From Adineta vaga (lineage: Eukaryota > Animalia > Rotifera), in the NCBI GenBank assembly GCA_021613535.1, contig CP075492.1, positions 16,740,001 to 16,804,000 of the forward strand: a DNA stretch of 64,000 nt, given 5' to 3'. Both the position numbers and the translations under genes were made by a program. The number at the start of each line of letters is the position of its first letter. Position 1 is the stretch's first letter. Positions 1 to 64,000 of this stretch are shown piece after piece. Below the pieces are notes generated by a model, which did not search any database, was not told where the DNA came from, and saw only the letters and a list, made by a program, of their open reading frames with translations.

Positions 1-1847
1 CAACAACATCATCCTTACCTTCAAGAACAACAACAACACAATGTAAGAAAATCTTCTTGAAGTTGAAATGAAAAGTTGTTTTTTTTCTTTGAACAGCTAA
101 TTCATTGTCACAATGTGATATACCCATATGGTCATCAAATGGAATAACAGTAGCTGGTTCACCTCTGGGTGATCGAGATTCAGATTCTTTTCACTTGTAT
201 TATCCATATGATATTTTGCTTGATTCCAATGACACACTTTACGTGTTAGATAGTACTAACCTTCGTGTACAATTATTTTATCCAAATCAACTATCAGGAA
301 TAACAATTATAAATGCAACCAAAGGAACTGGTTCCAATCAATTTTCTTATAGTAAATATTATTTTTGTTCTTCTTTTTGCAATTAAACTATTTGTTTTCT
401 GTAGTGGATGCCTTTGCTATTAGTTCTGATGGAAGTATTTATATTCTTGATGAGACAAATAGTCGTCTACTAAAATTTCCTTCTGGATCATCAAATGGAA
501 CAATTGTGGCTGGTGGAAATGGCCGAGGCAGCGCATTAAATAAACTAAATTATCCATACGGATTTTTTCTTGAACCAATAACATTATATATTTGGATTGC
601 TGATACAAGTAATTGTCGTATTGTTAAATGGATGTCATCAACAAATGTAACGTTAGTTGCTGGTGCTTCATGTGGCTCAAAAGCAAATCAATTTAAATAT
701 CCTAGTGATGTATTTGTTGATGTCGATGATTCATATACGATGTATGTTGCTGACACGGATAATTTTCGAATTCAAAGATGGTTTCAAGGTGCAATGAATG
801 GAACAACTGTTGCAGGACAATCAACTGTGGAAGGAAGTGGATTAAATCAATTATCATATCCAGCAGGAATAGTTTTAGATAAAAATAAAATAATGTACAT
901 TTCTGATGCTGGTAATAATCGAATATTACGATGGGTTATTGGAGCAAATTATGGTTCGATCATCGCAGGAACAGATTCATGTGGAAATTTACCTTATCAA
1001 TTAAATTATCCACAACGTTTTCGATTTGATTCAAAAGGAAATTTGTATGTTGCTGATAATAATAATCATCGAGTTCAAAAATTTTCATTAATTTGTTGTA
1101 AGTCTAATGAAATGATTTATTTCTTTCTGAAAACGAATTATCTTTTAGCTCCAACAATGGTAGGCATAACATCAACTATTGATACTTCTAATCCAAGTAA
1201 AATAAATTTCGTTTTCTAAATTAAACTTCATATATTTTAATTAAATTTTAGTTTCAACAACAATAATATCTAATCAAACATCGACAAGCAATTCACCATC
1301 AACAAGTAATAAGATTTAGTAGGAATAAAAGAATCAAGATAATTTGTTTTTACAATTAGCTTTAATAGCAAATTCAACAAGAATGACAACATTATCTACA
1401 ACAGTAATGCCAACTGTTCTTCAAACATCAATGGCTACATCCATGATCTCGTCAACAACACTTATCACAACATCCATCACACCATCAAGAACAACATCAA
1501 TGACTACATCCATGACGCCATCAACAACACTGATCACAACATCCATCACACCATCAAGAACAACATCAATGACTACATCCATGACGCCATCAACAACACT
1601 GATCACAACATCCATCACACCATCAAGAACAACATCAATGTCAACGGTTCTTCAAACATCAATGACTGCATCCATGACCTCGTCCATAACACCCATCACA
1701 TCATCAAGAACAACATCAATAACAACTTCGATAAACTCTGCAAATCCATCATCACCAGGTCAATCATCTTCATCATTGTCATTATTCGATTATTTTTATT
1801 TCAAAATATTTATAATAATTATACTTATTTCTCGGCTAAACAATTAA
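1..1847 (+). CDS. NHL-repeat beta-propeller protein with Ser/Thr mucin-like stalks and hydrophobic C-terminus (5' end lies outside the window; multi-exon)
   Basis: NHL motifs (LYVADxxNHRVQKF, GTTVAG, L(N/S)YP) in ORFs 105-386 and 365-1219. GT-AG introns at about 43-96, 352-404, 1098-1148, 1197-1251 and 1306-1359/1368. Thr-rich last exon ends in a hydrophobic tail (possible GPI anchor or TM). Confidence 0.85.
1425..1640 (+). repeat. 69-bp coding tandem repeat, 3 copies (TSMTTSMTPSTTLITTSITPSRT)
   Basis: Three near-identical 23-aa units inside the mucin exon. Confidence 0.9.
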
Positions 1848-2282
1848 ATTCTTTTATTCTGACACAATTGGCTTTTCTAATGCTTTCATTGTTCACATAT
1901 AATTATTTATCTGATTTGCTTTTTGTTCGAGTCAAATAAATCATCGCTTTCTATGCCTTAATTCGATCATTCACCATAATTGCTCAACAAATCTAAATTT
2001 GGAAAGATAGGAACGAAATCATATAGTTAACAATTTCAACAGAGATGCGTAAATACAAGTACAAATTGTACTATGAATTTATATAAAGCCTACATAAACC
2101 AGTTATTCCATTTCATAATTATATATACTGAACTCTCTGAAACTTGACTCTTGTAGATAATATTCACTTTACACCATTCTGTGACCGATTCCGTTCATCA
2201 CTATTCTTTATCGCGTCCATGTTTGATGAAATATAGTATCTGACATCAATAAGAGTACGTGAAATATTTTTATTAAAATCTT

Positions 2283-2330
2283 GAGGGTGGGTGTGATTTT
2301 GATGAATAAATCTATCACAACCGCACCCTC
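2283..2330. repeat. Telomere-type inverted-repeat element
   Basis: gagggtgggtgtga-N-tcacaaccgcaccctc. Confidence 0.75.
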
Positions 2331-3054
2331 TTGTTTGATTTTAATATTTAATTCAATAAATAAAGTGTTTCTCGTGCTGCAATATATCCCGAAAGAAACC
2401 GTCTTTAAAAAAAGGATAAAATTATAAAGAATAATACTTTTGATTTAATTATTTATTTATTGAAAAGGAAACTTATTTTTAAACAATAAAAATAGAAAAT
2501 ATGTTCATTATCTTTTCTTTTTTCTGAATATCTTTATGTTTAATGTAAATAATAATAATCCAAAAAAGAAATCTTTATGAACATTCGTTATAATTACACC
2601 CTTCATCGTTTCTATTATTTATTCATTCAAAATAAATTAAAACAATGTTTTTTTTCTTCATCAAAATCATGTGACTTGTCTTCATGTGACTACTCCTTTC
2701 TTGGAATTTGTAATTTTTCAAGTTTTTAATTAGTTTCTTCTTCTTACGTCATTACTGTTTTATTTAGTTAATCGATTGTTGAAAATAACTTCTTCTAACG
2801 CGTGCGCATTATAAAAGAGAAAGTCATTTTGCTTGGTAATGAGAACATTTCAAGTCTTTTGCATGGGAATAGATATAAAGACAGTATAACCATTTATTGA
2901 GTACTTGAAAATAAGAAAAGCGAAAGTAATTTTCTAGAACATTAGTTCATTGAGAGAAGAAAAAGAAGTGATATAAAAGAAAATATGTTTAAAGTTCAGT
3001 TTTAAATATTCTACATATCTTTTCATTGAATAAGTTGGAATTTTATCGATATAA

Positions 3055-4164
3055 ATGCTTTCGATACGAATATTAGTATTATTTTTGATTGCTATTCTTA
3101 AACAATCAATTGCACAAAATATTCGATCATTTCAAATGTCTATTATGAATAAACAACAATTTCAATGTGTTACAACAACTTGTTTACCATATGCGACTAC
3201 TCCGGTATCAAATATTTTTCAATGTCAAACACAATGTTTAGCACAAGATCAATGCAAAGCTGTTAGTTTTATTCAACTAAATTCTACTTGTCAATTGTTT
3301 GATGATACACCAGATCAAAACATTCTTTTGATAGGAGATATGGATACTGTTGCTATGATAGTTATACTTGGATCAGGAATGGTTTCTAGTGAGTAAAAAT
3401 ATAAAATATATTGAAAGAAAGTATAAGAAGTTATGCCATGTCACATTTCATATATTTATTATCTGAACCATGGATATTTAATACAATCAATGGTATCAGG
3501 AACTAATTTCATATGTTGCACAGAATTATTCTATTAGTCTCCTAATTCTATCACTATTTTCATAGCAGTAAATTGATATTTTGTCGATAATTAAGTTGAA
3601 GTATAAAATACTCTATATTCCATTTATATTTTATTTTTATTTCATAAAATGAAGAATCAACCCCCACATCAACTTTAATTTCAACATCAGCAGAGACAAC
3701 CTCCACATTCACAACATCAACATCAACAACTTCATCCTCAACTGCAACAACAACAACATCAACCTCAATATTAAGCTCAGCATCAACAACTTCATCCTCA
3801 ACAACAACAACAACAGCAACAACAACATCAACAACTGCAACATCAACAACAACTGCAACTACAACGGTAACAACAACAACAACAACAACATCAACAACAT
3901 CAACAACAACTGCAACTACAACGGTAACAACAACAACAACAACAACAACATCAACAACTGCAACATCAACAACATCATCCTCAACAACAACAACAACAGC
4001 AACAACAACATCAACAACTGCAACATCAACAACTGCAACATCAACAACAACTGCAACTACAACGGTAACAACAACAACAACAACATCAACAACAACTGCA
4101 ACTACAACGGTAACAACAACAACATCAACAACTGCAACATCAACAACATCAACAACTTCATCCT

Positions 4165-4216
<52 letters not shown>

Positions 4217-5761
4217 AACAACGGTAACAACAACATCAACAACATCTACTTCAACTGCAACATCTACTTCAACTTCAACTTCTACAACAATGGCAACAAC
4301 AACAGCAACTAGAGGTATGTAACAAATTAAATAATTATTATTTTGTACATATTTAGAAAGCATTTAATCATGTAGATTCGAAAAAGTCTTCGAGAAAAGA
4401 AAATTTTTGTACATATACATCACTCAGTTAAAAAGTTATTTCCTATATTTGCAACGAATTCAATGATTTATTTAAACATTGCAGAAAATCTGTGAAATTT
4501 TTATAGATAGATTCCATCAGTGGTCGAAACTTTTCTAGAGATATTTTATGAGAAAATCACCTGAATTGATTCGTTACATTAAGAAAAACATAAACAGATA
4601 TAAAAATCTCCGGATGACTATGTATTGGGGGTGTGGGTGTGGGCGAGTTAGTCGTCTCTCTACATCCACACCCTAATTTTTTTAAATGACATTAGTTCAT
4701 TTATCTACATTTTTAATACGAACAAAAACGAATATATATTTGTTTAATTTTGTTTGTGTCTTTTAGTATGGAGAACTACAGAAAGTATGAATACTACACG
4801 AGCATATCACACAGCATCGGTCTTAAAAAATGGAACAGTATTAGTGATAGGCGGAATGAATGATATTAGTGTTTTAAAGAGTGCTGAATTATATAATCCA
4901 TTAGCAGGTATCTGGTCAAAAGTAGGAGATATGAACTTTATACGAAGGTCTCACAGAGCATCCATCCTGTTAAATGGAACTGTGTTAGTCACAGGTGGAT
5001 GTGATAGTGTTACTCATTTAAATAGTGCTGAACTATACAATCCATCAACAGGTACTTGGACTGTGACAGGAAGTATGAATATGATACGAAGCTTTCACGC
5101 AGCAAATGTCTTAGGAAATGGAAAAGTGTTAGTTGCAGGTGGATATAATGGTTTGACGTTTCTAAACAGTGCTGAATTATACGATCCAGTAACAGGTACT
5201 TGGACTATAACAAGTAATATGAGCACTCCACGAAGATTGCCCGCATCATCTATTTTAACAAATGAAACAGTGTTAGTGATAGGTGGATTTAGTGGTAGTG
5301 ATTTTTTAAATAGTGCTGATTTGTATAATACATCAACAGGTACGTGGACACCAACAGGAAATATGAGTAGTGCACGAGGACTTCATACAGCAACGATTTT
5401 ACTCAATGGTTTTGTGTTAGTGGCAGGTGGAAGGAATAGTAGTAGTTATCTGAGCAGTACTGAATTATATAATCCATTAAAAGGCACTTGGAATATAACA
5501 GGTAGCATGAATAATGCACGAGGAAGCCACCTAGCATCCATTCTACCAAGTGGAAAGGTAATCGTTACAGGTGGAACTGATGGTACTATTATCCAGAATA
5601 GTGCTGAATTATATGATCCATCGACCGGTATTTGGACAACCATAGCAAATATGAATATTTCTCGAACAATTCACACAGCATCCGTCTTAGCTAATGGAAC
5701 TCTATTAGTCGCAGGTGGACAATATGATGGGGGTTATCTTAACAGTGTTGAATTATACTAA
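3055..5761 (+). CDS. Secreted PAN/apple-like domain + Thr-rich stalk + Kelch beta-propeller protein (about 3 exons)
   Basis: Exon 1 has a signal peptide and CxxxC...CxxxC...C...CQLF. Thr-rich exon about 3655-4314. Intron 4315-4766 (gtatgt...ttttag). Kelch repeats (GKVLVAGG...NSAELYDP..GTW) 4767-5761. Joining of these exons is inferred. Confidence 0.75.
3655..4314 (+). repeat. Low-complexity (ACA)n-rich Thr/Ser coding repeat
   Basis: Degenerate aca/tca/gca/act codon runs with nested duplications. Confidence 0.9.
4625..4676. repeat. Telomere-type inverted-repeat element (inside an inferred intron)
   Basis: ttgggggtgtgggtgtggg-N-tacatccacaccctaa. Confidence 0.75.
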
Positions 5762-6053
5762 TACATAGACCTTCATGGCTTCTTTAACTACTTCGCTTAT
5801 ATCAATAATATTTAATAGAAATAAAAAAAATGTAACATATTTTATTTTTAATCATCTTTCTCTTTGTATTTAGTAACTCAAACATAAATCTAAAGGATAA
5901 TTTATGTTTGTGTTACGAACCAAAGTCAAATAGTAAAGAACAGAATTATTTCAATTGAAATTTATGTTGAATTTTATATTATTGTTAACCATTGGATTCG
6001 TAAAACAATATTTACTTCAACGAATACATTCTGAGCTACCGTGCTGATAAAAA

Positions 6054-6120
6054 TTGAGGGTGTGGGTGTGGGTGAAGGCGAGGGTGAGAAACACACCATC
6101 ACCAACACCCCATCCACCCA
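6054..6120. repeat. Telomere-type inverted-repeat element
   Basis: ttgagggtgtgggtgtgggtg-N-caccaacaccccatccaccca. Confidence 0.7.
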
Positions 6121-6233
6121 TAAAACTTCGAAGTAGAAGATTTTAGCTAATATAGATATCGAAATACTCGAAAAGTTTCTTGTTATTCAACTCTTAAAAG
6201 AACTTTAATCTTTTTTTATTTTGCATAAATTTA

Positions 6234-6923
6234 TTAAATTGTCTGAATAATCGAATGTTTATCCATATCAATTGCTCGTGCCAATATATATGCTAATACC
6301 ACAACAGCCATCTATAAAAAGAAAAGAACCATAATGATTCGATAAGTTCAAGAGAAAATACTTACAGTACAAATAAAACTTGGAATATAGATTAAAACTG
6401 TTATAGCAACAGTTAATGTTGAATAATTTGATAATCTTCTCTTTGTGTTATTTCCATCAGTTGATGAAATGAAAAAAAAAACTAAATAAAGAGCTATTCC
6501 AATACCAATTAGATTAACAACGAATATTCCAATCAGAGCAAACTGAAAATAACAAAATGTATTTAAAGTAATATCTTTGAAATAATTCATCATACTATTC
6601 GTAAACCTTTGATAGAACATCGATGTGTAGCAAAAAATCCAAAACCATAATAAATAATAACGAGAAGAGCAAGAGTAAGTTCAATAGTTCGTCCAATATC
6701 ATATAAATAAGCACCTCTTCCAAAACCAGAAAGTGAAAGAGTTAAAACACAGATTGCAAATATCTTTAATTAAAAACATATTTTTCTTCAGAATTTTTTC
6801 ATTTAAATACAAATTTACCAGAGATAAACCAAGTCCATACATAAGAAATACTTGTAATCGTCGTGTTCGACGATTTTCATTCCGTTGTAATGGTTCCATT
6901 ATAAATGTATGCACATTTTCCAT
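6234..6923 (-). CDS. Small multi-pass (about 4 TM) membrane protein, about 4 exons, function unknown
   Basis: Spliced reading MENVHTF...LGLSL / IFAICVLTLSLSG...GLRI / FALIGIFVV...FICT / MAVVVLAYILARAIDMDKHSIIQTI* with GT-AG boundaries. Confidence 0.6.
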
Positions 6924-7280
6924 TTTCTTGTTTATAATTTCAACTGTCGATTGTAATACGTAAAATCACAATTCTTGTCTCTTTCTTTTTTTTGTTTCGA
7001 AGCGACGGTATGAAGTTTAATTTTTTCAATGCAATGTGTGATCCTGACTCATTTCTTTTTCTTTTTCGATCTAAAAAAAGGCATCGATTGGTAAACAACA
7101 CATTATTCATTCTCTTTGTATTACTTTTGACAATGAAAAATTCAGTAAATAGTTTTTTATGAGGAGGAAGTCAATGTGTAAATAACATATTTATATATGA
7201 ATAATTTCGTATTTTATTGATGAAAATGTCATTTCCGAAAAATTCATTAGAAATTTTTCGTTTCACTGATTCTTCGATCG

Positions 7281-7325
7281 ATGAGGGTGTGGGCGTAAGC
7301 GAAGAAGATATACCCACGCCCTCAT
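7281..7325. repeat. Telomere-type inverted-repeat element
   Basis: atgagggtgtggg-N-cccacgccctcat. Confidence 0.8.
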
Positions 7326-8272
7326 TAAAGACACAAAATCATCTGTTATATATTTTGTATTCCCTGCTCACATTCTTATGTGGTATCAATATTCAGTAAT
7401 ACGAGACGTTTATGTTCAGAATATCGTAATCGAAGATATATAAAACTAGGCGGTTCCGAGTTTCCAATGACAATTAATGCTAATTATCCCTGTGCATAAT
7501 TTGACAAACGTTTTCTATCTCAAATAGACTTGGCAGAACAAAGTCGAACAATAACAAAATATAAATAAGCATATCGACCTAATATTTTGTTTAATTCTTT
7601 TGCTTCGGTAGAGTCTCGTTATCGGGATATTATGCATGTAGTTTGGCCTGGTTCCTTTTCTTTGCGAAGGACCTTTGAGTTTTGTGAAAACGTTGAACTT
7701 CCAGACTTCTCTCTTTTTATTTTATATTAGCTAAGCAAAAAATTCATTGTACTGTCACGTTTTTTATTGATACGAAATTATACAAATAAGCCATAAATGA
7801 ATGAAAAATATTTCAATAGATCATTGAATAACAAGACTAACAAAAAATTGCTTTTCTGATTTTCAACTTTTTCATCTGGTCACCTTGACTGTGACTGTGA
7901 TCAATAATCAAACTGGCAGTTAAGTATTTATTCGCAGAGTTCTTAATTTATCTTTTGTTTCTATTTAAAGAACTTGTATTGATACAAAATCAACTCTTCG
8001 TTCATATTTAGTTATTGTTGAACTGTTGACTTAAAGGAATGAAAAATTTGAGTTAATATTATAAACCTAATGAAGTTGTTATCTTTCTTGCTTCTAGTGA
8101 TAATATTTATATTACTGATATTAAACTATATTTGTTGATGGAAGTTTAGCACAAATTTAAAGCTGACAAGATGTTATTTTTTTTTATTTATTTTAAGTGT
8201 AATACGTTTTACAAGAAAGCAATCACTTAACTACACAACATACATAATTGAATATAAATATATTTTAGTTCG

Positions 8273-9285
8273 TCAATTATTTGCCGGATGTATTCGATTT
8301 GCTGATGTTAGTTCAAAACGACGATTTTGATTTTGAAAATGACAAGAAAATCCAGAACGTAACATGAGCCATAGTTCCTTTCTAAACAGACTTGATGTTA
8401 ATGTATAAATATAAAATGAAATTGCTGGGAAAATGTGACTAAATACAGCAGATATTCCAGATGTAAAATTTTCTATTGCTATTTGATCAGAACTTTTATT
8501 TGGAATATAAGGTGAAATAATATTATTAATATTATAGAGCGTATATGGTAATGTTACAATAAAAAACGCAATAATTTGAGAAAATAACATTCTTAATATT
8601 TGTTGATCACGTTTTAATTGAATTTGCTTGTTCCCATCGATTGTTATCGGCTGATTAAGAACATTTTGACGACGTTTTGTTTTTCCGCTAGATTTTTACG
8701 AATACATACAGCAAATATAATCATTATGGTCAATGGTAGAATAGATATATTTATTAAAGAATAAATGTTAAGAATAGTAATTGCTATGGCATCAAGAGAA
8801 TTATAGCAAGTATTAAATTTTATATCGTAAAAGACGAACATATAAATATGTATAAGTGGTATAATAATAGTAATTGAAGCAATGATTGGATATGCGAATT
8901 TAACATTTGCTAAATTTCTTAAACGTACATTTGAAGATGATAATGCAAAACGATCAAATGAAGCTGCACATAATAAAAAACGGAATATGATAGACGTGAC
9001 ATGAATAACATATGCTCGACATTTACAAAAAGCAACATTAAATGTATTTGGATTGACATAAAAATAAGAATATATTCCTGGAATTGAATACATTAAAAGA
9101 GTAAATAACATTGCAATTGATGCGAATAAGAAATATTTGCAACATGATGTTGTTCGAAATTGTTTTCGAGAAAAAAGAAAAATATTAAGAATGCATCCAA
9201 TTATACCAAATGAAATAAAGAAACAACATAAACCAAATACTATAGGTTTTTGAATCAATGATAATGTAATACTTAATGATGACAT
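8273..9285 (-). pseudogene. Rhodopsin-like orphan GPCR with a single-base frameshift (pseudogene or assembly indel)
   Basis: GxxGCILN, FCKCR, SFDRF and FYIYTL motifs. Adding one A in the run at 8675-8678 joins the two ORFs (...KQKRRQNVLNQP...RDQQILRM). Confidence 0.8.
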
Positions 9286-10011
9286 TCTATATGTCGATTT
9301 AATAGAAATCAAGGGAAAATCTATTTAGTAAGAATCCGTGTTTTCAGTAAGATTATATTTTTTCAAATGAGAAATGTTTGTTATTTAAAGAAATTTTTTC
9401 CCATATAAAAGTAATGAATATTTAATCCTTGACAACTAAAGCCTAAAACTAAATTTATTCGATTAATAAAATGTCGTCATTTCGGTTTACATTATTTCTA
9501 ATTTTGTTTTGCAATCTAAATCACCTTCTAGCAAAATATTAGTGTAAAGAGTTCATAAATAATATTAGAATTTAATTAAAAAGTCGGTGTCAAATTAGAG
9601 TAAAAAATTATTAAGATTATTCATTTTGAATCTGAATGTTTGTGGTAACAAAAAGGAGCGAAACATAAGCTCAAATCATAATATAATCTTTTTTGCGTCG
9701 TTTTCTTGTCTTCGGATAAGTCGTTTCTTTTCCTCTCTTCTTCTTATATATTCTTCGTTTATTCGTCCTCTTACATATCACGCGTTCAGTGCGTGATCTC
9801 GAGGAAGTTTTACTTACTAATTATCTTATTTGGATTGAATTTTAAGTTAATGTATGACTTCGAATTCGAATTCTGTTAGCTTGTTTATCGAGCGACTATC
9901 TTTTATTTATGTATATGAAGAACTGAATGTAAATAACAGAAATGCATGTACTTATAGAGAGAATGAATAAAGAGACGGAGAGAGAGATAGTAAACACTAA
10001 ACCGTTAACAA

Positions 10012-10970
10012 TTTGACATTACAGATTTATACACAATGTTACCGCAAGAAGAATCTCTTAACATACTCATCGAGTTTCTTTTGAAAAATGGTTATCAAAA
10101 AGTGAAAAATGTGCTAATTGATGCGATTCGGAAATTAGCTCGCCTTGTTCTCACGGAGAATCTGTTTACACATGAAAAGAAATTCCATCAACAAGTAGTT
10201 GGTGATGCAATGCGCTCCGCATTCACTTTGACTTTGGCCGATACATTTGCCCTTTTGAATGCTATACTAGTCATTTATCTATCTCATCGTTCTTTACTAT
10301 AGATATATTGATGACATCTTCATTACTTCCAATGAAATATTAGGCAGAGCCAATAAGTTTCATTCAAATATTAAACTGGTACGCCAAGCTGGATAAAGTG
10401 TATCATTTCTTGGTGTTCATGTCGAAAACCAAAATGGTATATTGGTAACATCAGTACAGCTCACTTAAGAGCAGTTCGATATTCATCAACATTATCAATA
10501 TTCGAGAACGAGCGACGATACATTAAATTAATGTTATTATATAACGGGTAAGTTCAGGGCATCAACTTTTAGATCAAATCGCCATCTTGTTCACGATTCT
10601 AGCTATCCGCCACGATTTATTCATATCTTATTCAATAAATTTCTTCTTGAAAACGAAATGAGTCCAAATCTGATCAACAGCATATATATACAAAGATCAT
10701 AAACAACATCTGATAGAAAAGCAAATTCTGCACAAAATCACACTGCTCAATACGACAGTGATCGTCTTTCTAAATGGGACACTAATAGTATACTTCACTA
10801 CACCTATGAAAATCGACTAGCCAACTACAGGAAAACTTCCGACAAACTCCAGTCGTCAGCACACGTCTAATAATAGGAGCCAAAAACAATCCAAATCTGG
10901 TTAAACGACTTGTACGACGAAAACACAACTACCAACATCGCAATCCAAACAAGCAAGAATGAAAAAAAAC
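10012..10970 (+). mobile_element. Degenerate Penelope-like (Athena-type, endonuclease-deficient) retroelement RT relic
   Basis: FDITDLYTMLPQEESL, GxAMxSAFTLTLA, YRYIDDIF, SVSFLGV and LLYNG|YPPRFI with intron 10548-10602. Stops and frameshifts are present and no GIY-YIG domain is visible downstream. Confidence 0.75.
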
Positions 10971-11464
10971 TTTTGTATATATATTTCAAATTCCTATACT
11001 TTTCTTTGTACTACAACAGAAACAAATAAAAATTTACTAATCCATACACATCCTCTTATAGTCTGAAGCCATCTGATGATTTCTTTAGCCGAAATAAAAT
11101 CGCTATAATGGCATACTTTCACTCTAAATAAATTATTGCTCATATAAATAAAAGTCATTATAAATGAACAACAGCGATTGCTCCTTAAATGTATATTTCC
11201 GAAAGACTTATATTTAATTGAGCAATAAAAATATTGGAATGAGCAATAGTGTATTGAATGAACAATATATATAATGAATGCACGATAATTATACTGAATG
11301 AGGGACAAGTAGATGGATAACAATAATTATTTTAAATAGAACAATATGCGTATAAAAAGAGAAATAATAATCCGTTCATTTAATACAATTGGCTCAATTG
11401 AAACGTGTAGCAGACTATATTTCTGATTCTGAAAATGACATGGAAATGCAACCTTCGAGTAATG

Positions 11465-11543
11465 TTGAGGATGAGGGTGTAGGTGTGGGTGTGAGGGTAT
11501 GGGTGGGTCTGAATGTAACAAAGACACCCACACCCACACCCTG
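11465..11543. repeat. Telomere-type inverted-repeat element (longest G-arm in the window)
   Basis: tgagggtgtaggtgtgggtgtgagggtatgggtggg-N-cacccacacccacaccct. Confidence 0.85.
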
Positions 11544-12328
11544 ACCTTTTTTGCACAAAAAGAAATTTTCCTATAAGGATTGACTGAAGAGTTTTTGTGG
11601 ACGGAAAACTCGAATCTAACGTCGATTTAGAGAGTGATACTTCAGAATATGGATTTGAATGATTTTCACGTGCTTTGAACGTTTCTTCGGAAGGACTTAG
11701 CTGATGATCTACGAGAACGAATCCGACAAAGTTCTGTTTTCTTAGTAAATGAAAAGCAGAATGAAACCTACACTAGAAAGGAAAATAAATACGGGTAGTG
11801 CATTTCTGAGAAATATCAAGCGGTCAGATCCATAAATATTTACAAACAGTACTTTTTTTGCTTTTCTCTTTTGATAAATGATTCAATGATATTCTAAAAT
11901 GGTGAAAAGATGAAGAGCACTTTCGAAAAACTTTTATGTAAAAAGTTTGCTTGAACCGTGATCCGCAGTCAAGCCCAGGCCCAGCTTGAGGGCTTTACTG
12001 AGCGCTCTTATCGTTATTTCAGAAAAGGGTCAGCGAATCCATAGGATGAGCGTTACTTATATATATTTCATTTCTCTTTTTGTTTCTTGCCAATTGTAAA
12101 GAAAAATAATGTAGTTTTTTCTTTTTTTTGTTGCTTAAATATGAAATTAACACTGTTATGTATTAAACTATTTATTGCTCATTTAATATTATAAAATTGC
12201 TCAAACAATGTTTTCTTATTGCACGAAAGTTACTGCTAAATTATGTTTCAATTATTGCTCATTCTAATATTTTTATTGTTCAGATAAATACAAGCCTTTC
12301 CGAAAGCTGGATACTAGCTCCCGTTCTA

Positions 12329-14332
12329 TTAAGTCCCATTTGCTGGTTGATAGTAGGCGATATCGTTGACAGTGGCGGTCAAAGTTCCATTGGCATCGAA
12401 GATGTTAATCAATACATCAATGGAAAGGTGAAAACCATCAGGACTTGTAATTTTCGTGCTGTTGTTCGGTCCCGTCTTGATAAGGTCCGAAAACCAGTCA
12501 ATTTGGGTGACCGTAGAACTTGGGGCGTTCATACTGACCTCTTCGGATCCGGTGAGAACATTGAGTCCATCGTCGCAGAAATCATGGTAGACCACCGATA
12601 CAGTTCCAATCATTGTTCCGGCGTTGTTGTTGATAAGCGTCACCTTGGCCCAACCGAAATGGTTCCCAAGAAGGACGTAATTGCCCACTGGCGGATAGAC
12701 GAGTACGGGGATTGAACTACCAGGCTCATACTTCACTCCCCAAGGGACGACGTCGGAAATCGGCTCGATTACTTTAGGTTGGAGTGGCGTGCGGCTGATG
12801 AGATGAGCAAGCATCATACGATAATTCCGTCCACCGGGCTCGGTAGAGTTGTAGCACACTAATGGGTTGATTCCACCGCACGATGGTGGAACAGTGTGGG
12901 ACTGCCAATAGACGATACGAGTGCCATCAGGCGACCACTTTGGATCAGCCATGCCATTCCACTCCGGGTCATTTATGCTACCTGGGCTTCCATCTCCGGC
13001 TGCGTTAATCTTTCGACCAAAATAAGCGCCTCGGTCGCCATAGTAGTCAATCAAATAAGGTTGGAAGAATCGACGTGGTCCGTTATTACGAGTTGAAGAC
13101 GTAGCGCTGGAGCTGACTATGTCGGTCAATGGAGGAATTCCTCGCATACCAGCCATAAACATCTGTCGTCCAGAGCCCCTAGTATCCATGACAACCGTCC
13201 ACTGATCGTCAGGAGAGATGTCCACCGGATCGACGTATTCTGGGTGGCTTGTAAGTCGGCGGACTTTGCCCGTAGTGAGATCGGCGGCAAACACATCAAT
13301 GTTAGATGATTCGGCTGGAAATCCAATGTAAGTGATCTCTCGGCCAGTTCCGCTAAAGCCACGTAGTTCACCAACTACGACAGATTGAGGGTTGATGTGA
13401 AGTAGACTTCTGTTGTCGCGATCCACAGTGATAGGCTGAAGGGCTTCAGGGTCGTAGAGTCGATAGACATTGACTAGATCATAACGAGGAGATAGAGGCG
13501 TACCCCAAGTTGGAAAGGGATTGAATTGCAACCTTCCCATGTAGCCATACTGCCCAATTTTGCCGTTAATGATTGTAAAGGAGTTGAAGCCCACGTGTAC
13601 GTTGTCCGGATGTAAGCGCAGCTCGCGAATGTTGCCACCAGGTCCAGTGGCGTTCGTCGTCGTATTCCAGCGGATAGGGTAGATGTGAACTTGATTTGGA
13701 GTACATGCAGCGTCAATGAGATTACTAGTACATTCAATGATGTTCGTACCGGCCAAGAGACGTTTGCCGTCAACGAAGGTCTGGGGGTAGTCCATCGTCA
13801 ACGAGCGTCCGATTGTATTTTCCTCTGGCACACCACAAGTAATACATTTCCATGCATCACCGTTAGAAAATATACTGCCATCGGTCTTCACTAGGATTAA
13901 TTGCACGCCGGTAAAGATACTAGCCGGATCAGGCGCGATCGGAGCGCCGGTGAAGTTGACCGTCACCGTGACGTGAAGACCATCTGATAAGAAAGCTCCA
14001 GATTGGAATTGCGTTAGAGCTTGACCTATACAACCGGTTCCGTGTGGGTTGACATCAAAAGTGCAGCCACCCACGGCATCGTTGGAAGTAACAGGCGGAA
14101 GCGGGAGTTCGGTGATGGTGATCGGCTCGGGTTCAGGAGGTGGTGGAATGTTGCTGCCCTTCACAACGCATCTACGGGAAGCCTCAGTTGCGAAGAAAGC
14201 CAGCACGGTAATATTAAGGAAGAGCATGATGACAAAGGAATGGCTGGAAGTTGATTGTCCCATTGTTCGGCGTTGACTAGAGACAACTACGAACGGAGAT
14301 GAAAATGATGATGATTCTTCAGATATTCTCAT
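12329..14332 (-). CDS. Fungal-type saponin hydrolase precursor homolog, intronless and GC-rich (HGT candidate); true start probably a downstream Met before the signal peptide
   Basis: PPPPEPEPITITELPLPP, GTGCIG, GAP..PDPASI.TG, NGDAWKCITCG, RELRLHPD, GELRGFSG, EYVDP and WNGMADP motifs, recalled from ascomycete soyasaponin hydrolases. Hydrophobic signal MLFLNITVLAFFATEAS. Confidence 0.8.
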   Translation of the reverse strand: MRISEESSSFSSPFVVVSSQRRTMGQSTSSHSFVIMLFLNITVLAFFATEASRRCVVKGSNIPPPPEPEPITITELPLPPVTSNDAVGGCTFDVNPHGTGCIGQALTQFQSGAFLSDGLHVTVTVNFTGAPIAPDPASIFTGVQLILVKTDGSIFSNGDAWKCITCGVPEENTIGRSLTMDYPQTFVDGKRLLAGTNIIECTSNLIDAACTPNQVHIYPIRWNTTTNATGPGGNIRELRLHPDNVHVGFNSFTIINGKIGQYGYMGRLQFNPFPTWGTPLSPRYDLVNVYRLYDPEALQPITVDRDNRSLLHINPQSVVVGELRGFSGTGREITYIGFPAESSNIDVFAADLTTGKVRRLTSHPEYVDPVDISPDDQWTVVMDTRGSGRQMFMAGMRGIPPLTDIVSSSATSSTRNNGPRRFFQPYLIDYYGDRGAYFGRKINAAGDGSPGSINDPEWNGMADPKWSPDGTRIVYWQSHTVPPSCGGINPLVCYNSTEPGGRNYRMMLAHLISRTPLQPKVIEPISDVVPWGVKYEPGSSIPVLVYPPVGNYVLLGNHFGWAKVTLINNNAGTMIGTVSVVYHDFCDDGLNVLTGSEEVSMNAPSSTVTQIDWFSDLIKTGPNNSTKITSPDGFHLSIDVLINIFDANGTLTATVNDIAYYQPANGT

Positions 14333-15600
14333 TCGTTTTCGAGTCGATTGCTTTCAACCTCGTAACTACACGATTTTCTCGTTGAAGGGAAGACACCAGA
14401 GAATACCTCCTACTCTGGTAGAAGATTGTCAAGGTACAGGAGATCGCCACGGACGTAAGTAACAAGTAACTTTTTTTATGAGGGAAAAAAAGCTGCTAGA
14501 GACCTTATGACCTTATCTCTATTCTTAATTATAGTCTAACAAATACGGTGAACTGAACTGGTAGCATCAAAAATAGCAATTTGTGAAGATTTTTCAGCAA
14601 AAAAAAGCCACCTAGACTCTCTAAACCAGTGGACAGAATTTTTGGAGTTTTAGTCTTAATACCAACAAGAACAGGCATCATAAACCAAGAATTCACAAGG
14701 AGTACTAATTCGTGATCTGGAACAATAGTTTATCATATGCTTCTGAATCTGTGTGCTGAAAAAAAAGGATTCTATCGTTTCTGTAAAGATTCTTACTTAC
14801 AATCCGTCATTGTGTGACAAAATGTTACAGAGAAGAGTGCAGAATAGGTATGTGGTTCCTTTTCTACTTGCCGTTCTCTTTTATAGGCCGGTGTACGGGA
14901 GAACCGAAAAAGAAAGAGAAAAAGATGCCGCTAAAGTGACTAATGCGCGTGTTCTGTTGACGGCATGCAGAGCTGAGTAAGTGCGCACTTTTTCGAGTAC
15001 GAGTGCGAGTACTAGTACTTCATGTACACTTTGTGATCCTGCGCTGTAAAAAAAGCGCCACAATAATAAACCATTATAGATTTATACTTACTGCACAAGG
15101 TTTTATTGTGTTTCAAATTAGGAGCATGGGTTTTTTATTCTAAGGATTTATTAATTTACATATAATGGTAGAATATTCTACGATTTCATACAAAGCATAC
15201 ACTTAGATATTCGTACATTAGAAACAACGAAATAATAGAAGCAAAACATCAAATGAGAAAAAATGAGAAATATTAAGTTTAAATTCAAAGAAAAAAAGAA
15301 TGGATTTTCAATATTATTAATTTGTAGGAAATTACAACAGCTCTTATGAAAAAAAGTGAAAAATATTAACGAATATCTTTTTTTTCTTTTATCTTTTCTT
15401 TGGAGTATGAATGAATATTGCGATGCTTTTTAGTAGTCGAAACAGAACGAAAAGAAAAGACAAGAAAAATCACGTTATGTTGTGTTGATAATAACTAATA
15501 TATAGATCAAAAGTTTTACTCTTACTTTGAAATAAAACGAAATAAAATAACCGACGAATTAGTATTTTTTATTGTATCTCGTTGAATAATATAGAAATTT

Positions 15601-16283
15601 AATAAATCCAGAAACTTCGGATTTTATCCGAAAGTTATGTGTACTGCAAAAAGTATATGAGAGAGATGAACCATTCTAGAATATCTACACATTAAAATTA
15701 CCACGAGAAATTTTTCGATGAGCAAGATTTCTGATGACTCGATTTTAATGAATTTTTGTGTTTGAATCTATCGGAATAGCGGTCATATGCAACCTCATGA
15801 ATCTATAAGGGATGTATGATAGATACACATATCAGCATTTTCATAATAAATCATCAATATCAATAGATATGGAGATCAGGTTTTCTCCTTTTCTTTTTGG
15901 TAGTCCTTCCGACTACCTACAAAACCAAGCATTTTACCATTAGGAAACTACGATTTGACTCAAAACCAATATCAGACTGGAAATAAGCGTTAAAAACTGA
16001 GTCGACTCATATATGCTTAAAATAATTTTGAGAAAAATTTGTTTTTCAAAAAAACTCTGTATCTCCCCTCAGGCATGGTCTGACCAATAATGACAGATTC
16101 TTTGATAACTTAGCTATTTCTCGAGAGATCATTCTCATCTTCGAACTCGATCGAGATATTCACGAGACAATTTTATGCACAAAGTTTCAGCTCAATCGAA
16201 TATAATTGTAAAGAGTTATCGTGTAAACGGCGGGACACACTGACCGATTCTAGTAGTGTACTCACTTTTTGCATACACTAAAA
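15601..16283 (+). mobile_element. Non-autonomous Helentron-associated (HINE/DINE-1-like) element
   Basis: Subterminal inverted repeat gtgtactgcaaaaagt (15639-15654) / actttttgcatacac (16264-16278). 3' hairpin tagtgta...tacacta. Core aaagtttcagctcaatcg...gagttatcgtg. The 5' end recurs at 23703-23760. Confidence 0.5.
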
Positions 16284-16556
16284 ATATGATTTAATAATCG
16301 GCCTTTTTGTTGAAAACAAAATGGTTTTCTCCAACAAAATTTACGTCATATATGACTCAATAACGAAAGAAATCACATTGAGTAATTAAAAACATGCTTT
16401 GGTAATCATTGAAGTGTAACGATAAATGATTAATTAATCATTTTCATTTATCAATATGCAAAATTTCATTTTAAAATGGAAACGACATCTCTTTCTTATT
16501 GATATAAAACCAATAGTTATATTGATAAAATTTTATTCGAGCCTTTAAACGGATTA

Positions 16557-17035
16557 GGTCAACTAGGTACTAATAATATTTGGACTAAAGATTATTATAC
16601 TGAAGGTGTAGAACTAATTTATTCAGTTATAGATATTATTCGTAAAGAAATAGAAACATGTGATTGTTTGTAAAGTTGTTAATTAATTCATTCACTTAAT
16701 GGTGGAACAGGATCAGGATTTGATTCATTATTAATTTCATACATTTATAAAGAATATGTTGATCTTATTTAGAAATTTTATTTATTTTAGAAATATTTAG
16801 GTATAATAATGAATTATAATTTATTTGGAGTATCAGAATATGATGATTATTGTGTGTTCTTCTATATAATACGACACTTTCTTTACATTAATCAATGAAA
16901 ATTATTGCTACAACATGTTATTTGGATAATATAATTCTTTATATTTATCTTTATCGACAATTCGAATTATGAAAAACATCAAATGATGATCTTAATGATT
17001 TCATTTCAACAATATAATATGGTATTACAACCAAG
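16557..17035 (+). pseudogene. Decayed beta-tubulin fragment
   Basis: Translates [65 protein letters not shown], compared with canonical [31 protein letters not shown]...[20 protein letters not shown]. Later DDLNDFIST.*YGITT resembles GDLNHLVSATMSGVTT. Confidence 0.85.
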
Positions 17036-17210
17036 AACTTGAAGTGTTCTCAATCAAATCTTAACAAATGACAATTTCAATTATCTTTAATATCGATTAG
17101 TAAATATGAGTAATTTTTCTTTCTCTTTTCAAGGATAAAAACAATGGAACAACATTTAAAACTACAATACTAATAACAACGATTCATAAAAAATAAAAAT
17201 AATTTGATTG

Positions 17211-18116
17211 TCAATAGTTATTCTGAGAGTATAATTGTCTAAATGCACGTCGTACTTCACTTGACATATAGAAATAAATATAAAAAGTGCCAACAAAATC
17301 TACATGAAATAATAAACGAAAAATTTGTATAATAAAACGTTCCCATGCTAATCGAATATCTGTTTTATTTATTGCACTTGTTGCTCGAGAATAAACTGAT
17401 TCAATTCCAAACGGAAATATTGCAATAAAAAGAATAATTAATCGTGGGATTAACATTCGACGAATTTGTTTTTGTAATCGACCTTGTTTATTTATAATTC
17501 GAATTTCACGAAGATTTTCAATTGTTCCTCGTATGAAAATAAGAATTGAAATGGCTGGAATTATTGTAAAAAATAATGGAATCAAAACATAATTATTTAA
17601 TATTCGATATTCATAAATTGTAATTAAACATATACCATTAACACGTCGTGTTATGAAAAGAACAGGCAAATATAAAATTACCCAAAATAAAATTGTTCCA
17701 CAAATAACCAAACGAACAAATCGAATTGAATTCCAACGATGTCGAAATTCTGCTCGACGACTTGTACTTGCATATTGGTCAAATGCAGCTAAACATGCAA
17801 AATAAATTGGTGAAACTGTTGTGACATAAAAAAAATAATAAAAACAACAACAAATTATATCATTATTATTGTAAATAATTATATTAAATCCATCAGCTAA
17901 AACAATTGAAAAATAAATTGTTGGTAAATGTATTAATGTTAATATTGAACCTGCAAGTAAATAAGTTATTGTTGAATTACGCCAAAATGTTCGTTGTCGT
18001 AGAAAAATTAAAATTGTTAAAACTGCTCCAATCATACCAAATATAATCATCGGTATTGCGACAATATAATTAAGGCAACGAGATATTATATTGAGAATTT
18101 CAGCAGTCTTGGACAT
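17211..18116 (-). CDS. Rhodopsin-like orphan GPCR (intronless)
   Basis: Seven hydrophobic segments, AAFDQY (DRY variant), FYIY and helix 8 EVRRAF. Confidence 0.85.
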   Translation of the reverse strand: MSKTAEILNIISRCLNYIVAIPMIIFGMIGAVLTILIFLRQRTFWRNSTITYLLAGSILTLIHLPTIYFSIVLADGFNIIIYNNNDIICCCFYYFFYVTTVSPIYFACLAAFDQYASTSRRAEFRHRWNSIRFVRLVICGTILFWVILYLPVLFITRRVNGICLITIYEYRILNNYVLIPLFFTIIPAISILIFIRGTIENLREIRIINKQGRLQKQIRRMLIPRLIILFIAIFPFGIESVYSRATSAINKTDIRLAWERFIIQIFRLLFHVDFVGTFYIYFYMSSEVRRAFRQLYSQNNY

Positions 18117-18616
18117 TTCTTAAATAGAAAAGACAAAAAATCAGAATAAAATATATTAAAAACATTTTCTTCTCAAATTGAATGCATTACTTACTTATCA
18201 GCTTGCTAGCAGAAATGGACAGTCAAATTATACTTGACTTGACACTTCTTATTTGAAAGCTATTGAGTTGACTTGAAAATTGAGATAGATGTGTTCAGTC
18301 ATAAGTCAAATATAAAATAGAGACATAATTACGTACTTGATGCATCTCATTTTTGTGCAATTAGTATTGACTATCGAAATTTAAATATAAACGAAGAAAA
18401 TATATTGACATATGGATAAATAGAAAGCGTCAATGAAACAAAAATATACAATATTGTTTGATCTTCAAGTAAATATGAACTTTTATTTCATACCCGAAAA
18501 CTGAGTCTTATCTTGAAGTTTCATAATATTGCGTTTCAAATATATGACACTGAAAATAATTCTAAATTAAGATCTTAGTCCGTCATTTATTCATTATTTC
18601 GTTTGCATGATCTGAT

Positions 18617-18666
18617 CTTGAGGGTGTGTATCTTATTATCTTTCTATGCACACCCACACCCTCAAG
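18617..18666. repeat. Telomere-type inverted-repeat element
   Basis: cttgagggtgtg-N-cacacccacaccctcaag. Confidence 0.85.
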
Positions 18667-19006
18667 TCAGTAAACGCGGTCTCAAAAACCGCCGAATCGC
18701 GGCAGTGTTCTGCCTTTTTTTTTCTCGTGGGTATCACACAACAAATATTGACAAGGAGAGGAAAAAACATGACATCAAGGTATATTTGATCAGTGATAAA
18801 AGAGACAAATATGCCAAGAGAAAAGTTGTGTTTTGTACTGTACTTCTCTTTCATCTATCGTCTTTTTCTATGAAATCCGACACTTTGTAGAAGAATCCAC
18901 TATGAAGAAATGTTATTCACACCGAAGACACAGAACTCGTATGTCTTTTTAACATAAGTGGCGGAGCATTAGTTACCGCAATTGAGAATTCGAAAAAGCT
19001 GTTGAA

Positions 19007-20761
19007 ATGGCTTGTTCAGGTCCAATAACAGACAGCTGTATTGGTTGTGACGATGATACACCGACCTTTAAACCAAATATTCGAGAAGAGGAACTCCTGA
19101 GTTTTTTCTGGAGAAACTTCTGGAATCTCAAAAGTGAATACGACAAACGCAAACAATACGACAAATCGGTCTTCATTATTGACGTTCGTTTGGATCAAGA
19201 AAACATCGATAGAGCCAAGCCAGTATATTATGGAAATGGGCATTTCAAAGACGAAGAATATGCAAAAAGACAACCGTTAGATGCCATGGCATTTCGGTAT
19301 CAAGGATTAGGTATATACATCCTACCCAAAGAGTGTCCGAAGAACTTCGGAGCTTTTCGAGAACACGTTCTTTTGCTCACAAGTGAAGTGCTCAAAAAAC
19401 CGCTCAATGACTTTCATTTTCGCCATCTTATTCTTGTCGACAACACAACTACGTGTAAAACAATTCTCAACGAGATCAAGCGGCTCAGTAAGGAACATCA
19501 ATTCTACTGCGAAAATTTGGCCGAGAATAAAGATTTATCAGTTAAAAGTTTGAAACCCTTCGATCCACTGAAGTACGATGGAACATACAATAATCCGAAC
19601 AATATCCCAAATATTGTGTTAGTCGTTACGGTTAAACCTTATGAGATAACAATTTGTGACCAGAGTAATGATGACGACTTGGATACGCCTGCTGATGCAT
19701 TTCTTCTCGGCATTCTCGCTAGTAGACGCCCAGTTCGTACGGATAGATATTTCGGTGACGCCAGCGATGAAGATGATGGCGCTTCTTATTTTTTCATTCA
19801 ATACTTTTTGGTCGACGAAAAACATCGATCGAAGGGTTTCGGATCATTTATCATACGGTCATTATTGAATTACTTAACCTCTCTTTTTCCGAAGAAAGAT
19901 GAAATGATTTGTGAAGTACAAGCGTCACCATATGCGAAGGAATTTTGGGAAACACTTGGTTTTTGCGCATTGCAGAACCGCAGAAATGACGAAGATGTGA
20001 TTACGATGAGTAAGAGAGTAGAAAAGCCTCCTTCGGCAATAGAAACGTACATAGCTACACAGTACCGCCAATTAGCACGAATTTTGGGTTGTACTGGATT
20101 AAACTCTCCTCAGACAAATGCTGAAAACAATGTTGAGGATTGTGTCCGAAATACTATGCGAACTCTTAATGACTCAGCGGAAAAATATAACGCTGTACCG
20201 TTCAGAGATATTATTAAGAATTGCAAAGAAGGCGGATCACTTTATCTTCGAGCTAAGACTTTAACTTCTGCTGACGTATTAGTTGTTGTCGAGCTTGGAT
20301 TACTTCAGAAGAGAGTATGCTTACTTGATTTGTCATTCAATCCTGGCATTGAAAGCAAAGGTCTATTGCTACTTATTGACAAAATAAGAGAAAACACATC
20401 GCTGACAGATCTGATACTCGTAGCAAGTGGTATTGATAATAGAATTGCCCTTCAAGTCGCGAATAAATTAAATTCCACACATATCAGACGTTTAGATCTG
20501 GCCAACAATGAAATTGGAGACCAAGGTGCAATTGCACTAATGACGTCGCTATGGTCGAGTCATAGTTCCCTTTTATATTTATCGCTTGCCAACAATCGGA
20601 TTACTGACGAGTTTATACATTCGATCGACATCAAACTTCATGATGCAACAGTTTCCAACAAAAAGATATGCCTTCGTGGAAACCTCTTTACTCAAAATGG
20701 ACAAGAACGTTTGATAAAGATCGTTGCTACGAAGTACACCGGTCTCGAAATCGACGTCTGA
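19007..20761 (+). CDS. GNAT acetyltransferase domain fused to C-terminal RI-like LRRs
   Basis: GNAT motif A FLVDEKHRSKGFGSFII and motif B ASPYAKEFWETLGF. LRRs LDLSFN, LDLANNEIGDQGAIAL, LSLANNRITD. 584-aa open frame. Confidence 0.75.
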   Translation: MACSGPITDSCIGCDDDTPTFKPNIREEELLSFFWRNFWNLKSEYDKRKQYDKSVFIIDVRLDQENIDRAKPVYYGNGHFKDEEYAKRQPLDAMAFRYQGLGIYILPKECPKNFGAFREHVLLLTSEVLKKPLNDFHFRHLILVDNTTTCKTILNEIKRLSKEHQFYCENLAENKDLSVKSLKPFDPLKYDGTYNNPNNIPNIVLVVTVKPYEITICDQSNDDDLDTPADAFLLGILASRRPVRTDRYFGDASDEDDGASYFFIQYFLVDEKHRSKGFGSFIIRSLLNYLTSLFPKKDEMICEVQASPYAKEFWETLGFCALQNRRNDEDVITMSKRVEKPPSAIETYIATQYRQLARILGCTGLNSPQTNAENNVEDCVRNTMRTLNDSAEKYNAVPFRDIIKNCKEGGSLYLRAKTLTSADVLVVVELGLLQKRVCLLDLSFNPGIESKGLLLLIDKIRENTSLTDLILVASGIDNRIALQVANKLNSTHIRRLDLANNEIGDQGAIALMTSLWSSHSSLLYLSLANNRITDEFIHSIDIKLHDATVSNKKICLRGNLFTQNGQERLIKIVATKYTGLEIDV

Positions 20762-20897
20762 GAGGAAATATGATTTCAAACTGTTAACGTCAACGAAGTG
20801 TACTAAATGCCTGACATTTTGTTTTAAACCCTCTCCCGCAATAAAAGACCTTCCCGGATTAGAAGACCCCCTGGAGGAAATTTTTCGTAGTAATTTT

Positions 20898-20936
20898 GTG
20901 TGGGTGTGGGTGCGAATATCCTCTTCACCCACACTC
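20898..20936. repeat. Telomere-type inverted-repeat element
   Basis: gtgtgggtgtgggtg-N-cacccacactc. Confidence 0.75.
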
Positions 20937-21278
20937 TTATCGGTGAAAACAGACTAAGTCTGCACGACGTATGAAAAGTGGTAGTTAATCTCTTTGTTTT
21001 TACTCTCTTTCAAGGTCAATGACACAAAAAAAGTTGAAAGTGATATTATTCCATCGTTTCAGAAGAACGTGAGCTTAGGTAAACATGATAGTTTTGTGTC
21101 TACTTTTCCTCTAAAATTTTCTTATTAATATTCATACCTACTAATATTTCGTCGGTCGATTTCAAAAGATCATTTTGTGTATGATTTAAATATTGCTTAC
21201 ACACCATAAATATTTATCTTATCATCTTATCGGGTGAATGGATAGGTATGGCTGTGTTTCATTTAAATATATCAAAGA
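20937..21278 (+). repeat. Direct repeat copy 1 (342 bp) of a local duplication
   Basis: Near-identical to 25160-25435 apart from a 66-bp indel. Confidence 0.95.
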
Positions 21279-21350
21279 GTTAGCATATGTGCATATGTGG
21301 AGTCAATTCACATATTTACGAAGATTGTAAACCCTTTTTAGACGGCATAG

Positions 21351-21540
21351 ATGGGTGTGGGTAGTATATAGAGAAAACCCACACCCACACCCTCATTGAA
21401 ACAATTGTGTTTTGTGTTAAATAATTAAATAAAGAGAAGATCTTCTTTTCTTTTGATATTCAAAGTGATTTGAATTCGAAGATAAACAAAATTTGAGGGT
21501 ATGTATCTAGGCAATCTCGTATCCACACTAACACCCACAC
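21351..21540. repeat. Two telomere-type inverted-repeat elements (21351-21396 and 21493-21540)
   Basis: atgggtgtgggt-N-acccacacccacaccctcat and ttgagggtatg-N-cacccacac. Confidence 0.7.
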
Positions 21541-21690
21541 AACATGTATCAGATCGGGAGAGATTTTTTTTCTGAAAGATTAACAAAATCCATTTCTTAT
21601 TTATAGATATTCCAAGAAAAATCTTCGATGAATATTAATACACAGAGAAAAAATTGAGTATACATTAAAAGGAGTTTTATAGAAATTGTT

Positions 21691-22047
21691 CTATGCCTGT
21701 GTTACACTTTTCGCTTCACATGCGACAATTTTAACTTTATCGACACGAGGTATTTGTGGAGTTGGAGCTGCTGTATTATGTTGACCTTGATTACTTTCTT
21801 TAACAAGAAAATCTTTTAATTCAAATGTCCAAACATTGTCACAAAAACGATATGTGCTTAGTTTTGCCGAAAAATGAATTTTTTTATTAATTCGTTTATC
21901 AACGGCTAAATTAATTGCACGGTCAAATTCACTTAAAACTATACCAGCTGCTTTTTCAGTCAATTGACCTGATGAAATCATTTGATCAAGTATTTCTTGT
22001 AATGTCGTACCTAATGTTGTTTTACGGTAAAGTTGATAGTTGGCCAT
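21691..22047 (-). CDS. GTF2A2: Transcription initiation factor IIA gamma subunit (intronless)
   Basis: MANYQLYRKTTLGTTLQE..., EFDRAIN, YRFCDNVWTF, VDKVKIVACE. ATG at 22047. Confidence 0.95.
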   Translation of the reverse strand: MANYQLYRKTTLGTTLQEILDQMISSGQLTEKAAGIVLSEFDRAINLAVDKRINKKIHFSAKLSTYRFCDNVWTFELKDFLVKESNQGQHNTAAPTPQIPRVDKVKIVACEAKSVTQA

Positions 22048-23702
22048 TCTTTTGGTAATTTGTAATAAGTAAATTTTCTCCACACCCTCGAGAGCACGAC
22101 ATCTACTGTGTCTTTACACTTTCCATATACAACCAATTCAAGTATCACATCAACAACTATCGAAAACTACTAGATCCCTCGATGTCGCATATAATTTCTG
22201 TTAAACTTAACCTTTGAATGTGTACAGTTCATATCTACGATATGTTACTCATTACATAAATCAAATCAATCCGCATCCTTCTCTCGTTAATCATCGAACT
22301 TATTTTGGTTAATTAATACATACAAGTGATAAAATCATCAAAAGAATTCTAACAAAAAGAAGAGGAAAACTATCAGTTTCGATTATTAATCAGATTGGAT
22401 CTACGCTAATTTGGTACAGATATTGATATTTTTCAATTAATCAAGAAAAAAAGATTGTTTGTCGAGTTATCGATGTTTCTATCGATTATAGTATCAGTTT
22501 AGAGTGATGATGGCATATCAAATGTTACGATATTCTCATGCTTATTAATTTCCGAAGTTGTCAAACTCAATCTTTTAGTATAGGACAATATTTTATTGAG
22601 GGAAAAGTCTAATAATTTATAAAAGGGTAACAGTTGATTGTTGATGATTAAAGAAAATAAGGAGATTTAAGGGTGATCATAAACTAGATCATCCAATAGT
22701 CGAATGACTCTTTTTCTTTTCGTTCTTTGAACATGATATACGTAAAGATCTCTCCCGATCAAATAAATGTTGCGATGACGATGACATGCGGACTGGTGAT
22801 AATACTAGTCTGCCATAGAGCAACATTTTTCTATAAATCAAAAGTAAAGAAAGAACAATACTGTAGTCTAATCATGTCTGTTTCATTTTTTATATTGACA
22901 GTAATTCATTCACACATGGTATTTACAAAAAAACACAAAGAATAGGGAAGAAAATCGTGCACTTCACTATCGCGATTAGGCCACGTGATGTTTTTCTTCA
23001 TTCTTGTGAAATATTCATCGTCGATGACTCATACTGAATAATGTGGAAATTTTCGAAAAAGAATAGCTGATTCTCTTTCTCTCTCTTGTATAAAAAAAAT
23101 GTAACATGTACTATGGCATGGTGAAGAAAACTGATCGCTAATCCTATCTCGATTGTCTTGAAGATAAATATGGTACAAATATAAACGAATCTAAAGAATA
23201 AAACCGATATCTATGTTATTTCACGTTCGATCGACCAGTAAGTAACGTATATACTCGATACATATTACTGTTTACTTCAATGGAATCCAATATATTTCAT
23301 CTATTCTTGTGTTGATCGATTTTTAGCTCTTCGTCATATATATATACAAAAACAAATATTGCCAAATAGGCACATATGTGACTATAAATAAGGTATGTCT
23401 TTACTGAAAAAGACTATCTGACATCGTTTGAATAGATAGCTGATAAACACATAATTTGTGTCATTAAAAGGAAATTGTATAAAAATAATGTTAATGTATG
23501 TTTTTTCACAACTGGTCTATTAATTTTGTTTCAAAAGGTTGCCTGTGGATAACGAACTTTAGAATATGCAAATCTTTACTATGTTTCTCTCCATACATTT
23601 CTTCATTGTTTAGAATATTTATTTTCTATAAATCATATAAATTTTTCAAATTTTGTTGTAATTATGAAATAAGAAAGAATTTTCATCTCGTTTTTATGCA
23701 AA

Positions 23703-23760
23703 AATAAATGCGGAAACCTCGGATTTAAATCCGAATGTTATGTGTACTTCAACAAGTGAC
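23703..23760 (+). repeat. Second copy of the 5' end of the HINE-like element
   Basis: aaatgcggaaacctcggatttaaatccgaatgttatgtgtact matches 15604-15645 with a few mismatches. Confidence 0.6.
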
Positions 23761-23860
23761 AAAAGATATTCATTTTGTATATTTATTATTATTATTTAAG
23801 CTAAGTAAGAAACGAGTTCCATGACAGTTCCGCGCCGACATTACTGCGCACGACACTACC

Positions 23861-23914
23861 ATCTTGAGGGTGTGGGTGTGGATCTTTTCTCTTTCACTCT
23901 CAACTATACCCACA
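23861..23914. repeat. Telomere-type inverted-repeat element
   Basis: atcttgagggtgtgggtgtgg-N-tatacccaca. Confidence 0.7.
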
Positions 23915-24186
23915 AATACTCGAATACTTCAGCTAGTTATAAGTAATTCGATGACAGTTAGATAGAAGTCTGAGATTGATAAAAAAAATACAGCTTTTAT
24001 GCAACTGCTGGACTTCTGGCGCACGGAAGTATACTGTTTCACTCTTGGCTAACGTTTAATGTGTTTGTCGCAAAACAAGAATGTGTTTAAGACATATCAT
24101 GTTGTTATGACACATTATCATCTTTATTCGCCAAGAAAAAAGAACTGTGATAAATGAGAGTGTCATGACCAAACGTAAAATATGTT

Positions 24187-24928
24187 CTAGGGTTTGATCC
24201 AGGTGACTGCATCGAGTTCATACGTCCCCGTTCGTTGACCTCTGCATCTATCTTCACACCAACTGATCGTGCCAATTTTCCAAGCTTTACCACTGTGAGT
24301 ATCACAGTCTTGGGTGATACATTGCATGTTTTTAGATTTTCTCTTGTTGTAATGAACTTTCTGACCATGACAAAGCTTGTTACCGCCCTGTGTTACGTAG
24401 CCCAGTTTATTCGCAATGCTTGTGGCTTGAGGCGATGTTAATGCACCATCTTAAATGAAATGAACAATATTGTTTCATACAATACAATGCTGTATCGTAT
24501 CTTATTATAGTATCCATACCGCACCCATACCCTTCCTTATTGAGATCTGATTCTATCCACAGATAAGAGTGTGTATCTAAAATCTAAATTTCTGAAGGAA
24601 ACTGATAGGCAAAGAGTTCAATATGAGTTCTGGATAAAAAAAAACTATTGCAACACTCGTCTCATACATCTATGGATGCCTTCTCTTTTAATTTTTTAGT
24701 TAAGACCTAAACGTTCTAGAAGAAAGGCTCACTTATACGAAGAACAAAAAGACTTTAGTTTCTTCGATGGATATGAGTTGGTCAAGCAGTTGCTAATCAG
24801 GTAAATGAACAGCTTTCTCTCGTGACAACATTGGCTAGTTCTAAATTCTTATACGTACCACAAGCACTTTCACATCGCATGCATAGGAACACAACCAGGA
24901 GGGCAATGATAATACTTCGATGCAGCAT
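24187..24928 (-). CDS. Secreted Ntox21-like (CdiA-CT ECL / BECR-fold RNase) toxin-domain protein, 110 aa, exons 24928-24859 and 24449-24187
   Basis: Spliced product MLHRSIIIALLVVFLCMRCESAC-D-GALTSPQATSIANKLGYVTQGGNKLCHGQKVHYNKRKSKNMQCITQDCDTHSGKAWKIGTISWCEDRCRGQRTGTYELDAVTWIKP*. The phase-1 GT(ACGT)...TTTAAG intron restores the frame. Motifs KLGY, HGQxV, ITxDxDxH, WK, RxGTY. Confidence 0.75.
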
Positions 24929-25014
24929 AATAACAGCGGTAATCAATCAGTGATAAAAATATTGGCTAACGCGTTTAATATCGTAATAAAGTGAAAGTAA
25001 CGAGAAATAGAACC

Positions 25015-25021
25015 TTTTATA
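25015..25021 (-). promoter_or_regulatory. Candidate TATA box for the toxin-domain gene
   Basis: TATAAAA on the minus strand about 90 bp upstream of the ATG at 24928. Weak evidence in an AT-rich genome. Confidence 0.3.
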
Positions 25022-25159
25022 AATTTCGCACGTAACCTTGAAATCGATATTACTCTACAAGTATGTGCATGAGAGATTAGTCTGTTTAAGACAATGAAAT
25101 TTACCGATCTACCTGCGCCGAAAACGATTTTTGTGGTTCGCCGATACTGGCAAGCTACG

Positions 25160-25435
25160 TTATCGGTGAAAATAGACTAAGTCTGCACGACGTATGAAAA
25201 GTGGTAGTTAATCTCTTTGTTTTTACTCTCTTTCAAGGTCAATGACACAAAAAAAGTTGAAAGTGATATTATTCCATCGTTTCAGAAGAACGTGAGCTTA
25301 GGTAAACATGATAGTTTTGTGTCTACTTTTCCTCTAAAATTTTCTTATTAATATTCATACCTAATAATATTTATCTTATCATCTTATCGGGTGAATGGAT
25401 AGGTATGGGTGTGTTTCATTTAAATATATCAAAGA
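25160..25435 (+). repeat. Direct repeat copy 2 (276 bp)
   Basis: Matches 20937-21278 but lacks 66 bp between aatattt microhomologies. Confidence 0.95.
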
Positions 25436-25723
25436 AGTTTGGTCCATTTATACAAGTAATTCAATCTGGTAAGGAATTTAAATATTCTGTTTAAATTGCA
25501 CACTGAGAGAAGTATTTATAGACAAACAAACAAGCGCCAACAACAATTAAATATTATGAATCCTTGTGAAGCGGCGAAGACAAAGAGAATAAATATTGTT
25601 AATTCTTCTATTTACACATTTTTCGTAATTTGTTTATGTATTAACATTCGAATCAGACGAATATCTCTATTCTAATTTCCGACAGGATCTTTGTAATTCA
25701 TCAGATTAGAAAAATATATAACT

Positions 25724-27283
25724 TTAGTATAATAGCCAAAAACTCGCAGGTAATAGATTGCGCATAGATTTAAAGTGAGATTCTGCTACAAACCATTCAA
25801 TTTTATGCTGATCAATTTTTTCATAATTTTCAGGCTTAGTAAGTTGAATTTCACTTGATCTAAGCTTTCTAAATGCGCTCTCGGAAGCGCGATGGTGATT
25901 GTTTTGACCATTATTGTTCTTATAGTTAGATATATCAAATTGTAGCAGTTCGTCGCTTTTACTGGCAAAGAAAATAAAGTTGACAAGTGCGTCAGTTTTA
26001 ACTGAATTGATACCGCCTTCACAAAAACATTTTATTTGTTTGAAAATACTTTGAAGTTGTTGAATAACACTATGTAAAACTTCCATTTGAACCGTAGAAA
26101 CCATGTTAAGTACTAAAATACCATTATTAGATAGTATCCTAAAACAGTTGGATATCAACTCTTGCATATAATTATTACGCATGAGTGAACCACTGAACAC
26201 ATCGTGCACAATTAAGTCAAATGTATTATTGTCTTGGATTATAATAAACTCCAGACCATCTGCATTAATAAGTGAGGCATTTTGACTTAAACCAAAGTAT
26301 TTAGAGGCAAAATTAAACACATCGGCATTATTATCTACAACAATTACTTGATCAAATTTGCAGCGATTTATGAGCGCATCAACGACGATGCCAACTCCAC
26401 AGCCAATAACTAAACTATGCTTTTCACTTGATTTCGGACTAGATGTCATCCAAGGCACATGGCATGCCAACTCATACCAGTAAAAAGTCTCAAACACCGA
26501 TTCAAATCCTTCATTAAAGACACCACCAACAATGCTATGATCTATACGCATAATTTTTACATCCAGTTCATGATCATTAACTATAGTAACCAAACTTGTA
26601 GACAATGATGAATCGACAAGCTCAAAGCTGGAGAACTTTGTAATAAATTGACGTTTTAAGTCTGGATAGAAAGTACTAATCAATAAAACCAAGCAAAGAG
26701 TAACAGATTGGAATTTCGAATTGAACTTTGAGCGTAAATAGCAGATTTGAATTAAAGAAATTGTGGAAATAATTGAGCGTGTATAAGCTAGTATAATTCG
26801 ACACATTAGTAGAAGTTGATTACCATGGAAAAATCCAAGCCAAGTACACGTAACCACACAAATAATAAATGAATATATCATAACACGTACATGCATAGAT
26901 TTTGCGAATTTTGAGAGACCACAAACTATCAGACCAAAGCATAATCCTACTGGTACAGAAACAACAAAAGTCAGACATAGAGAAGCAGAAATCCAGATCT
27001 CAATAAAAGAAGGAGACAGTAAAGCACAGATATCAATCAGTATAGTACGCAATACAGTCAACGTAAGTATTAACGTGAAAAGTGAAACAGAACTTGCAGA
27101 AAATACACAAGTTAATGTAATCAAGCCAATACTTGCAACTAAAAAGGGAAAGTTAAGAATATTTGAGAAGAAACTGCCAAACATTATGGTCACACTTATC
27201 CGACCATTCAATATACAGTCAATAACACACAAAAACCCGAAGAAAGTCTGAAAAAGGGATTTTACAATATTCAAAAGATCCAT
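25724..27283 (-). CDS. Multi-TM protein fused to a spermidine-synthase-like SAM-dependent methyltransferase domain (intronless)
   Basis: N-terminal hydrophobic helices, RIDHSIVGG, motif I LVIGCGVG, VVDNN, ADG, FDLIVHDVFSG, GILVLN. Confidence 0.8.
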   Translation of the reverse strand: MDLLNIVKSLFQTFFGFLCVIDCILNGRISVTIMFGSFFSNILNFPFLVASIGLITLTCVFSASSVSLFTLILTLTVLRTILIDICALLSPSFIEIWISASLCLTFVVSVPVGLCFGLIVCGLSKFAKSMHVRVMIYSFIICVVTCTWLGFFHGNQLLLMCRIILAYTRSIISTISLIQICYLRSKFNSKFQSVTLCLVLLISTFYPDLKRQFITKFSSFELVDSSLSTSLVTIVNDHELDVKIMRIDHSIVGGVFNEGFESVFETFYWYELACHVPWMTSSPKSSEKHSLVIGCGVGIVVDALINRCKFDQVIVVDNNADVFNFASKYFGLSQNASLINADGLEFIIIQDNNTFDLIVHDVFSGSLMRNNYMQELISNCFRILSNNGILVLNMVSTVQMEVLHSVIQQLQSIFKQIKCFCEGGINSVKTDALVNFIFFASKSDELLQFDISNYKNNNGQNNHHRASESAFRKLRSSEIQLTKPENYEKIDQHKIEWFVAESHFKSMRNLLPASFWLLY

Positions 27284-28007
27284 AATTAATGTTAGAACAA
27301 ATTGAATATAAAATTAAAATCACCAGAACTTTATAACGATTACTATATTGAATATGTTATTGTTGTATGTCCAATCTTGCTGGAACGAATATCATCAAGT
27401 CAGAAATAATCTGTAAAGTGTCGAAAAATCAGCACCAAGCAGTTTCGTTTTTCTTTCACATTTTTAGTATTGGGGCAAAGGGATCCTTTTTATTAAGTTA
27501 GATAAAAACAACTATACTCACTAATATATATTCATGTGACAATATGCAGGTGCGCTTTAATTTTTTAAAATCTTGTTCTGTTATGCTTTACTCTATCAGA
27601 ACTTACACATGTAAAAGTAATCCAAAGTGGTAATCAAGGTTCTCTCAGAGTGTGTGTAGGTCTGATTCATCTTACGATGACTAATCTTTCGTAAGTTGTT
27701 CATTGTTGATTGGGTGGAGAAGAGGGTCATTCTCATGCAGTCACTAATTGAAAGGAATCAGTATTTAAGAGAGGATCTGCGAAACCACTATCCAGATGCC
27801 CATAACTCACACCTCTTGAAAATTTAGAAATTCAGATCTTTTGCTGGAATCTGATATTCTCAGCCTAAATTCAGTCGTTTTGAGGTGCGGTTGATACCAA
27901 ACGATAGAGAAAAAAATCCACTACAATACTAGCTCATAGATATGGACTCCTTACATTGCTAAAGGCTCTGCCACACAAAAAACTTTCTGTCTTTACAAAC
28001 AATTAGA

Positions 28008-29270
28008 TGCATTAAATTCAGTGATTTACCTGACGAAATCCTTATGATTATTTTCAAGAAGCTGAACAATCTTGATGTTCTTTATTCTTTACAAGGTGTC
28101 AATCAACGAATAAATAAATTTATTCAAGATCGAATTTTTACTAATCGTTTAACACTTGTCATATGGTTATCAGATCATTTTCTTGATCTAATTTTATAGG
28201 TTTATTTAGATCAAAATCTATCATCTTGTATGTTCGAAAAACAAATTAAAACACTTTTAATTACAATTGATAATAGCCGAGCAATGTTAGATACCGTTGT
28301 AAATATAGTTGATGATATTCTCACTGTTTTCATCAGTCTAAATGATTTAATATTATACGAATCATTCTATAAAAATCGTCTACGCTTATTTTTTCGCAAC
28401 CCACCATCACCAAAATTTCGTTCGTCAACTCTTCAAAAATTGAATATTAGATTACAATGTATGAACGATTGTCTTTATCTTCTCGATGGTCGATTTGATC
28501 AACTTCAAACACTTCACGTTGATTTGATTAATCTTTGTAATTCAAAAGGGATTCAAAATCATGTTAGTTAATCTTTGTCTTCTCAATTAACAAACTGAAT
28601 TTTGTTTTTTTTTAGAAAGACTTACCAAATCTAAAAGATTTTTTTTCTATCATCGAGCGTCGAAAGTGATACTTATAGTGAAACTATTCTTCCTCTTCTC
28701 GATCGAATGTTTAATCTCGAAGCACTGAGTTTGTATCTTGCAGTATGTGTTAATGAAAAATTTATTGATGGAAATCATTTGATGAATGATATTATCGATT
28801 ATATGCCATGGTTAAATCATTTTTCATTTTATATCCGATCAGTAATGCGCCTTCCAAATCAAATCAATTTACCATCGACAAAAGATATTCAAAGTACATT
28901 TGTTAACTTTTCTAATCATACAATTATCTCGTATGTTGATTACTTTCAAAAAGCAGAGCAAGGTCAATGTCATATTTATTCATATCCATCTTTTACCCCA
29001 TATTATAATTTAATCTCAAATAATTTTCCAGATGGATTATTTAAACACGTTCGTGCAATATCCTTATATGATGAACATCCTTTTGAACATGAATTTTTTC
29101 TTTCAATCAGCTATGAATCATTAAAATATGTTACACATAATTTTACAAGAGATGATACTCGTATTAATTGTGCTAAAATAAATGAATTAGAATTATTTCC
29201 TGCATCACAATGTACAAATGTTTCAGGAGATTATTTTCCGAATGCAAATTTATGTTTCTTAGAACAATAA
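28008..29270 (+). pseudogene. Bdelloid-type F-box/LRR-like protein gene, apparently internally deleted or degenerate
   Basis: F-box SDLPDEILMIIFKKLNNLDVLYSL, then DCLYLLDGRFDQLQTLHVDL and LYDEHPFEHEFF. The frame is interrupted near 28198 and the start is unclear. Confidence 0.6.
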
Positions 29271-29297
29271 CATATAGAAAAAGACAATTTCTTTGAA

Positions 29298-29360
29298 GAT
29301 GGGTGTGGGTGCGGATGTTGCCGTTAAAGGCAGAACGCATATTTACACAGTCACTCTCAT
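29298..29360. repeat. Degenerate telomere-type inverted-repeat element
   Basis: gatgggtgtgggtgcgg-N-cactctcat. Confidence 0.5.
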
Positions 29361-30358
29361 GTATACCATATGTAGTTGAATTCTCAATCTATAATTAAAT
29401 TAAATTGAAGAAGAAAACGAGAAACAAGAAAATATTTTTTTTCTTTCTTGCATACGATCGTCGAGTGGCGACGTGCATCAGACTTTTTTTTTCTGATTGG
29501 TTACTCATATTTATCCACTGATGATATACGAAGAAAAACACAAAATACCAATCTTTTCTTGTTCTCCAGTCTCCACTGCATATATTATATAATGTTAAAC
29601 TATCAAAGAAACGAAAGAATCTACTGATTATTAGTCAAGTAATATTGAATCATGTTACTACTGTAGTGAAACATGTGAGATAAATTTTCAGATCTTATTT
29701 CTTTCATTTTTAGCACCTTCATTGTAGTTAGATATCTAAACAGTTTCCTATGTGTCTATCGTAAGAGTACGAAAACTGATTGGCATTATAGATATACATA
29801 GCGTCGCCATACAGAAGATAAAATAAACTAATCATTTTTTTTCAGCTTTTGAGGAAATAAATCACAGATTATATTGTATTGAATGAGAAAAGCATAGAAA
29901 AATACTTTCTTGTCTATTACCATCACAATGAACAGTTTTTGATTTGACGTTAACAAGCACATCTTTTTTGAGTATGATGAGACTTAAAATACTTGGATGA
30001 AAGTTTCCTAGAATAGAATCAGAAAACTAAGTTTGAATTTCGATAAAAGTTGCATCCGACTAATAATGTAGCGTCTTTTATAAGATTTTACATTTTACTA
30101 TTTTTTTTCAAGGATTCAAGATGCGATTGATTTCCTTCAGCCTCTGTTTTCAACCTCTGTCACATTTATTAGCATGCATCGCACATCATTTCCAACATTT
30201 TAAAAGGACCTGTTCAGTATAGCGATCACTTTCAATCGAGAATGGAAGAGAATAAGACGGATCGCTTTTTGATACTGTTTGAATTTTGAAAACAAAACTT
30301 ATTGTAATGCTAATATATTCTTCTTTAGATTTTTTATTCGTTTGACTGAATCGTGAAC

Positions 30359-30886
30359 ATGTTTATTCGTCACACATTATCATCCTCCCGTATTCGTATG
30401 AATAATTTTTCTCTATTATCGAATCTTCATTGGCCTTCACGTTTTTCATCGTCATCTACACGCAGCAATGGTTCAGTTACACATGGAAATCCATCTGATC
30501 CTCTCATCACTGTCTGGTGGGATAGTTCATGTCCTCTCTGCTTACGTGAGATGAGCTTAATGAAAAAATGGGCACCTCCTGAAACAATTGCTTTTGTCGA
30601 CATCGCTTCACCAACTTCAACGTGTCCCATCGATCGTCGAACAATGATGGCCAGATTTCATGTTCAAGAACGCGGTGGACAGATGGTTGATGGTGCAGAA
30701 GCATTCGCACTTCTGTGGAAACATATTCCACGAATGCAAAGACTCGGACTCTATTTAACTAACAGTCCGAAAGCATTAAATACCTGTGAGAAATTGTATT
30801 CGAATTTATTTTTGCCCTACCTTCGACCAGTATTTCAGAAGAGTCTAAAGTGGTTGGGAGTAGAAGGAAGAAAATATACATCTTGA
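30359..30886 (+). CDS. DCC-family thiol-disulfide oxidoreductase (DUF393-like) with probable mitochondrial transit peptide
   Basis: VWWDSSCPLCLREM (DxxCxxC), FVDI, ARFHV...GAEAF..LW. Arg/Ser-rich N-terminus. Confidence 0.85.
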   Translation: MFIRHTLSSSRIRMNNFSLLSNLHWPSRFSSSSTRSNGSVTHGNPSDPLITVWWDSSCPLCLREMSLMKKWAPPETIAFVDIASPTSTCPIDRRTMMARFHVQERGGQMVDGAEAFALLWKHIPRMQRLGLYLTNSPKALNTCEKLYSNLFLPYLRPVFQKSLKWLGVEGRKYTS

Positions 30887-33367
30887 GAGTGTGAATAGTG
30901 ATGCCAGTATTATATTATCTGTGTGTAAATGAATGTATTCAATAGTCGATATAGACTTTTCTTGTCGCGACAATCAAATGCATTTAAAACATTTACTTTC
31001 TATTATATTTATGTTATCTCTTTTAAATGATTATTTAACAGAAGGCAGAGGCTCTTTCTTAAGATTTGATGGTTTTGAAAACTTTAATAATATTTTCCAA
31101 GACGAAATTAAACAAGTATAAATGAAGCATCCAAAGTAAAAATTTGTGAATCGAATTTTAAACAAAAAGATGATAGATAAATAATTGGTATGAAAATAAG
31201 TTGGCGTTAGATGAAGAAATACTGTCGAAGTTTATTTTTACTTTTTCTCAGATATTATTACGGAGAGAGTAATTGAAGATTGAATTTATTTTTGCTTGTG
31301 CGCATATTTGTATTAAATATGTCTCATTTATTAAAATTGAATATGTAATGTTTAGTACGAAATATATGATGAATAAAAAAAACTTATTTGAATTTTCTTA
31401 TGTTGATTTTACGACAGAGTCAAATATATTTGTGTGCTTAATATGTTTAAAGAATATTTGTTCTGTAAAAAAAAGAAACACCATCACATGAAAGATGACT
31501 TTTTTTTTGGCATATAATAAATCTCTCTAAACAAATTTGCACAGTCAACTGTACGACAGAACAGAAAATGGTAGGCTAATGACATGTACTTATATAATAT
31601 TCGGAACGTCTTGAGAGTATCCCGAGCAGACCAGAAACGCATCCCTCAAATGTTCATTCTTCAATCGCTTTCGCAGTTTATTTTCAAGTAGCACTGTAAG
31701 AAAAGATAAAAACACGTTTTAATATTATTTTTCGTTTCACTTGAATTATTAGAAGAAGTATTTAGACTGAGAACATCGTATTGTTATTATTAAGTTCTCA
31801 GTGCATAGTATACGTATTAATTATCGATCGCTGACGGTTAGATATCACTCGCCTGTTTCCAGCGAGCAGTAGGTGACCGCAGTGATTAAAAGTTGTGTTT
31901 GTTATAAATGAAAGAAAATAATGGATTCTCCAGTTCTTATTAGTTCGTAGGAATTTTCAAACGGAGACAGTATTCTCTACTATACTAATAAGTTAACGTG
32001 ATAGTAACCAGAATACAGTAACGAACTAAGATTCATTTCGCTTCTTAACGTATCATCACTACATCTTTTCGCAAATTTGGTGTTATATACCATCACATTC
32101 ATAATCTTACTGTCGGCAACTGATGCTATATTAATTTGTTCAATGAACATTGTAACATCAGTGTCAAAATTAAATGGTAAGACACCATGATCAATTAATA
32201 TTACTATATACTAATATATCTTATTCACTGTATAGATCACACGTGTCTCTCTTGAACAGTATAACAACAATCATCTTTTTTATCTGCTTCATTAAAAGTT
32301 TCGATAATATGTTATTTCAGTTTTTATTCTTTTTCACATCGCCTGATATAAATATTGATAGGATTCATTATTTGATCACATTTCAAAAAAATTTTCTTTC
32401 CTTCTGTCTGTTTTTTCGTCCTCCCTTTTCTTCTCGTTTATTTGATAAGTCACTTGTTCTTCTTCTTCACGAATTCATTTGTGTTCTGTTTTGTTGACAG
32501 AGACTGGATGCCTAACGTATGTATGCTCACTCCATTTTTTTCAACTAGAATGAAAATCACTTTAAGAGTCTCTATATGTAATGGATATCTCGCGCAGGTG
32601 TAAGAACGATACCATAACAAATAGATTAAATTTTTTTCTACAGCAAAAATCATTCCAAATGCGACGAAGATAAAAGCACTTATAAAATCGTTAATAATCG
32701 AGAGTTTTTGTAAAAAATTAATTTAATGCTCACATTACGAGTAGCCCTGTCGGATGAATTGTTTGACACAGCTGAGTTTTCTTATAAGCGAAGAAGAAAC
32801 TTTAACGTATTGACAGATAAACGAGCTATACAACAGTCATCAACACTCTAGAGGAAAACAGATCGAGAATCTTACACATACTAGAATATAGTAAAAGTTC
32901 ATGTATAGACTTTGCCATAACTTGATCGCTTCGAAATAAATTTCGATATTCTGAAACTCAGCGACACAAAGCTAAATTTAGCACTACAAATCGTAAATAA
33001 CACCGCACCTACCAAAGTTTGGATTTTAGTTTTCTAAACATTAATAAACTACGTAGTTAGAATAAATCGTCTTTTGCCAGTTTCTTTCATTAATCGCTGA
33101 GTGTGTCGTAATATTTAAAATATGTTCACTGGTCCGTAGTTATTTTAAATGCGAAGCTTAACTCTATAAATAATTGAATTACCTTCCTATTGATTAATTA
33201 TATCATTGTCATTTTATCATTTACGTGAAATGTATATTAACTGTTAACAAGTGCTTTCATCGAACTGCAAAAACAGTGCCGGTTTCAACTAGTGCAACCG
33301 TTGGGATATGTACAGCATAGAAGGTTGACATTCATTTTCTTCCAATATTCTATTACTGTTTGTAGTA

Positions 33368-34546
33368 ATGCGTTGGTATAATACTCTGCTTGTTATTATG
33401 GGTATATCAAGTTTATTGATAGCATTCATTTCAATAACTTCTCTTACAGTAACATCTTTATTTCAAGCTCAAACGAGAATTTTATCGAACCAATGGACTT
33501 TATCAGCTCGAAATAAGCAACGTTCGGTTAAATTATATGAAAAATATAATTTATTACTAAATATAACAGCATTTAAAACAAATGACTTGTCAGATAACAC
33601 AATGATTTATTCATGTCAATCATTTTGTGGTGGTTGGGGTGATCGATTACGTGGAATTTTATCTGTTTATATTCTTGCTTTATTAACAAATCGTCATTTT
33701 ATGATTGATATGAATTATCCTTGCGAAATTTGAAAAGTCCTTCAACCTAATGTTGTTAATTGGACATATGTTAAATATCAGAAATCAAAAAATCGGACAC
33801 GTCTAAATATAAATACAATGCGTTCATGGCAAACATCAATTCGAAATGAAATAGCAAATACGATTAAATCAAAAGATTTCGTTCAAATTTGGTCATCATA
33901 TAACGATATAGTTATATCGACTAATAGCGATTATATGACACCAGCATTACATAATAAGTTTGTATTAAATCAAACTCGCAAATTACTTGGTCGACTGCCT
34001 CTAGCACAAGCGACAATGCAAACATTATTTGCTTTTCTTTTTGAACTTCTTTTTACTCCTTCTATTTCTGTTCGTAATCGAGTTGATACAATATTAGCTG
34101 CTTCTCGTCATCGGCATCTTATCTGTTTACATATACGTCTTGGTAAAAATCCAACAAATCCATTCGATCATGCATTTACATCTCGCGTGAATACAACAAA
34201 GGCGATGTTAAATTTTACTGATAATTATCTATCAAACAAATCTTCATCATTAGTTTTTGTTACATCTGATAGTGGCCAAGATGTATCAGATGTCTTACAT
34301 CATTATCCAAATTCATCGATGACTATTGTGGGTCCTATTTTACATATTGATCGGTTCGATCGGCGGTCATCCATTATATGTGATGGATTTATTAAAGTAC
34401 TTGCAGATTTTTATCTTTTAGGCGAGTGTCAAACTTCGCTGTTATCAAATAGTGGATTTTCATCATGGGCAAATCGAAGAAGAGAAAAACCAAATGAAGA
34501 ATTGTATATGTATGATGAAAAGTTTAAACAAATGAGAAAAAGTTAA
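33368..34546 (+). pseudogene. Type II membrane fucosyltransferase-like glycosyltransferase with an in-frame TGA at 33731-33733
   Basis: N-terminal TM, CGGWGDRLRGI, CLHIRLG, FVTSD, DFYLLGEC, SGFSSWA. The two ORFs are in the same frame and separated only by one TGA. Confidence 0.75.
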
Positions 34547-35730
34547 TTTTCTATGACAACTGACTATTTTACTTTTTAATACCATATATGGAAATTGAAC
34601 ACAATGCTCGTATTCTTATTCGTGATTGAGAAACATTCAATAATGGTCCTGTTAGTCTATTTATGCACGATAAGAATCTTCTATCGATGTATTCATCCCA
34701 TTGAACTCGAAAATGTCATCGTTATATTCCAAAAATTATTTCCTATTCTGTTGCATGTACAAAGACAAGATATTGTTAAAAAGGATAGATCAGTGTTTTA
34801 ACTCATATAAAAAAGAAAAGAAAAGATTTTATGATAATATTGATCATATTAAGTAGTTTTTATCGAGAAAGTATTTGTAATAATCATCATAACGAAAATT
34901 GATATTTATAATCTTTGACCAAATCATTGATAACTATATGTGAAATATCTATATAGAAAATATAATTTAATTTATCAATTGTACATTCTCATGAGATGGA
35001 CGAAGAATATGTTAAATGATATTAATATGATTTGATTAAGATTCTGGTCACATGATTGCATTTGTTAAATCATCAAATAATTTTGCCTTTTTGTTTTTAT
35101 GAAAATATTTTCATTTTTTAATTAAAGAAATATAATCTGACAATATTTTAATAAATAAATTCTCCAGATCAAACATATCTGATTTCACTCGAAATTAATA
35201 GAAAAATATGAATTATTTGTGAAGTAAAAATAGAAATTCGAATTGATGTATTCATTGTATGAAGCGAAACTTATCATGCAATTAAATATGTCAAGAATGA
35301 ATGTGTGTAGTTACTAGTGAATTATACATTGAATATAATTTTGTACATAGTTACATTTTGAAAATTAGTTCTTTTCAAAAAATATTGTTGTTGACGAACG
35401 TATTTATTTTGCAAAACAAATTCTTCTTTCATACATAAAAGATATGAAATCGTATTTTTCTTATTTAATGTAAGTATTCACATCTTTTTGAATAAATCCA
35501 ACAAAACTCAAAGATATCGATTCTGGAATATAAGAAATGTTTCATTTAAGATTAAACTAATAGAAGTGATCAAATTTATTGACAATGGAAGGAATCAATC
35601 TGGGTTTCACTAATTTAACATCATGTTCCACCAGCATACGCACAACATGGTAATCAAAACCATGCAAATATACGATCAGAACGATAAAATACAGTCAGGT
35701 AAATCAAATATCTAGTACTTGTTATTTCTT

Positions 35731-35771
35731 TAGGGTGTGGGTATCTCCTCTTCTTTCACACCCACGCCCTT
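35731..35771. repeat. Telomere-type inverted-repeat element
   Basis: agggtgtgggt-N-cacacccacgccct. Confidence 0.8.
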
Positions 35772-35920
35772 GCAGAGTCGATATATAAGAAAAGCATTCG
35801 ATATTCATCGTATTTATTAGGATAATTTTATCAACTATTGATGGTACTTTTTTTCCATCCAGCTGTATATAAGAATTTTAAAAAAATATAATTCATATGA
35901 AAAAATTTAGGTGAAGTTTA

Positions 35921-37134
35921 TTAAACAGTTGGATAACTAGCCAATGTAGCAATACCACATTGGTTCTTGCTGTTACGACTCATCCAGATATAACCTTGGT
36001 TACCCCATGAGGTACCCCATGAATTTTTGACAATATAGTAATCTTTTCCTTCTGCAGTGTCATAACCAACAGCTAAAACACCATGATCAAGTTGTTGTGC
36101 TGAGCATGTTTTTTCATTGTAGACACCTGATTTATAAAGTTGAAATGATGTGTGTGAAGCATCAATAGCGACTGAGACTGGACCAACTGTGGCAATTGCA
36201 TCTTGTAAATCATCTTCACTGTATTGTTTAATGTCTTTACATCCCTATGGAAAGAAAAGTGAAATAATTATTATTCGAGTTAAAGAAAAATACTTACAGT
36301 ATCTGTAGCACCAATATTTTTGGTAGCGAATCGACATGTATCATCACGAGCTTCATATGGATAGGTAGATTCGGTATCAATGCCATTATTTTCTTTGATG
36401 TATTTGAAGGCATTGTCCATTAAACCACCACGGCATCCAAAGTTACCATATGTCGTTGAACAATCAACTAAATTTTGTTCAGAAAGTGAAACAAGTTGTT
36501 GTGTTTTAGCGAAGTGTTGTCCTTCAAGTGCACCAGTTGTTGAAAAAGCCCAACATGAACCGCATTGAGCTTGATCTTTTATTGGTGTTACGTAACCTTT
36601 TGTACGCCAATCTATTTAATTTAAGAAAAAAACTTTAAATAGATCATATCAATTTCTTCAATACATACCAACAGCAGTTGGTCTTTTGAAGTTAGCTGGA
36701 GCAACGTATTGATCGCAAGTACCAGAGAAACTGACATTTAGACCAAGATCAAGACCGTTCATTTGTTTAACGAATTCTTGGTTGGTCTACAAATATTAAT
36801 ATAAAGAGATTTGATTAGAATATAATGAAACCATACCATATCACCATATTTATTCATTCCTAATGTATAAGTATGTAAACCAATGTCAGCTTCAAGATTG
36901 TGTTTTCTGATAAGAGCAATATGATCTTCCCAAATTGATCGACTAGAAATAAAAATAGGTATTAAAAAAAATGAAGAAAAGATTCTCTTACCGTGTAATT
37001 TCTTCTGCATTTGATGCATATTGTTTTTCATAGGTTTGTTTGAATAAACCCCATGCTGAATCTAATGTTGTATCAAATGTTGGTATGGAGTAGACATAGG
37101 CGAAAAGACAGCAGAGAGCAATGAAAGCTTTCAT
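35921..37134 (-). CDS. CTSL: Cathepsin L-like cysteine protease (5 exons)
   Basis: Signal peptide, I29 prodomain (GMNKYGDM), [35 protein letters not shown]. Four short GT-AG introns. Confidence 0.95.
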
Positions 37135-37829
37135 TGTAGATACTGAGCTTGTGTATTGAAGGGCAACAATGAAAAACACTGAATTTTACATTGGTATATA
37201 TATGATAGTTATTTTTTTGTTGTGTCAGTGTTTTTTAAAGATAAAAAAAATCAAAATAATCTGTTATCATACATATTCTTTTTCTTTGCAAGAAAAAAAT
37301 GACAATGCAAAGAATAACAAATATAGTTCTGTTTAGTTTTTGTTTCTCTTTCCAATGAAAAGAATTTTTGTTTTTTGCAAGATCATTCTAAATGTTATCT
37401 AATATTTTGTTTTATCATATGCGCGTGATACGTTTTGGCCTTCATTCTTTTTTTGTTACAGATTTAGAAAAAATCTTCATACACTCAAATTGACGAATTT
37501 CCGATCATATAACTTTCATCATTGTTCAGAGATGATGAAGGCATTAGTGCGGATAATACTATCGTTCTTTAAATTCTATGGAATTCCGAATAGAATGAGT
37601 AGATGATGATAAAGATGTTACAGTAACATCGGTTACTTGTGAATTTCCGATGAGATAAATCTCATGTTATTGCACAAACGTATGAAATACTTTTTGCTAT
37701 CTATAATATTAGTTGTTTCATTTCTACATTGTTTTAACTATAAATCGAAATAAACGACAACAAAACTTTAAGAACGATAATAATTCTACGAATATTAACA
37801 ATAAATATTATAAATGATAACAATTAAAT

Positions 37830-38590
37830 AGATATTTGTAATTTAATATTTCAATTACCAAAATTATCTTCATTAACAATAAAAGAGATTTATTCATATT
37901 TAGATGAAATTTCTGAAGAGAATTCATTCATATAATTTAAATATGTTAACTACGATTTCTTTTCAATTAAATCCAGTCGATTTTTCTCGTTATGAACAAT
38001 TTGTTAAAAAACATTGTTATCGAATTGAAAAATGATATATTTCCACAAATTCTTATGCAAATTTTACCGATAGTAATCGATAGAAAGAATTTATTTCAAA
38101 TTTTCTGTCAAATTTACGAATATTTAATATTGAAATTCTTGATACTACAATATCTTCGAATAATCACCTAGTTTTTTCTCAAGAATTTAATTCATTACTC
38201 AAACATAAGAATTGATGAGTCAATCATCAAATTTATTAGATTGTCTTTCATTTGAAGAAATACAATCATTTTGTTTTGTATCAAAACATAATAAAATTCA
38301 AAATATCGTTATAAATCATAATTATTCATTACAAAAAATTCGAGGATTTACAGATTTATGTTCACGATTAGAATATCTTATACTCTTGTTGTATCTCTGC
38401 GATGTTTAGAACCAGCCATTCAACTTTTATTATCAGACAAGAATCAAAATCGATGCCAACTATCTTCCTTATGTGTTTTTTGAGCGAATGAAATATTGAT
38501 TCAAAAATTAAAATCTTTGATTATTTCAAAGTTTTCCATTATCATTTGATGATGTGTATCAATTACCATGCTTGAATTGTATTTATTGGT
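37830..38590 (+). pseudogene. Possible decayed F-box/LRR-type gene remnant
   Basis: Fragments such as IFQLPKLSSLTI, LCSRLEYL and LSSLCVF with many stops. Confidence 0.3.
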
Positions 38591-38826
38591 CGAAAACATA
38601 TTTTCTTTGCATTAGCTGCTGGAAAATTTAATTTTGCTATTTTTTCGAGGATGGGGAGGGAGAATGTGTAAGCGATAAATCATCGTTAGTTTTTCAATGT
38701 TGATATAAAGTACAACAAAAAACATTTTTTAGTTTGAAAAAGTATGTCACATCACCTTATGTTATCTTTATCAACACGAATATTTATATATCTTTGCACA
38801 CACACATTTTCCATATTCTATTCAAA

Positions 38827-40517
38827 ATGAAATCTAAAGTGATAGGATCTCTTCTTCTTCTTCTAACAGTTCAATGTTGTTCTGGTTCAGCGGATGTTTA
38901 TACAGATGAAATATATATTAAAGATAATTACAATCGAATTCGTATTTATCATGGTACAAATTTTGTTACTAAAAGGATTTCCATGGTATCCACCGGAATT
39001 ACTTGATGTAAATTTTGTTGCAAATATGTCATCATGGGGTCTAAATTTTGTTCGACTTGGGTAATTTCATAAGATACAATTTCTTCTTTTATATTTTTCT
39101 ACTTATTTTCTTTTTATAAAAGAATGATGTGGTCAGGTATTGAACCAATTGAACGTCAATATAATTATACTTATTTGAATATAATGAAACAAATTATTGA
39201 ATTACTTGAAAAAAATCAAATTTATGTTTTACTTGATATGCATCAAGATGGTTTAAGTAGTCGAACAGGCTTGTATGATGGAATTCCCGGCTGGCTTTAC
39301 GATAAATTTCCAGCACCTTCTCATCCATGTATATTTCTTTCTTATCAATTAGAAGAATAAATAGATTACATTTTTATTATTTTTAGATCCATGGCCATTA
39401 AAAAATGTGTCAAGTTGGTTTCTTAAGTAGATTAAAATATAAAAGTAAATCATTTATTTAGGACTTTTTTCTTTTTTAGTTATTTAACTGAAGCATGTTC
39501 ACATGGTTTTCAATGTTTATATGATAATATTGCTGGTGCTACTGAATCTATGAGCAATTTTTGGCGTTTAGTTGCAACAACATTTAATTCCTTTTCGAAT
39601 ATATTAGGATATGAATTAATTAATGAACCATGGGCTGGAAATTATCTTACAAATCCTTTTGTACTTTTACCTGGTATTGCTGGTTCAAAAAATCTTCAAC
39701 CATTATATGATAAACTTGCAAAAGCTATTCGATCTGTTGATAATCAAACATTAATCTTTTATGAACCTGTCACATGGGGAGGTTTGTTCAAAAAGACAAA
39801 ACAAGGAAGTTTCAATTTCATTTTTGTTTGTTTGTTTGTTTTATAGTTCGATTGAATGGAAAATATTTGGGTAGTGGATTTACCCATGTTCCTGGTGGAA
39901 ATGATTATCGAAATCGTAGTGTGTTTTCTTATCATTATTATTGTTCAATTTTACAAATTGAACCTGTTCCCGGTAATGAAACAATTCCAAGTTTTGATCG
40001 AATTTTATGTGATGATATCGAAGGACCAGCTTTGTTTGATTCAACTTTGACTGATGTAAAGCAATTAGGTGGTTCATCATTTCTCACTGAATTTGGTGGA
40101 TGTGGGGATTCGCCAGAACCATCATGCGATGAACAATTTCAATGGGGAATGACAAATGCAGATAAATATTTTCAATCATGGGCTTATTGGGGGATTATTT
40201 ATAACGATATGAATGCAATTAAACAAATAACTCGACCCTATGCTCGTGCTATTGCTGGTCAACCAAATACAATGCAATATGAAATTGATACAAAAATCTT
40301 TCTTTTAACATATACAATTGATTTGTCAATTAAACAACCAACAGAAATTTATATTCCATCATTAGTTTATCCAAAATCAAATTATAATGTAACTGTAAAT
40401 GAATATATTCAATGGAAAATTGATCCAATGAATCCAAATATTATTTTAATTGAACCAATTCAACGATATTTTTCGAAAAATGTTTTGGCATCAATTAAAA
40501 TTATTCCAACTGCTTAA
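38827..40517 (+). CDS. GH5 endoglycoceramidase-like glycoside hydrolase (multi-exon; one extra A at 38971-38974 shifts the frame)
   Basis: Signal peptide, RIYHGTNFV, FVRLG|MMWSG, LLDMHQD, GYELINEPW (acid/base), LTEFG (nucleophile), RPYARAIAG. Confidence 0.85.
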
Positions 40518-40905
40518 TCATTTGATTTAATTCCAAAAAGAACTAATATAATATTTGTTTTCTATCGGAAAAAAGAAAGTATTACTAATTAATCACATAC
40601 TATAAAAATCAATGATTAATAGAAAGTAGAAGTTAAAATAGGAAAAAGATGTAAAAAGCAATTGTTATTTTCTGTTCTCCAAAATCACTGCATGTTTTGT
40701 TACATTTTTGAAGGAACCTAAGCCATACGATTCTTCTACTGCAAAAAAATCACTGTAGATTTGTATATGATGCATTTCTAAAAAAATATTTTTATCGTAT
40801 TGACCAGTTAGAAATCATATTGGTAACATTTCATAGAATAAGACTAACTCATAAGATGACCTTCTGAATTACATTATTTTATTAAATCTTGAGAATGCAC
40901 TTTAT

Positions 40906-41042
40906 GTGACGGTGTGGATATGGGTGTGAGGGTCCCAGATCAATGCAATTCCAACACGCTCACCCACACCCTCAAATTCATAAGGGTGTGGGTGTGGGTG
41001 TGAGTGGAGACTACATCTATCTAACACTCACACCCACCCTTT
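40906..41042. repeat. Two adjacent telomere-type inverted-repeat elements (40906-40975 and 40982-41042)
   Basis: ggtgtggatatgggtgtgaggg-N-ctcacccacaccctcaa and aagggtgtgggtgtgggtgtgagtg-N-cactcacacccaccctt. Confidence 0.85.
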
Positions 41043-41255
41043 TTTGTTTTAGTATTTTTTTTTCTTAAGCATTCTGTGCATATTTCGCTTCTCTTTATTC
41101 TTTCATCATGTTAACTCATAACCATGCCTTTATTATTTTCTCTTGTTCTTCAACCACGTTTCTTTTCTTCGAAATTTCGTTATTTATTTTAAGTCAATAT
41201 AAATTACATACTTCTATGTCATATTCTCTCATTTTATTTTTTCTACAATACTGCT

Positions 41256-42242
41256 ATGAGTGTTCGTATTGTATCGTATAATATTTTTGCTCCAGTTTAT
41301 GCTGTTCGTCCCAAGCATTACTTTAAATGTCAGCCTCAATTTCTTAAAACTGATTATCGATGGAATCTGATTCAAAATCAATTAGAACAAGAGATTGTCA
41401 ATCATGAAAATACAATTATTTGTTTACAAGAAGTTTCTCTTATTCTTGTGCCTGAACTTGAATTATTTTTTCGTCGATTAAATTATAGTTTCTTTCATAA
41501 TCTATTTGGTCAAATGCGAAATGATTATATGGGTGGTATAGGGATGGCAATTCCTAATTCAATGCAGCTTAACTCTATGTCTATTGTTAAAATTGAAGAT
41601 CGTATACGATCAATGATTAAACCTCGTGTTGAAAGAAGTGTCGATCTTATAACAGAAAATCAATCCAATACGACACTACTTCCATCTGATCCATGGGAAA
41701 TTGCTATGGCTACACCTCATACATTTATCTGTTTACAATTAGTTATTAATAATAAACAATTGTCTGTAGGCACGTATCATATGCCTTGCCTTTACAAGGA
41801 ACCGGATGTTATGTTGATACATTCGTCGGTGTTGAAAGATTTAATGTTTGAATTCGCGGCAGATGGACAAAATTTTATTCTAGCAGGTGACTTCAATTTC
41901 AAACCTCGAGATATATGTTATAAATTTTTAGTCGAAAAAAATTATATCAATGACAATTTACCTAAATCTACTACTTATGAAATCCTGTATCAACCTAATA
42001 CGAAACAAAAAATAAAAAGTGCTTATTTTGAAATGAATGGAGCCGAGCCTAATTACACAGATTTTTCACATAAATTTAATTCAGAACAATTTCGCGAAAC
42101 ACTTGATTACATTTTTTTTAATGGTGATCTAAAAGTGGATAATGTGTTACAATTACTCGATTGTCCTACTAGTGAATCTTATCCTGATGAAACACATCCT
42201 TCCGATCATTTAATGATTGCAGCAACATTTCTATTATTATAA
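41256..42242 (+). CDS. EEP-superfamily CCR4/nocturnin/Angel-like phosphoesterase (intronless)
   Basis: SYNI, CLQEV, GDFN, TLDYIF and PSDH catalytic motifs. Confidence 0.9.
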   Translation: MSVRIVSYNIFAPVYAVRPKHYFKCQPQFLKTDYRWNLIQNQLEQEIVNHENTIICLQEVSLILVPELELFFRRLNYSFFHNLFGQMRNDYMGGIGMAIPNSMQLNSMSIVKIEDRIRSMIKPRVERSVDLITENQSNTTLLPSDPWEIAMATPHTFICLQLVINNKQLSVGTYHMPCLYKEPDVMLIHSSVLKDLMFEFAADGQNFILAGDFNFKPRDICYKFLVEKNYINDNLPKSTTYEILYQPNTKQKIKSAYFEMNGAEPNYTDFSHKFNSEQFRETLDYIFFNGDLKVDNVLQLLDCPTSESYPDETHPSDHLMIAATFLLL

Positions 42243-42392
42243 ATTCTTTTTAACAATAACTTTATTTGTTTTCTCTTCTCTTGAGTTTATCAGACATAAA
42301 TTATTCGCATTTCATTAATCCGTTGAAAAATAAAAAATGAAATTCAAAGATAATCGAGATCGAAAAACCACGAATCTTATGTAAATGAAAAC

Positions 42393-42433
42393 GGGTGAGT
42401 GCGAGAGCATTAGTATTGAAACACCCACATCCT
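42393..42433. repeat. Degenerate telomere-type inverted-repeat element
   Basis: gggtgagtgcgag-N-acacccacatcct. Confidence 0.45.
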
Positions 42434-42618
42434 GTCCATTATTCATACTAAAGATCAAATGGGACTTTCTTTTTATGTTAAGTGATAATGTTCTGAAGTA
42501 TGTTTTCTTTTAGTAAAAGCAGTTTTTCTACTCGTCTCTGAACTATTTAAATACTTAAAAATGCAATTATCACTTTTACTTACAATAGTATTAAAAAATT
42601 TTCATTTATTTATCTGTC

Positions 42619-44232
42619 ATGTTTTTAAAATGGTTAGTTCTGATGAATTTATATCCAGTTTTATCAATAAAAATGACTCAAATTTTCGCTGCCATGTATG
42701 TTCCAGAACCAAAAAACACTAATGCTTCACTTATATCGCAATTCTCAACGAATTGTAACGAATGTCTTTGCCAAACATTTCTATTCAATATAACCTATGC
42801 TATTATTAATTGTCAAAGAGATACAAAATTATGTTTGTTTTACGAGCATTTCACAATAAATTATACTGTACAATTAAATTTGAATGTTTCTGTCTATTTC
42901 TTTCAATTATCTTCTGTATTTACAACAAACATCATATCAAATACATATACTTCGCCAATGACTAGTATAACAGTAACAAGTAAGCCTGTTTAATTGGTTA
43001 AAAAAATGAGTTATAAAGAGATCATTTTGCAGGATAGTTTGCGATTTAAAATAAAATTTTTATGTATTGTAATTAAAAAAAAATAACGTATAGCGAGAGA
43101 ATCATCTACTTCTGCAATGTCATGATAAACTCATTAAATTATTACGAAAATTTTATTGTTATTTTTAGACTAACTTTTATTTTGATTATCTCATTTAGCT
43201 GAACAAACTACCAATGATATGTCTACACAAACACCTCAATTAAATGTATGGCGTCAAATACAGAATATGACCGTAGCTAGAATTGGTCATACAAGTACAT
43301 ATATACCAGAAACAGGCAATGTTCTTATAATAGGTGGTGAAAATCAATCATCTATAGAATTGTTTGTATCTGCAAATGAATCATTTATTAGAAAAGGAAA
43401 TATGACAAACATCAGAACATATCATACTACTGATCGTCTTTCTACAAATGTTATTTTGATTGCTGGTGGTAATACAGTTGATCTATATGATCCTATAGAA
43501 GAAAAAATCAATACTACTATCAATATGAGTACACCTCGTGCCTGGCATAAATCATCAACGATTAATATTGCTGGTAACATAAAAACATTGCTTTCCGGTG
43601 GAGTTCCTGGCAATTGGTCAGCAAGTTTCCTGTCATCAGCTAATTTGTTCGATAGTTCTACCAATACGTTTACTTCAGGAATCATGTCAGTTGCTAGGTA
43701 TTATCAAACGTCAACATCATTACCGAATGGTAATATTATCATTGCAGGAGGTCAGACAATAGGTAATGGTCTTCTCAATAGCTTGGAATTGTTCAATAGT
43801 AGTTCAAATTCATTTTTAACTATTGCTGCAACGATGTCTAACAAACGTTACTATCATACAGCTACTTACATTCCTTCTATTCAATCAATCCTTTTTGCTG
43901 GTGGTTATATTTCAAGCAATTTAAATACCTATGATTTATTCAATGTAACAACACTTACATTTGTTCGAAATGGTACATTCAAATATGCAAGATCTGCTCA
44001 TACAGCTACTCTTCTAAAAGATGAACGGATTTTACTTGTTGGTGGTTATCCTTATATCACTCAAGTAGAAATCTTTAATCCATTAACATTTACATTCAGT
44101 GTAGCTGCTAATTTATCTATAGGTCGTAGTTATCATACAGCCACCTTACTAGATCATTCGGGTCAAGTTCTCGTTTGTGGTGGTGACGGAGCGTCGGGTT
44201 ATCTTAAAACTTGTGAACTTTATCAACCATAA
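42619..44232 (+). CDS. Secreted Cys-rich (PAN-like) domain + Thr linker + Kelch propeller, 2 exons
   Basis: Exon 1 has a signal peptide and CNECLC...NC...C. Donor gtaag near 42980 and acceptor near 43198. Kelch repeats (RxxHTAT.L..G.VL..GG, ELY). Confidence 0.75.
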
Positions 44233-44342
44233 TAACATTATTTATTCGTAATCTTATTGTGAACACAATAATTCTTCTTTTTATTTTAATCAATAAAACT
44301 TTCATGTTTCTTCTTCTCATCAATAATAATGGAAGTTAGCAA

Positions 44343-44372
44343 AGGTGAGGATACAGTAACATCCACACCCTT
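44343..44372. repeat. Degenerate telomere-type inverted-repeat element
   Basis: aggtgaggat-N-atccacaccctt. Confidence 0.5.
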
Positions 44373-44440
44373 AATTAAACGTACTTTGATAAGTAAATAT
44401 TATGATTTATTATATGTATACTCTTTCATTTCTCTGTTAA

Positions 44441-45585
44441 CTACAATCTATACTTATTGAAAAAAGGAATGATAATACTTGATGTAGCATCAAACACAGT
44501 AGTAGTACAATCATTTGTTCCTACACTTCCCTTGCATTTTGCTGGTAATGTCTTGCGAGGCCATCCATGTTGTCCTCCAGTAATTTTGTATCCTATCACA
44601 ATACTATTTTCTTTACAGTTGGTATTCCACGTTTGAATTTCAACCAATTGTTGAGGATCTGTTCCTTTTGATAAATAAGAGATTGTCGGTTTGCCTTGAC
44701 AACCATTGCGTGATGCCCATCCTTGTCGAAAATCGTCTACGCTTACTTGTGCTGCACTTTTTTCTTGGCCACCATAGTATGATGAAACACTGTCTGAAGT
44801 ACCATGAAAATCCAGAAAAGGTATGGCACGTTGAGTAGGACAATTTCCGTTGAATGTAGTCGTGTAGAGAGCTGCTGAAATTGTTGCAAAAGCGGCAAAC
44901 TTTGCAGCTATCCCTGGTGTACAGGCGAGGAGGTTGACGAATCCAGCACCTAGACAGTTTCAAAAATTATTAATCAACTTGCACATATTTGGAAACAAGC
45001 TGGATGTTCAAATAAATAATAAAAGCATCAACATACCATTACTCTTGCCAGTTGCATAGATTCGTGATGAATCAACACAAAATGTACTTAGGAGTGAGGA
45101 GATCATTGTATTTACAAAGGCAATCTATATTAAGTGACTATCTCGGTTGGAATAGAAGTGAAAAAGAATCGTAGAAGACTCACATCATCCACACCAGTAG
45201 CGGAATATGGTGCACCTTGCCAAGCAGTTTGTCCATCCGTTCCTAACTTTCCCTTAGGATAGACAGCAATGATTCCCGTACCGTCGATAATTAGACCTTT
45301 TTGAGATAGTTGAGATAGATCTTCTTGTTTGTCCATATCCCCATTGTGACCATGAAAAGAGAAGACAATAGCGTGTCCTCGATTGTTTTGAAAATTAGCT
45401 GATAGATGTGCCTTATAGTGACGAACGGGTTGACCATTTGCTGCAGGAACCTGTATTGATTTTGTCTGGCCCGGAGAAAAACCGCTTGGAAGTGGTTTTC
45501 CACAGCCAGAGCTCAGTACAGATTTCGATGGAATTACAAAAAGAACGAGAATATTTGTCCAACAGAGTAGAACCTGTTGTAGCAT
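44441..45585 (-). CDS. Secreted feruloyl esterase / PHB-depolymerase-like (CE1) alpha/beta hydrolase, fungal-type, 3 exons
   Basis: SSGCGK, FSFHG, VYPKG, WQGAPYS..GVDD, CVDSSRIYATGKSNG (nucleophile elbow), AGFVNLLAC, HGWP. Two short GT-AG introns. Confidence 0.8.
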
Positions 45586-46319
45586 GATTTCTTCGAATGA
45601 ATGAAGAAATAATTTGTAATATTCACCTTCTCTATATAAAGAAAAAGAAAATATTGCAATGATTAAGTCGTTCTTCTCTCTTGACTGTTTTATAGCAAAA
45701 AATACATTACAAGTACATGGGATTTTGTGGCTTGAGTGAATAAATATTTATCTTTCATTTTGCTATTGTGAGCTCTCTCTCTTTTGTATGTTATTTAGAT
45801 GTCGTCTACTAAGAATATTACATATCAAGAGATAAAAAGAAAAAAGAGGTCGAATAATAGAAATATATAATGGAGAAAAGAAAGATATTATGTAAGAAAT
45901 ATGTGATCGTTGACAGCTGTCTCGTATTCGTTGCTCAGTTCTCAGTTATTTTTAACTTATGCGATTCGATAAGAAGAAAATGAAAGTGAAGAGGTGAGAA
46001 AGAGAATCAGATTTCAGACGATTCAAAGTATTTTATTTGCACTGAAAAACTGCACTTTACTTTAGACTAAAAATAATGCTTGCTCTTTATACTTTGCTTA
46101 TGCTGTGCAGTGCTATGGATAAATACCAGAAGTTTATCTTTCAACAAATTACGATAAGATTGTGTTTGTATCGATCACAATAAAACATACAAGTATTTTA
46201 TCGTCAAAGAAAGAAAGAAAGAAAATGGCTAGTAATAGTTTTATTTGGCTTAATACTCAAAAAAACAACCACGAGAAACATGAAGATTTACATAAAACCA
46301 TTAATTCACATATGTGTAA

Positions 46320-46555
46320 TAGTCGAAAGGTGAATTCAAGTATTCAAATATTCGTTCAGTTATTCAATTATTTAGTTATCCATTTTGAAAGGGTGGGGCA
46401 ACAGCTACTTGGGGGTGTGCGGAGGGTGCGGTTGTGGGTTGGTTTTTCTAAAAACGATCCTTATTGAAGTCCCTGATAAATGAATAAATAAATAACTGAA
46501 TAATTGAATAACTGAATAACTGAATAGTTGAATGGTTGAATTCAACTTTCGAGTA
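46320..46555. mobile_element. MITE with about 60-bp imperfect TIRs and TA ends
   Basis: Left end tagtcgaaaggtgaattcaagtattcaaatattc...ttcagttattcaattatt is the reverse complement of right end ...aataattgaataactgaa...gaatagttgaatggttgaattcaactttcgagta. 8-bp gaataact subrepeats. Confidence 0.7.
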
Positions 46556-46976
46556 TGACACTACTGTTATATAGGAAAGAGAGAAAGAGATGATATCATT
46601 AATTTTCATCCATGGATTATATACCGTAATGAAAGTATTCAATGTTCATTAAAAGACATGCAAATTTGAGAGAATTTTTATGAATACAGTTCTAAAACTA
46701 TCGATATACAAGAAATGCTTTCATATCACAGCTCAATCAATTCATCATATATTAATCCTGAGACTGTGCAAAAACATATTCGAGATAGAATTCAAAATTT
46801 GTTTGAAAGATAAGTAAAAAAAGAGATAACTGCAGCAAGGATCATTTCTATTTCAATACAGAAAAAAAAGAAAGGACTCAAGCTTCCATATACAAAAAAC
46901 GCATATACATCTTCAGAAGTTACGATGTTATGAAATCAAAATTACAAGTGGACATATATTTTGTTGTTGATATTCC

Positions 46977-47030
46977 AGGGGTGTGAGTGTAGATGAGTAT
47001 TCGGCTGTCACCCTATGCCCACACCCTCAA
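46977..47030. repeat. Telomere-type inverted-repeat element
   Basis: aggggtgtgagtgtag-N-ctatgcccacaccctcaa. Confidence 0.7.
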
Positions 47031-47339
47031 TTAACTGATCACCAGACATATTCCTTAATTTCATGAAAAAAAATGAACTTTAAGGACTAATCACGCAGTT
47101 AACACGTGCGAAATGAAAGCACAGAAAAGAACCAGAAGAATAGAATAGACTAAATACGTCTTAACTGGATGATGTATAAAAGAAGAGTGACCCTCTGGTC
47201 GATATTTTATATGAAAAAATTTCTTTTGTTTTTCGATCAATCAGTGAAATGCGCACAGATAATTTAGTGTTCGAAGATTTATCTAAATATTAATACAAGA
47301 AGAAATAAATTTTCTAAAAATAATAAATATTATTGAAAT

Positions 47340-48222
47340 AAAATTCACTTCATCGGATGTAATGGAAATTTGTAGCAGGAAGTTGTCGGATTTGTTCGCC
47401 CTATAAGTGTAAATGAAAGGATGACATTTAATTTCTTATCTACGCATAAAAGTACAAAAATGTGATTATTCAAAATTTAATCTTTTAAATGACATATTGT
47501 CTCATTTTATTTGATTACAAATATAATCTTATTATCATTTGTTAATATAGAATAAAGTGATTGTATTGGATATAATGTTGTAAGAATAATACCAATTATA
47601 ATTTCAAATAAAACCAATTTAATCAATGTCATGTCACCCTTTGACAGAACATTTTTTGATTCATTTTCAATTATTAAACCAGGTTGAACACGCACATGAA
47701 TTGATTTTAAATTTTTTATAATAAGAAAACAAAAACTAATTTGTAAAATTGGCAAAATAAATCCAAAAATACAGATTTGATAAATACTAAAAAAGAATCC
47801 ATATGTACCAAAGAAAAAACATCGATTATTTTCGATTGTTTCATAAATTGCTAAATTTATTGATATTAACATACCAAATAAAATAATTCCAATAATGATT
47901 TTTATTGATAATTGTTGTTTACTAAATGAACGTATTTTAACATTACTTGATGTTAATGCAAAACGATCAATTGATGCAAATAAAATCATTATTTTATAAA
48001 TAAGTGATGATGATTGTAATAAATAGCCACGAAAACGACAAAGAAAAAGTGATTTTATAAATGGATCTGGTGGATAACATAATGATTTTGTCGATGACGT
48101 TTTTGATGAAAAATAATTATTGAAAATATATTACCAAGATTACCTAATATTAAAGATATTGGAAATCCATAACGTATTAGATTTTGTTGAATTGATGAAA
48201 GTGTTAATGAAAGAGACGACAT
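47340..48222 (-). pseudogene. Degenerate GPCR, paralog of the 8273-9285 gene
   Basis: MSSLSLTLSSIQ start, LGNLGN, LCRFRGY, ASIDRFALTSSNVKIR. Several frameshifts and deletions (TM2 missing). Confidence 0.75.
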
Positions 48223-49839
48223 TTGAATAACTTATTTTACTAAAATAAAAATGAAAAATATGCAAAAATATTTCTCTAGATTTTGAACTATTCTAAGATA
48301 TATAACATAAAAAGTAATTGATAATGAAACTAATTATGCACGTATTTTTTCAAAAGGAAAAAAGCTAACTCCGGATTTGTAATACAAGCTGTAATACTCT
48401 TGAAGTCATGGAGTAAAGTCGAAAGGATTCAGAGAAAACTTAATGTGTTGGAGGCTAAAGTGGAGTATGCTCTGGAGTATCATCCAAAGTGAATTTTACC
48501 AGAGTAGTACTCCAGTAATCCCATCAGACTGGCGGATTTCAAGCGCACTCCAATACTCCAAGGCAACATTCCCGCACTACAATAATATTCCAGCGTGCGA
48601 AGTGATCCTAATCGAACTGTATCAATCTAAGAATCTTCGACCATTGATTAAGGCCAAATTTATATTGTTTTGGAGCATCGGAGTACAAAAAATCTCGGAG
48701 TGTCGATTCATGTGGATTCGTCTTTTTGAGATCTTGCGATTGATGAGAACCCATGATTATAAAAAACTTAACGAGAACAATCTTCTATTAAAATATATCT
48801 ATAATTTGTTCATTTTCTTATAGAAAATTTTAACAAGAATTTAACGATAAAAGGTAATCGTGGGTAAGGAGTTCGATCAGAATCTATGGTTAGTTTTGAT
48901 AAACTTCTATAGATAAAAAGTTTGATGATAATCCTAAAATATCATTTCTTTGATTTTTTTATTATGTTCGATAACTCATTTAACTTAGAGATTTAACGAA
49001 TATTTTACATTCTCTCTAGGAATATCTTTTTCTGTCTCCGTGTTTATATATTATCATGTTTTATATGAAACTTTTCTTACAGCATGATGTACAGAATACA
49101 CTGCAATAAAACTATCACATTATATCTTTACTTGATACAAACTTTCAAAGAAAATATAATCTTATAAAAGTATAGATGAAAAAGACTTTTGTCCGTAGGT
49201 GTATTAACAGAAATGGAATTAATATATCTCCTTGAGATAGAAATAACAAAAGTTTTAGCCCAATACATGAATGGTTCTCCAAGAAAACTAAGATTTTGGA
49301 AAAAAAATTGAAAATTTCCTGAATAGCTTGAAAAATTCATAACCCCTACTAAAAGCATTTTGGACACGAACGAAATTAGGATATATCACCCCTAACTATA
49401 CCCTATCTAATCATAGCATCCGCGGTTAAAACGGTTTTTGATAACCCGTGAAGTTTCCTCGTCAGTTTTACCAATTCCATTTAATACGAAAATTAAATGA
49501 TGATTAAAAAAGGCATTTTATTGATTATATCATATTCAAACTGTGTCAAAAAAGGTTGATCCTCATATATTGTCATATTAAGTGTTAAGAATTGAACTGT
49601 TGATCGAAAAAATAGTAAAAAAAATATCTCAAATTCATGATCATAGTGCTACATAACAAAGTATTTCACAATATTCTTTGCTATCAATATCAATTTCATT
49701 CTCATCATATAAATATGAATTTTCTAAATGCATCTAAAGAAAAAATAAAGAATTAATTTCTTCAACAAACTTTCAATCCTTATAAATTAGGTAAATGTTG
49801 AAGAATATTAAATATCGAATGAATGTTTAAAAGTATAAT

Positions 49840-49904
49840 TTGAGGGCGGGTGTGGATAAGATTGATCAATAAAAGTACCACTCATACACCCACCTCCACT
49901 CCCT
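49840..49904. repeat. Telomere-type inverted-repeat element
   Basis: ttgagggcgggtgtgg-N-tacacccacctccactccct. Confidence 0.65.
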
Positions 49905-50134
49905 AGGAATTGCATCCTGTCCCGTGCTCATCTCCGTTGCGCACGCACTCATACTCATACTCATACATAACATACTAATATCCACTAAATATATACATCA
50001 ACGACATCTTTCTGCACAAACAAACGATTCGTTACTTTTATATCATCGTAGTATCGCAAATTGCTTCTCATAACAAACAAAATATACGCAGCAGTTTGTA
50101 TTCTCAACAGCCATCCAAACAATCTAAAAACAAA

Positions 50135-53100
50135 ATGTACACATTTTTAACATTACCTATCGAACTCGTTTATCGAATTATGGATCACCAAAGTGATTTT
50201 ACACTGTTTTGTTCAATGCAAAATGTTTGTCAACGTTTTAATCAAATTCTTAACACTTATCATCGATACCAAGTAAGTTTGCTAAATGTTTAACTATCCT
50301 TTTGTCAGTTGTACTACACATGACTCTAGTGATATCTTGTTTTATGAATTTACATAAACACGAGACGAAGTAATTTCATGATCCTGAAGCAATTCGAAAG
50401 ACTGAGTCAACCATAACATTGATTCATGTTACGAAAAACAACCACTCCTTCATTCTTTTCGTTCTAACTCGCCGGATAAAACAAAATGAACTCTCTCACT
50501 AATCAGTTGTCATAACGATCATTACCAATCATTACGAAAAACAAAATATCCTTTTATTGAGTATCTTAGGTAAAAGTTAGATATATGTTTTACCGTCAAT
50601 AAACCCATACCACTCACGATGACTAATGTCTGGAAATTATCTATAATAATTCTCCATTCAATCATTTCATAGGTCTAAACTTGCAATTCTCTGTGTAGAC
50701 ACTTGATACATTAGATCTTACAGCGCAACAAATCCGTGATCTAGAAGGACAATATATTGGTAATGCATTACGCAACAACAAGGTAATATTCATTCACTGT
50801 TCATACAACTCCTGTTCATATTCTCTCTCACGTCTACAGACACTCATCACACTGGATCTCAGCCGAAATCTGATCGCCGATGGAGGGGTACAATATATTG
50901 CTGATGGTTTACGAACCAATACGGTAACATTCATTGAGTATTTACAGATTCACACGTTCATGCTATCTCTCATCTTCATAGACACTCACCACACTACATC
51001 TTCGCAAGAACCGAATCGATGATCAAGCAGCACAACATATTGGTGATGCATTGCGAATCAATAGAGTAATGCTCATTCGCTTTTCATAAAACTCATACAT
51101 TCACGTTCTGTCTTGTCTACAGACGCTCACTACATTGTATCTCAAAGGAAATCAAATCGGCCATCAAGGAGCACAACATATTAGTGATGCCCTGCGAATA
51201 AACAAGGTAATATTCATTTACTCTTCATAGAACTCACATATCCATGGTCTATTTTTCTCTTCTATAGACACTTATTACACTACATCTTAGCTTTAATGAA
51301 ATTGGTGATCAAGGTGCACAACATATTAGTAATGGATTAGAAACGAACACGGTTATATTCATTTACTATTCACAGAACTCAATCATGTTTTCTTTCTCAT
51401 ATACAGACACTCACCAGACTACATCTAAGTTCGAATCAAATTGGTCATGAAGGAGCACAACATATTAGTAATGCTCTGCGAGCGAATATGGTAATATTTA
51501 TTCACTCTTCACTGAACATACATACGTGTACTCTCTGTCTCGTCTACAGACACTCACCACACTATATCTCAGCGAGAATCAAATCAGAGATCAAGGAGCA
51601 CATTGTATCGGTGATGCCTTGCGATTGAACACAGTAATATACATTCATATTCTATTTTTCACAGAGTTGCTAAATTGAAATCTTTGAAATCCGGAGACTT
51701 TATTTCAAAGTTCGACAGCTATAAGATGATTTGTAACATGTAAGATTCAATCATTCTTTTTCATAACAGACATCCAAATAGGTTTCGACTTCACATTAAA
51801 AAAATGATAGTATCATGGGATTTGCAATGTGATCGAGACGACATGCGATTATGATCAGAAGATTTTGATAATGGAGAGGTTCAAACAAAGACACCCTATA
51901 AATCTACAACAAAATTCATCGTAGCTCTTTACAAGATCAGAAATTATTTTTTGTGCTTTTGCGATAAGGAACCGATATTTTATCTTAAAATGTAGTCATT
52001 ATAAGTGATTTTATAAGATTTACATAGCATGCTTGTATCCTATTAAATAAAGATTCATGATATTGATTGTGAAGAGTTCATATTATTATTTTCAAGAGAT
52101 GTTTCTTAAAATCAAAAGTTTGAAATACAGTAAAACCTCTGCATTTGCCGTAGCTAACGCTATAATCGTTACTGAAAGGTTTCATCATGTAGATTTTTGA
52201 TCTAGAGATCATTTTAGTTTTCAAAGTCCTAATTTTGTTTCAAATAGGTAGAATCAAGAGATTTTCTGTCAGGAGGAAAATAAGAAAATTTGGATGTGTG
52301 GTAACAATGGTCTTTTGTTAACAGACACTAATAAAACTAAAACTCGACAGTAATTATATCAGCAGTCAAGGGGCACAACATATTAGTGATGCATTGCGAA
52401 TCAACACGGTAATATTCATTTAGTTTTGACAAAACTCACATATTCATGTTCTGTCTGTTGTCTATAGACACTCACCATACTAGATCTCAGCCACAATCAA
52501 ATCGCCGATCGAGGAGCACATCATATGGGGGATGGCTTACGAATAAACACAGTAAGATTCATTCACTGTTTGTACAACGCAGGCATCTATGTTCTTTTTC
52601 TCTTTCGTTTAAAGACTCTCACCACGCTAGATCTAAGATATAATCAAATTGGCCATCAAGGAGTACAACAAATTGGTGATGCATTACGAACGAATATGGT
52701 AATATTTATTCACTTTTCACAGAAATCACGCATTCACGATCGCCCTTGCTTACAGACACTCACCACACTCGATGTTAGTTCGAATCAAATCAGTGATGAA
52801 GGAGCATATCATATTGCTGATGGCTTGCGAATAAACACGGCAATATTCATTTATTCTTCACAGAGCTCATATATCCATACTCTCTCTTTCGTCTACAGAC
52901 ACTTACCACACTACATCTCAGCGAGAATCATATTGGGCATGAAGGAGCAAAACATATTAGTAATGCTTTGCGAGTGAACACGGTAGCATTTATTCACTCT
53001 TCGTATAACTCACACACCCATGCTCTCTCTCTCTCTCACGTTTACAGACAGTCGCGACACTACATCTCAGCTATAATCAAATCTCCAATCGAGGAGGACA

Positions 53101-53853
53101 ACATATTAGTGATGCATTAAGAATCAACACGGTAATAATCAGTTACTGTTCATAAGACTTTTATTCATGTTCTCTGTCTTGTCCACAGACGCTCACCATA
53201 CTACATCTTAGTTCGAATCAAATTGCCGATGAAGGAGCACAACACATTAGTGATGCATTGCAAACGAACACGGTAATATGCATTCACTCTTCACAGTACT
53301 CACACACTCATGCTCTCTTCCTCGCGTCTATAGACACTAACCGCACTAGATCTCCGATACAATGAAATTGGAGATCTAGGTGCACAACATATTCGTGATG
53401 CATTACGAATCAACACGGTACTATTTATTTATTGTTTGATGAACTCACACATTGATATTTTGTCTCCCGTCTACAGACGCTCACCATACTACATCTCAGT
53501 TGGAATCAAATTGCAGATGAAGGAGCACAATACATTAGTGATGCATTGCGAACGAACACGGTATTACTTATTGACTCTTCATAGAATCCATACATTCATG
53601 CCTCGTCTCTCGTCTACAGACAGTCGTTACACTAAGTCTTTCTTGGAATCAAATCGGCGATCAAGGGGCACAACATATTGATGATACATTGCGAACGAAC
53701 ACGGTAATGTTCATTCAGTTTTGAGAGAAATTACATATTCATACTCTCTCTCCTCTACAGACACTCAGTACATTATATCTCGATAACAATCGAATCGGGC
53801 AACAAAGAGCTCAACATATCCAGTATACTTTACAAAATAGGATGGAAAGTTAG
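50135..53853 (+). CDS. F-box + RI-like (NLRC3-type) LRR protein with 18 single-LRR exons
   Basis: Exon 1 (50135-50272) has F-box FLTLPIELVYRIMD. Then 84-nt phase-0 exons (TLTTLxLxxNQIGxxGAQHIxDALRxNT) from 50699 to 53703 and a final exon 53761-53853. Confidence 0.85.
50699..53853 (+). repeat. Tandem array of about 140-bp exon+intron units, interrupted by about 650 bp of unrelated sequence (about 51660-52320)
   Basis: Both exons and introns (gtaatattcattcac...ctctcgtctacag) are mutually similar. Confidence 0.9.
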
Positions 53854-54369
53854 CTTTGGCCTGATGGAGATTGTCTCGTGATGTTTTTTTTGAATAAGTG
53901 TGTCATGGGAAGGAGATTTATAAGAAGAAATATATATCGTGTCCTAGGGAGTTGTGTTATTTAGATGATAAAATGTCTTGTTTTCAAGGCAAGATTTTCT
54001 GTCGGAAAAGTGAATTCGTGGTTAAAGTTCATGTAGATGTATAGCGTGCCTGTTAAAGCAAAGTGTCCTTTATGGAATAGAGTATAGCCAAAGGGAGAAA
54101 ACTGAATTTTTGATTGCACTGATTTTTCTTCTCATGATGACAATAACTCAATAACAAACAGATGGTGTTAATATATTTATGGACTATCATGCGATACCAA
54201 TAAAATCTCTATTGAGTTGATGAAAAATCATTTTTATTCTAAAATAATAAAAAAACAAGAGAAGATTGTTTTTGAATTTAAAATGATGGAAATTAAATTA
54301 ATGAGATAAATGCTTTCCTAATATAAATATAAAAGTCTTCTAAACGAAATATCGAATATTTCTTTTCAA

Positions 54370-54424
54370 TGGGTGAGGGTGTGGGTGTGGGTGCAGAGAA
54401 GAATATAACCCTCACCCACACCCA
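54370..54424. repeat. Telomere-type inverted-repeat element
   Basis: tgggtgagggtgtgggtgtgggtg-N-accctcacccacaccca. Confidence 0.85.
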
Positions 54425-54652
54425 CAAATAGGCATTTCTGCTACGTTACGTTGAATAGAGGACAAACTTTTTTGTTTATTTGCAAATGTATGAATTTCTG
54501 CATAGAATGAAAGAATCGAGGGAGTTACAATCGTGCATGTGTCTGAAACTTTACTTCATTTATAAAAACAACTGCAAATTCAGTTTCTATCGAAAGCACA
54601 AATATTTTACAGTGTACATTCTTTTTATACGCACGCGTCGAACAAAACAACT

Positions 54653-57600
54653 ATGGATAAACTGATCGCACATGCAACAGATTTAATTAATAAACTTCTG
54701 GATTCGATATCATGGGACTTTACAGGTCAAATGAAATCTCAATTAATCGATACACAAAATCTTCTTCAACAATTACACTACTCGACTTCAACTAACAATG
54801 ACTGGATTCGTTTATTTTGTCGACAACTAGAGCGAATCCTAAATCATTATGATTCCTTACCACCTGACTTTTGGTTCGAATTACATGATGATCTTCATTA
54901 TGTACTCGAGAAATTTGATAATGAACAGATTGAAACTACGAAATACATACGTTTTCTTGAGAGAATGAAGTTTGAAGCTGAATTAGAACATCGTGAATTA
55001 AAGTTCAATCAAATATTTGGCGAACGAAAGTTCTTACAACAGTTATTAGACGAAAAGCAAGAAGTTATCAAAGAATATCTTCGAAAGTGTATTTTCTTTC
55101 ATTCAAAAATACCAGTACGAACTATAGTTCAGAATTTGGACAATCTTCTTTGTAGTGATTATGGAATAGAGAAAGAATTAATCAGTTCGAAATCTCAACA
55201 AAAACTCGAAGAACAATTCAAGCTTATTGAAATACCTTTCGACTGTTTAAATCGTTCATTGAATAACGTTTCTCTTCCCTCTATCGAAGAAACACACATG
55301 TCCTCAACAAGCAATCATGATAATCTAAATAACTTTTTACCTTCACTTGAATCTATACGAGTCGACAGAGAAACGCCAGGTATCAACGTCACTGTGGCAT
55401 TAGAACATTGCCGATGGCTTGTAATATTAGGTGATCCAGGAAGTGCTAAAACAACTCTTCTTCGTTGGATCACACGTCGTTTTGCGGAAGCTGCCTACAA
55501 TAATGCTGAAGAAGTCGCTTTAAAAGAAACGGATAAACTTATCGATAGGTAACACTCCTACGTATATTCATCCTTGAAATATTACGTGATCAAATTTTGA
55601 TCATAGGTAATTTCTAAATCGTTTTAGAATATTTCTGTAACACATTCTTTCGAATGATAAATTCAAAATGAAAATTTCTATTCATTATATTTCAAATAAT
55701 ATCCTTGTAAGAAATATTTTGTATATGTTTTAGTCGGTTAGATCCTGTTCATTTACCAGTTCGTATTCCTATTTTGATTCGAATCGGTGAATTTATAGAA
55801 TGGATTGGTCAAGATCAAACAAGAACATTAATAGATTATATTGGCGAACATACATGGTTCTCACAACGTTATTGTTCTAGCGAAATTGGCTCTGTTTTGA
55901 GAGATTTTGTTTATCATGGCCATGCTTTAATTCTTCTCGACGGTTTAGATGAAATTCCTGAAATGAAACAAAGAAGCGAAGTTATTAATCATGTTCAAAA
56001 ATTTATTAATGAATACATTCAGGCACCTAATTTTATCTCTGCATTCGATGATGCTATTTTTACTGTGCAGTGGCCATATAGTTCTACTCGCATAAAAATA
56101 CTTGGCAGTCCATTACCATCAAAATCTGGTGGTAATCAAATTGTTCTTACTAGTCGGCTAATAGGTTATCAATTATATCCACTATTAGGCTTATCGATTG
56201 TACATTCAGCTCTTTCATTAATAAATCATATGGAAACAAAAGAATTTATTCGTACCTGGATATATCGAGTTGAAAGTGTTCTACAAGACATTTTGCGAAA
56301 CGAAGGTTTAGAAGTTGATAAGGAAAAACTTCAAATTTCATCAAGAAAAAGATATGATAATATAGAAACAATATTAAATAATTGTTCAGATTTATTTATG
56401 TCGAATCCTATATTATTATCTTTGATTTGTACAACTTTTTTTCAATCATCTAATGAATTTCTTCCGAAAACTCGAGTAGAAATCTACAATCGTGCTATTC
56501 AATCAACAATATCTTGTTGGACAAATGAACAATCTAATATTTCACAAGATATTTTATTTTATTTTTTCATTGATCTTGCTTGTTACCTTCATTTACAATC
56601 ACCATCTGGTCTTATTGATGCATTTGATATCAAACATTTATGTTATTTAAGTTTACAAAAACAAGGTTTATCTAATAATCATCGAGTTCTAAATAATTAT
56701 GTCGATAAACTCCTATTACTATTAAATTCAAATATTGGTATTGTTGTTGAACGAAGTTTACTCGTCTATAGTTTTTTACATTTATCTTTTCAAGAATATT
56801 TTGTAGCACAAAGTCTTCTTCGAAAATCTTCAATTCATGAAATCGTACAATGTATTTTTATAATTATTTTTAATTCTCGTTTTCGTGAATCCATTCATCT
56901 TGCTCTTAATTGGATTAATGAGAAATGGTCAAATGATGATTATGATCAATTCTATTTTCTTCTTATTTCTTCACAAACAGATTATGCTATTCCATATGGT
57001 ACTCTTCTCTTTTTTGATGCTTGTAAAATGATACAACGATTACCTTCTGATACAATTATTATTTTAGCATTAAATAATCTTTTAGATCATCCATCTCATA
57101 TCATTCCTTGTGCATATTTATCATCAAATTTATTCAAATTAAATGAACTTCTTATAGTTAAATGGATGAATTTATGTTTTCAAGATGATAAACGTTTTTT
57201 TAAATATTGTAAATGTTTATTAACAACATTTGGTGATAAATCTGATGTATTCAATTTTATTCCCTTACCATCTATAGTTTGTCAACAATTGAATCTGTTT
57301 CACAATATGAATACATCAACACAATTTATTATAGATCAAACTTTACGAAAACGTGGACGAACTAAACTAGATCAGATTTCTCATATTCTTCTCAAACAAA
57401 CAACTATTCATCCATTAATTATTTCTGTTCTTATTTGTCTTTGCAATGGAATTTGCTTTGAAGAATACGATAACGAATTAAAAATAAACTTTTCAAAAAA
57501 TGAATTCTATCGGCAGTCAAGAATTTTACCAATAATTCTCACATATTTACAGAATGATGAAGAATCATCGATAAGTAAAATTGAAAAACTTATTAAAGAT

Positions 57601-60600
57601 TTTGAAAATATTCTTGAAAAATCTTCTCCAAAAGATACTTCACTCGATGTTGTCGACACTTTCATTGCATTAATATGTTTAAAAAATTTATCAAATTTAT
57701 CAATTTATCAAAAGTATCATCATTATTTAGCACTTCCGATAGCATTAGAAAGATTTAAATGGTCATGGTTTTATTTAAGAAAATCATATAATAATTTATC
57801 GTATAATACAAAAGCGTTTGAATCGTATTTTACAAGAGAAATCAATGCTTTCTTAGATCAGTTTGTTAATGAACCAGATAATCAACGTTCTGCATTTTTA
57901 TTTCTATGTACAATGACATGGAATAAACTAAGTATCAATTCACTATCATATGAATCGAATATCAATGATCATTCTGTTAAATGGATTGATTTAAACAATA
58001 TGTCAGAAAATAGTTATTCATCAGATGAAATAGAAGAGAATATTTGTTTTTTATTCACATTTATTCCCGAATTTTTACAAGAATTATATTATAGAATATT
58101 TATTTTGTCAACGAAAAAAAGTAAATCATTCCCATTAATTATTTTACTGTCGGAATGTTTGATTTATTTCGAAAACAATCAACAAGATAAATGGAATTTT
58201 TATCTTGGTTTATCAACAATTGAATTATTATTTAAAAAGAATTTTTTAGACAATTATATTTCAGTTTTATTCTTAGAAAAACGAACTATTAATTATTCGA
58301 ATAATTATTATCAAAAAGAATTCAATAAAACAAGAAATAATCATTTATCAAATGATTGGCAAATACTTGTTGATATAGAACGTCAACGCATTCTTCAAGC
58401 AAATAATTTTCGTAATTCTGATGAACAAGATCAACGATTTTTTGCTGCATCAATTTCTCTCGCTCGACTTCTTCAAGTTAAATATCGTTCTCAGAACAAA
58501 TATTCAACAGAAGATTTCATTATTACAACATCAGAATGTAACGAAATCAATATAATTTTAATGCAAATATCCAATCTATTTTTACGAATTCTTGCACAAA
58601 TTATGATTATACATATGAATAAACCTTCGATTTATAATGATATTCAAAAACATCATATTCAATTGGAGATTATTAATCAAATTATATTTCTCTCGCCAAA
58701 TCTCTCGTTGTTAGAATTAACACTTATATATGTTCGATGTTATGAAATTGAACAAATTTTACCGATACCTTTTCAACAATTAACGATGATAATTGGTGAA
58801 AAACTTACAAAAAATATACAACATGATGAACATATTATTGTTTTTAATGTCTTACGATACTTATTGTACAATAATGATCTTTCATATTATCTTTCTAAAT
58901 TTGTTCAACAAAATGTAAATCTTTTGAACAATCTTCATTTTAACTCAACAAGATTTTATCATTATTTAAGTAATATAAAATCGTATACTTCTATTCTTTT
59001 TCCCATTATGTATTTGACTGAATTAAGTTTCGATGTACAAATTCTTCAAATATATACAAATAATCGAATTGAAAATAAACTAGAAAATTTACGATCATGG
59101 AAAGATTTTCAAGTTAAACAAATAATGACTGTAGAAATGGCATTATGGATTACAAACTATTTAAAAATATCCGATAGAAAAGATTTGGATGAAATACTTC
59201 GTAATATATCTCATTGTTTAATTATTGAAAAATATGCTTTATCAATTATTGAAAATTGGTTTGAATATGTTTCAAATAAAGAACTTGAATTTTTTGCACA
59301 ATATGCTGCTTTACAATTATTTATTCAAGGATCAAATAATCAACGTATATCAGATATTATTAAAACGATATTTATTACTGATTATGAATATCGTTTTAAA
59401 TATCTTCTAGAATATGTATTTGTTGTATCATCGGTTAATTTAATAAATCTTCATGAAATTATTATTTTAATAAATCAACATATTCATTATGCTTCACAAA
59501 TCTCTATTAAAATTATTCGAAACGATATATTAGAAATGTTTCTTAACTTAGAACTTGAACGTATTCAATCCAATAAATATCATATGAAAAAATCTTTTTT
59601 ATCATTCATAAAAATGAATTCAAATGATTTATATCTTTATTTTGAAAATTATCTTCATGAATTCATTGATAAATATGATAAAATAGAATATCTTTCTCTT
59701 ATTATCAAATGGATTATTAAATCAATTAATGAACATAATTATCAAGAAAATATTTATCAATATATTCTAACTAAAGAAAATTCTTACTTATCAAAATCAA
59801 TTTGTTATGCTTTCAATTCTGTATTAATTAAATCAAAAATATGTGAAGAAAATACATACATTTATAATGATCTTAGAAATTATTTAGAAACAATTATTTG
59901 TAGAAATAATCAATATGAAGATGATCTTTTAAATATATGTTTATTAACTTATGGTAATCTTTTAATTCAATTTAATATCAATCAAATAGAAAAGAATATT
60001 TCCGATGAAATACAAAATTCACTTCGTCAATTGATGAAGAATTCGTCTTTTAAATTGATTTCAATTCGATCTGCTTTTTGTTTAATATTTATTGAACAAT
60101 CAGATCTAACAGCAATAAGAATTTTACGTTGGTTTGAAAACAATTCGAATGTTAATTATGAAATGAAATATGATATATTATTACAACAAACATTATATAA
60201 ACAAATCATGTCTGTCTATTTTCAATCTAAAGATGATGTTGCTAAACATCTTGAAATACATTCTGAAAAGTTAATTGAAAAATTTATTTATGATCTTTAT
60301 AATGATTTATGTTATAAACAACATATTAATTATAATTTCTTTGATTATACACCAGATTATATTTCTATAGCATTAGAATTGCTTAAAAGAAATTGTAATC
60401 TATTCTTTCATATTTTAAACAACATTTCCTTTGAAAAAGAAAATTTATTAAATAAATTATATAATCAGTTTTATTGCGTAAGAAACTTTGTAGAAAATAA
60501 TAAGTTGATTAAATTCTATACTTATTTTGGTACTTTAACTGTCGAATTAGTACATATGTTAACATGGGTTACATATTTGCCAGATGATAATATATCCTCA

Positions 60601-61032
60601 TATTTTCGTTATATCAATGAAATTTCAGATCAAAATATTACTAATGAATTATTTCATGTTTTAAATCTTCTTTCTTATCATATGATTTCACAACGATTTA
60701 TAGATTTATTGAAATTAATTATTCATCTGGTAAAAAATAATCTTATGTCTATGGTTGAAGTTCAACAACGAATTGGATTATTTGTAAAAAGAATTTCTGA
60801 TGGAAATAATTCAACTAGATGGGAAAATGAGAAATATATCTATGATACTTTAATGAATTTAACTTCTTTAGAAAACAAAATTGTATTAAAATCAAATATT
60901 GATTTGATTACAGAAAATGAAATTCATCAACAATATGAAGGCATTTATCAAAAAATCACAAAAGAATCAAACTTATTTGTTAAAAGCAATTATTTCGTAA
61001 ATAACTTTCAAAAGAAGATGAAAGATTTTTGA
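54653..61032 (+). CDS. Large NACHT (STAND) NTPase with long helical C-terminus, 2 exons (intron 55549-55733)
   Basis: Walker A VILGDPGSAKTT, RIPILIR, Walker B LILLDGLDEI, LTSR, NPILLSLI, FLHLSFQEYFVA. The phase-2 intron joins the two ORFs in frame. Confidence 0.9.
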
Positions 61033-61164
61033 GACAGTTTTTTTTTCTTTTATATACTTCATTTTTCTATGTAACAATCATCAAAAGCATAAAGTCAGCA
61101 GAATATTTTTTGACAAAATCAGAAAGGACAGTTTTCAAAAACAATAACTGATGGTTACTATACT

Positions 61165-61212
61165 ATCTTGAGGGTGGGTGTGGGTATTACATTTATCTAA
61201 CACCCACATCCT
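61165..61212. repeat. Telomere-type inverted-repeat element
   Basis: atcttgagggtgggtgtgggt-N-cacccacatcct. Confidence 0.75.
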
Positions 61213-62384
61213 TTCTATTATTCTATTCAATGCCATATAGAATGAAATAATTAAATAAAAATTCTTTTGTTTTGATAAATCATCAGTTATAAAGAAATTT
61301 CTATTATTCGAATTATTAAGTTTTCCATGAAAAGAATCATTTTGATTCGTTATTCAGTTTGTCTAATGATTATAAAATGAATCACATGTTGAAAGAATTT
61401 CAAGTATCAATGATTCATTGACACGATTCCATATGTTAAATTTTTTGATCTCTGCTGATTAAATCCCTAAGTTTAAACCCCCGAATGTGTACAATTATCA
61501 CTATAAGCCGAAGTCTGTACCTCTATACTTATAACCATATCACCCATAAAAACAGTTCCCCGTAGCATTTCTGATTTGAGTAGAGTGAATCGAGCGATAT
61601 CAATAGACTTACTTTCGTATTTGATTTTGTATGACCCTGTAACATTCTCATTATCAGACGTTATAATATTTGCTTTATTATTGTGCGAATCATATTATTC
61701 GTTGGATTGTATGAACTTCGTTGTGAACACTTGCTTCTCGAAATATAAATGGATTCAATAGAAATACTTTTACAAATTTAAATCGTTCATCGCATGTCAC
61801 ATTAGACTTAATAGGAAAGAATAATCGTATTTAATTCTCTTTAACAAGACGAAGTAATGCAGCTTTATTCTCTGATCCTGCTTAGGTGTTACTTAATATT
61901 CAACTTAATCTGTATGTTATACAGATCCATTTATTTTTAATAAATAATAACTTTTCTCGTTAAACCTATAATAAGATTGATTTGTTTTGTCTTTGTTATA
62001 AATTTAACAAATAAACAGTATGACTATTTTCATGAAAAATATCTTCAAAGGACACTCGATTAACAGCTTCTTAAATATGTAGTTATTCATATGTAATCAT
62101 ACAGAGAAGAGTACACGACTCTTACGGACAAAATTGACTTATATCTATAACTTAGTATTTATTTTATAGAAATTACACACACACACAACAATTAGAATGG
62201 ATTACCATCAAATACACAAGAGACAATACAACATCCAGAACATAACAAAATACACCAAACAGATTCAAAAAATGAGAAGATAGTATGTGCAGAAAAATAA
62301 AGAATTGTACAACAAACAAACAAACTTTGTTCATAAACTCTCAGTTCGCATTTTATTTGTTTCCGATGAACACGAATGTTGTCA

Positions 62385-63389
62385 TCAATGTCGACATAGA
62401 ATTGATCTAAATGCACCTTTAATTAAATCGTACAATGCTTTTCGAAATAAAGATCCACCAGCTAATGTATAAATATAAAATGGCATTGCACTACCTAAAT
62501 AAGTTAATAAAAGAACAATATTATAAACAAACATATCAATTGTAGCTTCCAATTGAGAATTGAATGTTGCTACAAATACTGAATATAATCGTTGAACTGC
62601 TTGAGGAACTGTTAATACAGCAAGAACAATCACTTGAACAAAAACCATACGAAGAAGATGACGTTCAACCTTTTTAGATCGATTTTGGGTTTCATTGCTA
62701 GCTGTTACCATTGGATTTGTCGTAGTTGTAGCCATATTTAATATACGACGTTGACTTTGACGTATATTGACGATTGTCATTAAACCAAATATAAGCATGA
62801 CCACGATTGGAACTATTGTTGTAAAACATGCAAATGTCATATCAGCTACAAGTTGACATGCGTGTGTTTTAGCATAACATTTAAATGGAGCATTTACTAA
62901 ATTAGCATCATAACAATAAAATAATTGACTGTAAATAATCATTGATACGATGATAACAAACAATGTTTCTCGTCGAGCATTTCTTATTGTACTTAATTGT
63001 CGACGATGAATTTGTACAGATGATGTTAACCATCGATCTATTGTAGCTAAAACAATTAACCAAAATACCATTGCTCGTGATGAAAATACAATGAATGTAC
63101 GAAGTTTACAAAACCATCCAATTGTATATGTTGGATCGACAGTCCAACCTGAAAGAACACGAGTTATAAGACCGAAATCAATTGATATAAGACTACAGAT
63201 TGATGAGATCAAAAAAAAGAAAATACATGGCATTTGACCAAGTGTTCGTTGAGAAAGGGTCAAAATATTGAGAATATTTCCAATTGTACCAACAAAAAAA
63301 ATAATGACTGGAAAATAACGACTCACTTGAGCTGATGCATTGACTAACAACTCGATCATTTGTGCATCTTGCGATGAGTTCGAGGACAT
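62385..63389 (-). CDS. Rhodopsin-like orphan GPCR (intronless)
   Basis: GTIGNILN, FCKLR, ATIDRW, MPFYIYTLAGG..FR and seven TM segments. Confidence 0.9.
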   Translation of the reverse strand: MSSNSSQDAQMIELLVNASAQVSRYFPVIIFFVGTIGNILNILTLSQRTLGQMPCIFFFLISSICSLISIDFGLITRVLSGWTVDPTYTIGWFCKLRTFIVFSSRAMVFWLIVLATIDRWLTSSVQIHRRQLSTIRNARRETLFVIIVSMIIYSQLFYCYDANLVNAPFKCYAKTHACQLVADMTFACFTTIVPIVVMLIFGLMTIVNIRQSQRRILNMATTTTNPMVTASNETQNRSKKVERHLLRMVFVQVIVLAVLTVPQAVQRLYSVFVATFNSQLEATIDMFVYNIVLLLTYLGSAMPFYIYTLAGGSLFRKALYDLIKGAFRSILCRH

Positions 63390-64000
63390 TTTTGATTCGT
63401 GAAAAATATTGAAAAGTTGTTAACAAGTGAAGTAAGTAGATGTCTAATTCAAGTTCGAATATAAATGAAATTTTCGAAAGTTCATAGGCAACGATATAAT
63501 TTAAGTAAAAGAAAACGTTTTTCTTAGATACAATTTGTTGTTAAAATTATAAAAACATTTATCTATTATACGTGGTCGGAAAATGATAGAGCATCCAGCA
63601 GATATTATTTATGGGTGAACCTATATATACACAAAAAAAGATACTTTCCGTTAGATCAGTTTTTTAATTCAAATTATATAGACACGAATATATAATTGTA
63701 TAGGAAAAAAAAGAAAGAGTTTCCATTAGATCAACTTCATAATTTTAATTATATAGACATTGATAATAGATAATGACAGCTTTCATATTTTTGCGATACT
63801 TCTGTCGTTTTCCACTATTGAGTTATAATCTTTCTTTCAAAAGAATCATCGTTCAATCCTCTATTAACAATTTTAAAACGCTATTCTATAAAGTGTCATA
63901 CTGAAAAAATCCCGATGGATATAATGTGATACACAAATGAAATGCATTTTCTAACAGATTTTATTCGCTTTTCCCTTTCTTAAGATCCAAACATATCAGC

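Follow-up and report, generated by a model that had tools for sequence, protein, structure and literature searches.

A spliced Ntox21 gene with a predicted secretion leader in the bdelloid rotifer Adineta vaga belongs to a family likely acquired from bacteria

The window analysed here is a 64,000-nt stretch of the Adineta vaga genome (GenBank assembly GCA_021613535.1, contig CP075492.1, positions 16,740,001 to 16,804,000), which has 31% GC and eukaryotic gene content. On its reverse strand lies a small two-exon gene whose second exon encodes an Ntox21 RNase domain (Table 1). The coding parts of the exons sum to 111 codons with the stop, and thus to a protein of 110 amino acids (aa). A first-pass annotation, made from the letters alone, had proposed two exons, a 409-nt GT-AG intron and an uninterrupted 110-aa frame, and this structure proved exact, including the quoted peptide and the signal-like leader. 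GC content is 45% in the exons versus 34% in the intron, and the gene is present in one copy among the 1,932 stop-to-stop segments of the window. Residue numbers below refer to the 87-aa product of exon 2 (P0001) unless the full protein is named.

Table 1. Coordinates, in the window, of the Ntox21 gene, its parts and the adjacent TFIIA gamma gene.
Feature	Position	Strand	Remarks
5' UTR, minimum extent	24929..24938	-	X1 contig starts at 24938; contigs cannot reveal the true start
Exon 1, coding part	24859..24928	-	70 nt, 23 codons and one base; last full codon Cys23
Intron	24450..24858	-	409 nt, phase-1, GT-AG (ends GTACGT ... TTTAAG)
Exon 2, coding part	24187..24449	-	263 nt; Ntox21 RNase domain (87 aa = P0001) and TAG stop
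PF15526-matched stretch	24211..24420	-	P0001 residues 11-80
Codons D48, D50, H52, K58 of P0001 (= D71, D73, H75, K81 of the full protein)	24277..24309	-	by alignment to 4ntq_A
3' UTR	24086..24186	-	poly(A) loose ends of X5 and X8 mark several sites, 24086-24105
AATAAA polyadenylation signal	24123..24128	-	single; about 20-40 nt ahead of the poly(A) sites
TFIIA gamma subunit gene	21691..22113	-	2 kb downstream; Pfam E 2e-17 and 5e-16

The transcript evidence comes from four of 17 sequencing runs, none of them of DNA type. In one of these four (X1), a 428-nt contig joins 24859 to 24449 exactly and skips all 409 nt of 24450-24858, so that the spliced transcript predicted in the first-pass annotation is indeed found; the other three runs hold no contig that bridges the junction. 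Contigs of X5 and X8, runs from two further studies, carry poly(A) at 24086-24105. Since an exact GT-AG skip together with poly(A) is the pattern of mRNA, we take the X1, X5 and X8 contigs to be transcripts. In run X7, which bears a second organism label, the intron is read through unspliced at depth 4, and the sequence differs from the window at five places in 250 nt, with both of the exon differences synonymous. The Ntox21 gene is thus spliced and polyadenylated, an intronless DNA copy being formally possible; the runs were typed as RNA by guess. At 24340-24341, X1 has two adjacent base changes that replace Arg by Asn at residue 37, in a basic loop; A. ricciae has Lys at this residue, and the X1 variant is a possible allele.

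The TFIIA gamma gene next to the Ntox21 gene is a eukaryotic core gene, which argues against bacterial contamination. A methyltransferase and an F-box frame lie upstream of the Ntox21 gene, and GPCR-like, Kelch, NHL and leucine-rich-repeat (LRR) sequences are found elsewhere in the window. Of the 47 frames within 20800-28200 that reach 45 aa, 17 were scanned, and neither these nor 30 longer frames from the window gave a match to an immunity protein family, in a scan by frames that small spliced or distant genes could escape; this agrees with the earlier remark that no immunity gene is evident.

The TFIIA gamma and Ntox21 genes are bracketed by a 99% identical direct repeat (blocks of 213 nt and 70 nt) at 20937-21278 and 25160-25435, its only two copies in the window, which lie 4.2 kb apart. 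Between its blocks the left copy carries some 60 additional bases, and the right copy is found 230-500 nt ahead of the Ntox21 start; the repeat could be a recent local duplication, a small mobile element or an assembly effect. At 39436-40517, 33329-34546 and 30350-30886 we noted a glycoside hydrolase 5, a weak GT11/fucosyltransferase match and a DCC1-like oxidoreductase, families whose origin is often non-metazoan. A 591-aa frame (18986-20761) combines a GNAT acetyltransferase domain with LRRs. The regions 54566-61032 and 50680-53900 hold a weak STAND NTPase match and then a 1,773-aa frame without a Pfam match; the STAND-like region adjoins an array of approximately 143-nt repeats that encodes LRRs, and may be an immune-receptor-like locus.

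Ntox21 (PF15526) is the only Pfam family matched by the exon 2 product, over profile positions 1-65 of 71, with an E-value of 1.4e-8 and 35.4 bits against a gathering cut-off of 25. An Ntox21 toxin of known activity is CdiA-CT of Enterobacter cloacae ATCC 13047 (ECL; PDB 4NTQ), a 16S rRNase that is reported to cut between A1493 and G1494 with the active-site residues D203, D205, H207 and K214 (PMC9086364), at a single 16S site (PMC9304027). When the PDB was searched with a profile of six members of the bdelloid clade described below, this toxin (4ntq_A) was the only match among 177,635 sequences, with an E-value of 0.029; the best match to the single sequence was at chance level (E 1.1). In the alignment of the clade profile to 4ntq_A, D48, D50, H52 and K58 correspond to D203, D205, H207 and K214, so that all four equivalents of the catalytic DxDxH...K residues named in the first-pass annotation are kept, and a Cys (position 49) stands between the two catalytic Asp residues. 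Zhang et al. 2012 (PMC3482391) also list RxG[ST] and a terminal RxxD among the motifs of Ntox21. The former is present (R73-T-G75-T76), and the latter, the one listed motif that the window protein lacks, is absent from all six rows of the subfamily to which the window gene belongs (subfamily C, see below). This absence had been raised as a caveat before, and we give it little weight, since RxxD lies outside the ECL active-site residues and, by a crude pattern count, is likewise missing in 17 of the 102 bacterial-type relatives that have RxG[ST].

A structural model made from the alignment reached a pLDDT of 87.7, and one made from the single sequence (pLDDT 35) was unusable. The predicted model matches the fold of 4NTQ, with its N-terminal helix and antiparallel sheet. 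Foldseek placed 4ntq_A first with this model (probability 1.00, with an E-value of only 0.02), and VIA-align, run against 48,161 chains, placed 4NTQ first (Z 8.6, rmsd 2.1 over 68 residues) and colicin E3 second (Z 4.0). The fold match is not independent of the family assignment, given that the modelling drew on an Ntox21 alignment and did not succeed from the single sequence. Profile, predicted fold and active-site residues together identify the window protein as a member of Ntox21, in agreement with the family named at first.

In the spliced contig, the domain is preceded solely by the 23-residue leader, and there is no N-terminal delivery or trafficking module. The best 9-residue segment of the leader, from residue 6, has a hydropathy of 3.8, and this hydrophobic stretch predicts that exon 1 encodes a signal-peptide-like leader and that the protein is secreted. 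The pI is 9.25 and the net charge +6. The mature chain had been expected to contain about six Cys; five are encoded by exon 2, and the sixth (residue 23, in exon 1) would be included only if cleavage, judged by eye, precedes it.

We found at least 38 relatives, by searches and cluster look-ups, that share the segment [WY]KxGxxxW with the window gene (for the P0008 cluster, 15 of the 23 members were taken in). This Trp-bearing, clade-specific segment after the catalytic Lys occurs in 39 of 39 clade rows, in none of 104 other proteins and in none of 20 GTDB bacterial loci, a count that is partly circular because the clade was named once the signature had been seen. Among the matches listed, 15 clade members carry an organism name, and all are bdelloids (A. 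ricciae 2, A. steineri 6, A. vaga 1, Rotaria socialis 4, R. magnacalcarata 2). A branch with support of 100/97 separates 30 clade rows from the rest in a tree of 78 rows, made after 13 of 91 rows had been removed because they were duplicates or fragments. A quick tree of 71 rows, in which 17 clade rows stand beside 54 of 96 bacterial-type rows and more long bacterial relatives are included, gives the 17 clade rows an SH-aLRT of 95. The clade alignment spans only about 90 columns, and the trees are unrooted. Conservation in a related species, on which the initial reading depended, is borne out: the nearest protein, from A. ricciae, is 93% identical over exon 2, with a different, non-hydrophobic modelled N-terminus.

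Three subfamilies can be distinguished within the clade. Members of a signal-less subfamily, from Rotaria and A. steineri, have 91 aa, hardly any Cys and no hydrophobic leader, and in most cases carry the full motif, RxxD included. At one such locus (L001), two in-frame stops stand ahead of the ATG, behind an acceptor-like tract, so the signal-less form probably has no leader. Subfamily B (A. ricciae P0022, the fused A. vaga model P0107 and further rows) has a leader in the two rows whose start looks complete. Its four Cys are at positions 27, 34, 44 and 68, and Thr replaces the D205 equivalent in six of six rows. Subfamily C consists of the window gene, P0003, P0004 and the P0047 cluster. It has Cys at 27, 44, 65 and 69, with a fifth at 49 in the window gene and P0003, and the D203 and D205 equivalents are kept in all six rows though the window protein and P0004 are only 47-48% identical; its leader is clear in the window gene only, the starts of the other rows being truncated or doubtful. 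Subfamilies B and C group together (unstarred support 98/74; 83), and these secreted subfamilies have four to five Cys, whereas 22 of 25 signal-less and 94 of 104 bacterial-type rows contain no Cys at all. Candidate disulfide pairs are 27-69 in both secreted subfamilies, 44-65 in C and 34-44 in B. As subfamily B has lost D205, the secreted members of the family may be moving away from an rRNase function; the lack of RxxD throughout subfamily C and the Cys between its catalytic Asp residues also speak against such a function in the window protein. The conversion originally envisaged was not a single recent event: the family is old and bdelloid-wide, with three subfamilies, to one of which the window gene belongs.

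Two database models, P0107 (A. vaga) and P0003 (A. ricciae), fuse an exon of the secreted subfamilies to unrelated upstream exons (of a PAN-domain gene in P0107), so small Ntox21 genes are probably hidden from screens for horizontal gene transfer (HGT). The A. steineri models P0051 and P0100 consist of a truncated Ntox21 domain and a tail that by eye resembles a PD-(D/E)xK nuclease and has no Pfam match, which could reflect a gene-model error or a polymorphic-style fusion.

Outside the clade, all relatives are of bacterial type, namely Rhs, HINT or haemagglutinin tips, or stand-alone cassettes. Taken with PMC3482391, where Ntox21 is listed from bacteria only, this makes transfer from bacteria the plain reading, and the bdelloids probably gained the gene in this way early in their history. 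The marks of stable integration are all present (intron, poly(A), eukaryotic neighbours and occurrence across species). The bacterial origin and integration among animal genes claimed earlier are thus supported by the Pfam match, the bacterial-type outgroup and the surrounding genes. No bacterial donor with the clade signature was found among 40 longer relatives or 20 GTDB loci. Phages gave no match, nor did viral contigs (none of 18 candidates), a metagenome scan gave one locus from 64 candidates, and the ESM Atlas gave bacterial Ntox21 clusters only (one search having a low recognition score). A group of bacterial-type, 113-aa stand-alone proteins (P0054, P0059-P0065, P0101-P0105) consists of a signal peptide and Ntox21 without a stalk, a minimal secreted toxin layout.

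The best trees, the shared signature and the position of a phase-1 intron right behind the leader favour one transfer with later gain of a leader exon. Two transfers, with a separate origin of the secreted forms, are a less favoured alternative: forcing subfamilies B and C together with bacterial-type signal-peptide Ntox21 proteins costs 12-15 log-likelihood units and is not rejected by the AU test (p 0.20, 0.21). The suggestion that a toxin was stripped of its stalk and then gained a eukaryotic signal peptide is therefore the more probable course, the bacterial secreted layout being a less likely source of the leader.

We consider it an even call that the window gene encodes a secreted cationic antimicrobial RNase, which from its sequence is predicted to cut decoding-centre rRNA in microbes. 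Trees and shared signature suggest one transfer before the Adineta/Rotaria split, after which duplication gave rise to one form without a signal and two that are secreted. The latter would be exported via the endoplasmic reticulum, and the cysteines restricted to the secreted subfamilies are predicted to form disulfides. By homology, the enzyme would cleave helix 44 at A1493/G1494 independently of metal. It would have to enter the target cytosol without a delivery domain, most likely through cationic interaction with membranes, or by acting on cells in the gut (food or pathogen) already damaged by other enzymes. Entry is the weak step of this mechanism. Known Ntox21 toxins enter cells by CDI, Rhs or BetaH/ABP modules, and the window protein is without any of them. 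A precedent in favour of the mechanism is offered by ABP systems, whose Sec-secreted cationic Ntox21 toxins are reported to diffuse and kill (PMC13460014), though with a BetaH helix that the small, basic window protein lacks.

Secretion had also been suggested as the means by which the host is protected. Rotaria and A. steineri, however, have paralogs that lack a signal and keep the full motif; these weaken the idea, and secretion cannot generally explain life without an immunity gene. Either the rotifer 80S ribosome is not a substrate of these paralogs, and immunity is needless, or the host itself can be a target of the family. Both the host and fungi are conceivable as targets, since cleavage of 18S rRNA by colicin E3 has been reported for eukaryotic ribosomes in isolated form (PMC4639596). 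A broader proposal is tentative, and we lean against it: that bdelloids domesticated, before the Adineta/Rotaria split, a family of decoding-centre ribotoxins, with a cytosolic form that would act in their own cells without an immunity protein and disulfide-stabilised secreted forms that would enter bacteria or fungi without a stalk.

The window protein shares with CdiA-CT of E. cloacae its Pfam family, its predicted fold, 32% identity over 68 aligned residues, the equivalents of D203, D205, H207 and K214, and RxG[ST]. Unlike that toxin, it has no CdiA stalk, no CdiI partner found nearby and no terminal RxxD, and it has an intron, a signal-like exon, five to six Cys and the Trp-bearing segment after the Lys. 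Since there is no stalk, the window gene is not a polymorphic toxin system. Colicin E3, which carries receptor and translocation domains, cuts the same 16S site as the ECL toxin and came second in the fold search. Like the fungal ribotoxins (alpha-sarcin type), it is a small secreted RNase of the wider BECR assemblage (PMC3482391), a likeness that extends to the window protein with its predicted secretion, but the fungal ribotoxins are another family, and their cut lies in the large subunit, at the sarcin-ricin loop. The ABP and S8-PTS toxins of Gram-positive bacteria (PMC13460014, PMC9424270) are described as diffusible, cationic Ntox21 warheads exported by a signal peptide, which resembles the predicted export of the window protein; however, the window gene has no BetaH, no co-secreted S8 protease and no immunity gene in the frames scanned, and its host is an animal.

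Domestication of bacterial toxins by animals is itself a known kind of event. Dae2 of ticks, a type VI amidase effector, is likewise an interbacterial toxin in an animal genome that is secreted (as predicted for the window protein) and duplicated, with an antibacterial role proposed or shown (bioRxiv 10.64898/2026.03.13.711553). By contrast, the target of Dae2 is peptidoglycan outside the cell, whereas that of Ntox21 is intracellular rRNA, and the bdelloid family adds a signal-less form. The window protein would thus resemble the domesticated effectors of the Dae type in its mode of working, its target being RNA inside cells. EndoU, teneurin Tox-GHH and the Het-C of Adineta vaga (PMC3417536, PMC3482391) are also toxin domains recruited by animals, but they belong to families different from Ntox21; Het-C had already been noted in a bdelloid and is the only such domain mentioned in the Adineta toxin-domain literature consulted. 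According to PMC9304027, ribotoxins of the ECL/colicin E3 type had not been reported in eukaryotes as of 2022. No description of Ntox21 in rotifers was found in the open-access literature searched, and neither Ntox21, PF15526 nor IPR028190 occurs in 15 of the 16 supplementary files of PMC11258130, where GO and BLAST labels could hide the family. The automatic names in UniRef already give an Ntox21 domain label to Adineta and Rotaria proteins.

Several other explanations have to be weighed against an antimicrobial rRNase. That the gene is an artefact, through bacterial contamination, a chance frame or a decaying pseudogene, is highly improbable. The odd or fused N-termini of A. ricciae and A. 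vaga database models (P0003, P0107, P0100) and the Arg-to-Asn difference of X1 at residue 37 could be read in this way, but this reading is contradicted by the spliced and poly(A) contigs and by the relatives in several bdelloids: the intron is canonical, the neighbours (TFIIA gamma, GPCR-like, F-box) are eukaryotic, the frame is open in relatives from five named species, and both exon differences in the second organism are synonymous. We think it unlikely, but far less so, that the protein is a secreted RNase of relaxed specificity, which would degrade free or viral RNA in the gut or body fluid, for nutrition or against viruses, without entering cells. Such a role would fit the retention of the active-site residues where the delivery module is absent, and the C-terminal tail and post-Lys segment are remodelled relative to bacterial members, which could alter substrate binding. 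On the other hand, the characterised relative is reported to cut a single 16S site (PMC9086364, PMC9304027), and general RNase activity of Ntox21 was not found in the literature consulted.

It is also quite unlikely that the domain serves as a defensin-like scaffold, i.e. a cationic, disulfide-stabilised peptide that binds or kills microbes by way of their membranes or cell walls and in which the catalytic residues are structural. The small size, the pI of 9.25 and the capacity for up to three disulfides are consistent with such a peptide, as is subfamily B, where the D205 equivalent is gone and four Cys stay at fixed places; however, subfamily C keeps four catalytic residues at approximately 47% identity, which exceeds what a purely physical action would need. 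Finally, there is a decidedly small chance that the target is the rotifer's own RNA or cells rather than microbes, by translation shut-off, death of infected cells or a teneurin-like extracellular signal. The persistence of the signal-less, full-motif paralogs and the reported action of colicin E3 on eukaryotic ribosomes would agree with this, and so would the strong induction of foreign RNA ligases in bdelloids upon fungal infection (PMC11258130). Yet the signal-like leader of the window copy would separate the protein from host ribosomes, and conversion of the teneurin type was, as described in PMC3417536, accompanied by loss of catalytic residues, unlike in the window gene.

Known domesticated antibacterial toxins in animals mostly act from outside the cell, on its wall. 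A putative ribosome-cutting tip that has no stalk and no immunity gene in the frames scanned raises two questions, namely how it enters its target, and how the signal-less paralog spares or hits host ribosomes. The three subfamilies (no Cys and full motif; four to six Cys and an intact site; four Cys and D205 lost) form a natural series for the path from an intracellular toxin to an extracellular effector. If antimicrobial, the protein would give bdelloids a weapon of attack directed at RNA, beside their other foreign genes for defence, among which RNA ligases are some of the most induced genes upon fungal attack (PMC11258130). If the broader proposal above is true, eukaryotes would have in this family their first counterpart of colicin E3 and CdiA-CT of E. 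cloacae. The family could then be a source of 40S damage of the kind whose repair is predicted for eukaryotic RtcB2 ligases, and could perhaps explain why RNA ligases are strongly induced in infected bdelloids.
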